NCBI GenBank assembly: GCA_963800275.1
Contig: CAWDAI010000008.1
Coordinates: forward strand, 19,447-83,446
Reading direction: 5' to 3'
Length of the DNA: 64,000 nucleotides
Origin: an uncultured Chloroflexia bacterium
GTDB taxonomy: Bacteria > Chloroflexota > Limnocylindria > Limnocylindrales > CSP1-4
The notes under the pieces are model-generated. The model saw only the letters and a program-made list of their open reading frames with translations. It did no database searches and was not told the origin of the DNA. The position numbers were made by a program, and so were the translations under genes. Positions 1 to 64,000 of the stretch are shown piece by piece; position 1 is the stretch's first letter, and each line of letters opens with the position of its first letter.

Positions 1-131
1 TTGCTGGAAGCCGACTGCGCGTCGGTGGCCGCCGCCGCGGCCCCCACCAGGGAGACGGCCAACAGGCCGGCGGTGAGCCCGGCTGCAGCCCAGCGCAGAC
101 CGGTCTGGGAGAGGGTACGGGTCGCGTTCAT
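1..131 (-). CDS. Secreted/exported protein, N-terminal fragment (gene continues beyond window start)
   Basis: Reverse-strand ATG (CAT at 129-131) preceded by GGAGGA RBS. Translation MNATRTLSQTGLRWAAAGLTAGLLAVSLVGAAAAATDAQS is a signal-peptide-like N-terminus. The plus-strand ORF 1..309 has out-of-frame-like composition and is rejected. Confidence 0.35.
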   Translation of the reverse strand, partial: MNATRTLSQTGLRWAAAGLTAGLLAVSLVGAAAAATDAQSASS

Positions 132-243
132 GTTGGAGGATCCTCCGGATGTGGTTTCGCCGGGTGGCGAGGCTTGCTGGCGGGAGTTTCTGCCCCGCAG
201 CCCTATGACGTCGCCTCTCCGCGTCCGGTTCCGCTTTGCGGGG

Positions 244-732
244 CTACGATCTGGCCCTCAGGGGGACGATGACCTCGGTCAGCCACCTGGCCGGATCGGG
301 CTCTGCTGAAGGATCGGTCAGGTAGATCTCCCAGGGACCACCGGCAGGCTCGTAGTCGGCGTTGCCATCCAGCCACGCCCACATGGTCTCGTACGTCTGT
401 CGCAGCGTGTCATAGGGGCCCGCGTGGACGGCGATGGCAGCTGGGCCGGCCGGCAGCTCGCCCGGCTTGACCTCGCCGTCTGGCGCGATCGGCTGCTCCA
501 CCATCACACCGGCCTCGAAGTCGATGACCTCGCCGAAGGAGTGATACCGGGCGAATGGGCCGCTCGCTCCGGTGACGTCCTGTCGCGCAAGCGCCTCGTG
601 TACCGCCTGCTGGACACGGCCCATGGCCAGGGACAGCTCGGCTTCGTCCACCTCGATGCGCTTGGTGGCGGTGTGGTGGCTGCGCAGCACGCGCAGCTCG
701 ATCTTCGAAGAGTGTCCCCTGCGGTCGGGCAT
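244..732 (-). CDS. GyrI-like small-molecule-binding domain protein (AraC/MerR effector-domain-like)
   Basis: C-terminal 162 aa of ORF 244..1224 (start at internal M, CAT 730-732). Motifs GPFARYHSFGE..., AIAVHAGPYDTL..., WEIYLTDP are typical of GyrI-like domains. The upstream 160 aa of the ORF are R/G/P-rich junk. Confidence 0.5.
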   Translation of the reverse strand: MPDRRGHSSKIELRVLRSHHTATKRIEVDEAELSLAMGRVQQAVHEALARQDVTGASGPFARYHSFGEVIDFEAGVMVEQPIAPDGEVKPGELPAGPAAIAVHAGPYDTLRQTYETMWAWLDGNADYEPAGGPWEIYLTDPSAEPDPARWLTEVIVPLRARS

Positions 733-1002
733 GGCGGTACCTCTGCGGTCGGTCGGGCTACTGTGGCGCCGTCCGCCCGTACCTGCAACTCGACGATGGT
801 CCCAATGTCGGTCTTGGCTATCCCTCGCAGCCGGCTGGCCCACGCCTGGCCGCGCAGGACCCGGGCGATCTCTGCCAGGATCGCAGGGCCGATCGGGCCG
901 CCTCGCGCCGCCGGCGCCAGATCCCGAGGCGGAGCGGCTACTCTGGTCTGCGTGCACCAGCTGTCCAGACGAGGGACTCGGCCCTCGAGCTTCGCTCTGT
1001 CG

Positions 1003-1632
1003 ATGGGCCTGCTGATCGTTGCCGCGACCGTCTTGCTGGCCGGAGTTCCGGCGCTGGCCCAGGGGCGGGCCGCCCCTTCGGCTCGGACGGCCCCCTCGGC
1101 CTCGGCCGATCCGACCCAGCTGCCCCTGGACTCCGGCTCGGGCCGCCCTGATCTGTACCTTGAGATGCCCTACGACATCGACAGCTACGAACCGCAGATC
1201 GAGATCACCCGAGGCGGGGACCACTTCGCGGACCTGGCCCCCGATGATCCCCGCCGACGAGAGCTGGAACGCCTGTTGGAGACGGTCGGCGCCGATGTCG
1301 AAGACCTCGTCACGGGCTACGCGCTGGTCTCGAACGAGGCCCTCTTCGCTTTCGTCGTGGCCATCCGGGTGGAGGGCGCCACCCCGGGCACCCTGCTCCC
1401 CGCCTACCTGCCCATCCTGCTCGGTGGTCTGCAGGATCCCGTGACCACGCCCACGCGGCTCGGCGACAAGGAGGTCCTCGTCGTGTCGACCATGGGCGCA
1501 GACGGCGAACCGGCCGAGCTCTACGTCTACGACGAAGGGGACACCGTCTGGATCGTGCAGGGGCCGCGCACCATCGCCGAATCCACGCTGGCCGACCTGC
1601 CCGCGCCCCTGGCCGTCGATCCGGCGAGCTGA
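1003..1632 (+). CDS. Secreted hypothetical protein
   Basis: ATG at 1003 followed by MGLLIVAATVLLAGVPALAQG signal peptide; 209 aa. The upstream part of ORF 424..1632 overlaps the minus-strand gene and is not used. Confidence 0.45.
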   Translation: MGLLIVAATVLLAGVPALAQGRAAPSARTAPSASADPTQLPLDSGSGRPDLYLEMPYDIDSYEPQIEITRGGDHFADLAPDDPRRRELERLLETVGADVEDLVTGYALVSNEALFAFVVAIRVEGATPGTLLPAYLPILLGGLQDPVTTPTRLGDKEVLVVSTMGADGEPAELYVYDEGDTVWIVQGPRTIAESTLADLPAPLAVDPAS

Positions 1633-1666
1633 GCGCGCCGCGAGCCCCCAGGGCCACGAAAAGGAG

Positions 1667-1702
1667 AGGGGGTCCGACGTCAGGGGGATGACGTCAGACC
1701 CC
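1667..1702. terminator. GC-rich hairpin between convergent genes (putative bidirectional terminator)
   Basis: GGGGGTCCGACGTCAGGGGGATGACGTCAGACCCC: 13-bp stem with one mismatch and a 6-nt loop, located between the stop of 1003..1632(+) and the stop of 1744..2250(-). No U-tract, as is common in high-GC genomes. Confidence 0.35.
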
Positions 1703-1743
1703 GTCCTGGTCGCAGATCGGCCGCCCGAGGCCGATGCATCTGG

Positions 1744-2250
1744 TTACGCGATCGTGGTCCGTCGCGTGAGCTTCCCGAACCGGGCCGGAACCCACCACTT
1801 CAGGAAGTAGAGCCGGCAGCCCAGGCAATAGCCGGTCGCTGCGAGCACGGCCTGCAGCGCCCCCACTGCGGCGGCGACCAGCCAGCCGGCCGTGCTGAAG
1901 CCGAGCACGAAGGACAGCGTCGCGATGGAGAAGCCGATGAAGCCGAGCGCCTGCGCGAACCGCGGCGGCAGTTCGTGCTCGAGCTCCGCCGGCGGACCGA
2001 TGCGGAAGGCCTTGCGCACGATCGTCCAGGCACGGCCGAGGATCGAGTAGCGCACGCCCAGGAAGGCACTGAGCCCCAGCGCAGCCGCGAGGAAGGGCAC
2101 CACGACCGGCGTGCCGAGCGCGAAGCCGGTGACGAGGATCACCACCGACAGACCCGCACCGAACCGCTGGCCGCGCGGGTCGATCATGCGGCTGGCCTGG
2201 GGTTTCGTGGTGCTCCGTGGCGCTCCGCCGTTCGCGACTGTCGCGGTCAT
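1744..2250 (-). CDS. DUF4395-family integral membrane protein
   Basis: Internal start (CAT 2248-2250), 169 aa: MTATV...IDPRGQRFGAGLSVVILVTGFALG... with 4 predicted TM helices. Divergent from the LysR gene. Confidence 0.55.
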   Translation of the reverse strand: MTATVANGGAPRSTTKPQASRMIDPRGQRFGAGLSVVILVTGFALGTPVVVPFLAAALGLSAFLGVRYSILGRAWTIVRKAFRIGPPAELEHELPPRFAQALGFIGFSIATLSFVLGFSTAGWLVAAAVGALQAVLAATGYCLGCRLYFLKWWVPARFGKLTRRTTIA

Positions 2251-2341
2251 CGGTGTCTCCCGAGCTGGTGGGAGTAACTCTCCCGTCTCCCGACGGTACT
2301 GCCGATTACTGGCTTGTCCAATCGAATTATGCGAGGCTACT

Positions 2342-2358
2342 GAACGATTGCACCGTTC
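2342..2358. promoter_or_regulatory. Inverted repeat GAACG-N7-CGTTC in the divergent DUF4395/LysR promoter region
   Basis: GAACGATTGCACCGTTC in a locally AT-richer stretch 20 bp upstream of the LysR start; candidate LysR-type autoregulatory site. Confidence 0.2.
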
Positions 2359-2374
2359 ATGACATGGAGAGCTG

Positions 2375-3319
2375 ATGGACATCCCACGCTTGGAGGCCTT
2401 CCTCGAGGTCGCGCGATTGGGTTCGATGCGCGCGGCGGCTCGGTCGCTGCATCTGGGACAGCCGGCACTCTCGGCGCGCATCGTGGCCCTGGAGGATGAA
2501 CTCGGGGCGCGGGTCTTCGAGCGCACCAAGCGTGGCGTCCGGCTGACGCTCGCGGGCCAGGCACTCGTGCCTCACGCCGAGCGCGCCATCGAGGCGGTGG
2601 ACGCGGGCCGTGCTGCCGTGCGGCAGGTGGAGCAGGGTGACGATGGCGAGCTGGCCATCGCGGCTGCGGGCGCCATCAACGCTTCGCTGGTGCCCGAGCT
2701 GGTGGCCCGCTTCCGGCGCTACCACCCGGGTGTCCACCTCCACGTCCACACCGGCTCGACGGAGCGCATCGTGGAGCTGGTGGCCTTCGGCACGGCGCAG
2801 CTGGGACTGCTCTGCCGCAGCATCCCCACACGTGACCCACGCGTGCGGGTGACACCCATCTACGAAGAGGTCTCCACCCTCGTCGCCCGGCCGGAGCACC
2901 CATTCGTGCGCGAGGGCGCGATCCCGCTGGCACGCCTCGGCGATGCCACCCTCATCTACTTCGACCGCGGCTCAGCCGACTACGAGGCGGCGCAGTCGCT
3001 GCTGAGGGAAGGCAGTGTCACCCCCTACGGGATCATCGAGGTGGACTCCGTGGACACTGCGCGGCGCCTCGTGGAGCGTGGCCTCGGCGTGGCCTTCCTG
3101 CCATCGACCGCAGCCGAGCCGGGGATCGAGGCCGGCCGTCTGGCCCAGGTCGCCCTCGCTGATGTCCGGCTGCCGCGGCGACAGGTCGTCGTGCTCGAGC
3201 GGGCAGCGGCCTCCACGTGGCCGCCCGTGGAGACCCTCCGTCGGCTGCTGGGCGAGGCGGGTGCCTTCTTGCCCGGCACCTTCCCCATCAGCTCGCCTCG
3301 CTCGGATCCACCGGCGTGA
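2375..3319 (+). CDS. LysR-family transcriptional regulator
   Basis: N-terminal HTH (LEAFLEVARLGSMRAAARSLHLGQPALSARIVALEDELGARVFERTKRGVRLT) and a C-terminal LysR substrate-binding fold; 314 aa. Confidence 0.9.
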   Translation: MDIPRLEAFLEVARLGSMRAAARSLHLGQPALSARIVALEDELGARVFERTKRGVRLTLAGQALVPHAERAIEAVDAGRAAVRQVEQGDDGELAIAAAGAINASLVPELVARFRRYHPGVHLHVHTGSTERIVELVAFGTAQLGLLCRSIPTRDPRVRVTPIYEEVSTLVARPEHPFVREGAIPLARLGDATLIYFDRGSADYEAAQSLLREGSVTPYGIIEVDSVDTARRLVERGLGVAFLPSTAAEPGIEAGRLAQVALADVRLPRRQVVVLERAAASTWPPVETLRRLLGEAGAFLPGTFPISSPRSDPPA

Positions 3320-5310
3320 ACCCGGAGCGTATCCTCGAGGGCCTCAACGCCGAGCAGCGCCAGGCGGTGACGACCGCCTCCGGTCCGGTCGCCATCATCG
3401 CCGGCGCGGGCAGTGGCAAGACGCGCGTGGTCAGCCAGCGCACGGCCTACGCGGTGGCCACGGACGTGGTGCCGGAGGACCGGGTCCTGCTGGTCACCTT
3501 CACGGAGAAGGCCGCGGCCGAGATGCGTCAGCGGGTGCGTACGCTCGGACTCGAGCGCGTCGCGGCGCGCACGTTCCACTCGGCGGCGCTGGCACAGCTG
3601 CGCTACTTCTGGCCCCCGCGTCACGATGGGGGCGCACTGCCGGAGGTGCTGGCCGACAAGTGGCGGCTGGTGGCACCGCTGGCGCGTGGCCTGCCCGGCG
3701 GCTACCGCTTCACGCCCACGCGCGACATCATCGATGAGATCGAGTGGGCCAAGAGTCGTCGCTTGACGCCGACGACCTACCTGTCGCATGCGGCCGGCCG
3801 CACGCCACCGCCGACACCCGACCTCTTCGTGGGCCTGTTCCGCGGTTATGAGCAGGCGAAGGATCGGCGCGGCTTCGTGGACTTCGACGACATCCTGCGC
3901 TTGACCGTCGAGCTGCTTGAGTCCGACCGGGAGGCGGCTGCTGTGGTGCGTTCGCGCTACAGCTGGTTCACCGTGGACGAGTACCAGGACACCACCCCCC
4001 TGCAGGCCCGCCTGCTGGAGTTGTGGCTGGGGGAGCGACGCGACATCTGCGTGGTCGGTGACGAGGACCAGACGATCTATACCTTCGCCGGCGCGGCCCC
4101 TGAGCATCTCACCGGCTTCGCGCGGCGCTACCCCGGCGCGGTCGTGCTGCCCCTGCTGACCAACTACCGGTCGTCACCCCAGGTGCTCGCTTTGGCCAAC
4201 AAGCTGCTGGCGTCGAGCGGTTCCGACAAGGAGCTGCATGCGACCCGGGACGATGGACCGGAGCCGGTCATCCGGACCTTCGGCTCGGCCGCGGAGGAAG
4301 CGGCCTACGTCGTGGCCACGGTCAAGGCCCTCATGAGGCAAGGCGTCGGCGCGAACCAGATCGCGGTGCTGCTGCGCCTGAATGCCCAGACCGCCGGCTT
4401 CGAGGAGGCCTTCGCGCGCGAAGGCATCGCCTACCAGCTGCGCGGCAAGCGCTTCTTCGAGCGTCGCGAGGTGCAGGCTGCCATCCGCGCGCTGGAGCGC
4501 ATCCCCGGTGACCTGACCGGCCGCGACCTGGTCGCGGCTGCCCGCTCAGCCTGGGATCGACAGCTGGGGTTCGACCCTGAGGCCGAGCCCGAGGGTCGGG
4601 AGGCGCGCGAGCGCCAGGCGACCCTCGTCACCCTGCTGGCCATCGTCTCCCAGCTGACCGCGGCCGATGCCGGCACCGGACGAGACGGCGTGGTCGGTGC
4701 GCTCCAGGAGCGAGCTGCGCGTGAGGCTGCAGCGGATGTCGGCGGAGTCGAGCTGCTCACGCTACACCGGGCCAAGGGGCTGGAATGGGACGCGGTCTTC
4801 ATCCCCCTGCTCGAGGAGGGCACGCTACCGGTCGCCCAGGCCGTCGATGACGAGGACGCGTTGGCCGAGGAGCGACGGCTGCTCTACGTGGGCATCACCC
4901 GCGCGCGGCGCCACCTGACCCTGTCGTGGGCCCGTGAACGAGTCTCGACCACGGGCAAGTCCGGCTCGCGACGGCCCTCGCGTTTCCTGGCCCAGCTGGG
5001 CGCGGAGCCGGCGATCCCGGTGCGGCGGATGGCACGGACGGAAGGGCGCGAACGCCAGCCCGCCGGAGCGGCGCGTGCCCGGCTCGGCGCCGACGACGCA
5101 GTGCTCTTCGACGCGTTGCGTGCGTGGCGCCTGCAGCGGGCCCGGGAGGAGAAGGTCTCGCCATTCATCGTGGCCTATGACACGGTCCTCGCCGAGATCG
5201 CCGAGCGTCGACCACGCGACGAGGCGGCGCTGCTGGCCGTCGCCGGCATGGGCCCGGCCAAGGTGGCCAAGTACGGCGCGGAGATCCTGGCTCTCGTGGC
5301 CGACGGCTAG
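3316..5310 (+). CDS. UvrD/PcrA-family SF1 DNA helicase with C-terminal HRDC domain (UvrD2-like)
   Basis: GTG start overlapping the LysR stop (GTGA). Helicase motif I AGAGSGKTRV, motif II VDEYQDT, and a C-terminal HRDC-like segment (VSPFIVAYDTVLAEIAERRP...GMGPAKVAKYG). Confidence 0.85.
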   Translation: MNPERILEGLNAEQRQAVTTASGPVAIIAGAGSGKTRVVSQRTAYAVATDVVPEDRVLLVTFTEKAAAEMRQRVRTLGLERVAARTFHSAALAQLRYFWPPRHDGGALPEVLADKWRLVAPLARGLPGGYRFTPTRDIIDEIEWAKSRRLTPTTYLSHAAGRTPPPTPDLFVGLFRGYEQAKDRRGFVDFDDILRLTVELLESDREAAAVVRSRYSWFTVDEYQDTTPLQARLLELWLGERRDICVVGDEDQTIYTFAGAAPEHLTGFARRYPGAVVLPLLTNYRSSPQVLALANKLLASSGSDKELHATRDDGPEPVIRTFGSAAEEAAYVVATVKALMRQGVGANQIAVLLRLNAQTAGFEEAFAREGIAYQLRGKRFFERREVQAAIRALERIPGDLTGRDLVAAARSAWDRQLGFDPEAEPEGREARERQATLVTLLAIVSQLTAADAGTGRDGVVGALQERAAREAAADVGGVELLTLHRAKGLEWDAVFIPLLEEGTLPVAQAVDDEDALAEERRLLYVGITRARRHLTLSWARERVSTTGKSGSRRPSRFLAQLGAEPAIPVRRMARTEGRERQPAGAARARLGADDAVLFDALRAWRLQRAREEKVSPFIVAYDTVLAEIAERRPRDEAALLAVAGMGPAKVAKYGAEILALVADG

Positions 5311-5951
5311 GAGCGGATGATCCAGTCGGGCTGGGCGCTGCGCTCGTAGACCAGGCGTGCGTTGGGCATGTCGTTGTCCTCCAGCTTGGCCCGGATCATC
5401 GCATCGCTGTAGTCGTAACCGACCCAGCGCTGGCGGTTGCGTACCTCCAGCGTCTCCATGTCCGCGACCACCATGGCCGTATGGTCGAACCAGGGACGGA
5501 GGCGTGGCCAGGGCTCGTCGTCGAGCAGCAGCCAGTTGCCCTCGGTGACGATGATCCGCGCAGCCGGCTCGATGATGATGGCGCCGGCCCGGGCGATCTC
5601 GATATCGCGGTCGAAGCGGGGCACGGCCACGCTCGGCTCGTCGTTGGTCTTGAGGCGACGGAGCGACGACGCATAGCCCCCCACATCGAAGGTGTGTGGC
5701 GCACCCTTGCGTGGCCGCCAGCCGCGGGGCACCAGCACCTCGTCGTCGTAGTGGTAGCCGTCCATCGGCAGGAGGGCTGCACTGCCGGGGTCGATCGCGT
5801 CGAGCCTCGCGACCAGGCCTGCCGCGATGGTGGACTTGCCCGAAGCGGGCGCACCGGCGATGGCGATGATGCGTCGCTCGCCGATGGAGACGCTGCCCGC
5901 CAGCTCCGCGACGTGGGCCATGAACGAGGCGCTGTCGAACTCCTGTGGCAT
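5307..5951 (-). CDS. P-loop nucleoside/nucleotide kinase-family protein (PRK/uridine-kinase-like)
   Basis: Walker A IAIAGAPASGKST; 214 aa; similar to kinases of the Frk type. The stop overlaps the convergent helicase stop. Confidence 0.7.
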   Translation of the reverse strand: MPQEFDSASFMAHVAELAGSVSIGERRIIAIAGAPASGKSTIAAGLVARLDAIDPGSAALLPMDGYHYDDEVLVPRGWRPRKGAPHTFDVGGYASSLRRLKTNDEPSVAVPRFDRDIEIARAGAIIIEPAARIIVTEGNWLLLDDEPWPRLRPWFDHTAMVVADMETLEVRNRQRWVGYDYSDAMIRAKLEDNDMPNARLVYERSAQPDWIIRS

Positions 5952-5994
5952 GGACCGATGGTAGCGGGCCCCAGCACCCGGCCGAGGACCGGGC

Positions 5995-7713
5995 TTAACG
6001 TCCGCTCGTCAGTCGCGCGGCGAGCCCGGGTGGCGCGATCGCGACCACATGGGTGGTGGCCCTCGTGAGGCCGACGTAGAGCAGCTCGTCGAGGCGGCCC
6101 GCGTCTTCAGGCAGCTCACAGAGCACGATGACCTCGCGCTCGAGCCCCTTGAAGCGACGGATGGACTCGAAGAGCACGACGTCGGGCGGTTCGTCCTCGA
6201 CCTGCTCGGGCGGCAGACCGCGTGTGCGCCCTGCGGCATCGAGGGCCTCGTTCCAGAGGGTCACGTTGCCGAACCTGCGCTGCCGCCAAACGCCGCTCGA
6301 AGCGGTGCCGACGCCCGACAGCACGGCGATCCTGAACTCCGGCACGTGTTCCTCCACGACCAGGCGATGAAGCGTCCGGCGCAGGGCCTCGATGGTCGCG
6401 GGCCCGGGCTCAGCGGTCTCGACGTGGGCGGGCAGGCCTTCCTCGCGGTAGACCTCCACCTCCATCCCGTCATCGCGGAAACGTGACGCCAGGCGGGCGA
6501 CGGCCGGCGGGTTCCGGTGGTCCTCGAAGAGATCCAGTCGCTCCAGTCCCAGCTGGGCGACGACGTCCGGCCGGTAGAGCGCCTGGGCCGGATCATGGAA
6601 GACCCAGAAGACGCCGTGCTCGTTGTCATGCAGCAGCAGCTGCAGAGACTCCAGCCAGCCCAGCGCGAAGTCCTGGCCCTCGTCCACGATGATCGCGTGG
6701 TAGCGGGCCTCGAGGTCGGCCCCGGCCGCCTCGAGCAGGGCGTCGGGCAGGGTCTCGTCCCACCACGCTCCCGGGATGGGCACCGGTCGTTCCGGCAGCA
6801 CCCCAGCCCGCTCGGCCAGCAGCTCGCACAGGCGGTGGAAGGTGGTGACCTCGAGGCCCGCAGGTGCCCGGACCTCGGCCAGCTCGCGTCGCATCGTCGT
6901 CGCCAGCCGCTGGTTGAAGCACACCAGCAACGTGCGGTAGCCCTCCTCCGCCAGGCGCCGGGCGCGCTCCGCTGCCAACATCGACTTGCCCGATCCGGCC
7001 GGTCCGATCACCTCCACCTGGCGCAGGGCCCTGAAGCGGTTGAGGATGCGTGACTGCATGCGTGAAGCAGCCACCAGGGCGGTCCGGTCATCCTCGATGC
7101 GACCGCGCACCAGCCGGTGCAGCGAGACGACCGGCCGGAGCAGGCTGTCCACGAGCTCCACGCCCTGCGGGCCCAGCGGGCGGTAGCGGCCGGCCCCGTC
7201 ACCCCGCCAATACTCGAAGACGCGGTCGAGCCAGCGCTGGATGCCGGCGGTGGTCTCGAGCGCGTGGGCATCGAGGACCAGCTCGACGGGCGCGTCCGGG
7301 CCCAGCAGTGAGCGGCCGCGCGGCAGCGACTGCAGATCGACGTCGGGGAAGGCCACGGCATGTCCGGCAAGGGGCTCGAGATCGGCCGGCCAGTCGGGCA
7401 GGTCCATGAGCTTGGCCCGCAGGTAGTGCTTGGAGGTGCGGGCTTGCTCGAAGGGGGACTCCTTGAGCGCCACCGGCCCCAGATACCAGTGCCCGTCGCG
7501 GTCGACCGAGGGCTCCCCGGACTTGACCTCCAGCACCAGCAGCCCGTACTCGGGATGGGTGATGACGGCGTCCGCCTCGCCATCTCGCGCCGGCCCGTGG
7601 TCGCGCAGCGGTCCGGTCCAGTTGACGTTGACGTAGATGCGGTACTCGGGTTCCGGCAGGGCCGCACGCAGCCGACGCTCGACCTGCCGCTCGGCTTCCT
7701 GCCCGTGCCGCAT
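5995..7713 (-). CDS. NERD (PD-(D/E)xK nuclease-related) domain fused to UvrD-like SF1 helicase
   Basis: N-terminal NERD with intact D...E.K (GEADAVITHPEYGLLVLEVKSG). Helicase motif I GPAGSGKS, motif II IIVDEGQD, and a C-terminal UvrD_C-like RFKGLEREVIVL...LYVGLTRA. 572 aa. Confidence 0.8.
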   Translation of the reverse strand: MRHGQEAERQVERRLRAALPEPEYRIYVNVNWTGPLRDHGPARDGEADAVITHPEYGLLVLEVKSGEPSVDRDGHWYLGPVALKESPFEQARTSKHYLRAKLMDLPDWPADLEPLAGHAVAFPDVDLQSLPRGRSLLGPDAPVELVLDAHALETTAGIQRWLDRVFEYWRGDGAGRYRPLGPQGVELVDSLLRPVVSLHRLVRGRIEDDRTALVAASRMQSRILNRFRALRQVEVIGPAGSGKSMLAAERARRLAEEGYRTLLVCFNQRLATTMRRELAEVRAPAGLEVTTFHRLCELLAERAGVLPERPVPIPGAWWDETLPDALLEAAGADLEARYHAIIVDEGQDFALGWLESLQLLLHDNEHGVFWVFHDPAQALYRPDVVAQLGLERLDLFEDHRNPPAVARLASRFRDDGMEVEVYREEGLPAHVETAEPGPATIEALRRTLHRLVVEEHVPEFRIAVLSGVGTASSGVWRQRRFGNVTLWNEALDAAGRTRGLPPEQVEDEPPDVVLFESIRRFKGLEREVIVLCELPEDAGRLDELLYVGLTRATTHVVAIAPPGLAARLTSGR

Positions 7714-7733
7714 GCGCCGATCCTGGCCGCTCG

Positions 7734-8333
7734 CTACCAGCGGTTGCGGTGGAGCTGCTCGTCGAGCGCTCGACGCCGCCGCTTGTCGACCGAGCTCTCC
7801 GGCTGGGGTTCGTGGCTGCGATGGCCGATGGCGATGACGCCGATCTGCCGGCGATCCGAGGGCACGCCGAAGCGTTCGCGCACAGCATCCTCGCCATCGG
7901 CGATACCGAAGAACCAGGTGTCCAGGCCGGCGTTCACGGCCGCCAGCTGCAGTTGCATGGAGGCCATGCCCGCGTCCACGTCCCAGAAGGGCACCGCCCA
8001 GGCGTCCGGGTCAGCGAGACCGAACTCGATCTTGTCCGGAGCCGAGTAGCGCTGGAGGTAGCGCTGGGGATCGGACCACACCAGCACCAGCACTGGTGGT
8101 CGATCAGCGATGTCTTCCGCGGTCGCCGGATCCTCGGGGTCCTCGGTGAGGGCCCAGAAGTCGGCGAGCGTGGCGGGCTCGTCGAGCACGAGGAAGTCGA
8201 TACCCTGCGAGAAGCCGGCCGTCGGTGCGCGGCGGGCCTGTTCCACGATCCTGTCGATGACCGCCCGATCGGGTCGCTGGTCAGTGAAGCGACGGATGCT
8301 GCGGCGCCTGCGCAGGACGTCATCGAATTCCAT
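7734..8333 (-). CDS. Nitroreductase-family protein
   Basis: RRRSIRRFTDQ... nitroreductase N-terminal signature; 199 aa. Sits 21 bp upstream of the NERD-helicase on the same strand. Confidence 0.8.
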   Translation of the reverse strand: MEFDDVLRRRRSIRRFTDQRPDRAVIDRIVEQARRAPTAGFSQGIDFLVLDEPATLADFWALTEDPEDPATAEDIADRPPVLVLVWSDPQRYLQRYSAPDKIEFGLADPDAWAVPFWDVDAGMASMQLQLAAVNAGLDTWFFGIADGEDAVRERFGVPSDRRQIGVIAIGHRSHEPQPESSVDKRRRRALDEQLHRNRW

Positions 8334-8422
8334 CCGCAGAGCCTACCAAGCGCAGGGCACAGGGATGGCCCGGGCGGATGTGGCCCGGGCCTCCGGCACG
8401 AGGGATCGGTGTGGGACTCGGT

Positions 8423-9184
8423 CTAGCCGACCTTGGCCAGGACTTCGGCAGCGCCTGAGCCATCGGCCCCGAAGGCGGGCTCGTCCTCGCGCTGGGGCAG
8501 GCCCCAGGGATTGCCGACGCCGGTGTCATCCTTGTTCTCGGGTGCGTCGGATGCCGCCTCGTCATCGTCGCGGTCCGAGCCGGTGTCGCTCTCGGCCTCG
8601 GCCTCGAACTCGTCCGTTGCCGGCTCTGCGGGTTCGCCACTCGCGTCGGCGTCGACGGTCTCGGCCGCGTCCTCCACGGCGACCGTCGCCTCGGCCTTGG
8701 CCATGGCCTCAGCCGCCTTCGCGGCCGCTGTCGCGGACAGGTCCACGTCCTTGCTGGCGAGGGCCACATGGGGGACCACGATGGCCTCCTCCTCGCCCTT
8801 CCAGACCTGCAGCTCGACGACCACCAGCGGCAAATGCTCGGCGAGGGTCTCGAGCGTGGTCTGGTAGCGATCGGAGAGCGTCTCTGTCACGAGCACCGCC
8901 ACGTGTTCCTTGTCGGGGTGGCGGACGCGGTTGCGAGCCCAGTTGTCGAGGACGCCGAAGCCGCGCGACGCCTCCAGCTCGCCCAGCTGTACGTCGACGC
9001 TGAAACAGCGCTCGTCGTCGATCGCGGCGAACGAACGTGCGTCGTCGTCGTGGTCACCCTCGGCCGCAGTCAGCTCGCCCAGGCCCAGCCGTGACGGCTG
9101 CTCGGAGAGCCACGTGCACATCCAGGCCTCGTCCTTGCCCAGGTCGGTGACGGTGGAAACCGCACCCGAAACGATGTTGGTCAT
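8423..9184 (-). CDS. Hypothetical protein with highly acidic, disordered C-terminal tail
   Basis: Internal start MTNIVSGAV (CAT 9182-9184). The N-terminal 130 aa look globular. The C-terminus is an Ala/Glu/Asp-rich tail (…EAEAESDTGSDRDDDEAASD…). The upstream 300 aa of ORF 8423..10087 have out-of-frame composition. Confidence 0.45.
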   Translation of the reverse strand: MTNIVSGAVSTVTDLGKDEAWMCTWLSEQPSRLGLGELTAAEGDHDDDARSFAAIDDERCFSVDVQLGELEASRGFGVLDNWARNRVRHPDKEHVAVLVTETLSDRYQTTLETLAEHLPLVVVELQVWKGEEEAIVVPHVALASKDVDLSATAAAKAAEAMAKAEATVAVEDAAETVDADASGEPAEPATDEFEAEAESDTGSDRDDDEAASDAPENKDDTGVGNPWGLPQREDEPAFGADGSGAAEVLAKVG

Positions 9185-9469
9185 CCCGAAGATCCCTCGC
9201 GCTACACAGGCCGGATGGCCGGCGGGAGTGCCAGACACCTCGGTCTGATTACAGCCGTACGGGGGTGGCTGGTCCACGGCCCCGAAGGTCCGCCCCCCCA
9301 TGATCCGGCCGGTGCGTCTCGGCACCTCCAGGCCGCTCGACCGTGCAGCGGGCTCGCGGCCACCATTCGCGTCGAGCACGCGCCATCCCGCGAGCACGTG
9401 TGTGAGAACATTAGGGTCCCCGGAATACGCCCGCGCCCGCTCTTGCCCGCGCTCCCGAAAGGAGCTCAG

Positions 9470-10195
9470 ATGCCTTCCCGGTCCACGTCCCCCAAGCCCA
9501 CCACCAAGTCGGCCACGGCAGTGGCCAAGCCCGCTGCCCGCTCGAAGGCAGTCGCGCTGCCGAAGGCGGCGGCCAAGGGCAGGTCGGTGGCCAGCTCGCA
9601 GAAGACCAGGGCCGCCAGCAAGCCGGTCGCGCCGGTGGTCCCCGAGCCACAGGAGCTGGTGCGGCCGCTGCTCAAGGTGCGACAGGCGCGTGAGTTCACG
9701 AGCAGGAAGGTGACGAGGGCCGAGCTCCACGCCATCACGGAGGCCGCGCGCTGGTCTGGCAGCAGCCGCAACGAGCAGTCCTGGCGTTTCATCGTGCTGC
9801 GTGACCGCACTCGCATCCGTGACATCGCCGAGCTGGGGCTGCCCCAGACTCGCGGACTCCGCACGGCCACGGCCGCGGTCGCGATCGTGTTGCCTGACGA
9901 GCCCGGCCGCGAGATCTCTCGCGCGTTCGACGACGGCCGCGCTGCGGAGCGCATGCTCATCGCCGCGCACCTGCTGGGTCTGGGTGGCGGCATCTCGTTC
10001 GTGCGGCGCGACGTCCGCGACCGCATCAACGAGGCCCTCGGTCTGCCGGCCAAGCGCTCGGTGCCCACGATCGTGGCCCTCGGTCACCCGACCGAGGACG
10101 CCCTGCAGTCGAAGTCACGACCTGGCCAGGCCCGGCTCCCTCGCGAGGAGGTCATCTTCGAGGAGCGTTGGCCGGACGAGCCTGCGCACCCATAG
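9470..10195 (+). CDS. Nitroreductase-family protein with N-terminal Lys/Ala/Pro-rich histone-like tail
   Basis: AAAGGAG RBS 6 nt upstream of ATG 9470. N-terminal 60 aa PKPTTKSATAVAKPAARSKAVALPKAAAKGRS... resemble actinobacterial HU/H1-like tails. The rest is a nitroreductase fold (RKVTRAELHAITEAARWSGSSRNEQSWRFIVL). Confidence 0.7.
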   Translation: MPSRSTSPKPTTKSATAVAKPAARSKAVALPKAAAKGRSVASSQKTRAASKPVAPVVPEPQELVRPLLKVRQAREFTSRKVTRAELHAITEAARWSGSSRNEQSWRFIVLRDRTRIRDIAELGLPQTRGLRTATAAVAIVLPDEPGREISRAFDDGRAAERMLIAAHLLGLGGGISFVRRDVRDRINEALGLPAKRSVPTIVALGHPTEDALQSKSRPGQARLPREEVIFEERWPDEPAHP

Positions 10196-10256
10196 CGGTC
10201 GCCATCCGATCCGGCCGAGCCACCCGGTCAGCGTCCCGGGATGACTCCGCGCCCGG

Positions 10257-11093
10257 TCACATCGACGGTAGCGCCCTGGCCAGGACATCGGTGATGGTCG
10301 CCGCCACCTGATCGAACTCGGGGAGCTGGTCGCCGGTCGCTTCGTCCATGTAGAGCCGCCGGTTGACCTCGATCATGACCGAGCGCACCCGGGGCTCGCG
10401 GCCGTGATAGCCCGACGGCACGAACGTGCCCGCGAAGGGTGAGTCGCGCCGGGTGCGGTAGCCGGCGGCGCTGAATCCTGCTTCGACCGCGTCGGCCAGA
10501 TCAGCGGGTGTGTGGAAGGGATCGGTGCCGATGCAGACGTCGGGCCGATCCAGTCGCTGGTCGATGTCGATGGGGGCCGGCTGGTCCGGGAACGAATGGC
10601 AATCGATGACGGTGCAGGCATCGAACTCGGCCAACAGGTTGGCCACGACCGCATCGAGCGCCGCGTGGTATGGCTCGTACAGCTCCCGCACACGCCGTGC
10701 GCGCAGCTCGGTCGAGACCGCGCGCAGCGGCTGCATCCGGGTGCCACGCCAGTACACGACGCCCATGCCGCGCGGCGCCATGGGCTCGGCCGACTCGTCG
10801 AGGAAACGTTCGGGGTCGAACACGAAGCGCGAGCGGCGGTTGACGAAGGACGTCACGCCCAGGGCGCCCAGTCCCGCGTACAGTTCGTCGGTGTAGGCGT
10901 CGTGCAGACGCAGCATCTCCTCGGCCAGCTCGGCCTCCGAGAGGAGGATCTCCCCGCGTACCTCGTCGGGGATGAAGCTCGACGAATGGGGCACGTGGGC
11001 CACCAGCGGCCGTCGGAGGCCCTGTGGGGGGACGATCTGGAACGGAGGTGGGGTCTCGGTCATGGGTGATCCCGCCAAGTGCTGCTGGCGCAT
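10257..11093 (-). CDS. N-formylglutamate amidohydrolase-family protein
   Basis: LVAHVPHSSSFIPDEVR... and the remainder are typical of the FGase/HutG-like family; 278 aa. Alternative start at MTETPP. Confidence 0.7.
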   Translation of the reverse strand: MRQQHLAGSPMTETPPPFQIVPPQGLRRPLVAHVPHSSSFIPDEVRGEILLSEAELAEEMLRLHDAYTDELYAGLGALGVTSFVNRRSRFVFDPERFLDESAEPMAPRGMGVVYWRGTRMQPLRAVSTELRARRVRELYEPYHAALDAVVANLLAEFDACTVIDCHSFPDQPAPIDIDQRLDRPDVCIGTDPFHTPADLADAVEAGFSAAGYRTRRDSPFAGTFVPSGYHGREPRVRSVMIEVNRRLYMDEATGDQLPEFDQVAATITDVLARALPSM

Positions 11094-11332
11094 GAGCCGA
11101 CTCTGACACAGTCCATCGCATGCGCTCTGTTGTCGGCTGGTGGCGTGGCGAGTGCGACCGGAACCGCAACTTCGCCGCCGACTTCGAGATCATGGACATG
11201 ATGGACGGCGACCTCGACGGGACGCTCGACTACTAGGGCTCGGCCACGCGGCGCCTGGGAACGGCTCGGGAATGGTCGCCCCTGCGTTTCGATGACCGCG
11301 CACCGACGGACGAGAATTTGTAGCCTCTGCTC

Positions 11333-12577
11333 ATGACGTTCGGGACCGTCACTCGCTGCACCCCGCTCACGGCCATGGTCGCCGCGTTGGCGCTCGTCGG
11401 CCTGTCCGCGGGCATCGTCGCTGCCCAGACCGATCCCGACCTGGTGGTCACGCTGGAGCTGCCCGACGGTTACATCGACTACGAGGTCCAGCCTGGGCCG
11501 CTCAACTTCTTCGACGAGGAGAACCAGCCGCTGGCGGTGCAGGTGATCGATGGTTGCGCCGTGAACGACCACTACTGGCTCTTCGGCGCGGGGCTCTCAG
11601 GCGTCTCCCTCCAGCTCAACGTGCTCGACCGGAACACCGGCAAGTCGGCTCGGCCGCTGCTACCACCGTTCGAGCCCGGGAAGCCCATCGGCACGATCTT
11701 CGATCCGGAGGCGCTGCCGATCTGTGGCAGTGATGTCCAGGTGGGCGGGCTGCCGCAGCTGGATGCCCAGGCGACCTATACCTCGGCCGATGCGGACACG
11801 CCCAACTTCTCCACGAGCCTGCGGCTGCTCTCCGATGGTGCGGAACGGAGCTATCGCCGCCTCCAGCAGGGCGTTGACGCGTACACCATCCTGACTCGCG
11901 GCTCGCCCGTCGCGGCGGTCGACGAGCGGGACGACCTCGACCGCATCTTCCTGTTCGTCGAGGGCCGCGTGCCGCGGTCGGTGCAGGGCGTCGTCTTCAG
12001 CGGACCCGAGGGCATGCTCCCGGCGCGGGCCGACCTGGCCAAGGCACTCACATCGCTGCGCAAGGCGCGCGTCCGCCGGGCCGCCGAGCTGGCCCAGAAC
12101 GGCCGCCGGCCTAACGCGCTCATCGACAGCCTGGGCCTGCGCAAGGTGGAGCGGGTGCACAACGTGGACCTCGACTTCGAGACGCTCGGCGCCGATGCCT
12201 ACCTCGCCATCGCCGGCTGGATCCGCGAGGGCGGCAAGCCGATCGAGCCGCCTGCGCTGGTCGACCAGCGCTTCATCGTGGAGCTGGTCCACGTCGACGG
12301 GACGCGCGAGGAGCTGCCGCTGACGGGTCCATTCGTCGGCTCGCCCGAGGCCGGCTCGACCTGGGAATACGGTACGACCGATGCTCGCGTGCAGGTGCGG
12401 GACGAGTGTCGGCTGAGTGGGACCTTCTGGGATTGGGCCGCGGCGCGCGTCACGGAGCCGGTCGAGCTGGCCATCACCGATACGCAGACAGGCACCACCA
12501 CGTCGCAACTCTTGTGGACCGATCTGTACGATCTCTCGCGAGCAGCGAGCACGTCCACCATCGACAGCTGCCCCTAG
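11333..12577 (+). CDS. Secreted hypothetical protein
   Basis: Signal peptide MTFGTVTRCTPLTAMVAALALVGLSAGIVAAQ; 414 aa; no recognisable catalytic motif. Confidence 0.6.
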   Translation: MTFGTVTRCTPLTAMVAALALVGLSAGIVAAQTDPDLVVTLELPDGYIDYEVQPGPLNFFDEENQPLAVQVIDGCAVNDHYWLFGAGLSGVSLQLNVLDRNTGKSARPLLPPFEPGKPIGTIFDPEALPICGSDVQVGGLPQLDAQATYTSADADTPNFSTSLRLLSDGAERSYRRLQQGVDAYTILTRGSPVAAVDERDDLDRIFLFVEGRVPRSVQGVVFSGPEGMLPARADLAKALTSLRKARVRRAAELAQNGRRPNALIDSLGLRKVERVHNVDLDFETLGADAYLAIAGWIREGGKPIEPPALVDQRFIVELVHVDGTREELPLTGPFVGSPEAGSTWEYGTTDARVQVRDECRLSGTFWDWAAARVTEPVELAITDTQTGTTTSQLLWTDLYDLSRAASTSTIDSCP

Positions 12578-12655
12578 CGTCGTGTGCCGAGTGAGGGGTC
12601 CCGAGTGGCCCGTTCGGTGGGGTGCGCTCAGGAGCAGCCTGAGTATCCTTGCCCC

Positions 12656-13543
12656 ATGAGCAAGGCCAAGTGGTGGGTCTGTGGGAACTGTCACAGCCTC
12701 AACGATCTGCCCGCGAACAAGTGCTACAAGTGTCGTGGGCCCAAGCCCGCGGACGCTCGCGTGATCGACGATCAGTACGCCGATGTCCGCAACGAGAAGC
12801 GCGTGGGCATCACGGTCGACCTATCCCAGCTCGGCGACCTCACCCGTCCTGATCCGCGGGAGACGTCGAAGTCGGCCGGCATCATCGAGGCGTTCACGCC
12901 TGCCGGCCAGGGTGACGCAGCCCGGGCCGGTGCGCCCGAGCGGGAGCTGTACGACCCCTACGGACGCGAACCAGGACCGGCACCCGCACCCACCGCACCG
13001 GTCTCGCCTCCCGCCGGGACGGCCCTGCGGCCGATGCGCGAACCGGTCCGCCGCAGCATCGAGGCGCTGGGCGCCAGGCGCCCCTGGACGGCCGGGCCGG
13101 ACGAGATGACCGCGGCCGTGAGCGATGCCACCGCCGGACAGGCGCCGCCCCCGCCCGCGCTCGATGCGGCATCACCGAGCCCTCCAGCCCTCCCGCCTCC
13201 GCCACCACCGGTTATGCCCGCTTCACCTCCGGCCGGAGCCACCCCCGTGCCACCGCCGGCGAACGCGCCACCCCACGCAAGCGGGCCTCCCCGGGTGGCA
13301 CCACCCCCGCCTCCCCCGGGCTACGGCGCGCCCCCTGGCTACGGACCGCCCCCTGGCTACGGACCGCCCCCTGGCGCTGCGATGCCACCGCGTCCGCCCG
13401 TGCCACCCGGACCCGCATCGCGGCCCGGCATGCCTCCACCGCCTGCGGGGATCGCCGGACCGCCGATCGCGCCACCGGGAGGACCGCCGCCAGGCAGGCC
13501 AGGACCACCGCCGCAGCGGCAGGAACCTCCATCTGAGGACTGA
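12656..13543 (+). CDS. Zinc-ribbon protein with long Pro-rich low-complexity C-terminal region
   Basis: MSKAKWWVCGNCHSLNDLPANKCYKCRGPKP is a RanBP2-type/zinc-ribbon CxxC...CxxC motif. It is followed by 200 aa of P/G/A-rich sequence including PPGYG x3 (18-nt repeat at 13334-13375). Confidence 0.5.
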   Translation: MSKAKWWVCGNCHSLNDLPANKCYKCRGPKPADARVIDDQYADVRNEKRVGITVDLSQLGDLTRPDPRETSKSAGIIEAFTPAGQGDAARAGAPERELYDPYGREPGPAPAPTAPVSPPAGTALRPMREPVRRSIEALGARRPWTAGPDEMTAAVSDATAGQAPPPPALDAASPSPPALPPPPPPVMPASPPAGATPVPPPANAPPHASGPPRVAPPPPPPGYGAPPGYGPPPGYGPPPGAAMPPRPPVPPGPASRPGMPPPPAGIAGPPIAPPGGPPPGRPGPPPQRQEPPSED

Positions 13544-13594
13544 CACCGTGGCGCTGGTTCGGAATCACCAGTGGCGTACTAGTCATTACTCATC

Positions 13595-16500
13595 GTGTTC
13601 CGCTACGCTGCGAGTGCCAATCGGGTAGCGGGGAGGCCGGTCATCGTCAGCTGTGGGACTTGCGCTGCGGACAACGCGGCTGGACGACGTTTCTGCGATC
13701 AGTGCGGCGCCAGTCTCATCGACGCATGCCCGAGCTGCGGGGCACAGAACCGAGCGGAGGCGCGATTCTGCGGCGACTGCGGCCAGGCCCTCGGCAACGG
13801 TCTCGATGCCGCAGCGCAGCGCGCGGGATCGTCCGCTGCCGTACCGATCCGCAGCCAGCCTGCCGCGGAGCGTCGTCTGGTCTCGGTGCTCTTCGCCGAT
13901 CTTGTCGCCTTCACCAAGTACTCCGAGGGGCGAGACCCGGAGCTCGTGCGCGAGACGCTGACCCGCTACTTCGAGTCCACGCGCACCGTGATCGAGCGTC
14001 ACGGCGGGCAGGTGGAGAAGTTCATCGGCGACGCTGTGATGGCGGCCTGGGGTGCACAGCGCGCGAACGAGGATGACGCCGAGCGCGCGGTGCGGGCCGC
14101 GCTGGAGGTGGTGAACGCCGTACGCGAGCTGGACGAGGGGCTGCGCGCTCGCGTGGGCGTCCTGACCGGCCAGGCCGCCGTGACCCTCGGCGCCACCGAC
14201 CAGGGCATGGTCGCGGGCGACCTGGTCAACACCGCCGCCCGCCTGCAGGCCGTGGCGCCGCCCGACACCGTGCTGGTGGGGGAAGCCACGATGCAGGCCG
14301 CGACAGGCGCCATCGCCTTCGAGCCGGCCGGCGAACAGGTGCTGAAAGGCAAGTCCGCCCCCGTGCCGGCGTGGCGCGCCCTGCGTGTCGTGGCCGATAA
14401 GGGCGGGCGTGGCCGAGGGGAGGGCCTTGAGCCGCCATTCGTAGGGCGCGAGATCGAGCTGCGCCTGCTGAAGGACGTGGTCAACGCCGCGAGCACCGAA
14501 CAGCGCCCGCGACTCGTCTCCATCACCGGGCCGGCGGGTATCGGCAAGAGTCGCCTGGCGTGGGAGTTCGAGAAGTACGTCGATGGCCTCGTCGAGCGGA
14601 TCTACTGGCACCGCGGACGCTCGCCCAGCTACGGCGAGGGCATCGCCTTCTGGGCCCTGGGTGAGATGGTCCGCCGTCGTGCCGGTCTGGCCGAGGGTGA
14701 CGACGAGGCCACGACACGTGAGCGGATCCACGCGGCCGTGTCCGAGTTCATCGCTGCCGGCGAGGCTGAGTGGATCGAGCGCTCCCTGCTCGTGCTGCTG
14801 GGCCTGGAGGCACCGCCGGACGGCGGGCGCGAGACGCTCTTCGCGGGCTGGCGTACCTTCTTCGAGCGCATCGCGGCCCGACAGACCACCGTGCTCGTGT
14901 TCGAGGACCTGCAATGGGCCGACGATGGCCTGCTCGACTTCATCGACCACCTGCTCGAGTGGTCCCGCGACGTGCCCATCCTCGTCGTCGGCCTGGCCCG
15001 GCCAGAGCTGCTCGATGAGCGACCCGGATGGGGCACGGGCAAGCGTTCGTTCAACGCCATCGGCTTGGAACCCCTGACCGACGACCAGATGCGCGATCTG
15101 CTGCGAGGGCTCGTGCCCACGATGCCCGACGACGCCGTGGCCCAGGTCGTGGCGCGCGCGGACGGGATCCCGCTCTACGCCGTCGAGATGGTGCGCATGC
15201 TCATCGCCGACGGCTCGCTCGTCGCTGGGCTCGACGGCACGTACGCGGCGACCAGGGAGCTGGGCACGCTGGCGCTGCCCGACACGCTGCGCGCGCTCGT
15301 GGCCTCGCGCCTCGACGCGCTGGATGCCACCGACCGGGCCCTGCTCCAGGACGCCACCATCCTGGGCCAGACCTTCGACCACCGCGCCCTCGCACGCATC
15401 ACGGACCGCGACGAGGACGAGGTGGAGGCCCGGCTTCGAGCACTCATGCAGCGCGAGCTGGTGGAGATCTCCGTCGACCCGCGTTCACCCGACCGGGGCC
15501 AGTATGGCTTCGTGCAGGCGGTCATCCGCGAGGTCGCCTACGAGACCCTCTCGCGCCGGGACCGTCGAGCCCGTCATCTCGCCACCGCGCGGTACTACGA
15601 GGCCGCCGGTGATGAGGAGCTGGCGGGAGTCCTGGCTGCCCACTACCTCGGCGCCTACAAGGCCTCTGACCCGGGACCCGAGGCGGACGCCCTCGGCGCG
15701 CAGGCGCGCCGCGCGCTCGTGTCGGCGGCCGCTCGCGCCCTCACGCTCGGTTCACCGGCGCAGGCCCTCGGCCACCTCGAGTCCGCGCTCGAGACCACCG
15801 ACGATCCCCTCGAGCAAGCTGGTCTCCTGGCTCGCGCTTCCACCGCCGCGTCGGTAGCGGGACGCAAGGACCTGGCCATCGATCAGGCCTCCCGTGCGGC
15901 AGCGATCTTCGATGAGGCGGGGCAGGACCGCTCCGCGCTCGAGGCGCTGGCGCTGAAGGGAGGGTTCCAGACGGACGCCGGTTACGACGAAGACGCGCGC
16001 GAGCTGCTCATCGAGGCCGCCGCGAGGGCGTCCGCGCCGGAGGACGCGGATGTGCGGGCCGATCTGCTGGCTCGCCTCAGTCGCGTACACATGCGGCTGC
16101 AAGAGGAGCCGGAGGCGATCGCTGCGGCTGACCAGGCGCTCGCCCTGGCCGAGCCCCTGGGTCTGGACCGGGTCACGGCCGAGGCACTCATCAACAAGTC
16201 CGGCACGCTGAGCCAGATGCGTCGCATCCGCGAGCCGGCCATCCTGATGCAGGGAGCCGTGGACCTGGCCACGGAGGTCGGCGACATCGAGTTGCAGATG
16301 CGCGCTCGGGCGAACCTCTCCGCGACATACAGCCACCAGGACCTCGACCTGGCCATCGCGGCCTCGGTCGAGGCCCTCGAGATCGCCCGGCGCCTGGGGA
16401 CGAGTGGGTACGTCGAGTGGCTCGTGGGTGGACTCGTGCTCTTCGAGTTCGCTCGCGGACACGACTGGGACGCAGCCATCGAACTGCTCGACCGCGCCAT

Positions 16501-17188
16501 CGACGACACCGACGCCGACGCCGACTACATGCGCTACCTGTTCCTGGGCGTCCGACAGCAGTACCTGACCATGCGTGGGCAGGAGACTGGCGGCACCGTC
16601 GAAGCCATGCGTGGGATCCTCGCGTCCGCGGACTTCGTGCCCTTCCAGCGCTTCGATCACATGTCGGCCTACGAGACGTTGCTTGCCGGTCGCCCGGAGA
16701 CCGCGGTCCGTGAGTTCCAGGCGACGTACGGGGTGATGGCCCGCGCGATCGGCGAGGCGCTCGCCGGCGGCAGCATCGCAGCCGCGTATGCGCGCGACGT
16801 CGTGGCGGCCCGCGATGCCTCCAAGCGGCTGCAGGAGTGGGAGGAGGGCGGTCGTGGCGGCGATGCGATCCGTGAGCTCGGTCGCGCCGTCGTCCATGCG
16901 CTCGAAGGGCGCGAGGAGTCGGCTACGGCTTCGTTCGTGCGGGCGGTCGAACGAATGCGAGCTGGGAAGAACCACTTCTGGGTGGCGGTCCTGCAAGCGG
17001 TCGCGCTCGAGCTCCAGCCGGCACGGTCCAGCACCGATGGCTGGGAAGAGGAGGCCCGGGCGCGCTTCGAGCTGCTGGCTGCCGAACCCTGGCTGCGGCT
17101 CCTCGACGCATCGGTGGCGCGCGGGCACGGGCGCGATGCCGAGCCATCGGGTCCAGCGTCGGCCAGTCTCGTCGGGGGTGGAGCATGA
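13595..17188 (+). CDS. Double zinc-ribbon / class III adenylate-guanylate cyclase / P-loop NTPase (STAND/AAA-like) / TPR-repeat protein, copy 1
   Basis: Zinc ribbons: CGTCAADN...CDQCG...CPSCG...CGDCG. Cyclase catalytic motifs: LVSVLFADLVAFT, FIGDAVMAAWG, GDLVNTAARLQ. P-loop GPAGIGKSRLAWEF, Walker B LVFEDLQWAD, then about 500 aa of TPR-like helical repeats. No C-terminal HTH. 1197 aa. Confidence 0.9.
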   Translation: MFRYAASANRVAGRPVIVSCGTCAADNAAGRRFCDQCGASLIDACPSCGAQNRAEARFCGDCGQALGNGLDAAAQRAGSSAAVPIRSQPAAERRLVSVLFADLVAFTKYSEGRDPELVRETLTRYFESTRTVIERHGGQVEKFIGDAVMAAWGAQRANEDDAERAVRAALEVVNAVRELDEGLRARVGVLTGQAAVTLGATDQGMVAGDLVNTAARLQAVAPPDTVLVGEATMQAATGAIAFEPAGEQVLKGKSAPVPAWRALRVVADKGGRGRGEGLEPPFVGREIELRLLKDVVNAASTEQRPRLVSITGPAGIGKSRLAWEFEKYVDGLVERIYWHRGRSPSYGEGIAFWALGEMVRRRAGLAEGDDEATTRERIHAAVSEFIAAGEAEWIERSLLVLLGLEAPPDGGRETLFAGWRTFFERIAARQTTVLVFEDLQWADDGLLDFIDHLLEWSRDVPILVVGLARPELLDERPGWGTGKRSFNAIGLEPLTDDQMRDLLRGLVPTMPDDAVAQVVARADGIPLYAVEMVRMLIADGSLVAGLDGTYAATRELGTLALPDTLRALVASRLDALDATDRALLQDATILGQTFDHRALARITDRDEDEVEARLRALMQRELVEISVDPRSPDRGQYGFVQAVIREVAYETLSRRDRRARHLATARYYEAAGDEELAGVLAAHYLGAYKASDPGPEADALGAQARRALVSAAARALTLGSPAQALGHLESALETTDDPLEQAGLLARASTAASVAGRKDLAIDQASRAAAIFDEAGQDRSALEALALKGGFQTDAGYDEDARELLIEAAARASAPEDADVRADLLARLSRVHMRLQEEPEAIAAADQALALAEPLGLDRVTAEALINKSGTLSQMRRIREPAILMQGAVDLATEVGDIELQMRARANLSATYSHQDLDLAIAASVEALEIARRLGTSGYVEWLVGGLVLFEFARGHDWDAAIELLDRAIDDTDADADYMRYLFLGVRQQYLTMRGQETGGTVEAMRGILASADFVPFQRFDHMSAYETLLAGRPETAVREFQATYGVMARAIGEALAGGSIAAAYARDVVAARDASKRLQEWEEGGRGGDAIRELGRAVVHALEGREESATASFVRAVERMRAGKNHFWVAVLQAVALELQPARSSTDGWEEEARARFELLAAEPWLRLLDASVARGHGRDAEPSGPASASLVGGGA

Positions 17189-20100
17189 GCGTCTTCTGCA
17201 CCAGCTGTGGCCAGGCCAATGGCGACGGCGCTGCCTTCTGCGACAGCTGCGGCAGCACGCTCAACTCGGGCTGTCCCGAGTGTGGTGCCGAGAACCGGCC
17301 CGAGGCGCGCTTCTGCCGTAGCTGCGGTACGCACCTGGCTGACGCGGATGTGCCGACGCCGGCGCCGGCTCCGGCCGGGACACGAACCTTGCCCGCATCG
17401 GCCGATGGCGGCACCGCGGAGCGCCGCCTGGTGTCGGTGCTCTTCGCCGACCTCGTGTCCTTCACCAGCTATTCCGAAGGCCGCGATCCCGAGCTCGTAC
17501 GTGAGACGCTGACCCGCTACTTCGAGGCCACGCGACACGCCATCGAGCATCACGGCGGCCGGGTGGAGAAGTTCATCGGCGATGCGGTGATGGCGGCGTG
17601 GGGCGCCCCCAGGGCCAACGAGGACGACGCCGAACGGGCGGTGCGCGCCGCCCTCGAGGTGGTCGAGGCGGTCCGCAACCTCAACGAGGGGCTGGAAGCC
17701 CGCGTGGGCGTGCTCACCGGCCACGCCGCGGTCACCGTGGGTGCGACCGACCAGGGCATGGTCGCGGGCGACATGGTCAACACGGCCGCGCGCCTGCAGG
17801 CAGCAGCTCCCCCCAGCACCGTGCTGGTAGGGGAGGCCACGATGCAGGCGGCGTCCGGCGCCATCGCCTTCGAGGAGGCCGGCGAGCAGGTCCTCCGCGG
17901 CAAGACGGCCCCGGTCCCGGCCTGGCGCGCCCTGCGCGTCATCGGTGATCGCGGTGGGCGCAGCCGCGGCGAGGGCCTGGAGCCCCCGTTCGTCGGCCGC
18001 GAGCTGGAGCTGCGCCTGCTCAAGGACCTGGTCCACGCGGTCGATGAGGACCGGCGTCCGCGACTCGTCTCCATCACCGGACCCGCCGGCATCGGCAAGA
18101 GCCGCCTGGCGTGGGAGTTCGAGAAGTACCTCGACGGCCTGGTCGACGGCGTCTATTGGCACCGCGGCCGTGCCCCCAGCTATGGCGACGGGGTCACCTT
18201 CTGGGCGCTCGGCGAGATGGTCCGCAAGCGGGCCGGGCTACTCGAGTCGGACGACGAGAACACCACGCGCGAACGGGTTCGCGCGACCGTCGAGGAGTGG
18301 GTGCCCGACCAGAAGGACCGGGCCTGGGTGGAGCCGGCGCTGCTGACCCTGCTCGGCCTCGAGCCACCACCGGCCGGCGGCCGCGACGTGCTCTTCGCGG
18401 CCTGGCGGATCTTCTTCGAGCGCGTGGCTGCGCATGGCACGACGATCCTGCTGTTCGAGGACCTGCAGTGGGCCGACAGCGGGCAGCTCGACTTCATCGA
18501 TCACCTCATGGAGTGGGCCCGTGACGTCCCCTTGCTGGTGGTGACCCTTGCCCGCCCCGAGCTGCTCGAGCGCCGGCCCGGCTGGGGCACCACGGCTCGT
18601 GCCTTCAATGCGGTCGGACTGGAGCCGCTCACGCCGGCCAATATGCGTGAGCTCCTGCTGGGCCTCGTCCCTGGCCTGCCCGCGGACGCGGTCTCGACGG
18701 TCCTCGAGCGAGCCGATGGCATCCCCCTCTACGCGGTGGAGACGGTCCGCATGCTGGTGGCCGACGGCCGCCTGCTGGCTGACGGCGACGGCACCTTCCG
18801 CCCGGCCGGCGAGCTCGGTGAGCTGGCCATGCCCGATTCTCTGCGGGCGCTGATCGCCTCTCGCCTCGACGCGCTTGACGATGCCGATCGCACCCTCCTG
18901 CAGGACGCGGCGGTGCTGGGCAAGACCTTCACGCCGGACGCGATCGCAGCCATCTACGGCCAGGACGAGGCGGAGATCGCATCGCGCTTGCGGGCACTCT
19001 CGCGCCGAGAGCTGCTGGAGATCGCGGTCGATCCCGCCTCACCCGAGCGGGGCCAGTTCGGGTTCGTCCAGTCAGTCGTCCGCGAGGTCGCTTACGAGAC
19101 CCTGTCCCGGCGTGATCGACGGACTCGACATCTGGCCGCGGCGCGCTACTTCGAGGGCCTGGGGGATGAGGAGCTGGCGGGCGTGCTCTCGACGCACTAC
19201 ATGGCCGCGTACGAGGCCTCGGAACCCGGTCCGGAGGCGGATGCGCTGCGCATCCAGGCGCGCCTGGCCCTGCAGGGGGCAGCCGAGCGTGCGATGGACC
19301 TGGGTGCCTACGACCAGGCTCGCCTGAGCTTGCAGCGGGCCCTCTCGATCACCGAGGACGCCGCGGAGCGAGCATCGCTCCTCGAACGCGCCGCCGCCGC
19401 CGCCGACATCGAGGGGGCATACGAAGAGGCCGAGCGGCTCGGCCGGGAGGCGCTCGCTGCCTACGAGTCCATCGACGACCATACCGGCGCGGCCCGGACC
19501 TCGGCCAGGCTGGGCATGATCCTGCTCAACGCCTCGCGGCTGACCGAGACCGTCGAGCTGCTGGAATCAGCGCTGGCCAAGGCCGATCGGCCGGAGGACG
19601 CGAAGCCGCGGGCCGAGATCCTGGCGAGCCTCTCTCGCGCCCACATGCGGCTGCTCCAGACGGAGCAGGCCCTGGCTCGGGCCGACGAGGCGCTGGCCAT
19701 CGCCGAGCCCCTGCGCCTGCGGCACACCATCGGCGAGGCCTTCATCAACAAGGCCGGCGCCCTATCGCAGTCGGGTCGGCTGGTGGAGCCGATCGTCTTG
19801 ATGTCAGCAGCCGTCGACCTGGCCCACGAGCAGGGTGACATGGCCCTCGAGCTGCGTGCGCGCAACAACCTTGCCGCCACCCAGGGCACGGAGGACGGCG
19901 ACGCCGCCATGCGGGTCAGCCGCGAAGCCTACGCGCTGGCCACGCGCCTGGGCATCCGACAGATGTCGACCTGGCTGGCTGGTGCCATCGCCCAGGGAGC
20001 GCTCTACGAGGGGCTCGACTGGGATACGGCGCTGCGCCAGGTGGATACCGAGATCGACGGCAGCATGTCCGACGCCGACCGGGTGCGACTGCTCTCGCTG

Positions 20101-20754
20101 CGCGAGGCGCTGATGGCCTTCCGCGGGGACGATCGGACCGAGCTGCTGGCTGCCCGCGAGCGGCTGACCGTGCAGATCAGCGATCCCGACGAGGAGTTGT
20201 CGGAGGCGGTGAATGCCGCGCATGCGTCGTTCGTCGACGGCCGCATCGACGAGGCGCTGGCCGCCTACGCGCCGTACATCCGGGCACAGACCCAGAACTC
20301 CCTGGAGGCACGTTGGGGATATGTCCTCGCGGCACAGTTCGCCCGAGACCCGGAGGCGGCTCGACGCGGCCTCGAGGCCCTGGACTTCGAGCCCTACGCC
20401 GGGACCTACGTCGACGGCGTACGCCGGCTGGCCGAAGCGGGCGTGGCCGCGCTCGAGGGACAGCCCGGGGCTGCGCTGGCGTCCTATCGCGCCGCTATCG
20501 AGGCCTGGCGCGCCTGCGGCGCCCGCTTCGATGTCGCCATCGCCCAGATGGCTGCCCTGACCTCGTTGCCAGACGAGCCGTCCATCGAGGGTTGGGCCGA
20601 TGAGGCTCGTGAGCGCTTCGAGATCGTGAGATCGCCGGCGCTGCTCGAGCGACTCGAGCAGGTGCTGGCGACCCGTGCCATCGAACGAGCCAACGGCACG
20701 CAGGCACCCGAGGCGAAGCCTGCCAATGCCGCCAGGGACGCAGGCGCGCGCTAG
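17185..20754 (+). CDS. Double zinc-ribbon / class III cyclase / P-loop NTPase / TPR-repeat protein, copy 2 (tandem paralog)
   Basis: ATGA overlap with copy 1. Same motif set (CTSCG...CDSCG...CPECG...CRSCG; FADLVSFT; IGDAVMAAWG; GDMVNTAARLQ; GPAGIGKSRLAWEF; LLFEDLQWAD). 1189 aa. Confidence 0.9.
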   Translation: MSVFCTSCGQANGDGAAFCDSCGSTLNSGCPECGAENRPEARFCRSCGTHLADADVPTPAPAPAGTRTLPASADGGTAERRLVSVLFADLVSFTSYSEGRDPELVRETLTRYFEATRHAIEHHGGRVEKFIGDAVMAAWGAPRANEDDAERAVRAALEVVEAVRNLNEGLEARVGVLTGHAAVTVGATDQGMVAGDMVNTAARLQAAAPPSTVLVGEATMQAASGAIAFEEAGEQVLRGKTAPVPAWRALRVIGDRGGRSRGEGLEPPFVGRELELRLLKDLVHAVDEDRRPRLVSITGPAGIGKSRLAWEFEKYLDGLVDGVYWHRGRAPSYGDGVTFWALGEMVRKRAGLLESDDENTTRERVRATVEEWVPDQKDRAWVEPALLTLLGLEPPPAGGRDVLFAAWRIFFERVAAHGTTILLFEDLQWADSGQLDFIDHLMEWARDVPLLVVTLARPELLERRPGWGTTARAFNAVGLEPLTPANMRELLLGLVPGLPADAVSTVLERADGIPLYAVETVRMLVADGRLLADGDGTFRPAGELGELAMPDSLRALIASRLDALDDADRTLLQDAAVLGKTFTPDAIAAIYGQDEAEIASRLRALSRRELLEIAVDPASPERGQFGFVQSVVREVAYETLSRRDRRTRHLAAARYFEGLGDEELAGVLSTHYMAAYEASEPGPEADALRIQARLALQGAAERAMDLGAYDQARLSLQRALSITEDAAERASLLERAAAAADIEGAYEEAERLGREALAAYESIDDHTGAARTSARLGMILLNASRLTETVELLESALAKADRPEDAKPRAEILASLSRAHMRLLQTEQALARADEALAIAEPLRLRHTIGEAFINKAGALSQSGRLVEPIVLMSAAVDLAHEQGDMALELRARNNLAATQGTEDGDAAMRVSREAYALATRLGIRQMSTWLAGAIAQGALYEGLDWDTALRQVDTEIDGSMSDADRVRLLSLREALMAFRGDDRTELLAARERLTVQISDPDEELSEAVNAAHASFVDGRIDEALAAYAPYIRAQTQNSLEARWGYVLAAQFARDPEAARRGLEALDFEPYAGTYVDGVRRLAEAGVAALEGQPGAALASYRAAIEAWRACGARFDVAIAQMAALTSLPDEPSIEGWADEARERFEIVRSPALLERLEQVLATRAIERANGTQAPEAKPANAARDAGAR

Positions 20755-20799
20755 TTCGTCTGCGGGAATCAGGCGGCGCGGGTACCCTCACCGGGCTAC

Positions 20800-22755
20800 A
20801 TGACGCTTCGCCGCGTCGTCACGCTTGCCCAGGCGTCGACGATGATCCTGCTGCTCCTGCCTGGGCCGCTCCAGACCGGCTCTGCCTCGGTTCGTGCTGC
20901 CGTGCAGCCGGTCGAGCCGGCCGCGACGGTGGTCTATGACGCTTCTGGCCGCGGCATCGGCTGCCTGCCCGGCGGCAAGAGGTACAAGGGCCCGGCCTCC
21001 ATCAAGGACCCGCCCTGGCCGCCCGGAGCGGAACCGACCCCGAGCCCCGAGCCATCGCCGAGCCCTGAGCCATCCCCGAGCCCTGAGCCATCGCCGAGCG
21101 CCGAGGCCTCAGCCGCGCCGTCTGACGTGCCTTCGCCTGCGCCGGAGGCGGCGATCCGGCTGGCCGTGGCGACCATCGATAGCCCGACCCAGCCAGAGCC
21201 GATGACAGCCGACGCGATCCGGCCGGCCTCCGAGCTCATCACCGGCGTCGACGTCAGCCACCACCAGCAAGACCTTGACTTCGAGGCCGTGCGCGAGGCC
21301 GGCCACCGTTTCGCGATCATGAAGGTGACCGAGAACAACGACCACCTGGACACCTACTTCTCCACCTACGTGGGGCAGGCCAGGGCGGCCGGCCTGGAGG
21401 TCGGTGCCTACCACGTCTTCGACTACACCCTGGATGGCAAGTCGCAGGCCGATCACTATGTCGATCGGGTCGAGCAGGTGATCGGTTTCGACGGCCTGCT
21501 CCCGCCGGTGGTGGATGTCGAGTGCTGGCCGGCCTACTACGGCGCCTCCATCCATTCGGTCTCCGCCGCCCGCCTGCGGGACTTCGTCGACGAGGTCTAC
21601 CGACGCACGGGCATGGCCCCGGTGGTCTACACCTCCGAGTACATGTGGCGCGAGGTGGTGGGCAACCCCGATGGCTTCGCGGACCTGCCCCTGTGGGCGG
21701 CCTGTTGGGGCTGCGACCAACCGATCACGTTGCCCGAGGGGTGGGACGACTGGACCTTCTGGCAGGACGGGCTGACCAAGATCCCTGGTCGACGGGCCAG
21801 GGTGGATGGCAACTACTTCGCCGGCTCGCGCCAGCAGCTGCGCTCGCTCGTGCAGCGCCCCTTCTCCATCGCCGGCGGTGCGGTGGCCACAGCGGGCGGC
21901 ACGGTGGCACTCGATCTGGGTGGACGGCGGGGTAGCGAGATCCGCACCTCCCTCGACGGCGAGGAGTGGTCGGACTGGCAGGCGCTGCGGCCCACGCCCA
22001 CGGTGGAGATCGGCACGGCTGAAGGCCAATACGTGGTCTACGCTCAGCTCAAGGACGGCCCCGGCCTGCTCGCGCCGGTCGTGAGCGACACCATCGTGGT
22101 GGACGCCACGCCGCCGGAGGTCACGCCGCCCTCGGTCGGCCTGCGCCTCGGGCCGCTCGTCGACGGGCCGGCCGGTATCCCGGTGGCCGTGGGGTGGCAG
22201 GCTCGGGACGAGACCGCCGGCCTCGCTGGCGCGAAGGTGGAGGTCGCCTGTGCCGAGGTCTCGCTGACGAGCGATGCCCCGGGTTCGGCCGCACCGGCCG
22301 AGTCCGTGACCTGGCAGGCTGAGGCCGAGCTGGCCGCGGGCGAGAGCTGCGACGTGACCGCCATCGTTCCCGACGGCGCCGGCAACACCAGCCGCGCCAC
22401 GACCTCGGGCGTGGAGGTCAGCATCGTGACCCCCGACCGCGCCGGAGCTGCCAGCGTGGCCGGAGATGAGGTGGGCGTGGTGGCCAACCGCGGTCCCGAT
22501 GCGGGCCGGGCGGCACTCCTCGTCGACGGCGCCGCCGTCGCGCTCGTGGACCTGTGGGCCGCCGAGCCGGGAGGACCGGAGATCGTGCACGTGGCCACCC
22601 TGGCCCCCGGCCCCCACATCGTGGCGATCCAGCCCACGGACAGCGCCGACCCCGGCTCCACCGGCACCGCGGTCGATGTCACCGGCTTCGTGACCATCAC
22701 TGGCGGCGCGCTCAGAGCGGGTAGCGCATCAGCGGCAACGACCGTCCCGGGATGA
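20800..22755 (+). CDS. Secreted GH25-family muramidase (lysozyme) with PSPEPS linker and C-terminal Ig-like/β-rich domains
   Basis: Signal peptide, then PSPEPSPSPEPSPSPEPSPS linker. GH25 motifs GVDVSHHQQ...DFEAVREAGHRFAIMKVTEN...AYHVFDY. 300 aa of β-rich C-terminal repeats. Confidence 0.8.
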   Translation: MTLRRVVTLAQASTMILLLLPGPLQTGSASVRAAVQPVEPAATVVYDASGRGIGCLPGGKRYKGPASIKDPPWPPGAEPTPSPEPSPSPEPSPSPEPSPSAEASAAPSDVPSPAPEAAIRLAVATIDSPTQPEPMTADAIRPASELITGVDVSHHQQDLDFEAVREAGHRFAIMKVTENNDHLDTYFSTYVGQARAAGLEVGAYHVFDYTLDGKSQADHYVDRVEQVIGFDGLLPPVVDVECWPAYYGASIHSVSAARLRDFVDEVYRRTGMAPVVYTSEYMWREVVGNPDGFADLPLWAACWGCDQPITLPEGWDDWTFWQDGLTKIPGRRARVDGNYFAGSRQQLRSLVQRPFSIAGGAVATAGGTVALDLGGRRGSEIRTSLDGEEWSDWQALRPTPTVEIGTAEGQYVVYAQLKDGPGLLAPVVSDTIVVDATPPEVTPPSVGLRLGPLVDGPAGIPVAVGWQARDETAGLAGAKVEVACAEVSLTSDAPGSAAPAESVTWQAEAELAAGESCDVTAIVPDGAGNTSRATTSGVEVSIVTPDRAGAASVAGDEVGVVANRGPDAGRAALLVDGAAVALVDLWAAEPGGPEIVHVATLAPGPHIVAIQPTDSADPGSTGTAVDVTGFVTITGGALRAGSASAATTVPG

Positions 22756-23200
22756 CCGACGAGGGCACCATGCCCACGCGTGTCGCCCCCAGGTGCAGGT
22801 AGAACGGCTCGGCGAAGGGGTCGCTTTCCCACTCCAGCACGCCCTTGCCCCAACCGCGCGCGATCTCCGCCGCCCGCCGGAAGAGGCACCGCCCATGGCC
22901 GCGGCCCATGGCTGACGGCTCGACCCAGAGGTTCTTCAGGAACGCGAGCTCGGTCCGCCGCCGCAGGCCGAACACGCCCACCGGCCGGCCATCGGTCTCG
23001 AGCAGCTCCACGTGCACGACCGGGTCGGCCAGGCGCTTCGGGGTGAAGGCCAGCTCTTCGGCGAGCGACTCGATGAACGCGTCGTCATAGCCCCAGTGGC
23101 GCTTGGCGCGAACGGCCAGCTGGGTGATGGCCGCGGCCTCGTCGGGGCGTGGCCGGCGGAGGCGCGCCGCCGCGGCCGCCGCCGTCGTTTCGCAGGACAA
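22712..23200 (-). CDS. GNAT-family N-acetyltransferase
   Basis: LRRPRPDEAAAITQLAVRA...FGLRRRTELAFLKNLWVEPSAMGRGHGRCLFRRAAEIARGWG is an acetyl-CoA binding motif. The true start may be internal (around 23161), because the 5' 100 nt overlap the upstream ORF. Confidence 0.6.
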   Translation of the reverse strand: MSCETTAAAAAARLRRPRPDEAAAITQLAVRAKRHWGYDDAFIESLAEELAFTPKRLADPVVHVELLETDGRPVGVFGLRRRTELAFLKNLWVEPSAMGRGHGRCLFRRAAEIARGWGKGVLEWESDPFAEPFYLHLGATRVGMVPSSVIPGRSLPLMRYPL

Positions 23201-23579
23201 CCTGGCTACTTCTTCTTCTTGCGTCGTCCTTCTTCTTGCCGTCGTCCTTCTTCTTGCCGTCGTCCTTCTTGCGGCCCCGGCCGAGCAGGGGGATCCTGCG
23301 CTCGTCCTCGATCCAGTGGGGCTTGGACGAGCGGGCCCAGGACGGACCGGCCTGGCGGCGCAGGATGATCCAGAGACCGATCACGCCCAGCACCGCCACC
23401 CCGAAGAAGATGATGCCGGCCAGGCGCAGCGAGCCGTCTGAAGACGCACCATCGAGCTTGGTGATGGCATCGGTGGAGAGATTGACCGCATCCTCGACAT
23501 TCCCTGCGATGGCTGCGGCAAGGGCCTGGTCGACGATGGCGTCCACGTCCACGCCGGCCAGCCCGAAGTCGGTGAGCAT
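23085..23579 (-). CDS. Single-pass membrane segment with Lys/Asp-rich tail. It is probably the frameshifted C-terminus of the upstream large secreted protein.
   Basis: DFGLAGVDVDAIVDQALAAAIAG continues the helical repeat style of gene 23381..26158. Then a TM helix LAGIIFFGVAVLGVIGLWIIL and KKDDGKKKDDGKKKDD (18-nt tandem repeat 23222-23272). Reading frame differs from the upstream gene by one base. Confidence 0.35.
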   Translation of the reverse strand: MLTDFGLAGVDVDAIVDQALAAAIAGNVEDAVNLSTDAITKLDGASSDGSLRLAGIIFFGVAVLGVIGLWIILRRQAGPSWARSSKPHWIEDERRIPLLGRGRKKDDGKKKDDGKKKDDARRRSSQVVLRNDGGGRGGAPPPATPRRGRGHHPAGRSRQAPLGL

Positions 23580-26158
23580 GTCACGGGGCTCGGCCGCCCG
23601 CAGCTGGGCGCGGTGGACCTAGCTGGCAGCGTCGGCCTGCTTCGACGGCGGTCTCGGCCCCGGCCTGCAGGTCCTCGCAGCGTTCGGGCGCTCTCGAAGT
23701 CGGACTTGATCGATTCGAGGGCGTTGAGGTCGGGCAGCTCCGCCTGCGCGTCGCTCGCAGACTTGATCCAGCGCTCTGCTTCCTTGGCGCTCTCGACCGC
23801 GGCCCCGAAGTTGCCGGCTGCGACCGGGTCGGCCACGACCGCGGGGATGTGCCAACTGGGCACCAGCAGCTCCAGCGTGGCCAGGGCGTTGCCCACGGTC
23901 ATCGCCTCCGCCGCGCGTGCCTCCACGCGCTTCCGCAGCGCGGCCATCTCCGCTCCGCTGGTGACCGCTTCGAACTGGGGCCGGACCTCGTCACGCAGGC
24001 CGGCCTGCGGCAGCGCCTCGTCCGCGCTCGTGGCGGCATCGACCACGGCCTGCGCGTCCCCGATGATCCTGGTGCCGGCGTCGATCTCGCCGGTCTCGAG
24101 CGGGCGCGTCACCGCGGCGGGGATGGCCCACTCGCCGGCCGCCACCTGCAGGGCCTCCAGCGCGCGTCCGGCGATGGACGCTTTGCGGTGGTCGGAGGCG
24201 GCTTCATCGGCCAGCGTCTGGAGGCTGGCGGCCGTGGCGCTGTTCTCGTAGCGGAGCTTGTATTTGTCGAGGAAGTTCGCCTGCGGCAGGGCGACGTCGG
24301 CGGCGGTGATCTCCTGGACCGCCCGAGTGGCCGGCGCGATGGCCGCCGAGATGTCACTCCAGCGCTGCTCGCTGAGGGCGTCGCGCACGGCCAGTGGCAT
24401 GAACCAGCCGGCCGGTGCAGCGCTCTGCATCGCACCAAGGTCGGGGGCCACGCCCCGGGCACCCTTGAGCAGGTTGTCGACGAACTCGGTAACCGCGTCG
24501 AGTTCCGCCTCGTTGGCGGCCGCCTCGAACTGCGGCTGCACGATGTCCGGCAGGTTGGCCACCGGCAGCAGCCGGTCGGCCTCGATGAGGTTCTGGTAGA
24601 CCTCGCGCGATTTGTCGATGCGGTCCATGGCGGAGCGGAACTCCCAGTCATCCATGTCCTTGCGCACGGCACGCGGCGCGCCCAGGGGGGCGATGTCGGC
24701 GAGAAACTGGTGGTAGGCGGCTCGCGCCTGTGAGCGCAACATCAGCTCGGACTCGCCGCCCGGCAGGTCCGCGGCGATGCCGAACCTGTCCAGCAGGTTT
24801 TGGGCGAAGTCGAGATCGTCGAGGTTGGCCGCGTAGGCCGGGTCGGCTGCGGCCGGCACCAGGCCGCGCTCATCGACCGCATCGAGCCATTCCCGATAAT
24901 CGACGCCGGTGGACGTCCCGGTCTCGGGACCCGCGGTGCCGATGTACTTGGTCTCTCCCCGAAGCATGGAGCCGACGACCTCGTCCCACTGCTCCTGGGG
25001 CATGCGCTCGCGGACGGCGGCGACGATGCCGCAGGCGGCGGCGTCCTGGGCCTCGATGCGGGTCTGATAGTCATCGGGCGACTGCGGCTGGACGACCATC
25101 CACTCGGAGAGGTCCAGCTCCAGCGGGTTGGCGGAGGCGGGCTCGCAAGTTGTCCCGCGCATGGCGCTCGCGGTCCACTCGGCCATACCCTCGCGCAGCC
25201 AGATGTCCGGGAAGTTGTCAGCTCCGTACCAGGCGTGGGCCAGCTGGTGGTCCGTAGCCTCCAGTGGGAATTCGCTGAGCTGGACGATGCCGGAAGCCCC
25301 GTGGGTGCTGGCGTAGCCACCGACGTCCCGCGACGGGGCCATGCGCACCACCACCGTACTGTCGCCCGGGATGGGCTGGCCGATGAAGCTGTCGAGGTCG
25401 CGCAGTACCTCGGGAGCGACGCTGCCGGCCGCATCCAGCCAGCCGTCACCACCGCTCCAGGCCTGCAACTCGAACGCACGGTCACGCGGACCGATGATCG
25501 TGTCCGGCAGGAGGCGGTCCTGGCGCACGCCCTCGAAACAGGTGAAGACCGAACCGGGCCTGTTCCTGGAGCTCGCGGTGGTTCGATAGCCGCTGCTGGT
25601 GATCTCCATGGGCGTGCCCAGCGGTTGGCTGAAGCCCCACTGGGAAAGGTCGTCCACGGCGACCGAGACGCTGCCCACGTTCGTGTCCTGGCCGGTCACA
25701 CAGAGGTAGATGTAGCTGTCGTTCACGCGCGCGGGCGTGGTGCGCTTGGCGGCGTTGTTGCCGGGGTCCGCATCGAGGGCGTAGCGCAGCGTGAAGGAAC
25801 CAGAATCACCCTGGGAGATGGGCTTCTTGTTGAGCACGGAGATCGGCTTCCAGAGGCCGGGAAGACTGTCCCGGCTCCTGGCGAGCGTGAAGGCTCCGGT
25901 GATGTCTGGCGGTGGCGCCGTCTCCTCGACGGCCAGCGGGCCCCAGGCCCGCTTCGGCCGCCAGGTCGTCCCGGTCAGCGGGCTCAACTTCACATCCATC
26001 CGCACATCGATGGTGCCCTCGTCCGGGTGGACCTGGTATTTCACATCCGAGGATTCCTTGAGCTGGTCGGAGATGGCGGCGACAGGCAGCGCCAGCACGA
26101 TCGAAGCCACGATCGCGAGCAGCAGCGAGACGAGGGCGCGGCAGGCCCCAGACGACAT
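23381..26158 (-). CDS. Large secreted M1-aminopeptidase-like (HQxxH variant) protein with C-terminal 45-aa helical repeats; 3' end apparently frameshifted
   Basis: Start MSSGACRALVSLLLAIVASIVLALPVAA (CAT 26156-26158). M1-type motif DHQLAHAWYGADNFPDIWLREGMAEW parallels HExxHxW...WLNEGFA but with Gln in place of the catalytic Glu. At least 4 repeats of ..ALPQAxLxD...QFEA... follow. The last 85 aa before the stop at 23381 have out-of-frame composition. Confidence 0.65.
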   Translation of the reverse strand: MSSGACRALVSLLLAIVASIVLALPVAAISDQLKESSDVKYQVHPDEGTIDVRMDVKLSPLTGTTWRPKRAWGPLAVEETAPPPDITGAFTLARSRDSLPGLWKPISVLNKKPISQGDSGSFTLRYALDADPGNNAAKRTTPARVNDSYIYLCVTGQDTNVGSVSVAVDDLSQWGFSQPLGTPMEITSSGYRTTASSRNRPGSVFTCFEGVRQDRLLPDTIIGPRDRAFELQAWSGGDGWLDAAGSVAPEVLRDLDSFIGQPIPGDSTVVVRMAPSRDVGGYASTHGASGIVQLSEFPLEATDHQLAHAWYGADNFPDIWLREGMAEWTASAMRGTTCEPASANPLELDLSEWMVVQPQSPDDYQTRIEAQDAAACGIVAAVRERMPQEQWDEVVGSMLRGETKYIGTAGPETGTSTGVDYREWLDAVDERGLVPAAADPAYAANLDDLDFAQNLLDRFGIAADLPGGESELMLRSQARAAYHQFLADIAPLGAPRAVRKDMDDWEFRSAMDRIDKSREVYQNLIEADRLLPVANLPDIVQPQFEAAANEAELDAVTEFVDNLLKGARGVAPDLGAMQSAAPAGWFMPLAVRDALSEQRWSDISAAIAPATRAVQEITAADVALPQANFLDKYKLRYENSATAASLQTLADEAASDHRKASIAGRALEALQVAAGEWAIPAAVTRPLETGEIDAGTRIIGDAQAVVDAATSADEALPQAGLRDEVRPQFEAVTSGAEMAALRKRVEARAAEAMTVGNALATLELLVPSWHIPAVVADPVAAGNFGAAVESAKEAERWIKSASDAQAELPDLNALESIKSDFESARTLRGPAGRGRDRRRSRPTLPARSTAPSCGRPSPVTCSPTSGWPAWTWTPSSTRPLPQPSQGMSRMRSISPPMPSPSSMVRLQTARCAWPASSSSGWRCWA

Positions 26159-26291
26159 GGGACGCTCCTCTGTGGATGCGGACATGGGTGAGTGCGGTTC
26201 TGTGCAGTTGGGACCGTAACGCGAACGCCAACAAGGGGCAAGGTGGACCATCGGCAGCGTCGGGACAGGACCGCTCACCCATACTCGGTCC

Positions 26292-27548
26292 GTGCCCCGT
26301 CGTCGCCTCGCCATGCTCTACGCCCTCGCGGGCATCAGCCTTGGGCTGATCCTGCCTTTCACCGTGCCGCTGCTCGCCGAACGCGGCCTGGGCGCGGTCG
26401 AGATCGGCGTGGTCATGAGCTTGACGGGGGTCGCGGCCCTGGTCTCCTATCCCGTGTGGGGCGCCATCGCAGACGGCTGGCTGGGCCGACGCCGGACCGT
26501 CGCCGTCGCGGCCGTGCTGGCGGCCCTCGGTGGCGTGTCGCTCATGCTGGCGGGTCAGGACCCGCTGGCCCTGGCCCTGGCCCTGGCCGTGGTCATCGTG
26601 GGCACGCTGGCCTGGAACCCGTTGATCGACGCGCTCGCGCTCGCGGTCCTGGGCGACGGTTCCTCCGACTACGGTCGGCTGCGCCTGTGGGGCTCGCTGG
26701 GCTGGGCTGCATCAGCCATGTCCGCGGGCGTGGTCTGGACGCTGGTCGGGCCGACGCCGGTGTTCCTCGCCTTCGTGGCGGCCGCGCTCCTGGTGGGCGG
26801 GCTGGTGCTCCTGCCGCTCCCGGGGGAGGTCGGGAGCGCCTCTGCCGGCGACGGCTCGGCCGGCGACGACACCCGCCCGCCGCTGCGCTCGTGGTTGCCG
26901 CTGGTGGCCACGCCGCTGATGCTCGGGTTCCTGCTCGGCCTGCTGGTCACCTCGCTCGGTGAGCACGCCTCGTGGCGCTTCATCGGCCTGCGCATCCTGG
27001 ACCAGGGCGGTGGCGTCTTCCTCATCGGCCTGGCGGCCTCATTGCCGGCGCTGGTGGAGGTCCCCGTGTTCCTCTCGTCGCGCCGGCTGGCTGGCTACTT
27101 CGGGCTGCGCCGGCTGTTCGTGGGTGGAGCAGCGGTCGCGGCCATCATCATGGGTCTCATCGCGGTCGCCCCCGAGCCATGGATGGTGGCCGGGCTGCGC
27201 ACCCTCGACGGAGTGTCCTACGCGATGCGCTACACGGCCATGGTGCTCATCGTGGGCGCCCTCCTGCCTCGCTCGCTGTTCGCCTTCGGGCAGTCGGTGG
27301 CCTGGTTCGTCTATGCCGGGATCGCCCCCATCGTGGCCGACGCGGCCGGCGGGCTCATCTACGAGGCCTTCGGGGCAGAGGCGCTGTTCCTGGCCACGAT
27401 GGTGGCGCTGGCCGTCGGGGGCGCCATCGTCTGGCTGGTGCTGCGCGGGCCGCGCTTCGGTCCGCAAGGGTCGCTGCCGGCCGCGGCGGCAGGATCGGTG
27501 GCTCCTCCGCCGGCGGGTCCCGAGGCACCGCTCCCGCCGCCGGGCTGA
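26292..27548 (+). CDS. MFS-superfamily transporter
   Basis: 12 predicted TM segments, MFS-like loop motifs (GAIADGWLGRRR); 418 aa (alternative start at MLYALAG). Confidence 0.8.
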   Translation: MPRRRLAMLYALAGISLGLILPFTVPLLAERGLGAVEIGVVMSLTGVAALVSYPVWGAIADGWLGRRRTVAVAAVLAALGGVSLMLAGQDPLALALALAVVIVGTLAWNPLIDALALAVLGDGSSDYGRLRLWGSLGWAASAMSAGVVWTLVGPTPVFLAFVAAALLVGGLVLLPLPGEVGSASAGDGSAGDDTRPPLRSWLPLVATPLMLGFLLGLLVTSLGEHASWRFIGLRILDQGGGVFLIGLAASLPALVEVPVFLSSRRLAGYFGLRRLFVGGAAVAAIIMGLIAVAPEPWMVAGLRTLDGVSYAMRYTAMVLIVGALLPRSLFAFGQSVAWFVYAGIAPIVADAAGGLIYEAFGAEALFLATMVALAVGGAIVWLVLRGPRFGPQGSLPAAAAGSVAPPPAGPEAPLPPPG

Positions 27549-27560
27549 GCGATCTGACGG

Positions 27561-28685
27561 TCAGTCAGCGACGATCCACTGACCGCCTCGCATGACGCGC
27601 CGCACGGCGAACGAGCCGGCGTCGAGCTCGGCGATGTCCGCGCGCAGCCCCGGGGCCAGGCGTCCGCGGTCGTCACAGCCGAGCAGCTCGGCGGGGTTGG
27701 TCGAGGCGGCTCTCACGGCATCGCACAGCGCTACGCCGTGGCGGACCAGGTTGCGCAGCTCCAGGTCGCTGGCCGTGACCGAGCCGGCCAGGTTGCCGCC
27801 GTGGACGAGGGTCGCGCGCTCACCGTCGACGCGCACCTCCAGCGCGCCCAGCATGCCTCGGCGCTGCCCCGATCCGGCGAGCGAGATGGCGTCGCTCACG
27901 AGGACCACGCGTTCCCGTGGCTTCAGCCGCCAGATGAGTGGCCAGAGGTCGGGATCGACGTGCTGGGTGTCGGCGATCAGCTCTACCCAGATCTCGTCGT
28001 CGAGCAGAGCGGCGAGCGCCAGGCCCGGGTCTCGGTGCGCCAGCCCGCCCATGGCGTTGAACAGGTGGGTCGTGGTCATGGCACCGGCCGCATACCCGGC
28101 CCGCGCCTGGGCCACGCTCGCTGCCGAGTGACCCAGCGAGACGCGGACGCCGTGGCGGGCGAGCGTCTCGATCAGCGCGGGCGCACCCCGCAGCTCAGGG
28201 GCGATGGTCATGATGCGCAGGCCCTCGAGGAAGGTCGCCAGGATGGTCTCGTCCAGGTCGGCCGGATGGCGCAGCAGCTCGGTCGGGTGCGCACCTTTGC
28301 GCTCCTCGGCCAGGAAGGGCCCCTCCATGTTGAAGCCGAGGGGTGCGGCGCCATCCCTTGGCGCGTCGGGCATCCAGCGACGGACCGACTCGGCGTACTC
28401 GGAGAGGTCGGTGAAGGTCGCGCTGACCGACGTGGGCAGGAAGGAGGTGACCCCACGGCGCGCCAAGGCCCGAGCCATGCCCGTGAGCGCGGTCGGACCG
28501 TCCATCGCGTCGTGGCCGCCCCAGCCGTGGACATGGACGTCGATGAGACCCGGCACCACCAGCACATCCTCCCTCGCGTCGGGGTCGGGCTCGATCCCGG
28601 CGATGCGCCCGTCGTCATCGGTGAGCAGGTGGCCGCGCAGCTCGCCCTCGTCGAGCACGAGCCGGCCGGAGATGGTCTCAGTCAT
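27561..28685 (-). CDS. nagA: N-acetylglucosamine-6-phosphate deacetylase
   Basis: Internal start MTETISG (CAT 28683-28685). Amidohydrolase metal-binding motifs GLIDVHVHGWGGHD and HLFNAM; 375 aa. NagA-like throughout. Confidence 0.85.
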   Translation of the reverse strand: MTETISGRLVLDEGELRGHLLTDDDGRIAGIEPDPDAREDVLVVPGLIDVHVHGWGGHDAMDGPTALTGMARALARRGVTSFLPTSVSATFTDLSEYAESVRRWMPDAPRDGAAPLGFNMEGPFLAEERKGAHPTELLRHPADLDETILATFLEGLRIMTIAPELRGAPALIETLARHGVRVSLGHSAASVAQARAGYAAGAMTTTHLFNAMGGLAHRDPGLALAALLDDEIWVELIADTQHVDPDLWPLIWRLKPRERVVLVSDAISLAGSGQRRGMLGALEVRVDGERATLVHGGNLAGSVTASDLELRNLVRHGVALCDAVRAASTNPAELLGCDDRGRLAPGLRADIAELDAGSFAVRRVMRGGQWIVAD

Positions 28686-29826
28686 AGTCGCCTGCCTCCT
28701 CCACGGCCTGCCAGAAGGCCAGGATGTTCTCGGTCGGCACGTGGGCCTGCATGTTATGGATGCTGGCGATGACGAAGCCACCGCCGGGCTTGAGCTGCTC
28801 GATCCGCCGGACCGTCTCCGCGTAGACCTCCTCGGGCGTGCCCCGGGCCAACGTCCGCTGAGGATCGACGGTGCCGCCCCAGAAGGTGATGTCGTCGCCG
28901 AACTCGCGCTTGAGCACGTCCGTCTCCATGCCCTCCGCGGAGACCTGCACCGGGTTGATGGCATCCACGCCGATGTCGATGAGGTCGCCCATGAGCTCGC
29001 TGATGGCGCCGCACGAGTGCAGGAAGAAGCGCGCGTTCGAGCGGCTCTTGATGAGGTCGATGATCTCCTTGTGCAGCGGCTTGACGATGTCGCGGTAGGC
29101 CGCAGGGCTGAAGAGCGGTGCGTGCTGCGCGCCGAGGTCGTCGGCCTCGGCGGCGATGTCGATCTCCGGCCCGATCTCGTCGAGCACCCGTTCCCAGTAG
29201 GCCAGCTTGAGATCGGTGATCCGGCGCATGAGCGCGCGTGCGAGGTCGGGCTGGAGGGCCAGGTCCATGTAGCCGTCCTCGTAGCCGCGCAGGCGGAAGT
29301 GCATCTCGGTCACGCCCGCGCAGAGCGAGCCCACGAAGGTGGCTCGCCGCTCCACCTCGTGCACCTGTGCCGCTCGCTCCCTGAGGCCTACGAAGCGGCC
29401 GGGATCGACCGGGTCGGGCCAGGGGTAGGCCGCGATGTCGTCCCTCGTGATGGGACCTGAGAGCGGTGCGCTCACAGACTCGTAGTAGAGGCCGCCGTGC
29501 GGTCGTGCCCGCAGCACTCCGAACTCGTCGAGGAAGCGTTCGTACTGACCATCGTCGGAGACCTCGCGCTGGTACCCGTGTGGCGAGCCGCCGCTGACCA
29601 GGCCCACGTCCGCACCCCATCGCTCGAGCATGTCGGCGTGCACGCCGGCGAGCCCCTGGGTGGTGTCCACGATACGGATCTCGGCTTCCGGCAGGCCCAG
29701 GGCGGGCCGCAGGCGCGCATAGGCCTCGGCGTGGATGCTGCTGTAGCGCGTGCCGGCGAAGTCGCGCGGCACCCGGTCCGCCTGGCGGTGGTCGAGCGCG
29801 GTCAGGACGCGTTCACGTGAGTGCAT
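28678..29826 (-). CDS. Uroporphyrinogen-decarboxylase (URO-D)-family protein (MtaA/CmuA-like)
   Basis: Start MHSRERVLTALDHRQADRVPRDF (CAT 29824-29826); 382 aa with URO-D fold features throughout (…FFLHSCGAISELMGDLIDIGVDAINPVQ…). Stop is 2 nt before the nagA start. Confidence 0.75.
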   Translation of the reverse strand: MHSRERVLTALDHRQADRVPRDFAGTRYSSIHAEAYARLRPALGLPEAEIRIVDTTQGLAGVHADMLERWGADVGLVSGGSPHGYQREVSDDGQYERFLDEFGVLRARPHGGLYYESVSAPLSGPITRDDIAAYPWPDPVDPGRFVGLRERAAQVHEVERRATFVGSLCAGVTEMHFRLRGYEDGYMDLALQPDLARALMRRITDLKLAYWERVLDEIGPEIDIAAEADDLGAQHAPLFSPAAYRDIVKPLHKEIIDLIKSRSNARFFLHSCGAISELMGDLIDIGVDAINPVQVSAEGMETDVLKREFGDDITFWGGTVDPQRTLARGTPEEVYAETVRRIEQLKPGGGFVIASIHNMQAHVPTENILAFWQAVEEAGDYD

Positions 29827-29876
29827 GGTCACCCCCATTGGTCGGGCCGCCGGGCCGGAGCCCGGATGGCCGCAGG

Positions 29877-30623
29877 CTACACGCCGGGCTCGATGGTGAG
29901 GGCACCGCTGTCCTCGACCGAGAAGCCGACATTGAGTCCGTAGCGCTCGGCCGCGTAGCGCGATTCGGTGCGCTCGATCGGTCGACCGCGCTGGTCGTAG
30001 ATGAGTCGCCGCTCCACCAGCAGCGGGTCGCCGAGGGCCACCTCCAGCAGCGCGGCATCGGTCTCGTCCGCGGCCTTGGCTCCGATGGTGGCGCGGCCCC
30101 GCGAGGGCACGATCCCGGCCGCGATGAGCGCCTCGTGGAGCGAGCCGGTCTCGAGGTCGGCGGCCATGACGGCCTCGGCACAGCGGGGCGTGAGCACCGC
30201 CAGCTCGGTCGCCACCGGCTCGTCGTCGGCCAGCCGCACGCGATAGAGCGCGACCACCTTGGCACCGTGGGCCAGGCGCAGGTCCACGCGCTCCCCGTCG
30301 AGCGCGGGCCGGACCCGCCGCTCGACCACGTACGAGCTGGGCACACGCCCGCTGCGGCGCATCTCGTGGCTGAAGGTCATCAGGAAGTTGGCCCGCCGGT
30401 GGGCCGGCGGCTCGGCCACGAACGTGCCCCGTCCGGGGTCGCGCCGCACGAGGCCTTCGTCGGCCAGCTGGGCCATGGCGTGGCGGGCCGTCATACGGCT
30501 GACCCCGAACTCGGCACAGAGGTCGGCATCCGAGGGCAACCGCTGGCCCGGACGCAGGTGGGCGATGCGGGCGCGCAGGGCAGCCTCGATCTCTCGGTAG
30601 CGGGGCGCGTAGTCCATGCTCAT
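29877..30623 (-). CDS. GntR-family (HutC/UTRA subfamily) transcriptional regulator
   Basis: Start MSMDYAPRY. wHTH LPSDADLCAEFGVSRMTARHAMAQLADEGLV followed by a UTRA effector domain; 249 aa. Confidence 0.8.
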   Translation of the reverse strand: MSMDYAPRYREIEAALRARIAHLRPGQRLPSDADLCAEFGVSRMTARHAMAQLADEGLVRRDPGRGTFVAEPPAHRRANFLMTFSHEMRRSGRVPSSYVVERRVRPALDGERVDLRLAHGAKVVALYRVRLADDEPVATELAVLTPRCAEAVMAADLETGSLHEALIAAGIVPSRGRATIGAKAADETDAALLEVALGDPLLVERRLIYDQRGRPIERTESRYAAERYGLNVGFSVEDSGALTIEPGV

Positions 30624-31588
30624 GTGGTCGGCCCGCCCTCGACGTTCGCCGCCAGCGCACTCCCACGCTCCGCTGCTCGTTCGGCCCCGTGAACGGCGGC
30701 GCCGATGGCCCCGGCCCACGTGCCTAGCTCTGCGAGCACCACGTCCACGCGCTCGACCGGGGTGGTGATCACGCGGCGCCGCATCTCGGCCTTGATGGGC
30801 TCGATGATTAGCTCGCCCGCGCTGGCCCAGCCGCCGCCGAGGATGACCAGGTCGGGCGTGATGATGGTGACCGCGTTGGACAGGCCGATGCCCAGGTAGC
30901 GCCCCACCTGGGCCAGGCCGTCTCGCGCCCGCGCGTCGCCGGCCCGGGCCCGCTCGATGGCCTCGCGCGGGTCACGCGTCCCGCAGGCGGCTGCGACCTG
31001 GTCGGCCCGGCAGTAGGCCTCCACACAGCCCCGATTGCCACAGCCGCACCAGGGCCCATCGGGATCGATGGTCTGGTGGCCCAGCTCACCCGCCTGCCCG
31101 CGATAGCCTTGGATGACCTGGTTGCCGATGGCGTAGACCCCACCGATCCCGGTGCCCAAGGTCAGCCCCACGAACGAATCGACGGCCCGGCCCGCGCCGA
31201 AGCGCAGCTCGGCCAGGCCGAAGGCGCGGGCGTCGTTGATGAGCGCGGTGGGCAAGCCGGTGGCGGCTTCGACAGGCGCGCCCGTGGGCGTGGCCGACCA
31301 GTCGCCGGGCACGTTGGTCAGGAAGGTGACCACACCCGACTCGGGGATGTAGAGCCCGGGCACCGCCACGCCGCAGCTCAGCACCGGCCCGTCGGTCACG
31401 GCGTCGCGGATCTCCGTCGCCAGTGCCGCCAGCTGTGGGACCACGCTGGCCTCGCCGCGAGAGGTGTCGGTGGGCACCTGCCCGCGGTCGAGGGTGTGCC
31501 AATCCTCCGGACCCGACCGCTCCACCACCACCCACTTGGTATTGGTGCCGCCGAGGTCCAGGCCGATGTGTCGCGTCGACGGTGCCAT
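30620..31588 (-). CDS. ROK-family sugar kinase (no HTH; GlcNAc/glucose kinase-like)
   Basis: IGLDLGGTNTKWVVVE phosphate-1 motif and ROK zinc motif GHQTIDPDGPWCGCGNRGCVE; 323 aa. ATGA overlap with the GntR gene. Confidence 0.8.
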   Translation of the reverse strand: MAPSTRHIGLDLGGTNTKWVVVERSGPEDWHTLDRGQVPTDTSRGEASVVPQLAALATEIRDAVTDGPVLSCGVAVPGLYIPESGVVTFLTNVPGDWSATPTGAPVEAATGLPTALINDARAFGLAELRFGAGRAVDSFVGLTLGTGIGGVYAIGNQVIQGYRGQAGELGHQTIDPDGPWCGCGNRGCVEAYCRADQVAAACGTRDPREAIERARAGDARARDGLAQVGRYLGIGLSNAVTIITPDLVILGGGWASAGELIIEPIKAEMRRRVITTPVERVDVVLAELGTWAGAIGAAVHGAERAAERGSALAANVEGGPTT

Positions 31589-31601
31589 CCGAGTGCCCCG
31601 C

Positions 31602-32600
31602 CTACTCCTCGATGATGCGGTTGTACGCCGCCGCCACGGACAAGACGATGGCGCCAAAGAGGATCTGTCGCGCTGCCTCCGGCATCTGTAGCACCGTCAG
31701 CAGCGTGGTCAGCACCGTCAGGATCACGGCACCCACGATGCTACCGCCGTAGCCACCGCGGCCACCGTAGATGGATGTCCCGCCGATGACCGCCGCCGCC
31801 ACCGACGGCAGGACATAGACTTCGACGAGCGTGCCGGTGGCGGTCTGGGTGAGGCCCGCGTAGATGAGGCCGGCGATCCCGGCCAGGACCCCCGAGATGA
31901 CGTACAAGACGACCAGGACTTGCCAGACCCGGACGCCAGCCAGCCGGGCCGCGAACTCGTTGTCACCGATGGCATAGAGCACCCGCCCGAAGCCACTACG
32001 GCGCAATCCCAACAGGATGACCGCGGCGAGTGGGATGAAGACGATGAGGCTGTTGGGGATCCAGCCGAAGGACGTTCGTGCGCCCAGCCACAGGATCTCG
32101 TCGGGCACGCGCGTCCCGCTTCCGATGACGATCCGCTGATACACGGTCAGCAGGCCCAGGACGACCAGGCTCATGCCCAGGGTCATGATCAGGGGGTGGA
32201 CACGGAAGATGCCCACGCCGATACCGTTCACGAGGCCGATGACGGTGGCCACGACGAGGGCGAGGATAGAGGCCGCCACGACACCCTCGGCGGGAGCCTG
32301 CGTGGCCATGACATAGGCCGACATCGAGGCCACCATCCCGACCGACAGATCGATCCCGCCGGTGATCATGGTCAGGGTCTGGGAGGCCGCCAGGATGGCT
32401 AGCGGGATCGCGAACCGGATGGTCGACGAAAGCCAACGCTCATTCACGATTCCAGGGCGAACGATCTCTAGCGTGACCACAAGCAGGGCCAACAGCAGCA
32501 GCAGCGGGATGAGGGGTCGGTCGCGCATCACTCGCCGAGCCGAACCCAGCCATGGCCAGCGGCCCACATCCACGGCGCTGGCCTGAGGTGACGAACTCAT
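31602..32600 (-). CDS. Sugar ABC transporter permease (ribose/xylose-type, BPD_transp_2)
   Basis: Start MSSSPQ (CAT 32598-32600, ATGA overlap with the upstream permease); 333 aa with about 9 TM helices. Confidence 0.85.
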   Translation of the reverse strand: MSSSPQASAVDVGRWPWLGSARRVMRDRPLIPLLLLLALLVVTLEIVRPGIVNERWLSSTIRFAIPLAILAASQTLTMITGGIDLSVGMVASMSAYVMATQAPAEGVVAASILALVVATVIGLVNGIGVGIFRVHPLIMTLGMSLVVLGLLTVYQRIVIGSGTRVPDEILWLGARTSFGWIPNSLIVFIPLAAVILLGLRRSGFGRVLYAIGDNEFAARLAGVRVWQVLVVLYVISGVLAGIAGLIYAGLTQTATGTLVEVYVLPSVAAAVIGGTSIYGGRGGYGGSIVGAVILTVLTTLLTVLQMPEAARQILFGAIVLSVAAAYNRIIEE

Positions 32601-33604
32601 GAGCCACGACTCCGGAGGGCGACCAGGCCACCGACCATGACCACGCTGACCATGATCACGCCTTCGATGACGGTGGTGTAGTTGGGGTCGATGCCCATCA
32701 GGGTGAGATCGGTCCGCACGAGACGGAGGATGAACACCGCCACGATCGGGCCGACGAGCCCGCCTCGGCCGCCTGCGAGACTGACGCCCCCGAGTACCAC
32801 GGCCGCGACGCTGGCCAGCAGATACGGCCCCGGGACCGGCGTGCCGATGCCCGTGCTCATGGTCAGTGACAGGCCGCCCATGGCTGCGAACAGACCCGTC
32901 AACGCGTAGGCTGCGACCTTGGTCCTCGAGACGTCCACACCGCTCCGAAAGGCCGCCAGGCGGTTGCTGCCCACAGCGTAGAAGGACAACCCCAGGGGTG
33001 AGTTGCGCAATGGGATCCAGATGGCCAAGACCAGCACCAGGAGAAGAACGACGGCCTTGGGCGCCCACTCGCTCAGAACAGTGCCGTTGATGAGTTCGCG
33101 GAGCCACTCGGCCGAAGCGCCACCGGGGGTGTTGAGCACGAGCAAGGCTGCCCCGGCCCAGACATAGAGCATCGCGAGCGTGACCACGATGTCTGGGACG
33201 CGCGTGAGTACCACGAGCGAGCCGTTGATCGCGCCGAGCACGAGGCCCATCAGCAGGACCCCGATCACGATCAGGACCGCAGACTCTTCGCTCCCACCCT
33301 TCATCAGGACAGCCGCGGTGACGCTCGTCAGGGCCATCATGGAGCCGATCGAGAGGTCGATTCCGCCGGAGATGAGCGCGACTGCCTGGCCGGCGGCCGC
33401 AAGCGCGACGGGCAGGGCAGCCAGGGCCAGGGCCTCTACCTGGGAGGGCCCGTAGGCGGGCTGGATGACCTTGGTCACCACGAATAAGAGCGCCAGGAGC
33501 CCGCACAGCACCAGCACCCAGCTGTTGCGGCGGATCAGGCGAGTGACCGTCGCCCCGGTGCCGCCCCGATCCAGAGGCTCCTCGATGCTCGTGGCAGCGC
33601 TCAC
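32597..33604 (-). CDS. Sugar ABC transporter permease (second, BPD_transp_2)
   Basis: GTG start (GTGA overlap with the ATPase stop); 335 aa, polytopic. Confidence 0.8.
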   Translation of the reverse strand: MSAATSIEEPLDRGGTGATVTRLIRRNSWVLVLCGLLALLFVVTKVIQPAYGPSQVEALALAALPVALAAAGQAVALISGGIDLSIGSMMALTSVTAAVLMKGGSEESAVLIVIGVLLMGLVLGAINGSLVVLTRVPDIVVTLAMLYVWAGAALLVLNTPGGASAEWLRELINGTVLSEWAPKAVVLLLVLVLAIWIPLRNSPLGLSFYAVGSNRLAAFRSGVDVSRTKVAAYALTGLFAAMGGLSLTMSTGIGTPVPGPYLLASVAAVVLGGVSLAGGRGGLVGPIVAVFILRLVRTDLTLMGIDPNYTTVIEGVIMVSVVMVGGLVALRSRGS

Positions 33605-35190
33605 GCGGTCACTTCCTCCCCAGCTCCCCGGCCTGTGCCACCGCCCGCGAGGATGCCTACCGTGCCCGTCTCGCGGGGCAATCCGTAGGCGGCCCGGATG
33701 AGCGTAGGTTCGTCGGCGATGGAAGCCGGGATATCGTCCACGACACGACCGGAGAAGATGACGACTGCCCGGTCGCAAGCCAGTTGGACCTCTTCGAGCT
33801 CTGAGGTATAGAGCAAGACCGCTGCGCCCGCGTCTGCAAGGTCGCGGAGGAGCTCGTAGATCTCCCGCTTGGTGCGGATGTCGATGCCTCGCGTTGGGTC
33901 GAAACAGAGCAAGGTCCGCACGCCGCCTGCGATCCAACGAGCGATGGTGACCTTCTGCTGGTTGCCGCCGGAGAGTCGTCGCACTTCGCCCTGGGCCCGC
34001 GTGTCGATCTGCAGTCGCTTGATGGCACTCGCGACACGTTCACGCTCGGCGCCCATGTCGATGGGTCCCCAGCGACGCGGCCGCGCGGTGGAGGGAAGCG
34101 CGATGTTCTCGCGCACCGAACGCTGCATGAGCAACGCTTCGACGCGGTCGCCCGGCACGTAGACGAGTCCCTTTCTGATGGCGTCAGCGGGATGGCGGAA
34201 GTGGACTTCCCGGCCGTCGACTTCCAGGGAGCCGCGGCTCGGGCGACGCATACCCGAGAGCACACCGAACAGCTCATCCTGCCCCTGCCCCTCCAGCGCC
34301 ACGAGCCCGAGAACCTCGCCAGGGTGAAGTTCGAATGAGACCTCCTTCAGCCGCAAGCCAGCACCGATACCGTGAAGGCGCAGTCGTGCTTCGGTCTGTT
34401 TGAGAGGCACTTCAGAGACTTGTGTAGCCGCGGACGTGGCACGTCGAGCGGGTGCGGCCTCGCGCTCGTCCGAGGGCCCCATCATCAGGTCGACGATCGC
34501 CTCCGCCGCCCCTGGCTCCATGTCGACGACACCGACCGTCTCGCCATCTCGCAGGACCGTTGCCCGGTCGCAAAGCGCAGAGACCTCGAGCAAACGGTGC
34601 GAGATGAAGATGACGGACTGCCCGGTCTCACGCAGCTTCCCAACCTCATCGAGGACCTTCTCCGCCAGGTCCGCGGGCAAGGCAGCGGTCATCTCGTCGA
34701 GCAGCAGGATGTCGGGCTCCACAGCAATGGCTCGGGCCAGATCGAGAACACGCACCACGGCCAGCGGCAGGTCCCGGACCATCTCGTGGAGATCGAGGTC
34801 ATGGACACCGAGTCGCTCCACCCATGCTCTTACCGGGGACGCTGGCGTCTGGGTGAGGCGCAGATTCGCGAGCACATCAAGGTCGGGGATGAGGGCGGGT
34901 TCCTGGTATACCGAGATCAGACCTGACCGCCTCGCGGCGGCGGGCGAATGGACGTCTCGTTCCTGGCCGCGAACGAGGATTCGGCCACGATCCGGGTGCA
35001 CCGCACCGGTCAGGATCTTCACGAGGGTGGACTTGCCCGCCCCATTGGCGCCGAGAAGGGCATGCACCTCGCCAGGTCGCACCGCAAGAGAGGCCTCGCG
35101 CAACGCGACGACCGCTCCGTAGCGCTTGACCACGCCCGTGGCATCCAGGAGCAGCTCTGTGGTTTCCGGGGTGGGCTGGGGTGGCGTCAA
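33601..35190 (-). CDS. Sugar ABC transporter ATP-binding protein (duplicated NBD)
   Basis: Two Walker A/ABC signature sets (GANGAGKSTL...; LSGGNQQKV); 529 aa. Confidence 0.9.
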   Translation of the reverse strand: MTPPQPTPETTELLLDATGVVKRYGAVVALREASLAVRPGEVHALLGANGAGKSTLVKILTGAVHPDRGRILVRGQERDVHSPAAARRSGLISVYQEPALIPDLDVLANLRLTQTPASPVRAWVERLGVHDLDLHEMVRDLPLAVVRVLDLARAIAVEPDILLLDEMTAALPADLAEKVLDEVGKLRETGQSVIFISHRLLEVSALCDRATVLRDGETVGVVDMEPGAAEAIVDLMMGPSDEREAAPARRATSAATQVSEVPLKQTEARLRLHGIGAGLRLKEVSFELHPGEVLGLVALEGQGQDELFGVLSGMRRPSRGSLEVDGREVHFRHPADAIRKGLVYVPGDRVEALLMQRSVRENIALPSTARPRRWGPIDMGAERERVASAIKRLQIDTRAQGEVRRLSGGNQQKVTIARWIAGGVRTLLCFDPTRGIDIRTKREIYELLRDLADAGAAVLLYTSELEEVQLACDRAVVIFSGRVVDDIPASIADEPTLIRAAYGLPRETGTVGILAGGGTGRGAGEEVTA

Positions 35191-35280
35191 GGCGTATCTG
35201 TCCCGATCTGTCTCAGGAGAGGGTGCAGGCGAACCTGCACCCTCTCCTGCATCGATCGCAAAGCGATCGCAAGGGGTCGA

Positions 35281-36372
35281 CTATTCCTCGCCGGGACCCT
35301 TGCACGCGAGGATCTGGTCCTCGGTGTAGGTGGTCCAGCCGGGGATGCTGATGGTCACTGGCCAGAACGGATCCAGTGAGCCCGAAGCAGCGATAGCCGC
35401 CTGGATCTTCTCCTGGCCCTCAGGGGTCTGGTTGTCCCACAGCTCGGGATTGACGAGCACCGCGGGGTCGCTGGGCGCGTCACCATCAAGGATCTGGAGC
35501 GCCAGCGTCACGCCGGCACCACCCACGGAACCCGGGTTGGTCACGGCGGCTCCGACGAGACCCTCCTGGGTCCCAAGCTGGTTCACGAACTCGGAGTTGT
35601 CCGCTCCGACGACCGGGACACCCTCGATACCGGCAGTCGTGAGCGCCGAGACGATCACGCTATCGATACCGGAGGTCCAGACGCCGTCGACGTTCTGGCC
35701 GCTGTTGATGACATCGTTGATCTGCTGAGCGCCCGTAGCCTGGTCCCAGCCGGTGAAGGTCTCGGACACGATGTTGATGTCCGGATACTCCGCCAGGGCT
35801 TGCTTGAAGCCGACGTCACGATCTGTGTCGGCCTGGGCTCCGGCGATACCGCGCATGTACACGACGTCGCCTGCGCCACCGATCTGATCGAACAGCCACT
35901 TGGCGCCCATGTAGCCGTATTCTTCCTGGTCGTTGGCCATCAGATATGCGCCATCCTGCGTGACGCCCATGTCCACCGCGACCACCACGATCCCTGCGTC
36001 GATGGCCTCGGCGAGAGCGTCGTTGACGGCCTCAGGGCTGACCGGGTTGACGATGATGGCGTCGACATCGGCAGCGATAAGGTTTCGCAGGTCCTCGAGC
36101 TGCCCTGCCGCATCGGTGGTTCGGTGGGCGACGATGAGGTCGCTCACTTCGCCTGAAGCAAGGGCCTGGGCGCGGATGGAGCAGATCATCTCCTCGCGCC
36201 AGCCGTTGCCCTGCAGCGTGTTGGACACGCCGAGCTTGTAATCGCCACCAGCTGCCATCGACGCCTCGGGCGCCATGCTCTCATCCTGGGCGAGGGCCGC
36301 GGTGCCGAGGCTCGTGGCCGCGAGCGCCATGATGGCGCCGCCGGTGAAGAGCTTGCCGTACTTGTGAACCAT
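35281..36372 (-). CDS. Sugar ABC transporter periplasmic substrate-binding protein (Peripla_BP_4-like)
   Basis: Signal/lipobox-like N-terminus then a type-I periplasmic binding fold (…VVVAVDMGV…VGADNSEF…); alternative start 36393. Confidence 0.8.
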   Translation of the reverse strand: MVHKYGKLFTGGAIMALAATSLGTAALAQDESMAPEASMAAGGDYKLGVSNTLQGNGWREEMICSIRAQALASGEVSDLIVAHRTTDAAGQLEDLRNLIAADVDAIIVNPVSPEAVNDALAEAIDAGIVVVAVDMGVTQDGAYLMANDQEEYGYMGAKWLFDQIGGAGDVVYMRGIAGAQADTDRDVGFKQALAEYPDINIVSETFTGWDQATGAQQINDVINSGQNVDGVWTSGIDSVIVSALTTAGIEGVPVVGADNSEFVNQLGTQEGLVGAAVTNPGSVGGAGVTLALQILDGDAPSDPAVLVNPELWDNQTPEGQEKIQAAIAASGSLDPFWPVTISIPGWTTYTEDQILACKGPGEE

Positions 36373-36476
36373 GTGACTCCTTGTCCTCCACACATGAAGG
36401 TGACTGGGTGACCGTGGGGCGAGATACCCCGGGCCGGGTGGATCGGTCCGAAATCGGGTCGGGTCACACCTCCTCG

Positions 36477-37289
36477 CTATGGCTTGCCGCTTGGTTCGTC
36501 ATCGGGATCGCGCACGAGGGCCCGTGCCACGCGGCGCGCGTGCTCACGATACGCGCCCTCGAAGAGGGCCCGTGAGCGCTCGGCGCCGACGACGGAGGCG
36601 CGCGTGATGACAGGTGGCGTTAGGCCCCGCTCCACGAGGAGCTGGGCGATGCGCACCTTCAGGGAGTTGACGATGGCCACGTAGGCCAGCGTCGAGCCCG
36701 GACCGACGGGCGTGTCCAGCCCGGGCACGGTGACCATGGCATCCGCCTCCGGCGTGCACAGGTCGATGACGATGTCGGCCTCGTCGAGCAGGCGCCCGCC
36801 GACCGCCGGATCGGGCTCTCCGGACAGCGACTGCTCGACCCCCGTCACGGCGACCACCTTGCAGCCGCGCTGGCGGGCGCCACGCGCCACCTCCACCGGG
36901 ACCGCGGTCAGGCCGTTGGCGCTGAAGACCATCATCACATCGTCGGGGCCGAAGCTGAAGTTGTCGAGGATGACCTTGGCCAGGCCGGGCACGCGCTCGA
37001 TGAACATGGCTTGCCGTTGACCGTTCGTGCCGACCACGTCGAAGTGGTTGGACATCGACAGCTCCACGATGGGGTGGAAGCCCGGGAAGCTGCCGTAGCG
37101 CGGGAACATCTCCTCCACCGGGATGCGCGAGTGGCCCGTGCCGAAGAGGTGCACCAGGCCGTCGGCAGCGATCGAGCGCGCACACAGCTGCGCGGCCTCC
37201 TCGAGCACATCCGCCTGGGTGGTGACGATGCGCTCGAGGAGGGCCTGGGCTTCGTCGAACCAGGCCCCGCTGCCGTTGAAGTCGCTCAT
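36477..37289 (-). CDS. SIS-domain protein (UPF0309-like sugar-phosphate binding/isomerase)
   Basis: LVHLFGTGHSRIPVEEMF... SIS phosphosugar-binding motif; 270 aa. Confidence 0.75.
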   Translation of the reverse strand: MSDFNGSGAWFDEAQALLERIVTTQADVLEEAAQLCARSIAADGLVHLFGTGHSRIPVEEMFPRYGSFPGFHPIVELSMSNHFDVVGTNGQRQAMFIERVPGLAKVILDNFSFGPDDVMMVFSANGLTAVPVEVARGARQRGCKVVAVTGVEQSLSGEPDPAVGGRLLDEADIVIDLCTPEADAMVTVPGLDTPVGPGSTLAYVAIVNSLKVRIAQLLVERGLTPPVITRASVVGAERSRALFEGAYREHARRVARALVRDPDDEPSGKP

Positions 37290-37323
37290 CGTGTCGTGTT
37301 CACCTCGCTGGTCGTTCGTTGCG

Positions 37324-38239
37324 CTAACGGATGAATGGTCGGAGCTGGTCGCGGGCTACCAGGAACCCACGCTTGATCTTCTGGTCGCTGCCTTCGAAGA
37401 TCCTGTCCTCGTGCTCGATGATGATGGGTCCGTCATACCCCGTGCGATAGAGCTCGGAGAAGATCTCCGCCCAGGGGGCGTGGCCCAACCCGGGGATGCG
37501 TGGGATCTGCCAGCCGATGCCACCGCTGATGGAGCCGCGTTCGTAGAGGCCGTCTCGATCGATCATCACATCCTTGGCCTGGAAGTGGAGGATGTGCTCG
37601 CCGAACTCGCGGATGAAGCGGCCCTGGTCGATCATCAGCCAGACCAGGTGGCTGGGGTCGAAGTTCAGGCCGACGGTGTCGCCCCACTCCTCCAGGATCC
37701 GCCGCCAGACGTACGGCGAGTAGGCGATGTTGTGGCCGCCCGGCCACTCGTCGTCGCTGAAGATCATGGGGCAGTTCTCGAAGGTCAGCTTGACCCCGTG
37801 GTCGTGCGCGAAACGCACGATATCGGGCCAGACCTTGAGGGCCTCCTCCCAGTTCTGGTCGACGGTCTTGCTCGCGTCGCCACCGCAGAAGGTGTTGGTC
37901 ACCGGCAGGCCCATCAGGCCCGTGGCCACGATGACCGACTTCAAGTGGTCGATGGCCGCGCTGCGCACCGCGGGGTCGGGATGGAGTGGATTGGGATAGA
38001 AGCCCAGGCCGGAGATGTCGAGGCCCTTCTCGCGCCAGCTGGCCCTTGATCTCGCTGCCCTGCGACTCGGTCAGGTTGGCCACGTCGATGTGGGCAGTGC
38101 CCGCGTACTTGCGCTTGACGCCGCCGCTTATGGGCCAGCAGGCGATCTCCAGCACCTCGAAGTCGGCCGCGGCAGCCCAGTCGGCGACCTCCATCAGCGG
38201 GGTCTCTGGGAACGGTGCGGTCAGGAAACCGAGCTTCAC
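37324..38239 (-). pseudogene. Sugar-phosphate isomerase/epimerase (xylose-isomerase-like TIM barrel), split by a 1-nt frameshift near 38025-38028
   Basis: N-terminal part MKLGFLTAPFPETPLMEVADWAAAADFEVLEIACWPISGG...KGQLAREG (ORF 37433..38239). It continues in another frame as LDISGLGFYPNPLHPDPAVRSAAIDHLKSVIVATGLMG... (ORF 37324..37968). The shift is in a GGG run (gaagggcctc). Confidence 0.7.
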
Positions 38240-38277
38240 ATCCTCCTCCTTTGCTTGCCTGTGCTAACGGTCGTGGC

Positions 38278-39433
38278 TCATTCGGCGACATCGACCCAGC
38301 GCTCCTCCGCCGCGCTGCGGGTGACGGCGTCGCCGACCGTCATCTCGTGGTGGCCGTCCTCGAAGGTGGCATAGAGCGGTCGGTCCGGCGGGCTTCCCGC
38401 CAGAACGGCCCGGTAGATCTCCGCGAAGTGCGAGCGCATGCTGTCCGCGAAGCCTTCGACGTGGCCACCGGGCAGGGCCGTGGCCGCCACGCCGGTCTCG
38501 TTCATCAGCTCGGCGCCGCGCTGCAGGATCTCGTTGGGCCGACCACGGTGGCCGATCCAGAGATGGTCGGGCGTCTCGCTATCCCAGGCGGCGGCCGCGG
38601 CTGGCGCCGTCGATCTCCCATTGCACCGAGTTCTTGCGGCCCGCGGACACCTGGCTGATGGCGACCGAACCGCGGGCGCCGTTGGCGTAGCGCAGCAGGA
38701 TGACCGCGGCGTCGTCGGTGGTCATCTCCACCGGCTCCGTCTCGGCGGCGCGCTCCTGGCTGAACGTCTCGACCTCACCGAGCGGCTTCTGGCGGACCTT
38801 GACGAAGGTCGAGAGGTCGGCCATGACCGACGCGACGCGCTGGCCGGTGATGAAGTTGGTGAGATCGATCCAGTGGCTGCCGATGTCGCCGACCGCGCGC
38901 AAATGACCGCCCTTGTCGGGCTCCAGGCGCCAGTTCCAGTCGGTGTCGAGCAAGAGCCAGTCCTGGAAGTAGTGACCGGTGACCAGACGGACGTCTCCCA
39001 GCTCGCCGTCGGCGACCATGCGCCGAGCGTGCTGGTTGAGCGGGTAGAAGCGGATGTTGAAGTTGACCGCTGCGATCAGGCCGGACGCCTCCGCCAGCGC
39101 CACCAGCTCGCGCGACTCGGACGAGCTCACCGCCAGCGGCTTCTCGCATACGACGTGCTTGCCCGCCGCCAGGATCGCCTCGACCTGGGGATAGTGGAAC
39201 TGGTTGGGCGAGGTCACGTGGACCACATCCACGTCGGGATCGGCAAGGGCGGCTTCCAGGCTCGGGTAGGCCACCGGCAGGCCCATGCGCACGGCCGCGG
39301 CCTGGGCCAGCTCGGGCGTCGCGTCGACCACACCGCGCACATCGACCCCCAGGCGGCGCAGGGCTTCGACATGCACGGTGCCGATGAACCCGCTGCCGAT
39401 GACGGCCGCGCCGACCTCGCTGAAACGCTCCAC
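38278..39433 (-). pseudogene. Gfo/Idh/MocA-family NAD(P)-dependent oxidoreductase, split by a frameshift near 38595-38610
   Basis: Rossmann N-terminus AAVIGSGFIGTVHVEAL...; body ends ...SVQWEIDGASRGRRLG*. The adjacent frame continues AAWDSETPDHLWIGHRGRPNEILQRGAELMNETG...PGGHVEGF... (ORF 38278..38505), the canonical family C-terminus. Confidence 0.7.
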
Positions 39434-39526
39434 TGGACCCTCCTCCTCAGGAAACGGCGTAGCCGTCTAGATGGCTAGATGGCCAGCGCCCAATGTACCG
39501 ACGCGGTGCTGGCCGGTCAAACACGC

Positions 39527-40808
39527 TCATGCCGCGGCCCCATGCAGCGCCGCTGGCCGACCCGAGTCGATCCAGCGCGCCAGCTGCGCCTCGCTGAACA
39601 GCTCGTCCAGCACCATCGAGGCGGCGCCGATGACGCCGGCGCGGTTGCCGAGACGTGACAACTGGACCTGCAGATCGCGCGTGGCGAGCGCGGTGCTGCG
39701 GGCGTAGATGACCTGTCGGACCGTCGCGAGGTAGCTATCACCGGCGTGGGTCACGCCACCGCCGAGCACGATGAGGGACGGGTTGAAGAAGTTGGCCAGC
39801 CCGGCCAGGATCCCGCCGACCAGCATGGCGGAGCGATCGAGGAGGCGCGCTGCGGCCGGGTCTCCTGCCCGTGCTGCTGCCGTCACCTCCCGGGCCGTGA
39901 TCTGGCCCTGCTGCTGGAGCGCCGCCGCCAGCCGCTCGCTCCCGCCGTTCTGCGCCAGGGTCGTGCCCTCGCGTGCGAGGGCCTGGCCACCGGCGAGGAT
40001 CTCGAGGCAGTCGATCTTGCCGCAGCGGCAGGTCTCGCCGGTGCCGTTCACGACCTGGATGTGGCCGATGTCGCCGGCGCTGCCCTGGGCGCCACGGTGG
40101 ATGTGGCCGTTGCTCACGATGCCCGAGCCGATGCCGGTGCCGATCTTGACCACGATGAAGTCGTCGAGGCCGCGCGCGAGACCGGCGCGCCATTCGCCGA
40201 GGGCCATGATGTTGACGTCGTTGTCGACCCACACCGGCACCTGGTACCGGTCACCGAAGTATTCGCGCACCGGGTAGCCCTCCCAGCCGGGCATGATGGG
40301 CGGACTGATGGGGTGGCCGGTGCGGAATTCGACGGGTCCGGGCACGCCGATGCCCAGGCCCCACAGCTCACCGGGCGCCAGGGCCGTGGCCCGCAATCGT
40401 TCGAAGAGGGCCTCCACCCGGGCCAGCACGACTTCCGGTCCGGCGGTCACATCCGACGTTTCGGAGACACGCGCGAGGATGCGGCCCGTGCCATCGGCGA
40501 TGGCCACGTCCATGCCGGTAGCGCCGATGTCGGCCACGAGCAGATAGCCCGAATCGCCGCGGAACTCCAACTGTCGTGGCGGCCGGCCTACCGGTGCTGG
40601 CCGCGACCGACTCGGTCAGGAAGCCGCGAGCCAGCAGCTCGTTCACGCGCTGGGTGACGATGGCGCGTGAGAGCCCGGTGCGCGCGATCAGCTCGGAGCG
40701 GGAATGGGCGCGGCCCCGGCGGACCAGCTCGAGGATGGCCACGATGGCATCCAGCGATTCCCCCGGGACCGAACGTTGCTTCGGCACCCGTCCAGCATAC
40801 TTTTGCAT
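39527..40808 (-). pseudogene. ROK-family transcriptional regulator (wHTH + sugar-kinase-like domain), N-terminal HTH separated from the body by a frameshift near 40580-40600
   Basis: HTH part MQKYAGRVPKQRSVPGESLDAIVAILELVRRGRAHSRSELIARTGLSRAIVTQRVNELLARGFLTESV (ORF 40368..40964 frame). ROK body LEFRGDSGYLLVADIG...CRCGKIDCLE (ORF 39527..40570), offset by +1 in a ccggccgcc run. Confidence 0.7.
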
Positions 40809-40823
40809 GTCAAGTGCAAAAGT
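40799..40823. promoter_or_regulatory. Perfect palindrome ACTTTTGCA-N7-TGCAAAAGT overlapping the ROK regulator start codon (putative operator)
   Basis: 9-bp perfect inverted arms with a 7-bp spacer, AT-rich in a 70% GC background. The start codon (CAT 40806-40808) lies inside the left arm. Confidence 0.4.
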
Positions 40824-40905
40824 CGGAGGCGCACGATGGGAAAGACGTCTGGTCGCCGCGCGCAGGGCCAAGACCGGACGTCCGCTCCTCGTCGGCTCTC
40901 CGGGT

Positions 40906-41764
40906 CTAGCCCAGCTCGAACGTGGTCGTGCCGAAGACGCGCGATTCCTCGACGCGTGGGACATCGCCGAGATACATGCGCACGACGCTGAAGTCGACGC
41001 TCATGCGATGTCGACGCGCAAGGGCCATGGCCCAGGCGTTGACCTCCGGCACGTCGATAGACACGGGCTCCCCGGGGGCGAAGGCAGCGAGCGCCGTGTA
41101 GAGCTGCTCGGCGACCTCGCCGTCATCGGCAAAGAGGGGGCCGATCTTGGCGCCGACTCGGCAGCGTCGGACCACGCCGTAACCCTGCACCCGGCCTTGG
41201 CCGGGGACGGCCAGGGCCAGGGCCTGGTCCTGCTCCAACCAGGCCCGCAGGAAGCGATCACGCGGGGCGGGGAAGCAGCGTCGATCGTAGGCGGCGATCC
41301 AGGCATGCGGCACCTCGGCGGCCGGGACCACGCTCGTCGGACGGTCCATGGCCACGCCCTGCGCGCGGTAGCGGATCGTCCGATGCGAGGGCGTGAAGCC
41401 ACCGCTGCCGTACCAGCCTGGCCATCGCCTCTACGCCATCGAGACCGATCGATGCGCCACGTCGCAGGCGCGCCCGCAACAACTGCAGACGTGCCCGCCA
41501 GAGTCGTCCCCCGAAGCCTCGGAGACGGAACTCGGGCCGCACGATGAACAAGCCCATGAAGCCGAAGGCCCCGTCATAGCTGACGATGGCACCGCCACCG
41601 ATGAGCTGCCCGTCAAGCTCGGCCGCGACGAAGCCCTCCGGGTCGGTCGCCCAGAACGTCTCGTCGTCGTGGAGGCCCGGGTTCCAGCCCTCCGCGGCCG
41701 CCCACTCCAGCAGGGTGCCGACCTCGTCTCGCCGCATCAGGCGCAGCGTCAGGGGATCGTTCAT
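40906..41764 (-). pseudogene. GNAT acetyltransferase with C-terminal Acetyltransf_18/YitH-like domain, split by a frameshift near 41408-41418
   Basis: N-terminal GNAT MNDPLTLRLMRRDEVGTLLEWAAAEGWNPGLHDDETFW...GFGGRLWRA (ORF 41258..41827 frame). The C-terminus continues in another frame as ...YGSGGFTPSHRTIRYRAQGVAMDRPTSVVPAAEVPHAWIAAYDRRCF... (ORF 40906..41355). Confidence 0.6.
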
Positions 41765-41897
41765 CGGGCTCCTCGTGCGGTCGTCCTGCTCAGAGTGTGC
41801 CCCAGGCGCAGACCGTAGCGCAGCCAATTCGTGGGGCCTGGCCTATCCTGCGGACTGGGTTTCCGACCCCTCATCCCCGCCACCCGCAGGAGGCTCC

Positions 41898-43007
41898 ATG
41901 CCCCGCCATCGCCTACTCGCCCTCGCCGCCACACTGACCATGCTCGCTGCTTCCGCGCTGCCGGCCGTCGCCCAGGATGAACGCCCCCACGGTCCGCCCG
42001 ATGCCACCCCTAACCCGGTGGCGCTCGAAGCGCCCGCCGGTGACGGGACCGCGGTCCGCCTGACCACCGAGCTCGGCGACATCGTCATCGGTCTCTTCAA
42101 CGAGTCTGCGCCGGTGGCCGCGGAGAACTTCCTCAACCTGGCGCAGGAAGGTTTCTACGATGGAGTCGGCTTCCACCGTGCCGTCGAGGGCTTCGTGCTG
42201 CAGGGTGGCGATCCGGACGGCACCGGTACGGGCGGACCCGGGTACACCATCTCCGACGAGGAGGTCGTGGGCCAGTACGGTCGCGGCATCGTGGCCATGG
42301 CTCGCAGCGGAGCTCCGAACTCGGCCGGTAGCCAGTTCTTCATCGTGCTCGACGATGCCGCGGAGCAGGCGCTCGAGGCCAACCGCTCGTACACCATCTT
42401 CGGACGCGTGGTCGAGGGCATGGATGTGGTCGATGCCATCGTCGCTGCGCGCGAGCCGTCCGATCAGATCGAGAACCCCGTGAAGATCCTTTCCGCCTCC
42501 GTGGAGCAGGTCGAGCTTCCGCCCGAGCCCACCGCGGCCCCGCCTTCCGCGGCACAGCTGGCGGCCGATGAGCTGGCTGCGCTGATGCCCGCGACAGCCG
42601 CGGGTTTCGACCTGCAGACCATGACCTTCACCATGGAGCAGGTGGGCGCCCAGTTCGATCCGGCGCTCCTGGCCGATCTGCAGGCCATCGCCGAAGCTGA
42701 CGGGGCTGACGTGCAGCAGTTCGCGGTGGCCCAGTCCGCCGGTACCGACGGCACGGACTTCGTCAGCATCGCCGCCGCCTCCATCCCCGGCGTGCCCGGC
42801 ACAGAGGTGCAGTCGGCCATCATGTCGCTGCTGTTGCCAGGTACCGATAGCGCCGTGGCCACCGAGGAGACGATCGACGGACGCACGGTCCAGCGGCTCC
42901 AGCTCGACGATGCCACTACGGCCTGGATCTTCAGCAGTGACGAGGTCGTGTGGTTCGTGGTGACCACGCTGGAGGATCCCACGGAGGTCATCGCCGCGCT
43001 GCCCTGA
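41898..43007 (+). CDS. Secreted cyclophilin-type peptidyl-prolyl cis-trans isomerase with C-terminal extension domain
   Basis: GCAGGAGG RBS; signal peptide; cyclophilin motifs GFYDGVGFHRAVEGFVLQGGDP...GIVAMARSGAPNSAGSQFFIVL; 369 aa. Confidence 0.8.
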   Translation: MPRHRLLALAATLTMLAASALPAVAQDERPHGPPDATPNPVALEAPAGDGTAVRLTTELGDIVIGLFNESAPVAAENFLNLAQEGFYDGVGFHRAVEGFVLQGGDPDGTGTGGPGYTISDEEVVGQYGRGIVAMARSGAPNSAGSQFFIVLDDAAEQALEANRSYTIFGRVVEGMDVVDAIVAAREPSDQIENPVKILSASVEQVELPPEPTAAPPSAAQLAADELAALMPATAAGFDLQTMTFTMEQVGAQFDPALLADLQAIAEADGADVQQFAVAQSAGTDGTDFVSIAAASIPGVPGTEVQSAIMSLLLPGTDSAVATEETIDGRTVQRLQLDDATTAWIFSSDEVVWFVVTTLEDPTEVIAALP

Positions 43008-43089
43008 CGGCAGCTCAGGGGGCCTGCGTGGGTCGGCGCGGCCGGGCTGCTATCGCCAGCGGCGGCCCAGTCTCGGGGGATGCTTTCGC

Positions 43090-43747
43090 GATGTCGTTCG
43101 TTCGTCGGATCCTGGGGATGGCGCCGCCAACAACAAGGGCAGGCGGTGCGGGCTGGGACTCGATCCCCATCGCCGAGTTCGACGCCCTCCTCCTGGAGAC
43201 GATCGAACCGCCGCTTCTCGCGGCGGGGTTCGAGACCAGTGGCAAACGGCGCTGGGTTCGGTCTTCATCCGCGCCCGTCCGCGATGTCGTCCAGGTGGTG
43301 GCGATGAAGGGCCTGACCTACGGCGTGATGTGGGGCCACTCGCTCGACTATGCGCCTCGGCTCGTCAAGGGCGAGGTCCGCTGGCACCGGACAGCGAGGA
43401 GCGCGGATATCGACGTCCCCTTCCCCGGGTTCGGGCCACCGTGGCGGATCCCCCTGTGGAAGGGGGACCAGCCTGAGCGGCTCGTACGGGAGTTCGGCGC
43501 ACAGGTGGAGCCGGATCTTCTTCAATGGCTCGAAGTCCCCGAGGGCGAGCGCTCACTCCTGCCCAAGTTCGAGGCCGCGACGGCCGAGTTGACCTGGTAT
43601 GGCTACTGGGTCAACGTCGCGTTCGCCGCAACCCTCGTCCGTCTCGGGGAGCGAGCGCGGGCCGCCGAGCAGTTCGACATGTACGCGTCGCAGGCACAGG
43701 AGGCGCCGGACGCGGTCGAGGCCCTTCGTCGGGCCGCACTCGGCTGA
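43090..43747 (+). CDS. Hypothetical protein
   Basis: 219 aa from MSFVRRILG; globular-looking composition; no recognised motif. Confidence 0.45.
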
Positions 43748-43774
43748 CCGCTTGGACACGCGCCATTCCGCAGG

Positions 43775-44524
43775 TCACCGCAACTGCGCGTCCGACCGCT
43801 CAAACGACCCTCGGCCCTGGTCGACCTCGAAGGCGACCTCGTCGTCCAACTCGGTCACCGCGATGCTCCTGGCCGCGGCGTCCTTGAGCCGTTCGGCCTT
43901 CCTCAGCCCCAGGCGACGGTGTCCGGGGCCGGCGTTGGCGTCGGCCAGCGTGCCCGTGCGCTTCCGTCTCGCGACCGCCGCCGTGGGCGCGACCCGCAGG
44001 ACCTCCCGTGCGGTGCGGCAGGCCGGGTCGTCGAAGAGCTCGCCCAGCTCGGGGAAGCCCAGCTCCACGAGCCGGATGAGCCGCTGGCAGACCCGCGCCT
44101 GCTCGGTCACGAGCGTCATCGCGAAACGCGCGGCTTGGCGCAGCTCCACGCCCTCGAGCGGGTCGCGGGGGATGGCGTGGTCCTGCTGGGCCATGAGCGC
44201 GAGGCACCTCGCATCGGCCGGGTCGGACTTCGTGCGCTGCATCCGGCTCTTGGCAAAGTACTTGGCCCCGAGCGGGTTGACCACCCGCACCGGCATCGCT
44301 CCGCCACGCAGATGGGAGGCGAGGCCCATCCAGTAGTGGCCCGAGGACTCCATCGTGATCCGCCCCACCGGCTCGGGTTGGCGGGCCAGCCAGGCGTCGA
44401 GGCGGTCGAAGCCGGCGCGGTCCTGGGATACCCGCAGGACCTCGCGGTCGGCCTTGTCCTGTCCTGCGCGACAACGGGCCACCACGTGCTGCTTGCCGCC
44501 GATGTCGATACCCACCGTGATCAT
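43775..44524 (-). mobile_element. IS110-family transposase, 3'-truncated remnant (N-terminal DEDD domain only)
   Basis: MITVGIDIGGKQHVVAR... DEDD_Tnp_IS110 N-terminus and linker (...LVELGFPELGELFDDP...). It ends after 249 aa without the C-terminal Transposase_20 domain, only 28 bp from the neighbouring gene's stop. Confidence 0.7.
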
Positions 44525-45033
44525 CGGATGCCTCCTTCTGACACCCAGGGGTGCCCGACCATCCCGGTCAACGTCAGCTGATGGGTCCCATCACCGGTCT
44601 CATGTCTGCCGCTGGATCCCGATGACCGTTCACGGCCGAGGGTCGGGGGCCGGCATCTAGGGCCGACGGTCATCTGCCGCATAGCATCGTGCCGGTCTCC
44701 CCGTGGGGTCGGATGCCATCATCGACCCCGTAACAAGGACGTATATCAGCAGCAGACGTGCGTGCCACTCACACGGCGCGCGCCGGCCGTCTCCAACAGG
44801 TCGTTCGTGTGCCTGCCAAGCAAGCCCGAGTCGCCTGGCTCGCCCATTACGCGCGCTCGCCTGGCCCGCCCAGCAGGCACGTACGACTTGCCTGGATCGT
44901 CGCGCCCGGCAGGCGCACTCGGCTGCACATCCTTCATGCAGGCAGAAGGCGCTTGACGGAGGAACTCGGTCTACGAAGCGATGCGTTCCAAGAGCTCCAG
45001 CGGCGCCGCCGCTGAGATGCGGGCCGCTGCCTG

Positions 45034-46227
45034 CTACACCACGCGGTCGCTGAAGTCGCCGCTCGTGGGGTCCTTGAGGATCAGTTTGGAGCGGCCGTCA
45101 GGCAGCAGCTCGCGCTTGATCACCACCAGGCCCTCGTAGGTCTCCGGTGCCTTGCCGATGGGCTTGGTCGCGCCACCGCGCCAGTCGAGCTCCAGCGGCT
45201 CCCAGGCCCGGCTCTTGGCTGAGCGGTAGCAGGCATCCATGATGGCGTTGACCACGTAGCCGTCGTAGAGCGTCTCCATCGGCTCCCGGCCCTCGTCCAT
45301 GGCCGAGAACATGTCGCTGAACATGTCCACGTAGCCTAGCTCCGAGACCTCGTCGCCGACGGGGAAGAGCCAGCCGGCATCGGTCTCCGCCTTCTCAGCC
45401 ACGTAGCCACCTTCGCCCTCGCCGGCGCTGAACATCTCGAAGCCGGTGCGCAGGAAGTTGTTGATCCAGATGGTCCCGCCGGTGCCCGCGACCTCCGTGC
45501 GCAGGTCCATGCCGCCGCGGAAGGTCCAGCTGACCTCGAACTGGCCGATGGCGCCGGACTCGTAACGCACCAATGCGATGGCGTTGTCCTCGGCGTCGAT
45601 GGGGTGCACCAGCGTGTCGGTCTGGCACATGACCTCGAGCGGCCGGTTACCCTTGCCCAGGAAGACGCGCCCGATCTCGATGCAGTGGCAGCCGAGGTCG
45701 ATGATGGCCCCGCCGCCGGTGAGCCGGTGGTCCCAGAACCAGGCCGAGTGCGGTCCGGGGTGCGCCTCTCGCGCCCGCACCCAGGTGATGTCGCCGAGCG
45801 CGCCATCCTGCGCCGAGCGCATGGCCTTGAGCGACTTGGGCGAGTAGACGAGATCCTCCAGGTAGCCGCCGAAGATGCCGGCCTCCTCCACCGCCTGCAG
45901 CATGCGCTTGGCCTCGCCGGCGTTCCGCCCGAGTGGCTTGGTCACGAGCACGCTCTTGCCTGCGCGAGCCACCGCCGTCACCGCCTCCTCGTGGAGGAAG
46001 TTGGGCAGTCCCACGATGACCGTATCGGTGTCGGGATGGTCGATGGCGGCCTGCATATCGGTCGTGGATTCGGGGATGCCGTGGCGGGCCTTGAAGGCCT
46101 CGCCGCGCTCGGCCGATCGCGAATAGACCACCTGTACGCGGTCCAGGTTGCGCTGGCCGTGGAGCGTGGCGGCATAGAAGTCCCCGATGAGCCCCGTCCC
46201 CAGCAGGGACACCTTGTGCTGCTTCAC
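45034..46227 (-). CDS. Gfo/Idh/MocA-family oxidoreductase
   Basis: [17 protein letters not shown] Rossmann motif; intact 397 aa. Confidence 0.85.
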
Positions 46228-46364
46228 AGCGTTCCTCTCCTCCAGCTGATTCGTGGCTCGATCGTAAACCGTCGGCGCCGCGATCGACCGAGCTATCGGG
46301 GCAAGGCTGTACTGGACAGGCGCGGCCCTGCCTGCGGCGCTCGTGTGCTATGGAGCCCGGTCGT

Positions 46365-46568
46365 CTACTGGTTCACTTCGGCCGGATTGACCGTATGGAC
46401 CGTGCCAGCCGTGGGGCGGAAGGTGGTCTCGTGGCCGTCGTCCCAGGCCACCCGATAGCTGGTGCCGTAATCGTGCTCGACGATCTCGCGGATGGTGCCC
46501 GTGCGTGGCGGCTCATCCACTTTCCCGGAATCCACCATGATGCGGTCGCCGACCTTGGTCGTGCTCAT
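46365..46568 (-). CDS. DUF1918-family small protein
   Basis: 67 aa: MSTTKVGDRIMVDSGKVDEPPRTGTIREIVEHDYGTSYRVAWDDGHETTFRPTAGTVHTV, a typical actinobacterial DUF1918 pattern. Confidence 0.6.
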   Translation of the reverse strand: MSTTKVGDRIMVDSGKVDEPPRTGTIREIVEHDYGTSYRVAWDDGHETTFRPTAGTVHTVNPAEVNQ

Positions 46569-46696
46569 CGAGTCCTCCTCCCTGGCTCATGGCCATCGCT
46601 CCCCCCAAGGGTACGTCCGTGCGGGACCACCGTGGTAGAGCCGACCGGCCCCGACGGCCGGGTTGCCTCCTGACCCAAGGCTGCCATGCTGTGCCC

Positions 46697-48298
46697 ATGC
46701 ACCGGCTCATCCTGGCGCTGTTCCTGGTGGCGACGCTCGCGGTCGCGCCCCCGCTGGCCCGCGCACCCATGGTCCCGGTCGTGCGCGCGCAGGACGACCA
46801 GGCGCAGGCCATCGGCACGGCGGACGGCGATGCGCAGGACGACCAGGCGCAGGCCATCGGCACGGCGGACGGCGATGCACAGGACGACCTCGAGTCTCCA
46901 CTGCAGTTGGCCGTGGCCGGCTCGCCGCTGCTGCCCGCTGTGCCCGAACCGATCCGGGCCACGGTGACACTGCCGGCCCCGGCGCAGCTGCGGCTGCGCG
47001 TGGTCGATTTCGATGGCGACACGGTGGCCGAGCTGTACCGCGGACACCGCAGGGCGGGCGAGCTGCAGCGCGCCTGGGACGGCGTCACGACCGCCGGCCG
47101 CCCCGCCTCACCCGGGCCCTACCGGGTGGTCGCGACCACTTCGGTCGACGGGGCACTCGAGCGTGCCGAGACGTGGGTCACCGTGGCCGATCGGGCCGTG
47201 TCCCCGCAGGCACCGGCATCGATCACCGTGGCCGTCGACCCCGGGCACGGCGGCGACTACGACGGAGCGGTGGCGTCTGACGGCACCCGCGAGGCCGACA
47301 TCAACCTCGACATCGGCCTGCGGCTGGCCCGCATGCTCGAAGGCGCGGGCGTCAACGTCGTGCTCACTCGCGACGCCGACCGCAACGTCAACGAGCCGCC
47401 GCAGGACCGCACCGGGGATCGACTGATCGACGGTGACGATGAGCTCGCCGCTCGACCCGACGCGGCCAACGAGGCCCGCGCCGACCTGTTCATCTCGATC
47501 CACAACAACACCGCTGCGAGCCCGCGCGTGGGCGGGCCATCCACGCTCTACTTCGACGAGCGTCCCTTCGCTGCTCGCAACGCCCGCCTCGCCAGGATCG
47601 TGCAGGAGGAGATGGTGGCGGGCCTGGCCGAGGCCGGCGAAGACGGCTGGCAGCCCCACGATCACGGCGCGCTCATCTATCCCTACTACGTGCTGCGGGG
47701 CTTCGATCCGCCCCGGCTGCGTCGCCCGACGCAGATGCCGGGTGTGCTCAGCGAGGGGCTCTTCCTGTCCAACCCGCAAGAGCTGGCGCTGCTCCAGCAG
47801 CCGGCCGTACGGGGCGCCATGGCAGCCGCCTACTACCGGGCCGTCTCCAGATACCTGGCACGCCGCGGTCCGCACCTGGGCTACGCCCTGGTGGACGGGC
47901 CGGCCGAAGCGGTCGACCCGGGCAGGCCACTGACCCTGGGCATCGAGGTCCGCAACCAGGGCAGCGAGGCGGTCCGCGACTGGCGGCTCACCGGGGAGCT
48001 CGAGCGAGCCCGGCCGCGTTACCTGGGCCGGGTGGGCCGGGGCACACAGATCGCAGACGCGCGAGTGCCGCGCCTGGCCCCGGGCGAGAGCGCCCTCGTC
48101 GAGCTGCGCTTTGCGGCACCGGCGGAGCCCGGCGACTGGGTCCTGCTGGTAGACGCTCGTACCGAGTCGGACAAGCGCGCCTCGAACCTGGGCATCCCGC
48201 CCCTCCAGGTGCGCTTCGAGACGAACGCGCCGGCGCCTTCCGCTGCTCCTTCGATCTCTGCCTCGCCTTCGATCTCCGCCTCGCCCCCCGCTGCCTAA
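46697..48298 (+). CDS. Secreted N-acetylmuramoyl-L-alanine amidase (Amidase_3) with N-terminal repeat region
   Basis: Signal peptide; Amidase_3 motifs ITVAVDPGHGGDYDGA...READINLDIGLRLARML...ADLFISIHNN; 533 aa. Confidence 0.8.
   Translation: MHRLILALFLVATLAVAPPLARAPMVPVVRAQDDQAQAIGTADGDAQDDQAQAIGTADGDAQDDLESPLQLAVAGSPLLPAVPEPIRATVTLPAPAQLRLRVVDFDGDTVAELYRGHRRAGELQRAWDGVTTAGRPASPGPYRVVATTSVDGALERAETWVTVADRAVSPQAPASITVAVDPGHGGDYDGAVASDGTREADINLDIGLRLARMLEGAGVNVVLTRDADRNVNEPPQDRTGDRLIDGDDELAARPDAANEARADLFISIHNNTAASPRVGGPSTLYFDERPFAARNARLARIVQEEMVAGLAEAGEDGWQPHDHGALIYPYYVLRGFDPPRLRRPTQMPGVLSEGLFLSNPQELALLQQPAVRGAMAAAYYRAVSRYLARRGPHLGYALVDGPAEAVDPGRPLTLGIEVRNQGSEAVRDWRLTGELERARPRYLGRVGRGTQIADARVPRLAPGESALVELRFAAPAEPGDWVLLVDARTESDKRASNLGIPPLQVRFETNAPAPSAAPSISASPSISASPPAA
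46787..46876 (+). repeat. Perfect 45-nt tandem duplication inside the amidase gene (encodes AQDDQAQAIGTADGD x2)
   Basis: gcgcaggacgaccaggcgcaggccatcggcacggcggacggcgat occurs twice back-to-back, followed by a partial third copy. Confidence 0.6.
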
Positions 48299-48645
48299 AG
48301 GCTGCGGCACCCGTTTTCGAAGTCTCTGCCGGCCGCATCTAAAGGGTTCTCCTGATGTCCCCGCCGACCCTTTAGGCCCATCGTTCCGTTCAGACGCGAC
48401 GCCCCCGGTCGCGATCGAGCAGACAGGACGGACCGATGAACGACTACCAGATGACCCACCTGACCCAGACCGCTATGGCCGAGCGCCGCGCGGAAGCCGA
48501 TCGCCACCGACTGGTCCACTCCGCCCGCGGAGCGCGGTCGCGCTCGACGTCTGCCTTCGGTCGGGCACGACACTCACGCCTGGCATCGCTGCTGCGACGT
48601 GCCTGAGTGCCGGGGGCCGGCGGCGATCGCGGGTGGACTGCCCCT

Positions 48646-51624
48646 ATGATCGGCGCCATGGCGCGCAGGATGTCGAGCTCGGTGCTGGTCGGTCGGACCC
48701 AGGCGATGGAGACGCTCGGTTCGGCGCTCGAGCAGACGATCGGGGGTCGCCCCAGCCACGTCGTCATCGGCGGCGAGGCCGGGGTGGGCAAGACGCGCCT
48801 CCTGACTGAGGCCCGCAAACAGGCCGAAGCCAGGGGCGCTCGCGTCGTTTCCGGGGGCTGCGTCTCGATGGGTGCCGATGGCCTGCCCTTCGCACCCTAT
48901 ACGGAGATCATCCGCTCGCTGGTCGCAGCAGACGGCGCGGCCGCGGTCCGGGCCATGGTCGGCCGGGCTGCGCCCGACCTGTCCCGCCTGGTGCCCGCAC
49001 TCGATACCGGCCAATCGCCGCCGGAGCAGGAGCTGTGGGCGCAGACCCGCCTCTACGAGGCCATCCTGGACCTGCTGCGGCGCCTGGCCGCGCAGGGCCC
49101 CCTGGTGGTCCAGCTCGAGGACCTGCACTGGGCCGATGCGGGCACGCTCGCGGCCACCTCCTTCCTGCTCCGCGCCTTCGAGGCCGAGCCCGTCAGCATC
49201 TGGGCCACGTTCCGCGCCGACGAGATCACCCGGCGCCACCCGGTCCGTCCCTGGTTGGCGGAGGTCGTGCGCGACACCGACGTGGCGCGCATCGAGCTGG
49301 AGCCACTCGACCAGGCAGAGGTCGCGGCTCTCGTCGCACACATCCTCGGCTCTGAGCTGCAGGAGCGCGAGGTGGAGGAGATCCGCCGACGCTCGGATGG
49401 CAACCCGTTCTTCGTGGAGGAGCTGCTCTGCTGTCGCGATGACTACCAGGAAGCGCTGCCGGCCTCGCTCAGGGACGTCCTGCTGTCGCGCGTCGATGCC
49501 CTACCCGATGACGCCCAGCAGTTGGTCGGGGTAGCCGCCGTGGGTGGCCAGGAGGTGGAACACGACATCCTCGTTGCCATCGCCGGTGGTGTGGTCGCCG
49601 AACCAGGCTTGCGCACGCTGGTCGAGAGCGGTCTGCTGGTGCCGGTCCAGGCCATCGATGGCGATGACGCCTACGCCTTCCGCCATGCCCTGCTGCGCGA
49701 GGTCACCTACGAGGAGCTGCTGCCGGCCGACCGGCGACGCCTCCATCAGCGTTGGGGCGAGTTCCTCGCTGAGCATGGGCGAGGCGACGCGACCGATCCG
49801 GCGGGCCTCTTGCAGCTGGCCCACCACTGGCGCGAGGCTCGAGACGGACGCGCACTGGCGGCGTCGATCGTGGCTGGCGACGCGGCGATGGCCTCATTCA
49901 GCTACGAGACCGCCTCGCGCGAGTACGGCGAGGCGCTGGCACTGTGGGAGGACGGTCCGTCTGGCGACGCCGACATCGACCATGTCGAGCTGCTGGCCAG
50001 GGGCGCGCGCGCCGCCTATCTCGCCTCCGACTATCGGCGCGCGTCGTCCTGGTGTCGCTCGGCCATCGGGGAGGTCGACGCGGCCGATGCAGCTCGCCGG
50101 ACCACCCTGCGCATCCTGCTGGGACGGATCGAATGGGTCTCCGGTGATTGGGGTGCCAGCGTCGCCACCTATGAGGGCGCCCTTGCCGGTGCGCCGGCTG
50201 AGCCGCCCATCGTCCGTCTTCAGGCGCTGGCTGGCCTGGCCCAGGCATACATGCTCCATGCCCGGCTGCGCGAGGCCCGGCCCATGTTGGAGGAGGCCAT
50301 CGACGGCGCCATCGCCAGCGATGCCCGGGAGATGGAGGGACACGCCCGCAACACGCTCGGCGGGGTCCTCTCGGGCCTGGGGGAGGGTGACGCGGCACGG
50401 GCATCCCTCGAAGCGTCGTTGGCGATCGCCCTCGAGCTGGGCATCCCCGACGACATCGGTCGGGCTTACGTCAACCTGGCTGATGCCGAGAGCTCGAGTG
50501 GCTACCCCGAACGAGCCTTCGAGACATCGCTGCAAGGCATGCGTGTGGCGGCCGAGTGGGGCGTCTCCAACAGCTATGGCTCCTACCTGGGCTACGGCGC
50601 GGCCAGTTTCGGCTTCGAGTGCGGACGCTGGGACGAGGCCCTGGATCTGCTCGTGCGCGCCGACCGCATCTCCGGCTCGAGCGAAGGCTCGTATGTCTAC
50701 CGGGCGTCGTATGTCGCCGAGCTCTTTGCTTGCAGTGGGGACGAACGGTTCCCCGCCCTGTGGGAGCGGGCATCTCGCCTCATCCTTGAGCGACCGACTT
50801 CCCACACCCACGGTCCGCTCTTCATGGGCGGCATCGAACAGGCTGCCTTCAGGGGCGATCCGGGCCTGGCTCTGGAGCGCGCGCGGGAGGTCATCGATCT
50901 TCTCCACACCGTGGACGGCTCCATCCAGCTGGCCGGCGTCGCCCGCGTCGCGGCCTGGCCGGTAGCTGACCTGGGCGTGGCCGCCCGCCGCAGCGGAGAC
51001 GAGGCCGCCCTGGTGCGGGCACGGGCGGAGATGGATGAGCTTGAGCTGATCGCGGCCGCCTGGCAGAGCGAGGACATCGACCCCCACAGCCGCCTGGCAG
51101 AGGTCCTGCGGCTCGGTACGGGTGACCAGCTGGCCGCCGAGCGCGCACGTCTGGAGGGTACCGACACCGCCACACAGTGGGCCGACCTGGCCGACGCCTG
51201 GGCACGACTCGGCCGTCCCTTCCGCTCGGCCATGGCCCGCTGGCGCGAGGCCCAGGCTGCCGAGGCGAGCGCTGATCGCGAAATGGCCACGGCCGCCCTG
51301 CGCACGTCGCACCGGCTGGCCACCGAGCTCAGGGCACGGCCACTGCTGGAGGAGCTGGAGACCATGGCGCGCCGCCTGCGCGTGCGCCTGGCGGGCGGGC
51401 CAGCATCGGTGGCCGCTGAGCGAGCCTACGGCCTGACGCCACGTGAGCTGGAGGTACTGGCCGAGGTCGCCGCCGGCCACACCAACCGCGAGATCGCCGA
51501 GACGCTCTTCATCAGCGACTCCACCGCCGGCGTCCATGTCAGCAACATCCTGGGCAAGCTGGGAGTGGCCACCCGGACCGAGGCGGCACGCGTCGCCCTC
51601 GACCAGGGACTGCTGCCCGCCTGA
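48646..51624 (+). CDS. LAL-type (large ATP-binding LuxR-family) transcriptional regulator: AAA/STAND NTPase + TPR + C-terminal LuxR HTH
   Basis: P-loop GGEAGVGKTRLL, Walker B VVQLEDLHWAD, TPR-like repeats, C-terminal LTPRELEVLAEVAAGHTNREIAETLFISDSTAGVHVSNILGKLGV. The start is ambiguous (48607, 48646, 48658). Confidence 0.85.
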   Translation: MIGAMARRMSSSVLVGRTQAMETLGSALEQTIGGRPSHVVIGGEAGVGKTRLLTEARKQAEARGARVVSGGCVSMGADGLPFAPYTEIIRSLVAADGAAAVRAMVGRAAPDLSRLVPALDTGQSPPEQELWAQTRLYEAILDLLRRLAAQGPLVVQLEDLHWADAGTLAATSFLLRAFEAEPVSIWATFRADEITRRHPVRPWLAEVVRDTDVARIELEPLDQAEVAALVAHILGSELQEREVEEIRRRSDGNPFFVEELLCCRDDYQEALPASLRDVLLSRVDALPDDAQQLVGVAAVGGQEVEHDILVAIAGGVVAEPGLRTLVESGLLVPVQAIDGDDAYAFRHALLREVTYEELLPADRRRLHQRWGEFLAEHGRGDATDPAGLLQLAHHWREARDGRALAASIVAGDAAMASFSYETASREYGEALALWEDGPSGDADIDHVELLARGARAAYLASDYRRASSWCRSAIGEVDAADAARRTTLRILLGRIEWVSGDWGASVATYEGALAGAPAEPPIVRLQALAGLAQAYMLHARLREARPMLEEAIDGAIASDAREMEGHARNTLGGVLSGLGEGDAARASLEASLAIALELGIPDDIGRAYVNLADAESSSGYPERAFETSLQGMRVAAEWGVSNSYGSYLGYGAASFGFECGRWDEALDLLVRADRISGSSEGSYVYRASYVAELFACSGDERFPALWERASRLILERPTSHTHGPLFMGGIEQAAFRGDPGLALERAREVIDLLHTVDGSIQLAGVARVAAWPVADLGVAARRSGDEAALVRARAEMDELELIAAAWQSEDIDPHSRLAEVLRLGTGDQLAAERARLEGTDTATQWADLADAWARLGRPFRSAMARWREAQAAEASADREMATAALRTSHRLATELRARPLLEELETMARRLRVRLAGGPASVAAERAYGLTPRELEVLAEVAAGHTNREIAETLFISDSTAGVHVSNILGKLGVATRTEAARVALDQGLLPA

Positions 51625-51712
51625 GCGGGTCCTAGGATCGATCCCTGCCTGGGGCGGTCGCCTGGGCGGGTCCCAGGATCGATCCCTGCCTGGGGCGGTC
51701 GCCTGGGCGGGT
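51625..51712. repeat. 41-bp tandem direct repeat (2.2 copies) containing the GGATCGATCC palindrome, in a convergent intergenic region
   Basis: gcgggtccYaggatcgatccctgcctggggcggtcgcctgg x2, plus a partial third copy. It sits between the LAL stop (51624) and the LacI stop (51713). Confidence 0.6.
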
Positions 51713-52717
51713 CTACGGTGCGGGCGGTGCGATCTCGCCCGAGCCGCGGATGACCAGCCGGGTAGAGATGGTCCGATGCTGGCTGGGGCCGCTGTAGCCG
51801 TCCAGGCGGGCGAAGAGCAGCTCGGCCGCCGCTCGCCCGATGGCGTAGGGATCCTGCGCCACCACCGTCACGGCCGGGTCGAGCATGCCGGCCAGCTCGA
51901 CGTCGTCGAAGCCGATGAGCGCGATCAGGTGCTGCAGGCCGAGCAGGTGCAAGGCATGGATGGCACCGATGGTGATGAGGTTCTGACTGGCGAAGAGGGC
52001 GGTCGGGGCGACCGGCGGCGGCAGTCGCAGCAGGCTCTCGACCGCGCGCTGCGAGGTGTCTCGTGTGTGCAGGTCGGTACGCACCAGCTGCTCATCGACC
52101 GAGATCCCGGCGGCGGCCAGCGCGTCCGCGTAGCCCTTGAAGCGATCCTGGGCCGTGGTGATGTCGGTGAGGTCCCCGAGGAAGGCGATGCGCCGATGGC
52201 CGGCTGCCAGCAGGTGCTCCACCGCCTCACGCGATCCGGTCCGGTTGGTCGCGAGCACGGTATCGGCATCGAGGAATCGCGGCGCCCGGTCGACGAAGAC
52301 CGCGGCCAGGCCGGCCTGCATCTCCGGCTGCAGGTATGACTGATCGGTGCCGGTCGGAACCATCACCAGGCCATCGACCCGGCGCTGGATCATGGCTCGC
52401 GCCACCTCCCGCTCGCGGACCGGATCCTCGTCCAGGCTGGTGGCCAGCACGGCCATGCCGCGCTCGATGGCGGCATCGTCGACGGCGCGATGGACCGCGC
52501 CCGAGAAGGGATTGGCCACGTTCTCGAGCATCAGGCCCAAGGTCGCGGTCTGCCGTCCGCGGCGCAGGTTGGAGGCGGTCAGGTCCGGGCGATAGTCGAG
52601 CTGGTGAGCGGCCGCCTCCACTCGTTCGGCCAGAGTCTCCGAGACTCCGCTCTCGCGGTTGACCACGCGCGATACGCTCTTGATGCTGACCCCGGCCAGT
52701 GCGGCCACGTCGCGCAT
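51713..52717 (-). CDS. LacI-family transcriptional regulator
   Basis: MRDVAALAGVSIKSVSRVVN HTH; periplasmic-binding-like effector domain; 334 aa (an N-extended alternative start exists at 52747). Confidence 0.85.
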   Translation of the reverse strand: MRDVAALAGVSIKSVSRVVNRESGVSETLAERVEAAAHQLDYRPDLTASNLRRGRQTATLGLMLENVANPFSGAVHRAVDDAAIERGMAVLATSLDEDPVREREVARAMIQRRVDGLVMVPTGTDQSYLQPEMQAGLAAVFVDRAPRFLDADTVLATNRTGSREAVEHLLAAGHRRIAFLGDLTDITTAQDRFKGYADALAAAGISVDEQLVRTDLHTRDTSQRAVESLLRLPPPVAPTALFASQNLITIGAIHALHLLGLQHLIALIGFDDVELAGMLDPAVTVVAQDPYAIGRAAAELLFARLDGYSGPSQHRTISTRLVIRGSGEIAPPAP

Positions 52718-52751
52718 GGTGGCTCGACGGCGCGGTCCGACCACCATGGCC

Positions 52752-52883
52752 CCGCTGCTTGACAACGTTGTCCGTTTCGGGCTGCTCATCGCAAGCAACG
52801 ATATGACATCGTTTGCACGGAAACAACCCGGCGACGGGTTGACATTCGGGTGACCTCGCGACTACCGTGCAAGACAACGTTGT
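52752..52883. promoter_or_regulatory. Divergent promoter region with two copies of the LacI-type operator palindrome GACAACGTTGTC and a TTGACA -35 hexamer
   Basis: GACAACGTTGTC at 52752-52763 and 52872-52883. TTGACA at 52836-52841 with a TACCGT-like -10 after 17 bp. Sits between the LacI gene and the ABC substrate-binding gene. Confidence 0.45.
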
Positions 52884-52951
52884 CACACCTGACGACGGGA
52901 GGAAGCTGCCACCCAGGCAGCCGGAGGATAAAGAGGAGGCTCGCTGTCGCG

Positions 52952-54064
52952 ATGACCTTTGTTTCAAGCCGCTCGATGCGGCTCATCACCGTTGGTGCGA
53001 CCGTCGCGCTGACCGCCGGCATGGTCGCCGGTACCGCCGCCGTGGCTCAGGACGAGTCGCCGGCCGCCAGTGACATGGCGCTCGACGGCACCGGTGTCGA
53101 TATCGAGTACATCGTCAAGGAGAACATCAACCCCTTCTGGGTCTGGCAGATCAACGCTGCCACCGCTGAGGCCGAGAAGCTCGGCGCCAGCCTGCATGCT
53201 TGTTGGGGCGTCCAGGACCCCGATCCCGAGGGTCAGACGACCTGCATCGAGAACGCCATCTCGCGCGGTGCCAACACCATCATCATCGCGCCCGCTAACG
53301 CCGGCGTCACACCGGCCATCGATCAGGCTCGCGCGGCTGGGCTCATGACCATCGCCGTCGACACCAAGACCGATCCGCCCGATGCGGTCGACATGACCTT
53401 CGCCACGGACAACTTCCAGGCCGGTCTGCTCATCGGCGAGTGGGCCAAGGCCAAGCTCGGCGACGCGGCAGCGGACGCCAAGGTCGCGTTCATCAACATC
53501 GACCCGTCTCAGCCGGTCGTCGGTGTGCAGCGTAACCAGGGCTTCATGCAGGGCTTCGGCATGGATGTCGGTGACATCAACAAGTGGGGTGACGAGACCG
53601 ATCCCCGCATCGTCGGCCAGGAGATCGGCCACGGTAACCAGGAGGGCGGTCTGGCGGCCATGGAGCTGCTGCTCCAGGCCAACCCGGACATCAACGTCCT
53701 CTACACCATCAACGAGCCCACCGCGGCGGGTGCCATGCAGGCCCTCGAGGCCGCGGGCAAGACCGCCGACGACGTGCTCGTGCTCTCGGTCGACGGCGGC
53801 TGCGCCGGCGTGACCGACCTGCAGAACGGCATCATCGACGCCACGTCGATGCAGTTCCCGTCCCGCATGGCCGAGCTCAGCGTCGACTGGGCCGTGCGTA
53901 ATGCCATGACCGGAGAGCTGCCGTCCCCGCAGGACAGCCCCTACTACGTCGAGGGCAACGACATCTACAACACCGGTGTCGAGCTCATCACCAACGACCC
54001 GCAGGAAGGCGTTCCCTCCGAGGACAGCACCTGGGGCCTCGAAAATTGCTGGGGCACCGCGTAG
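52952..54064 (+). CDS. Sugar ABC transporter substrate-binding protein (Peripla_BP_4-like)
   Basis: AAGAGGAGG RBS; signal peptide MTFVSSRSMRLITVGATVALTAGMVAGTAAVAQDES; type-I PBP fold; 370 aa. Confidence 0.8.
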   Translation: MTFVSSRSMRLITVGATVALTAGMVAGTAAVAQDESPAASDMALDGTGVDIEYIVKENINPFWVWQINAATAEAEKLGASLHACWGVQDPDPEGQTTCIENAISRGANTIIIAPANAGVTPAIDQARAAGLMTIAVDTKTDPPDAVDMTFATDNFQAGLLIGEWAKAKLGDAAADAKVAFINIDPSQPVVGVQRNQGFMQGFGMDVGDINKWGDETDPRIVGQEIGHGNQEGGLAAMELLLQANPDINVLYTINEPTAAGAMQALEAAGKTADDVLVLSVDGGCAGVTDLQNGIIDATSMQFPSRMAELSVDWAVRNAMTGELPSPQDSPYYVEGNDIYNTGVELITNDPQEGVPSEDSTWGLENCWGTA

Positions 54065-54202
54065 TCCCGCGCTAACGAGCTGTTAACCAGATGACGGGAT
54101 GGCCACTCGGCCATCCCGTCATCTCTGTACCCTCAACCACGCGTGTCGCCCGACCCGGGGACGGGCCACGATCGAGAAGGGAGACTCGATGAGGCGCATC
54201 GG

Positions 54203-55300
54203 ATGACCGACCACGACGATCGCTCCGTGGATCGCGAGGAGGATTCGCGCCGCGCTGAATTGACGGCTGCGGGCGTCGCCGGCGAGATCTCAGAGCAAGA
54301 ACGGCAACAGCCGACGGCGCTCCAGCGTGTCCAGCGGGTCCTGCACCGCTATCCGGCCCTCGGGCCGCTGTTCGTCCTGCTCGCCATGCTGGTGGCGTTC
54401 AGCTTCACGTCCGACCGGTTCCTGCAGCCGTTCAACATGAGCCTGATCATCCAGCAGGTCACGGTCGTGGGCACCCTGGCCATCGGCCAGACGATCATCA
54501 TCCTGACCGCCGGCATCGACCTCTCCGTCGGTGCCATCACCGTCTTCGTATCGGTGGTCATGGCCAAGCTGTCCGCTGATTACGGTGTACCCGGGATCGC
54601 GGCCCTGTTCGTGGGCTTCAGCTTTGGCACCGCCTGCGGCCTCTTGAACGGCCTGCTCATCACCCGTCTGCGGTTGCCGCCGTTCATCGTGACCCTGGGC
54701 ACGCTGAGCATCTTCTTCGCTCTCAACCTGTACGTCTCGGCCTCCACGACCATCCGCGGCCGGGACATGGATCCGATCCTCACCGCCCTCGCGGGCGCGG
54801 GCGGCACGATCGAGCTGCCGGTGATCAACACGCCCATCCCCTTCGCTTCGCTGGGCATGCTCGTGTTGTACGCCATCATGGCCTATGTCCTGCGCTACAC
54901 CGCCTGGGGCCGGCACATCTACGCCACCGGCGACGACCCCGAGGCCACGCGCCTGACCGGCATCAAGGTCGACCGCGTGCTCGTCTCGGTCTACGCGGTG
55001 GCGGGCTTCATCTACGGGATGGGGGCCTGGTTCCTCCTCGGTCGCATCGGCGCGGCCAGTCCCCAGGTCGGTACCAGCTACAACCTCGACACCATCACCG
55101 CTGTCGTCATCGGCGGCACCAGCCTCTTCGGCGGCCGGGGCGTGGTCGTGGGCACGCTCATCGGCGCCGTCATCGTGGGCATGGCCCGCAACGGCCTGAG
55201 CCTTGCGGGCTTCGACCCGCTGTGGCAGGACTTCACCATCGGCGTCCTCGTCATCGTGGCCGTCACACTCGACCAGTGGATCCGGAGGGTCAGCGCATGA
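54203..55300 (+). CDS. Sugar ABC transporter permease (BPD_transp_2)
   Basis: Polytopic, ribose-type permease signature; N-terminal acidic cytoplasmic extension; the start is uncertain. Confidence 0.8.
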   Translation: MTDHDDRSVDREEDSRRAELTAAGVAGEISEQERQQPTALQRVQRVLHRYPALGPLFVLLAMLVAFSFTSDRFLQPFNMSLIIQQVTVVGTLAIGQTIIILTAGIDLSVGAITVFVSVVMAKLSADYGVPGIAALFVGFSFGTACGLLNGLLITRLRLPPFIVTLGTLSIFFALNLYVSASTTIRGRDMDPILTALAGAGGTIELPVINTPIPFASLGMLVLYAIMAYVLRYTAWGRHIYATGDDPEATRLTGIKVDRVLVSVYAVAGFIYGMGAWFLLGRIGAASPQVGTSYNLDTITAVVIGGTSLFGGRGVVVGTLIGAVIVGMARNGLSLAGFDPLWQDFTIGVLVIVAVTLDQWIRRVSA

Positions 55301-56193
55301 CCGTGGCAACGACCGGCGACATCCCGACCCCCGTGATGCAGGCCAAGCGCCTGGTCAAGAGCTACGGCCGCGTGGTCGCGCTCGACGGTGCCAACCTCGA
55401 GCTCTACCCCGGCGAGGTGCTCGGCGTCATCGGCGACAACGGCGCCGGCAAGTCGACACTCATCAAGTGCTTCAGCGGCGCGGTCATCCCCGACGAGGGC
55501 GAGATCTACATCGACGGCGAGCTGGTCCATCTGCACTCGCCCGGCGACTCCATGGCCGCCGGCATCGAGACCGTCTACCAGACGCTGGCGGTGTGCCCGG
55601 CACTGGACATCGGGACCAACCTCTTCCTGGGCCGGGAGCGGCGCAAGCCGGGTATCCTCGGGTCGGTCTTCCGCATGCTCGACCTCGGCGGCATGCGCGA
55701 GGCGGCTCGCAAGGAGATGTCCGATCTCGGCCTGCTCACGATCCAGGACATGACCCAGGCCGTCGAGACACTATCCGGCGGTCAGCGCCAGGGCGTGGCC
55801 GTGGCACGTGCAGCCGCCTTCGGTCAGCGCGTGGTGATCATGGACGAGCCCACTGCGGCCCTGGGTGTGAAGGAATCCTCCAAGGTGTTGCAGCTGATCC
55901 GTGACGTGCGCGACCGCGGGATCCCGGTCATCCTCATCAGCCACAACATGCCGCACGTGTTCGACGTCTCGGACCGGATCCACATCCACCGGCTGGGACG
56001 ACGGGTAGCCGTGGTGACGCCCGCGTCCCACTCCATGGCGGACGCGGTGGCGATCATGACCGGTGCCCTCGAATCGAATCAGACCGAAGAGGAGATGTCC
56101 CGTCCCAACCCGACCAAGTCCGGGCTTGAGACCGTGGGCCATGTGCGCTCCGGGTCCATGACCTCGGCCCAGCCACAAGCCCCAGGACCCTAG
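55297..56193 (+). CDS. Sugar ABC transporter ATP-binding protein (single NBD)
   Basis: ATGA overlap with the permease. Walker A GDNGAGKSTL, signature LSGGQRQ, Walker B VIMDEPTAAL; 298 aa. Confidence 0.85.
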   Translation: MTVATTGDIPTPVMQAKRLVKSYGRVVALDGANLELYPGEVLGVIGDNGAGKSTLIKCFSGAVIPDEGEIYIDGELVHLHSPGDSMAAGIETVYQTLAVCPALDIGTNLFLGRERRKPGILGSVFRMLDLGGMREAARKEMSDLGLLTIQDMTQAVETLSGGQRQGVAVARAAAFGQRVVIMDEPTAALGVKESSKVLQLIRDVRDRGIPVILISHNMPHVFDVSDRIHIHRLGRRVAVVTPASHSMADAVAIMTGALESNQTEEEMSRPNPTKSGLETVGHVRSGSMTSAQPQAPGP

Positions 56194-56783
56194 GAGTGCT
56201 TTCCGCGCGTCCAGCCCTGTGGGCCCAGGGTCTCCTCAGCGAACCGGGCTGAGTCTTCCTCCAACGAGGTGGCCAGCGAGTCATTGAGGCGGTTCAAGTA
56301 GCCGTACAACGCGACGGCGGCCAGGATCTCCACGATCTGGCCGTCGTCCCAGTGCTGGCGCAGCCGATCGAAATCCTCGTCGGTGACCGCGTTCGGCACG
56401 GACGCCGCGTGCACTGCGAAGTCCAGTGCGGCACGCTCGGCCTCGCTGAAGAGGGGGCTCGTGCGGTAGCTCCAGATCGCCGCCAGGCGGTCCGGCTCGG
56501 CGCCGGCGCGTGCGGCGCCCTGCAGGGCGTGGGCCTCGCAGTAGCGGCAGCCGTGCACGTGCGAGGCCATGTGCGCTACCAGGTTCTTGAGCTCCACGGG
56601 CACCGTGCCCGAATCCGGGTCGAGCACCGCTCGGCGAAGGGCGATGAAGCCCTTCACGATCTCCGGCCGCCGGGCCATGATGCGCAGGCCGTTGGGCACG
56701 AAGCCGAGCGTCCGCCGGTAGGTGGCTTCCACCTCCTCCAGGCCCTCGATCTCGGACAGGGACAGCGGTTCCAGTCGGGACAT
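56190..56783 (-). CDS. Carboxymuconolactone decarboxylase (CMD/AhpD-like) family protein
   Basis: MSRLEPLSLSEIEGLEE...HMASHVHGCRYCEAH is the CxxC-containing AhpD-like core; 197 aa. Confidence 0.7.
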   Translation of the reverse strand: MSRLEPLSLSEIEGLEEVEATYRRTLGFVPNGLRIMARRPEIVKGFIALRRAVLDPDSGTVPVELKNLVAHMASHVHGCRYCEAHALQGAARAGAEPDRLAAIWSYRTSPLFSEAERAALDFAVHAASVPNAVTDEDFDRLRQHWDDGQIVEILAAVALYGYLNRLNDSLATSLEEDSARFAEETLGPQGWTRGKHS

Positions 56784-56857
56784 GCGTTCCTCCTGCATGG
56801 ATGGGCCGGTCGTGACCCGTCCCCACGGTAGCGCGCTGACGTGGCAGGCTCTGGGGG

Positions 56858-57922
56858 ATGGATCTCCCATTCGCCTTGCTGCAGGCGGCCGTCGGCGTCG
56901 CCCTCGTCTCGCTCTCGCTGGCCTCTGCCTTCCGCACGGTGGTGCTGCCCGGAGCCGCTTTCGATCGCCTGTCGCGCGGGATCTTCCTGTCCCTGCGCTG
57001 GCTGCTCAAGGTGCTGTCACGCAACCAGCGCTACTACCAGCGCGAAGCCGTCTTCAGCGTCCACGCACCCCTCGCCCTCCTCGTGCTGGCGTTGGCCTGG
57101 GCCACCGGCATCATGTTCGGCTTCGCCTTGCTCTTCCACGCCACCGGTGGCGTGTCCATCGATAAATCGCTTGCGCTCGCGGGCTCGTCATTCACCACGC
57201 TCGGATTCATCCGGCCCCAAGAGGGCATGCATGAGTTCCTGGCCATCAGCGCCGCGATCCTGGGATTGGCCATCGTGGCCATGCTGCTCTCGTACCTCCC
57301 CACCATCTACGGGCTCTACTCGCGCCGCGAGGTGGTGGTCGCGGACGTGAGCATCAAGAGCGGCGGCCAGGCCCACGGTCCCGACCTCCTGGCCCGGTTG
57401 TCCATCGGAGCCGACACCCACCGGATCGACGATCTCTGGTCCGACTGGAATCACTGGCTCATCGCGTTGGGCGAGACCCACACGTCCGAGCCGGCCCTCT
57501 GTTTCTTCCGTTCGCCTCGCGGCGGACGATCGTGGCTGACCGCCGCCACGGCCCTGCTGGATGCGGCCATCCTGCGCAACGTGGTCGTCGACAACCCCGG
57601 GTCCCTGCGCGCCGAGATGACCTACGACGCGGGCGTAGAGGCGTTCGAGAGCATCGCCGCGTTCTTCAACGTGGCACCGCCGGACGTCCCCCACGAGACC
57701 CGCCTGTCGCGCGTCGATTTCGACGCGGCCGTGGCCATCCTCGAGACGTCCGGCGTGCCCGTGATCGAGGACCGCGACGCGGCCTGGCGTGAGTTCGCGC
57801 GGCTGCGGGCGAGCTTCGAGCCGCAGCTGCTGGGCCTCTGTCGCCTGCTCCTGCCACCCCCCTCGCGCTGGGGTGCCGATCTGCTCGACCAGCCCTCTCC
57901 CTCCGACGTGCCGAAGGCGTAG
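56858..57922 (+). CDS. Hypothetical integral membrane protein
   Basis: 4-5 N-terminal TM helices plus a soluble C-terminal domain; 354 aa; no recognised motif. Confidence 0.55.
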   Translation: MDLPFALLQAAVGVALVSLSLASAFRTVVLPGAAFDRLSRGIFLSLRWLLKVLSRNQRYYQREAVFSVHAPLALLVLALAWATGIMFGFALLFHATGGVSIDKSLALAGSSFTTLGFIRPQEGMHEFLAISAAILGLAIVAMLLSYLPTIYGLYSRREVVVADVSIKSGGQAHGPDLLARLSIGADTHRIDDLWSDWNHWLIALGETHTSEPALCFFRSPRGGRSWLTAATALLDAAILRNVVVDNPGSLRAEMTYDAGVEAFESIAAFFNVAPPDVPHETRLSRVDFDAAVAILETSGVPVIEDRDAAWREFARLRASFEPQLLGLCRLLLPPPSRWGADLLDQPSPSDVPKA

Positions 57923-58051
57923 CGGCGGGCCGCCGGGTCGAGCGCACCTGCGGGTCGATCCGATCAGGCCGGACCCGGGTTCCGGCGATGGCGGGTATCC
58001 TGCGCCCGCCGGTATCTGCCGCCGGTTCTGCCGACCCCGACAGGAGGATGA

Positions 58052-58820
58052 CGTGAGCCACCATCGACCCCGCGCCCTCGCCCTGCCATCTCGCCGACCG
58101 ATCCCCGGGCTCGCCCTGGTCCTGGGCGCCGCCCTTGCGCTCGGTGCCAGCCCCGCGTTGGGCCAGGAGGCATCGTCCGCCCCCGGAGGGATCGACGGAT
58201 CCTGGGACATCGACACGTCCATCGAGGGCTTCGATCAAGACTTGAGCTCGGGCTCGTGGGTCGGATTCCGCGTGGCCGAGGTCCTCGATCCCGGTGGCTC
58301 GACCGAAGCCATCGGGCGCACGCCGCTGGTGGCTGGTTCACTGGTCGCCTCCGGTTCCGTCATCGAGAGCGCGGTCATCGAGGCTGACCTCACCGGCATC
58401 CGCAGCGACCAGCCGCGGCGCGAGAGCGCGATCCAGCGCTCGCTGGGCACGAACGAGTTCCCCATCGCCCGCTTCGAGATGACCGGCCCGGTGGATCTGG
58501 GGGTGGTACCGCCCGAGGGTGAACCCTTCAGCGCCACACTACCGGGCACGCTCACCATCCGTGATGTCGGCCAGGATGTGACGCTGGAACTGCAAGGCCA
58601 GCGCGCCGGCGACCTGGCCGTCGTGGTCGGGACGCTGCCGCTCGACTTCACCTCGTTCGGGGTGACCATGCCGACCGCGCCCATCGTGGTCTCGGTCGAA
58701 GGTCAGGGCGACCTCGAATGGCAGCTCTACCTGTCGCGCGATACGGGTATGGCGATGGAGGCGACGACACAGCCCGGCCCGACCGCCGCCCCGAGCGGGG
58801 ACCCGGTCCCCGACGAGTAG
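58052..58820 (+). CDS. Secreted YceI-like family protein
   Basis: AGGAGG RBS 5 nt before the GTG; signal peptide; YceI-like β-barrel signature (…WDIDTSIEGFDQDLSSGSWVGFRVAEVL…FPIARFEMTG…). 256 aa. Confidence 0.7.
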
Positions 58821-58919
58821 GCGCCGCGCTCGCATGTTGTCAGGCGAGTAGTCCTCCATCCGACCGACGGGGGCCCGGACACCGACCGCGGGCGCCCGGT
58901 GTCCGGCGTCCCCCCGGCG

Positions 58920-59717
58920 TCACCCGCGGATCGGCAGGATGCAATCGTGGCGCGTGACCATGCCGTCGACGGCATGGTAGAGGCAGACCGTCCCACCGGC
59001 GAGCGTCCCGACCCCTGCCCAGGCGAGCTCGCCCGGAGGCGCCTCGAAGGCGACGATGTCCCCGATCGCTTCGATGGAGCCGCCCAGGAGGGCGACGTGG
59101 GCGATCTCGGCGGGGCCGGTATAGGTCCAGGTGGTGTTGAGGAAGCGCGCCGTGTGGACGGCGTCGGGCGCGTAGACCGCTTCGAGCGCCTCGAGGCTGC
59201 TCTCCCGGCCCCACGCTCCGAGGAGCCGCGCATCGAGCTCGGCGATGGCTGCCAGCGTATCCGGATCGGTCGTCACACCGGCTGCCGGGCGGATCTGGTC
59301 AGACCTCTCGGGAACCATGCAGTCGTGGCGGACGATCTGCCCGTCGACGGCATGCCACAGGCAGGCGGTGCCACCGGCCATCGAGAGGAAGCTGGCCCAG
59401 CGCCAGCCAATCTCGTCGAGCTTGATGTCGATCCGCGGGCCGACCATCTCGGGCCCGCCGCCGTATCCGGCGACCGCGGCGATCTGATCGGGTCCGACGT
59501 ACTCGTTGGTGCGGTCGTAGAAGGTCGCCGTATGCACCCCGTCGGGAGCATAGGTCTCGGCGAGCAGCTCCGGTTCGCCCGACCAGGCGCGCAGGTTCAG
59601 GGCGACCAGCTCATCGAGCGTGGCTGGGGCAGCGCCAGCGACTGTGCTCAGGCTCAGCACCGCCACCAGTGTGGCGAGGAGTGCGCGACGTGTGATCGCG
59701 CCGACGGATGACAACAT
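58920..59717 (-). CDS. Secreted protein made of two tandem homologous domains (internal duplication)
   Basis: Signal peptide, then two 110-aa units that align: YAPDGVHTATFYDRTNEYVGPDQIA...AGGTACLWHAVDGQIVRHDCMVP and YAPDAVHTARFLNTTWTYTGPAEIA...AGGTVCLYHAVDGMVTRHDCILP. Confidence 0.6.
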   Translation of the reverse strand: MLSSVGAITRRALLATLVAVLSLSTVAGAAPATLDELVALNLRAWSGEPELLAETYAPDGVHTATFYDRTNEYVGPDQIAAVAGYGGGPEMVGPRIDIKLDEIGWRWASFLSMAGGTACLWHAVDGQIVRHDCMVPERSDQIRPAAGVTTDPDTLAAIAELDARLLGAWGRESSLEALEAVYAPDAVHTARFLNTTWTYTGPAEIAHVALLGGSIEAIGDIVAFEAPPGELAWAGVGTLAGGTVCLYHAVDGMVTRHDCILPIRG

Positions 59718-60074
59718 GAGGAACCCCCTTCTTCGTGTGCCGCGCGCATGCCACTGACGTCGGTGCGGCGATGGCGCGCGGTGCGGGGCTCCGCGCGATG
59801 CACCGCGCATCGCCCCGCTGTTGTGCGGCGTCGTCTCATTCGCGACGCCCTACTCAATCTGTGCGTCCCCGCCCGCCCGCAGGTTCCGTCTCTGATGGCA
59901 GGCCTCTTCGGCTCTGGCCGCGGCCGCACGCTCGACTGGAGGCGCCACCCGGCCAACAGCACGCCGCAACTGGGCGCAACGGCACTGTCTGGGCCAGCTC
60001 GATCCGTGAATCCTGAACGTGGCCGCGTCGGCGCGGTAGCCGCGGACGCCCAAGCAGTTCACAGGAGAGTGATC

Positions 60075-60551
60075 ATGCCCAGCATGGACCAGGCCATCGA
60101 CGAGTTCCTGTCCCAGAAGCGCATCGCTGTCGCTGGTGTCTCGCGGACGGCCGGTGGCAAACACGCCAGCAACGGCATCTACTCCCGCTTCAAGGAGCGG
60201 GGCTATGAGGTCTTCCCGGTCAATCCCAACGCCGACACGGTCTTGGGCGATACCTGCTACCACAGCGTCAAGGACATCCCCGGCGGCGTGGATGCGGTGG
60301 TCATCGCGACCAACCCCAAGGCCTCGCTGTCGGTGGCGCAGGACTGCAAGGAGGCCGGGGTCGACAAGGTCTGGTTCCACAAGAACTTCGGCGCCGGCAG
60401 CTATTCGCAGGAGGCGTATGACTTCTGCCAGGCCAACGACATCACGGCCCTCGTGAGCTGCCCGCTCTGGTACGGCCAAACACAGGACGGCTTCCACAAG
60501 TACTTCGGGGCGGCCTGTCGGCTCCTGCGCCAGGTCCCGAGCGAGCTCTAG
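60075..60551 (+). CDS. CoA-binding domain protein (YccU-like, CoA_binding_2)
   Basis: AGGAGAG RBS; KRIAVAGVSRTAGGKHASNGIYSRFKERGYEVFPVNPN...VDAVVIATNP; 158 aa. Confidence 0.7.
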   Translation: MPSMDQAIDEFLSQKRIAVAGVSRTAGGKHASNGIYSRFKERGYEVFPVNPNADTVLGDTCYHSVKDIPGGVDAVVIATNPKASLSVAQDCKEAGVDKVWFHKNFGAGSYSQEAYDFCQANDITALVSCPLWYGQTQDGFHKYFGAACRLLRQVPSEL

Positions 60552-60582
60552 TGGCCGGGACCAGCCGGTCCCGTGACGAACG

Positions 60583-62202
60583 GTGAGCGGCCGAGGGCGC
60601 CCGTCGGATCGCTCGATCTTCATGGCCCGCATGCGCCGGACGCCCTGGCGTCGAGCGCTGCGCCAGGCCTGGCGTGAACGGGGGCGGGGGGATCGCCTGC
60701 TGCTGCCCGAGCGCCTCGAGGGCGCGGTCTACGGACACCTCTGCGGCGACGCGTTGGGGGTGCCCTACGAGTTCCAGCCGGCCACGGCCATCGGCGAGGT
60801 GACCTGGCGCGGTCACGGGACCCACGACCAACCGGCGGGTACGTGGAGCGACGACGGGGCACTCATGCTGGCGCTGCTCGACTCGCTCCTGCAGGCCGGC
60901 TTCGACACCGCCGATCAGGCGCGCCGGGCACTGGCCTGGCGCGACGAGGGGCGATATGCCGTCGGGGGTGTCGCCTTCGACGTGGGCAACGCCACTACCC
61001 GGGCGCTGCACGCGTTGCGCTCCGGCGTCCCGCCCGAGTCGGCCGGCGACACCGAGGCCACGGGCAACGGCTCGCTCATGCGCATCCTGCCCCTGCCTCT
61101 GATGCTGCGCGAGGTGGACGACGACGAGCTCATCGAGTCGGCAGCGCGTGCCTCACGGGTCACGCACGGCAGCGCCGAGGCCCAGCTCGCGTGTGCCCTG
61201 TACGTGTTGCTGGTGCGGGGCCTGCTGGACGGGGAGAACGACCGCGGAGCGGTCATGTCACGGGCGCGCCGCGTGCTGCGCGCCCACCTGGAGCGTGGCG
61301 GCCTGCCCGGGTCGAAGGAGGCCGCGGACCCGCTGCTCGCGGTGGCCGCGCTGGACGGTTTCGAGGCCTCGAGCGGTCGCGCCGGCCGGGGACGCGTGGT
61401 CGACAGCTTCTGGTCGGCGTGGGACGCGTTCGCCTCGGCCGACGACTACCCGGCCGCCGTAATCGCGGCCGTGCGCTACGGCAACGACACCGACACCACG
61501 GCCGCCATCGCCGGTGGCCTCGCCGGCGTTCACTTCGGCATCGCCGGGATCCCGCTCGAGTGGCACCGTGGCCTGCGCGATCGGCCCCTCGCCCAGCGAC
61601 TGATCGATCGGCTCGTGGAGACGGACGACTCCGAGTGGGACGGTCGCCACTGGAGCACCTCGAGCACGAACCCGCTGCGGGTCGATCTGCTCGAGCTCGC
61701 CGGCAGCGACATGGCCGCCGGCGGCGGTCGCTTGGGCATGACCTTCCTGCCGGGCAAGCGCTACCTGGCCTACTACAACGGACCACAGTGGCGGGACCTC
61801 GATAGCGACCTGGCGTCGCTCATCGATCAGGGGGTGGACACGCTCCTGCTGCTGGTCGAGGACAAGGAGCTCCAGCGCTGCCGGGTGACCCACATCGAGG
61901 ACGCTGCGGTCGCACACGGCCTGGAGCTGCTACGCCATCCGGTCCCCGACCCGCAGGTCCCCCGATCGGACGTGGCCTATCGCCGGGACGTGGCCGCGGT
62001 GGCCCGGCGCGTGCGCTCGGGCGGCACCGTCGCGATCGCCTGCCGTGGCGGGCTCGATCGTGCGGGCATGACCGCTGCCTGCCTGCTGCGCGAAGCGGGC
62101 CTGGACGCGGACACGGCCATCGATCGCGTCCACGCTGCACGTCGCCACACCCTGACCATGCCCGACCAGCTGCGCTACGTGCGGGCCTGGCCGCACGCCT
62201 GA
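60583..62202 (+). CDS. ADP-ribosylglycohydrolase (ARH/DraG-like) fused to a C-terminal Cys-based (CX5R) protein-tyrosine/dual-specificity-phosphatase-like domain
   Basis: ARH motifs: GAVYGHLCGDALGVPYEF, SDDGALMLALLDSL, GNGSLMRILP, YGNDTDTTAAIAGGLAGVHFG. C-terminal 170 aa carry VAIACRGGLDRAGMTAACLL (P-loop CX5R) preceded by a DSP-like fold. Alternative start at 60622. Confidence 0.8.
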   Translation: MSGRGRPSDRSIFMARMRRTPWRRALRQAWRERGRGDRLLLPERLEGAVYGHLCGDALGVPYEFQPATAIGEVTWRGHGTHDQPAGTWSDDGALMLALLDSLLQAGFDTADQARRALAWRDEGRYAVGGVAFDVGNATTRALHALRSGVPPESAGDTEATGNGSLMRILPLPLMLREVDDDELIESAARASRVTHGSAEAQLACALYVLLVRGLLDGENDRGAVMSRARRVLRAHLERGGLPGSKEAADPLLAVAALDGFEASSGRAGRGRVVDSFWSAWDAFASADDYPAAVIAAVRYGNDTDTTAAIAGGLAGVHFGIAGIPLEWHRGLRDRPLAQRLIDRLVETDDSEWDGRHWSTSSTNPLRVDLLELAGSDMAAGGGRLGMTFLPGKRYLAYYNGPQWRDLDSDLASLIDQGVDTLLLLVEDKELQRCRVTHIEDAAVAHGLELLRHPVPDPQVPRSDVAYRRDVAAVARRVRSGGTVAIACRGGLDRAGMTAACLLREAGLDADTAIDRVHAARRHTLTMPDQLRYVRAWPHA

Positions 62203-62357
62203 AGGCATCCCCGCACGCTCGGTCATTCCGCGCGGCGCTGCCCCATCTCCACGAAACCTCCACATCGGGTCCATCGGGACTGCGCACGCGCCTCTCATCG
62301 TCAGGGCATCGAACCCATGACGTGCGCCGAGAGCGCACCCCACAGGAGACATGCACG

Positions 62358-63218
62358 ATGCGAACCCGATCCCCCAAGTCCATCCTGGCCCTCTCCGGCG
62401 CACTCGCCCTCTCGGCCATGGTGGCCGTGCCCGTCGCGACCATGGCCCGCGGCTTCGGACCCGGCGCCGGGAGCTGCGACGGCGACTGCACCAACGATGG
62501 CGTCCAGGTGCAGCGTGCCCGCGCCCAGGACGAGAGCCGCGCGACAGCCGGGCAGCAGATCCGCGCTCGCGACGGATCGGCCGCCGGTGTCGCGGCTGAC
62601 GACAGCGCCACGGCGGGCCTCGGCCGCGGTCCAGCCGCCGGCAGCGCGGGCAAGGGCGTCCGTGCCAATGGCTACGGCAGCGGCAACGGCGCCGGCTACG
62701 GGATCGGCAGCAACGGCGCCGGCAACGGACCCAACCTCGACGGCGATCGTGGCCCCGGGACCTGCGGCGAGTGCACCGCCGAGATGGGCACGCTGACCGA
62801 AGCGCAGGTGGCCGATCTCGTCTTCATGGCCAACGAGGAGAAGATGGCGCACGACGTCTACGCCGCCCTCGCTGATCTGCACGACGTGCGCCTCTTCAGC
62901 AACATCGCCGCCTCCGAGGCCCGCCACTTCGAAGCGGTCAACACCGTCCTCGAGCGCTACGATCAGGAGACCTTCGCGCTTGACGATGACTTCACCGACC
63001 CGGTCCTCGAGTCCCTCTACACCGAACTGCTGGGGCAGGCCGGTGACGACCAGGCGGCTGCCATGGCGGTGGGCCTGACCATCGAGAGCACCGACATCGC
63101 AGACCTCAAGTCGCGCATGGCCGAGCTCGAGACGACCGCCCCCGATGCCCACCAGCTGTACACCCATCTGCTGGCCGGAAGCGAGAACCATCTCCAGGCC
63201 TTCGAGCGCTGGAGCTGA
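62358..63218 (+). CDS. Secreted DUF2202 (ferritin-like) domain protein with Gly/Ala-rich N-terminal region
   Basis: Signal peptide; low-complexity G/A/N stretch; ferritin-like helices VADLVFMANEEKMAHDVYAAL...ASEARHFEAVNTVLERY; 286 aa. Confidence 0.65.
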   Translation: MRTRSPKSILALSGALALSAMVAVPVATMARGFGPGAGSCDGDCTNDGVQVQRARAQDESRATAGQQIRARDGSAAGVAADDSATAGLGRGPAAGSAGKGVRANGYGSGNGAGYGIGSNGAGNGPNLDGDRGPGTCGECTAEMGTLTEAQVADLVFMANEEKMAHDVYAALADLHDVRLFSNIAASEARHFEAVNTVLERYDQETFALDDDFTDPVLESLYTELLGQAGDDQAAAMAVGLTIESTDIADLKSRMAELETTAPDAHQLYTHLLAGSENHLQAFERWS

Positions 63219-63307
63219 TCACGGGACAGCGCAGCTGACCGCTGCGCTCTCGCGCGCTGGCGACCGGGGAGGGGGAGTCCCCGGTCGTCGGCGTACCATC
63301 GCCTCCC

Positions 63308-63991
63308 ATGCCACTGATCCTCGTCGTCGATGACGAGCCCCACATCACCGAGGTCGTCAGCGCCTACCTCGAGCGCGAGGGCTACCAGGTGGAGACGGCT
63401 GCCGACGGTGACACTGCCCTCGAGCTGGCCCGCGACGCACGCCCCGACCTGCTGGTCCTGGACGTGATGCTGCCGGGCCGTTCCGGCTTCGACGTGCTGC
63501 GCGAGCTGCGTGCCGAAGGCGTCGAAGCGGCGGTGATCATGCTCACCGCCCGGGACGAGCTCATCGACCGCGTGGCCGGCCTGGAGATGGGCGCGGACGA
63601 CTACATGGCCAAGCCCTTCGAGCCGCGCGAGCTGGTGGCGCGTATCGGAGCCGTCCTGCGGCGCCGCACCGTGGCCACGGCGCCGTCGGCGAGCCGTCGC
63701 TTCCTCGACCTGCGCATCGACGTCGATGCCCGTGAGGTGACCCGCGGTGACGAGCCCATCGTGCTGACCCGGGTCGAGTTCGACCTGCTGGCGACGCTCG
63801 GCGAGCGGCCCGGCATGGTCCTTGGCCGTGGTCAGCTGGGCGAGCGCATCTACGGCGAGGCCTTCGAGGCCGACGATCGCACCGTGGACAGCCACGTCAA
63901 GAACCTGCGTCGCAAGCTCGGCCGCCCGCCTGGCGGCGGCGACTACATCGAGACCGTGCGCGGCGTCGGCTACCGGGCCGCCCGTCGATGA
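63308..63991 (+). CDS. OmpR-family two-component response regulator
   Basis: Receiver LILVVDDEPHITEVV...DLLVLDVMLPGRSG...; winged-helix output (VLTRVEFDLLATL...VRGVGYR). The next ORF (ATG 63988, ATGA overlap) runs off the window and is presumably the cognate histidine kinase. Confidence 0.9.
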   Translation: MPLILVVDDEPHITEVVSAYLEREGYQVETAADGDTALELARDARPDLLVLDVMLPGRSGFDVLRELRAEGVEAAVIMLTARDELIDRVAGLEMGADDYMAKPFEPRELVARIGAVLRRRTVATAPSASRRFLDLRIDVDAREVTRGDEPIVLTRVEFDLLATLGERPGMVLGRGQLGERIYGEAFEADDRTVDSHVKNLRRKLGRPPGGGDYIETVRGVGYRAARR

Positions 63992-64000
63992 GCCTGCGCC

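Follow-up and report, generated by a model that had tools for sequence, protein, structure and literature searches.

An open reading frame of an uncultured Chloroflexia bacterium, from a Chloroflexota lineage of soil, appears to join an ADP-ribosylglycohydrolase (ARH) to a cysteine phosphatase (PTP), which raises two questions: is it one gene, and what would a protein with these two halves do? In the window (the whole stretch of DNA analyzed, 64,000 nt of contig CAWDAI010000008.1, assembly GCA_963800275.1), the gene has the following features.

60583..62202, + strand: ARH-PTP fusion gene, 539 aa plus stop
60583..60702, + strand: arginine-rich N-terminal extension with PWRRA (aa 1-40; low pLDDT, 49-58)
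60703..61617, + strand: ARH/DraG-type ADP-ribosylglycohydrolase domain (aa 41-345; PF03747, E 7e-64)
61636..62199, + strand: KAP/CDKN3-like cysteine phosphatase (R-P / DSP-PTPase) domain with conserved N-terminal lead-in (aa 352-539)
61948..61950, + strand: codon of D456, predicted general acid of the PxPD loop (alignment to the PIPD of Tk-PTP and ShufPTP)
62035..62067, + strand: P-loop I485-A-C487-R-G-G-L-D-R493-A-G495 (CX5R)

The open reading frame is unbroken and opens with GTG, a start supported by similarity to a distant homologue that begins at residue 7. The N-terminal extension is conserved from residue 7 onward with homologues of sub-lineage A' (described below), occurs only in lineages linked to a CoA-binding gene, and is missing from most 501-aa homologues. 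A first-pass annotation of the same DNA had called both domains and quoted the motifs SDDGALMLA (aa 89-97), GNGSLMRI (aa 161-168), YGNDTDTTAAIAGGLAG (aa 299-315), and IACRGGLDRAG (aa 485-495). Every motif is present, and both calls were correct; the two domains lie on a single polypeptide with both catalytic sets intact.

The first-pass annotation had also raised the concern that two neighboring genes were joined by an indel. Frameshifts occur in long-read MAG homologues (L021, L022, L025, L043, and L049), and such errors therefore exist in this type of data. Against an assembly or annotation artifact at this locus, the same full-length architecture recurs in more than 100 clusters of independent homologues (53-94% identity), and across 81 aligned homologues neither half varies in its catalytic residues. 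The linker between the domains carries conserved sequence (DRLxETD and W..RTSTxSPLRVD), GC3 holds uniformly at 0.89, and the full-length AlphaFold2 model is confident (pLDDT, 92.1; pTM, 0.90), with the two domains rigidly packed. The artifact reading, to which we give next to no probability, is effectively refuted. The open reading frame is one genuine gene for a predicted bifunctional enzyme of the ARG + R-P class (described below), with both activities predicted.

By profile, residues, and fold, the N-terminal half is a member of the ADP-ribosylglycohydrolase family. PF03747 matches aa 47-325 over profile positions 1-286 of 287 (E 7.1e-64; 216.7 bits; cutoff, 26.2). The candidate metal and catalytic residues (E63, S89-D90-D91, D133, D302, D304, and T305/T306) show no or almost no variation across 81 homologues and line up with the equivalent motifs of 8za7, 2cwc, and Tri1; from published ARH structures, we take them to be the binuclear metal and catalytic site. 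The best PDB matches were Listeria Lmo0067 (8za7, E 6.8e-37), 2cwc (1.3e-34), Serratia Tri1 (6dre, 6.2e-22), and DraG, and the all-helical ARH fold was recovered by Foldseek (target-normalized TM scores of 0.81-0.86 to 8za7, 2cwc, and DraG). By similarity, the closest kin are arginine-specific ADP-ribosylhydrolases and related immunity proteins, namely Listeria 8za7, Tri1, and DraG, with which the half shares fold and conserved catalytic motifs. It nonetheless falls far below the NCBIfam equivalog cutoffs for DraG (TIGR02662, 84.6 bits versus 337.05) and Tri1-type immunity proteins (NF041672, 117.8 bits versus 490), and, unlike these relatives, the window protein has a C-terminal phosphatase and no partner of their kind: DraT and nif genes are absent from the window, and neither the window nor any of 56 related loci has an adjacent ADP-ribosyltransferase (ART) effector. 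A literature search on Lmo0067/8za7 found nothing.

The C-terminal half has a PTP fold and passes the Pfam cutoffs for CDKN3 (PF05706, 25.1 bits; cutoff, 20.7) and PTP-SAK (PF22784, 27.2 bits; cutoff, 27), with Tc-R-P slightly below (PF22785, 26.8 bits; cutoff, 27). It scores 14.9 bits against DSPc (PF00782), for which 33.5 is required, and on these profile matches is assigned to the CDKN3/PTP-SAK/Tc-R-P group, not DSPc. Absence of the catalytic Cys and Arg had been named as grounds for dropping the phosphatase call; Cys, Arg, and Asp all align with those of bona fide PTPs. In HMMER alignments to Tk-PTP and ShufPTP, PVPD falls on PIPD and ACRGGLDRAG on HCMGGLGRSG; D456 and C487-R-G-G-L-D-R493 are invariant in the family, and the Asp of the PIPD loop is presumed, as in PTPs generally, to be the general acid. 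The half resembles KAP/CDKN3, SsoPTP, and Tk-PTP in its compact cysteine-phosphatase fold (KAP's N-terminal lead-in included), GGLxR-type CX5R loop, and general-acid Asp loop. It differs from KAP and the archaeal PTPs in its 23-27% identity to them, in reading A-C-R-G-G-L-D-R-A-G instead of H-C-x-G-G-L-G-R-S-G, in the additional conserved motifs TSTxSPLRVD, TFLPGK, and HWRDLDxD, and in being fused to an ARH.

The loop thus departs from HCX5R(S/T), with A486 before the Cys and A494 after the Arg. Across the family, the residue after the Arg is S, A, or T, and in the wider subfamily H or A precedes the Cys (consensus [HA]C[RK]GGLGR[TAS]G), of which the lineage in the window carries an A-C-R-G-G-L-D-R variant. 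The missing His and Ser/Thr may change phosphatase kinetics. This PTP subfamily (369 clusters at 50% identity; E <= 1e-30) has been fused independently to PARG, Macro, HD, ARPP-1, and, in either domain order, ARH, a recurrence that favors a functional coupling of this phosphatase to ADP-ribose removal. Stand-alone PTP paralogues were considered as split ARH/PTP pairs and rejected; they adjoin PemK/PIN toxin-antitoxin genes, without an ARH.

The ARH-phosphatase architecture has already been described computationally. ARG + rhodanese-phosphatase (R-P) systems were predicted by Iyer, Burroughs, Anantharaman & Aravind (2022, Viruses 14:1977; PMC9503650, section 3.8), often with an NrtR-like Nudix regulator; a Nudix-HTH or WYL one-component regulator stands beside ~42% of the ARG-centric systems described there, and an alarmone-type HD gene is among their contexts. 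The first-pass annotation missed both this paper and that of Rodionov et al. (2008; PMC2330246), who reported an nrtR-draG operon in Streptomyces and an NrtR that responds to ADP-ribose. Our literature search found no experimental papers on ARH-phosphatase fusions. The window agrees with the predicted systems in having a fused phosphatase (with the PTP-SAK and near-cutoff Tc-R-P matches), in having no coupled ART or sirtuin, as in the homologous loci, and in drawing its phosphatase from the PTP subfamily that elsewhere is joined to ARPP-1, Macro, and PARG. It differs in lacking a Nudix or WYL regulator (present in a sister lineage), in a neighborhood that is conserved, not variable, across its clade and that has no chaperone, REase, or ARPP next to the window copy, and in an obligatory CoA_binding_2 partner with a private upstream element. 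Some sister copies also differ from the predicted systems, in lying inside an nrtR-pnuC-nadR salvage operon. Neither "CoA" nor "PnuC" occurs in the main text of PMC9503650, and Chloroflexota are not among its listed lineages.

All 41 genome loci with the fusion are from Chloroflexota. Two paralogous Chloroflexota lineages stand out among the related loci, one adjoining NrtR (clade B) and one linked to CoA_binding_2 (clades A and A', including the window). Of the 18 distinct clade B loci, 15 have NrtR as the immediate neighbor; in a 16th, the contig end falls inside an upstream nadR-like gene. ARH-PTP is the last gene of the nrtR-pnuC-nadR nicotinamide-riboside salvage operon in some clade B genomes, and the four genes overlap or nearly touch in L007 and L008/L009. 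The clade B NrtR homologues lack the Nudix catalytic box and are, for that reason, regarded as sensors. Palindromic AT-rich operator-like sites (TTATAC-N9-GTATAA and TTAGNTG...CATCTAA; putative NrtR binding) occur only in the intergenic regions of NrtR-adjacent loci. A catalytically dead Nudix-wHTH regulator beside an ARH gene, together with the palindromic operator-like sites, recalls nrtR-draG, and the pnuC-nadR genes in the operon recall the NrtR regulon. Two differences from nrtR-draG stand out: the ARH carries an extra phosphatase domain, and the window copy lost or never had the NrtR linkage. NrtR, PnuC, and NadR were not found in the window by tblastn, TTATAC-N9-GTATAA had no match there within 2 mismatches, and the TGCATAAMTGCA core had only two chance-level matches, far from the ARH-PTP gene; an NrtR encoded outside the window, or an operator of another type, might still act on it. 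The link to ADP-ribose and NAD is transferred from the paralogous lineage (50-57% identity), since the window has neither an NrtR gene nor an NrtR-type operator.

The lineage in the window has a different partner, with two further features.

60075..60551, + strand: small stand-alone CoA_binding_2 protein, 158 aa (PF13380, E 9.8e-25)
59972..59987, + strand: conserved upstream cis-element GGGCGCAACGGCACTG, ~90 nt upstream of the CoA-binding gene

The CoA-binding gene (AGGAGA ribosome-binding site ahead of the ATG at 60075; closest solved structures, 1y81 and PH1109 2d59) lies directly upstream of ARH-PTP wherever the upstream flank is present in clades A and A' (24 distinct loci), and the pair is retained even where all other synteny is gone. 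Only 31 nt separate its end from the ARH-PTP open reading frame, no sigma-70 promoter or intrinsic terminator was found in this gap, and the two genes are probably co-transcribed. The GGGCGCAACGGCACTG block hardly varies among the 17-19 upstream regions aligned from clades A and A'. Each of 22 CoAb-linked loci has the block's 10-mer AACGGC[AC]CTG once, on the + strand and in the same relative place, and no NrtR-linked locus has it, with only 2 stray matches in ~0.7 Mb; the window holds no second copy of the element that would hint at a regulon. A riboswitch or leader RNA was considered and rejected; the block has no Rfam match and no conserved RNA fold or covariation (RNAalifold, -2.8 kcal/mol), and it is therefore treated as a DNA element that is a candidate promoter or operator for the CoAb/ARH-PTP pair. 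As context, NrtR with NAD salvage is informative in the paralogous lineage, and the CoA-binding partner in the lineage of the window.

The remaining neighbors in the window are housekeeping genes (ABC transporter, YceI, DUF2202, two-component system, FeoAB, and cytochrome bd), in an order conserved across many MAGs. The locus, inherited vertically, keeps a stable housekeeping synteny and does not lie in a variable island. This bears on the anti-phage model of Iyer et al. (2022), according to which the module would strip from host macromolecules the ADP-ribose added by phage ARTs, the phosphatase would degrade the released ADP-ribose, and an ADP-ribose-sensing Nudix-HTH repressor would turn the system on. 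The architecture and the NrtR-like Nudix-HTH neighbor in clade B fit section 3.8 of PMC9503650, as does the HD_4 (alarmone-type HD) gene that follows the fusion in L008/L009, and fusion of the PTP subfamily to ARPP-1 points the same way. AbiE and integrase genes lie near L008, one PTP-ARH relative adjoins ResIII/RE and N6_N4 methyltransferase genes, and a defense function would also suit the absence of a linked ART from the window and the related loci. The window gene itself, however, is not flanked by a transcription factor, chaperone, REase, or ARPP, PADLOC defense models had no match in the window, and both domains evolve at ordinary, equal rates (mean pairwise identity of ARH/PTP, 0.71/0.69 in clade A and 0.63/0.59 in clade B). 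The co-operonic pnuC-nadR of L007 and L008 fits metabolism as well as defense, and no relatives were found on viral contigs, which is neutral for a host-side system. With the stable synteny also against it, we regard the anti-phage model as unlikely for this locus.

Sub-lineage A' suggests another function. In at least 6 independent genomes, its members have lost the ARH catalytic motifs and kept the phosphatase motifs and the CoA-binding partner (mean pairwise identity, 0.37 for ARH and 0.73 for PTP); because of this, a strict two-step mechanism of ARH and then phosphatase is not universal. The CoA-binding fold recognizes the 3'-phospho-ADP group. The protein might then be a small-molecule nucleotide phosphatase that works with the CoA-binding partner, its ARH mainly recognizing an ADP-ribose-like moiety; candidate substrates would be 2'-phospho-ADP-ribose, NADP(H), ADP-ribose-1''-phosphate, and the 3'-phospho-ADP moiety of CoA. 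A basic residue directly follows the catalytic Cys in 213 of the 243 PTP subfamily members, a feature common to phosphatases of polyanionic nonprotein substrates, such as PTEN, PTPMT1, and Siw14, and the NAD salvage operon of the sister lineage is likewise in favor. The PTP half, however, has its nearest structural relatives among protein phosphatases, the ARH half is nearest to protein arginine-ADP-ribose hydrolases, constraint on the ARH domain is normal in the clade of the window, and the fusion protein has no significant match to the PTP-NADK Pfam family. We consider a nucleotide phosphatase a doubtful candidate, with a low probability.

The first-pass annotation had placed the protein's substrates with those of DarT/DarG-type and RNA 2'-phosphotransferase-type systems, naming ADP-ribosylated nucleic-acid ends and ADP-ribose-1''-phosphate among the candidates. 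In a pathway of this kind, the ARH would take ADP-ribose off a terminal phosphate and the phosphatase would then remove that phosphate. Reversal of 5'/3'-phosphate-linked RNA and DNA ADP-ribosylation by ARH3 and the ARH-like SCO5809 (PMC11833690) gives this proposal a precedent. The likeness to DarT/DarG and Tpt1/KptA is only a general theme of processing ADP-ribose at or near phosphate and nucleic acid; the fold here is ARH, not macro, and the placement found no contextual support in the 56 related loci. DarT, Tpt1/KptA, other ARTs, macrodomain antitoxins, RNA ligases, and kinases were absent from those loci, no RtcB-type repair cassette, ligase, or polynucleotide kinase was linked (L010 has a lone RtcB at a distance of 7 kb), and the DarTG pairing of a DarT ART with a macrodomain antitoxin was found neither in the window nor in the related Chloroflexota loci. 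The same annotation had noted that no cognate ART is visible, and this held: a Pfam scan of ~48 called window genes (with ~8 open reading frames having no Pfam match) found no ART, nor any Macro, sirtuin, NUDIX, or NAD salvage gene. Both domains are, moreover, much closer to protein-directed enzymes, and action on nucleic-acid ends is very unlikely.

On balance, and with modest confidence, we favor a chromosomal enzyme of ADP-ribose removal or processing tied to NAD and ADP-ribose turnover, for which we infer the activities, substrates, order of steps, co-transcription, and regulation. The binuclear-metal ARH domain would hydrolyze an ADP-ribosyl linkage, by its nearest relatives most likely ADP-ribosyl-arginine on a protein, on a target modified by an enzyme encoded elsewhere. 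The attached KAP-like phosphatase would then remove a phosphomonoester through a Cys487 thiophosphate intermediate, with R493 binding the phosphate and D456 as the general acid, from the same target or from a released ADP-ribose-derived nucleotide. Such a module would be coupled to NAD consumption and ADP-ribose signaling, not to a cognate toxin. Control of the gene in the sister lineage would fall to the ADP-ribose-sensing repressor NrtR; in the lineage of the window, this control may have been replaced by the conserved upstream element and the obligatory CoA-binding partner gene.

The window finding itself is a correct annotation that had already been anticipated. A bolder and rather improbable reading takes the phosphatase as the indispensable activity and the ARH as an ADP-ribose-recognition module able to lose catalysis, as in A', so that together with the CoA-binding partner the protein would act on phospho-ADP-type nucleotides as a housekeeping phosphatase. 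If true, this would link NAD(P) and ADP-ribose turnover to the CoA pool and could provide an NADP or phospho-ADP-ribose phosphatase activity that has yet to be assigned in bacteria. ARG + R-P fusions are widespread, and the Chloroflexota family is a clean test case because it offers a lineage linked to NrtR and nicotinamide-riboside salvage, a lineage linked to a CoA-binding gene, and a natural variant with a dead ARH and a live phosphatase. It would allow repair of ADP-ribosylated proteins, defense against phage ARTs, and processing of phospho-ADP-ribose-type metabolites to be tested against one another.

The fusion gene ARH-PTP, which joins an N-terminal ARH/DraG-type domain to a C-terminal KAP/CDKN3-like cysteine phosphatase, was found as a single uninterrupted open reading frame with a GTG start, at the position reported in the first-pass annotation:

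60583..62202, plus strand: ARH-PTP, 539 aa

Its third-position GC content (0.89) fits real genes of this ~70% GC sequence. Pfam ADP_ribosyl_GH (PF03747) covered aa 47-325 (E value, 7.1e-64), and the C-terminal region passed the cutoffs for CDKN3 (25.1 bits; cutoff, 20.7) and PTP-SAK (27.2; cutoff, 27), fell marginally below that for Tc-R-P (26.8; cutoff, 27), and failed the generic DSPc model (14.9; cutoff, 33.5). Both domain calls of the first-pass annotation were thus correct, and all of its motifs were found where it had placed them.

Among 5.8 billion proteins searched, >100 clusters (53-94% identity) had both domains at full length in the same arrangement, and for some of them JGI already uses the name "ADP-ribosylglycohydrolase/protein-tyrosine phosphatase." In an 81-sequence alignment, candidate ARH metal/catalytic residues (E63, S89, D90, D91, D133, D302, D304, and T305/T306), phosphatase residues (D456, C487, R488, G490, R493, and G495), and parts of the inter-domain linker were invariant or nearly so. 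Given the confidence of the AlphaFold2 model built from this alignment (mean pLDDT, 92.1; pTM, 0.90), the two domains are predicted to pack as one rigid body. The concern that an indel had merged two genes is refuted by the full-length homologues, the conserved residues and linker, and the confident two-domain model; an artefact is excluded, and the fusion stands as a single polypeptide. Elsewhere, ARH-PTP genes at five related loci (L021, L022, L025, L043, and L049; from long-read-derived metagenome-assembled genomes [MAGs]) were broken by apparent frameshifts, probably assembly indels rather than pseudogenes.

When aligned by HMMER with the archaeal phosphatases Tk-PTP and ShufPTP, PVPD matched their general-acid loop (PIPD) and ACRGGLDRAG their P-loop (HCMGGLGRSG), so C487, R493, and D456 are the predicted phosphatase catalytic set. 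After KAP, the phosphatase half was closest to SsoPTP (19.1) and Tk-PTP (17.9), then PRL-1, VHZ, and PTPMT1; the RNA 5'-phosphatases BVP and PIR1 scored only 14.6 and 13.9. By sequence and Foldseek, the ARH half was nearest to Listeria Lmo0067 (8za7, deposited as "ART-ARH toxin effector-immunity pair"; ART, ADP-ribosyltransferase), followed by a Thermus ARH-related protein, the Serratia immunity protein Tri1, and DraG, with ARH3 farther away. Because it scored well under the NCBIfam equivalog cutoffs for both Tri1 and DraG, it is a relative, not a member, of those families.

Directly upstream lies a small gene, here CoAb:

60075-60551: CoA_binding_2 protein, 158 aa, ending 31 nt upstream of ARH-PTP

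No promoter-like or terminator-like site was seen between the two. The other immediate neighbors were SnoaL-like, YceI-like, DUF2202, and OmpR-type response regulator genes. Around 48 window genes were called by codon-position GC and scanned against Pfam (~8 without a match); none was an ART, macrodomain, sirtuin, NUDIX, or NAD-salvage gene, which bears out the earlier remark that no cognate ART is visible in the window. PADLOC gave no match, and an NrtR gene and NrtR-type operator were both sought in the window and not found. ADP-ribosylation of phosphate ends is known to be reversed by ARH-like enzymes (PMC11833690), which makes the nucleic-acid-end or Tpt1/DarT pathway proposed in the first-pass annotation biochemically possible; the genomic context, however, gives it no support, and we regard it as very improbable. 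That interpretation holds for the domains but probably not for the system.

Other features of the window were as follows:

23381-26314, minus strand: ORF without Pfam match at E ≤ 1e-3
8423-10087, minus strand: as above
11333-12577, plus strand: as above
424-1632, plus strand: as above
13595-17188, plus strand: giant gene, 1197 aa
17185-20754, plus strand: tandem paralogue of the preceding, 1189 aa
48607-51624: third AAA_16 gene (AAA_16-TPR-LuxR)
43775-44524, minus strand: IS110-family transposase (DEDD_Tnp_IS110), fragment or gene

The four sizeable Pfam-less ORFs have a strong coding signal (GC3, 0.79-0.89; the largest, 977 aa), the tandem genes combine a Zn-ribbon, adenylate/guanylate cyclase, and AAA_16 (STAND-like), and the IS110-family piece was the sole mobile-element signature seen.

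Related loci (56 in total) were collected. In clade A, made up of the window copy and its close relatives (63-78% identity in the PTP domain), the gene order is CoA_binding_2, ARH-PTP, DUF2202, response regulator, histidine kinase, FeoAB, and cytochrome bd. The downstream synteny, from window 62322-63218 on and in L001-L005, is kept across many MAGs; this block (a DUF2202 ferritin-like gene with a low-complexity Gly/Ala-rich N-terminus, OmpR response regulator, histidine kinase, FeoA/FeoB, and cytochrome bd) may form a separate iron/oxygen-related unit with no link to ARH-PTP. In clade A and the more divergent sub-clade A', CoAb adjoins ARH-PTP at every locus whose upstream flank is covered; A' keeps none of the other tested window neighbors (SnoaL-like, DUF2202, and response regulator). 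Both also share an upstream element:

59972-59987, plus strand: GGGCGCAACGGCACTG, ~90-115 nt before the CoAb start, nearly invariant in clades A and A'

The core 10-mer of this element, AACGGC[AC]CTG, was present in register at 22 CoAb-linked loci, with one copy at each, and at 0 NrtR-linked loci. As Rfam has no match for it and no RNA fold is conserved, this candidate cis-element is probably a promoter or operator.

Sub-clade A' (L028, L029, L032, L037, L044, and L048, each at ~7000-8570; protein P0242) lacks the ARH motifs GVPYEF, WSDDG, GNGSLMR, THG, and GNDTDTT, and P0242, from a 2.4-Mb contig, additionally lacks ~110 ARH-domain residues. The P-loop and every phosphatase motif are intact, except for an assembly frameshift in L048. 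Mean pairwise identity in A' was 0.37 for the ARH region versus 0.73 for the PTP region (clade A, 0.71/0.69; clade B, the NrtR-linked lineage, 0.63/0.59). Judged from sequence, A' represents a naturally occurring form with a pseudo-ARH and a live phosphatase, and since its ARH decays while the PTP is kept, the phosphatase is predicted to be the constantly selected activity of the family. Together with the basic P-loop and the presence of CoAb, this decay suggests a small-molecule phospho-ADP-nucleotide phosphatase using ARH as a recognition module, a reading that we consider distinctly unlikely.

Clade B comprises more distant full-length relatives (~50-57% identity). A NUDIX + WHD_NrtR regulator, same-strand upstream or divergent, adjoins ARH-PTP in 15 of its 18 distinct loci; at a 16th, the contig ends inside an upstream nadR-like gene. 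Two loci carry a four-gene operon:

L007 5410-9307: nrtR-pnuC-nadR(NMNAT/RNK-like)-ARH-PTP
L008 5592-9473: the same

ARH-PTP is the last gene (L007 and L008/L009), with frames that overlap or nearly touch, and the operon places an ADP-ribosylhydrolase-phosphatase within nicotinamide-riboside salvage. In L008, an HD_4 (RelA/SpoT-type HD) gene follows. NrtR responds to ADP-ribose, and an nrtR-draG operon was previously noted in Streptomyces (PMC2330246); the clade B homologues resemble classical sensor-type NrtR in lacking the catalytic Nudix box. NrtR-adjacent intergenic regions held two distinct conserved AT-rich palindromes, TTATAC-N9-GTATAA and TTAGNTG...TGCATAA[AC]TGCA...CATCTAA, the latter overlapping a TTGACA promoter. 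Exact-pattern matches (five loci for the first, six for the core of the second) fell only in these regions:

First palindrome: L010 7907-7927, L038 6923-6943, L040 6927-6947, L045 6917-6937, L049 6867-6887
Second palindrome: L030 4328-4339, L031 3325-3336, L034 4479-4490, L039 1415-1426, L041 2549-2560, L046 3980-3991

Both may serve as NrtR boxes in Limnocylindrales-type Chloroflexota. A genome-wide PTP-domain profile scan found 41 loci, every one from Chloroflexota MAGs of Limnocylindrales type. The CoA-linked and NrtR-linked lineages are paralogues, as one MAG has both (L028 and L035).

More widely, the PTP profile matched 369 clusters (50% identity representatives) at E ≤ 1e-30. Independent fusions were seen in sampled multi-domain members (among them P0252, P0367, P0263, P0269, and P0383; L055 and L056): with ARH on either side, with PARG, with protein kinase + Macro, with HD, with DUF6508, as GDSL-PTP-TPR-ARH (1521 aa), and with ARPP-1 (ARPP-1-PTP, from a Myxococcales MAG); a reversed-order PTP-ARH gene adjoins ResIII/RE and methyltransferase genes. 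That this phosphatase has been joined to three unrelated folds that remove ADP-ribose strongly indicates that it would work on substrates related to ADP-ribose. In the subfamily, the P-loop reads [HA]C[RK]GGLGR[TAS]G (A-C-R-G-G-L-D-R in the window lineage). Stand-alone PTP paralogues (42-45% identity) lie among PemK/PIN toxin-antitoxin genes with no adjoining ARH:

L052 7001-7579 (with TY-Chap1 and an AAA gene ~6 kb off)
L053 7001-7756
L054 7001-7543

By its domains, ARH-PTP belongs to a known, computationally described class: exactly this ARG + R-P phosphatase combination was described by Iyer, Burroughs, Anantharaman, and Aravind (2022) (PMC9503650, section 3.8), as ARG domains without a linked ART, with an R-P superfamily phosphatase fused or coupled in more than half of neighborhoods, Nudix-HTH or WYL regulators in 42% of systems, and now and then alarmone-type HD phosphatases, chaperones, REases, and ARPP. 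Clade B matches this description, including the HD_4 gene of L008; the window copy shares ARG, R-P, and the lack of an ART but has neither the regulator, nor the accessory genes, nor a variable neighborhood. Those authors proposed host systems reversing phage ADP-ribosylation (section 3.8). A dedicated anti-phage system would use the same biochemistry as our preferred reading, but housekeeping synteny weakens it at this locus, and we consider it unlikely. "CoA" and "PnuC" are absent from the main text of PMC9503650; the NrtR/NAD-salvage wiring, the CoAb partner with its private cis-element, and natural ARH-dead variants were not found described in the literature consulted, and no experimental characterization of any ARH-phosphatase fusion was found in the literature searched.

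On balance, and with modest confidence, we favor ARH-PTP as a bifunctional enzyme, encoded on the chromosome and inherited vertically, that both removes and processes ADP-ribose and is wired to NAD/ADP-ribose turnover. The ARH half would most likely cleave linkages of the ADP-ribosyl-arginine type, created by enzymes whose genes lie elsewhere, and the cysteine phosphatase would take a phosphomonoester off the same target or the released nucleotide.
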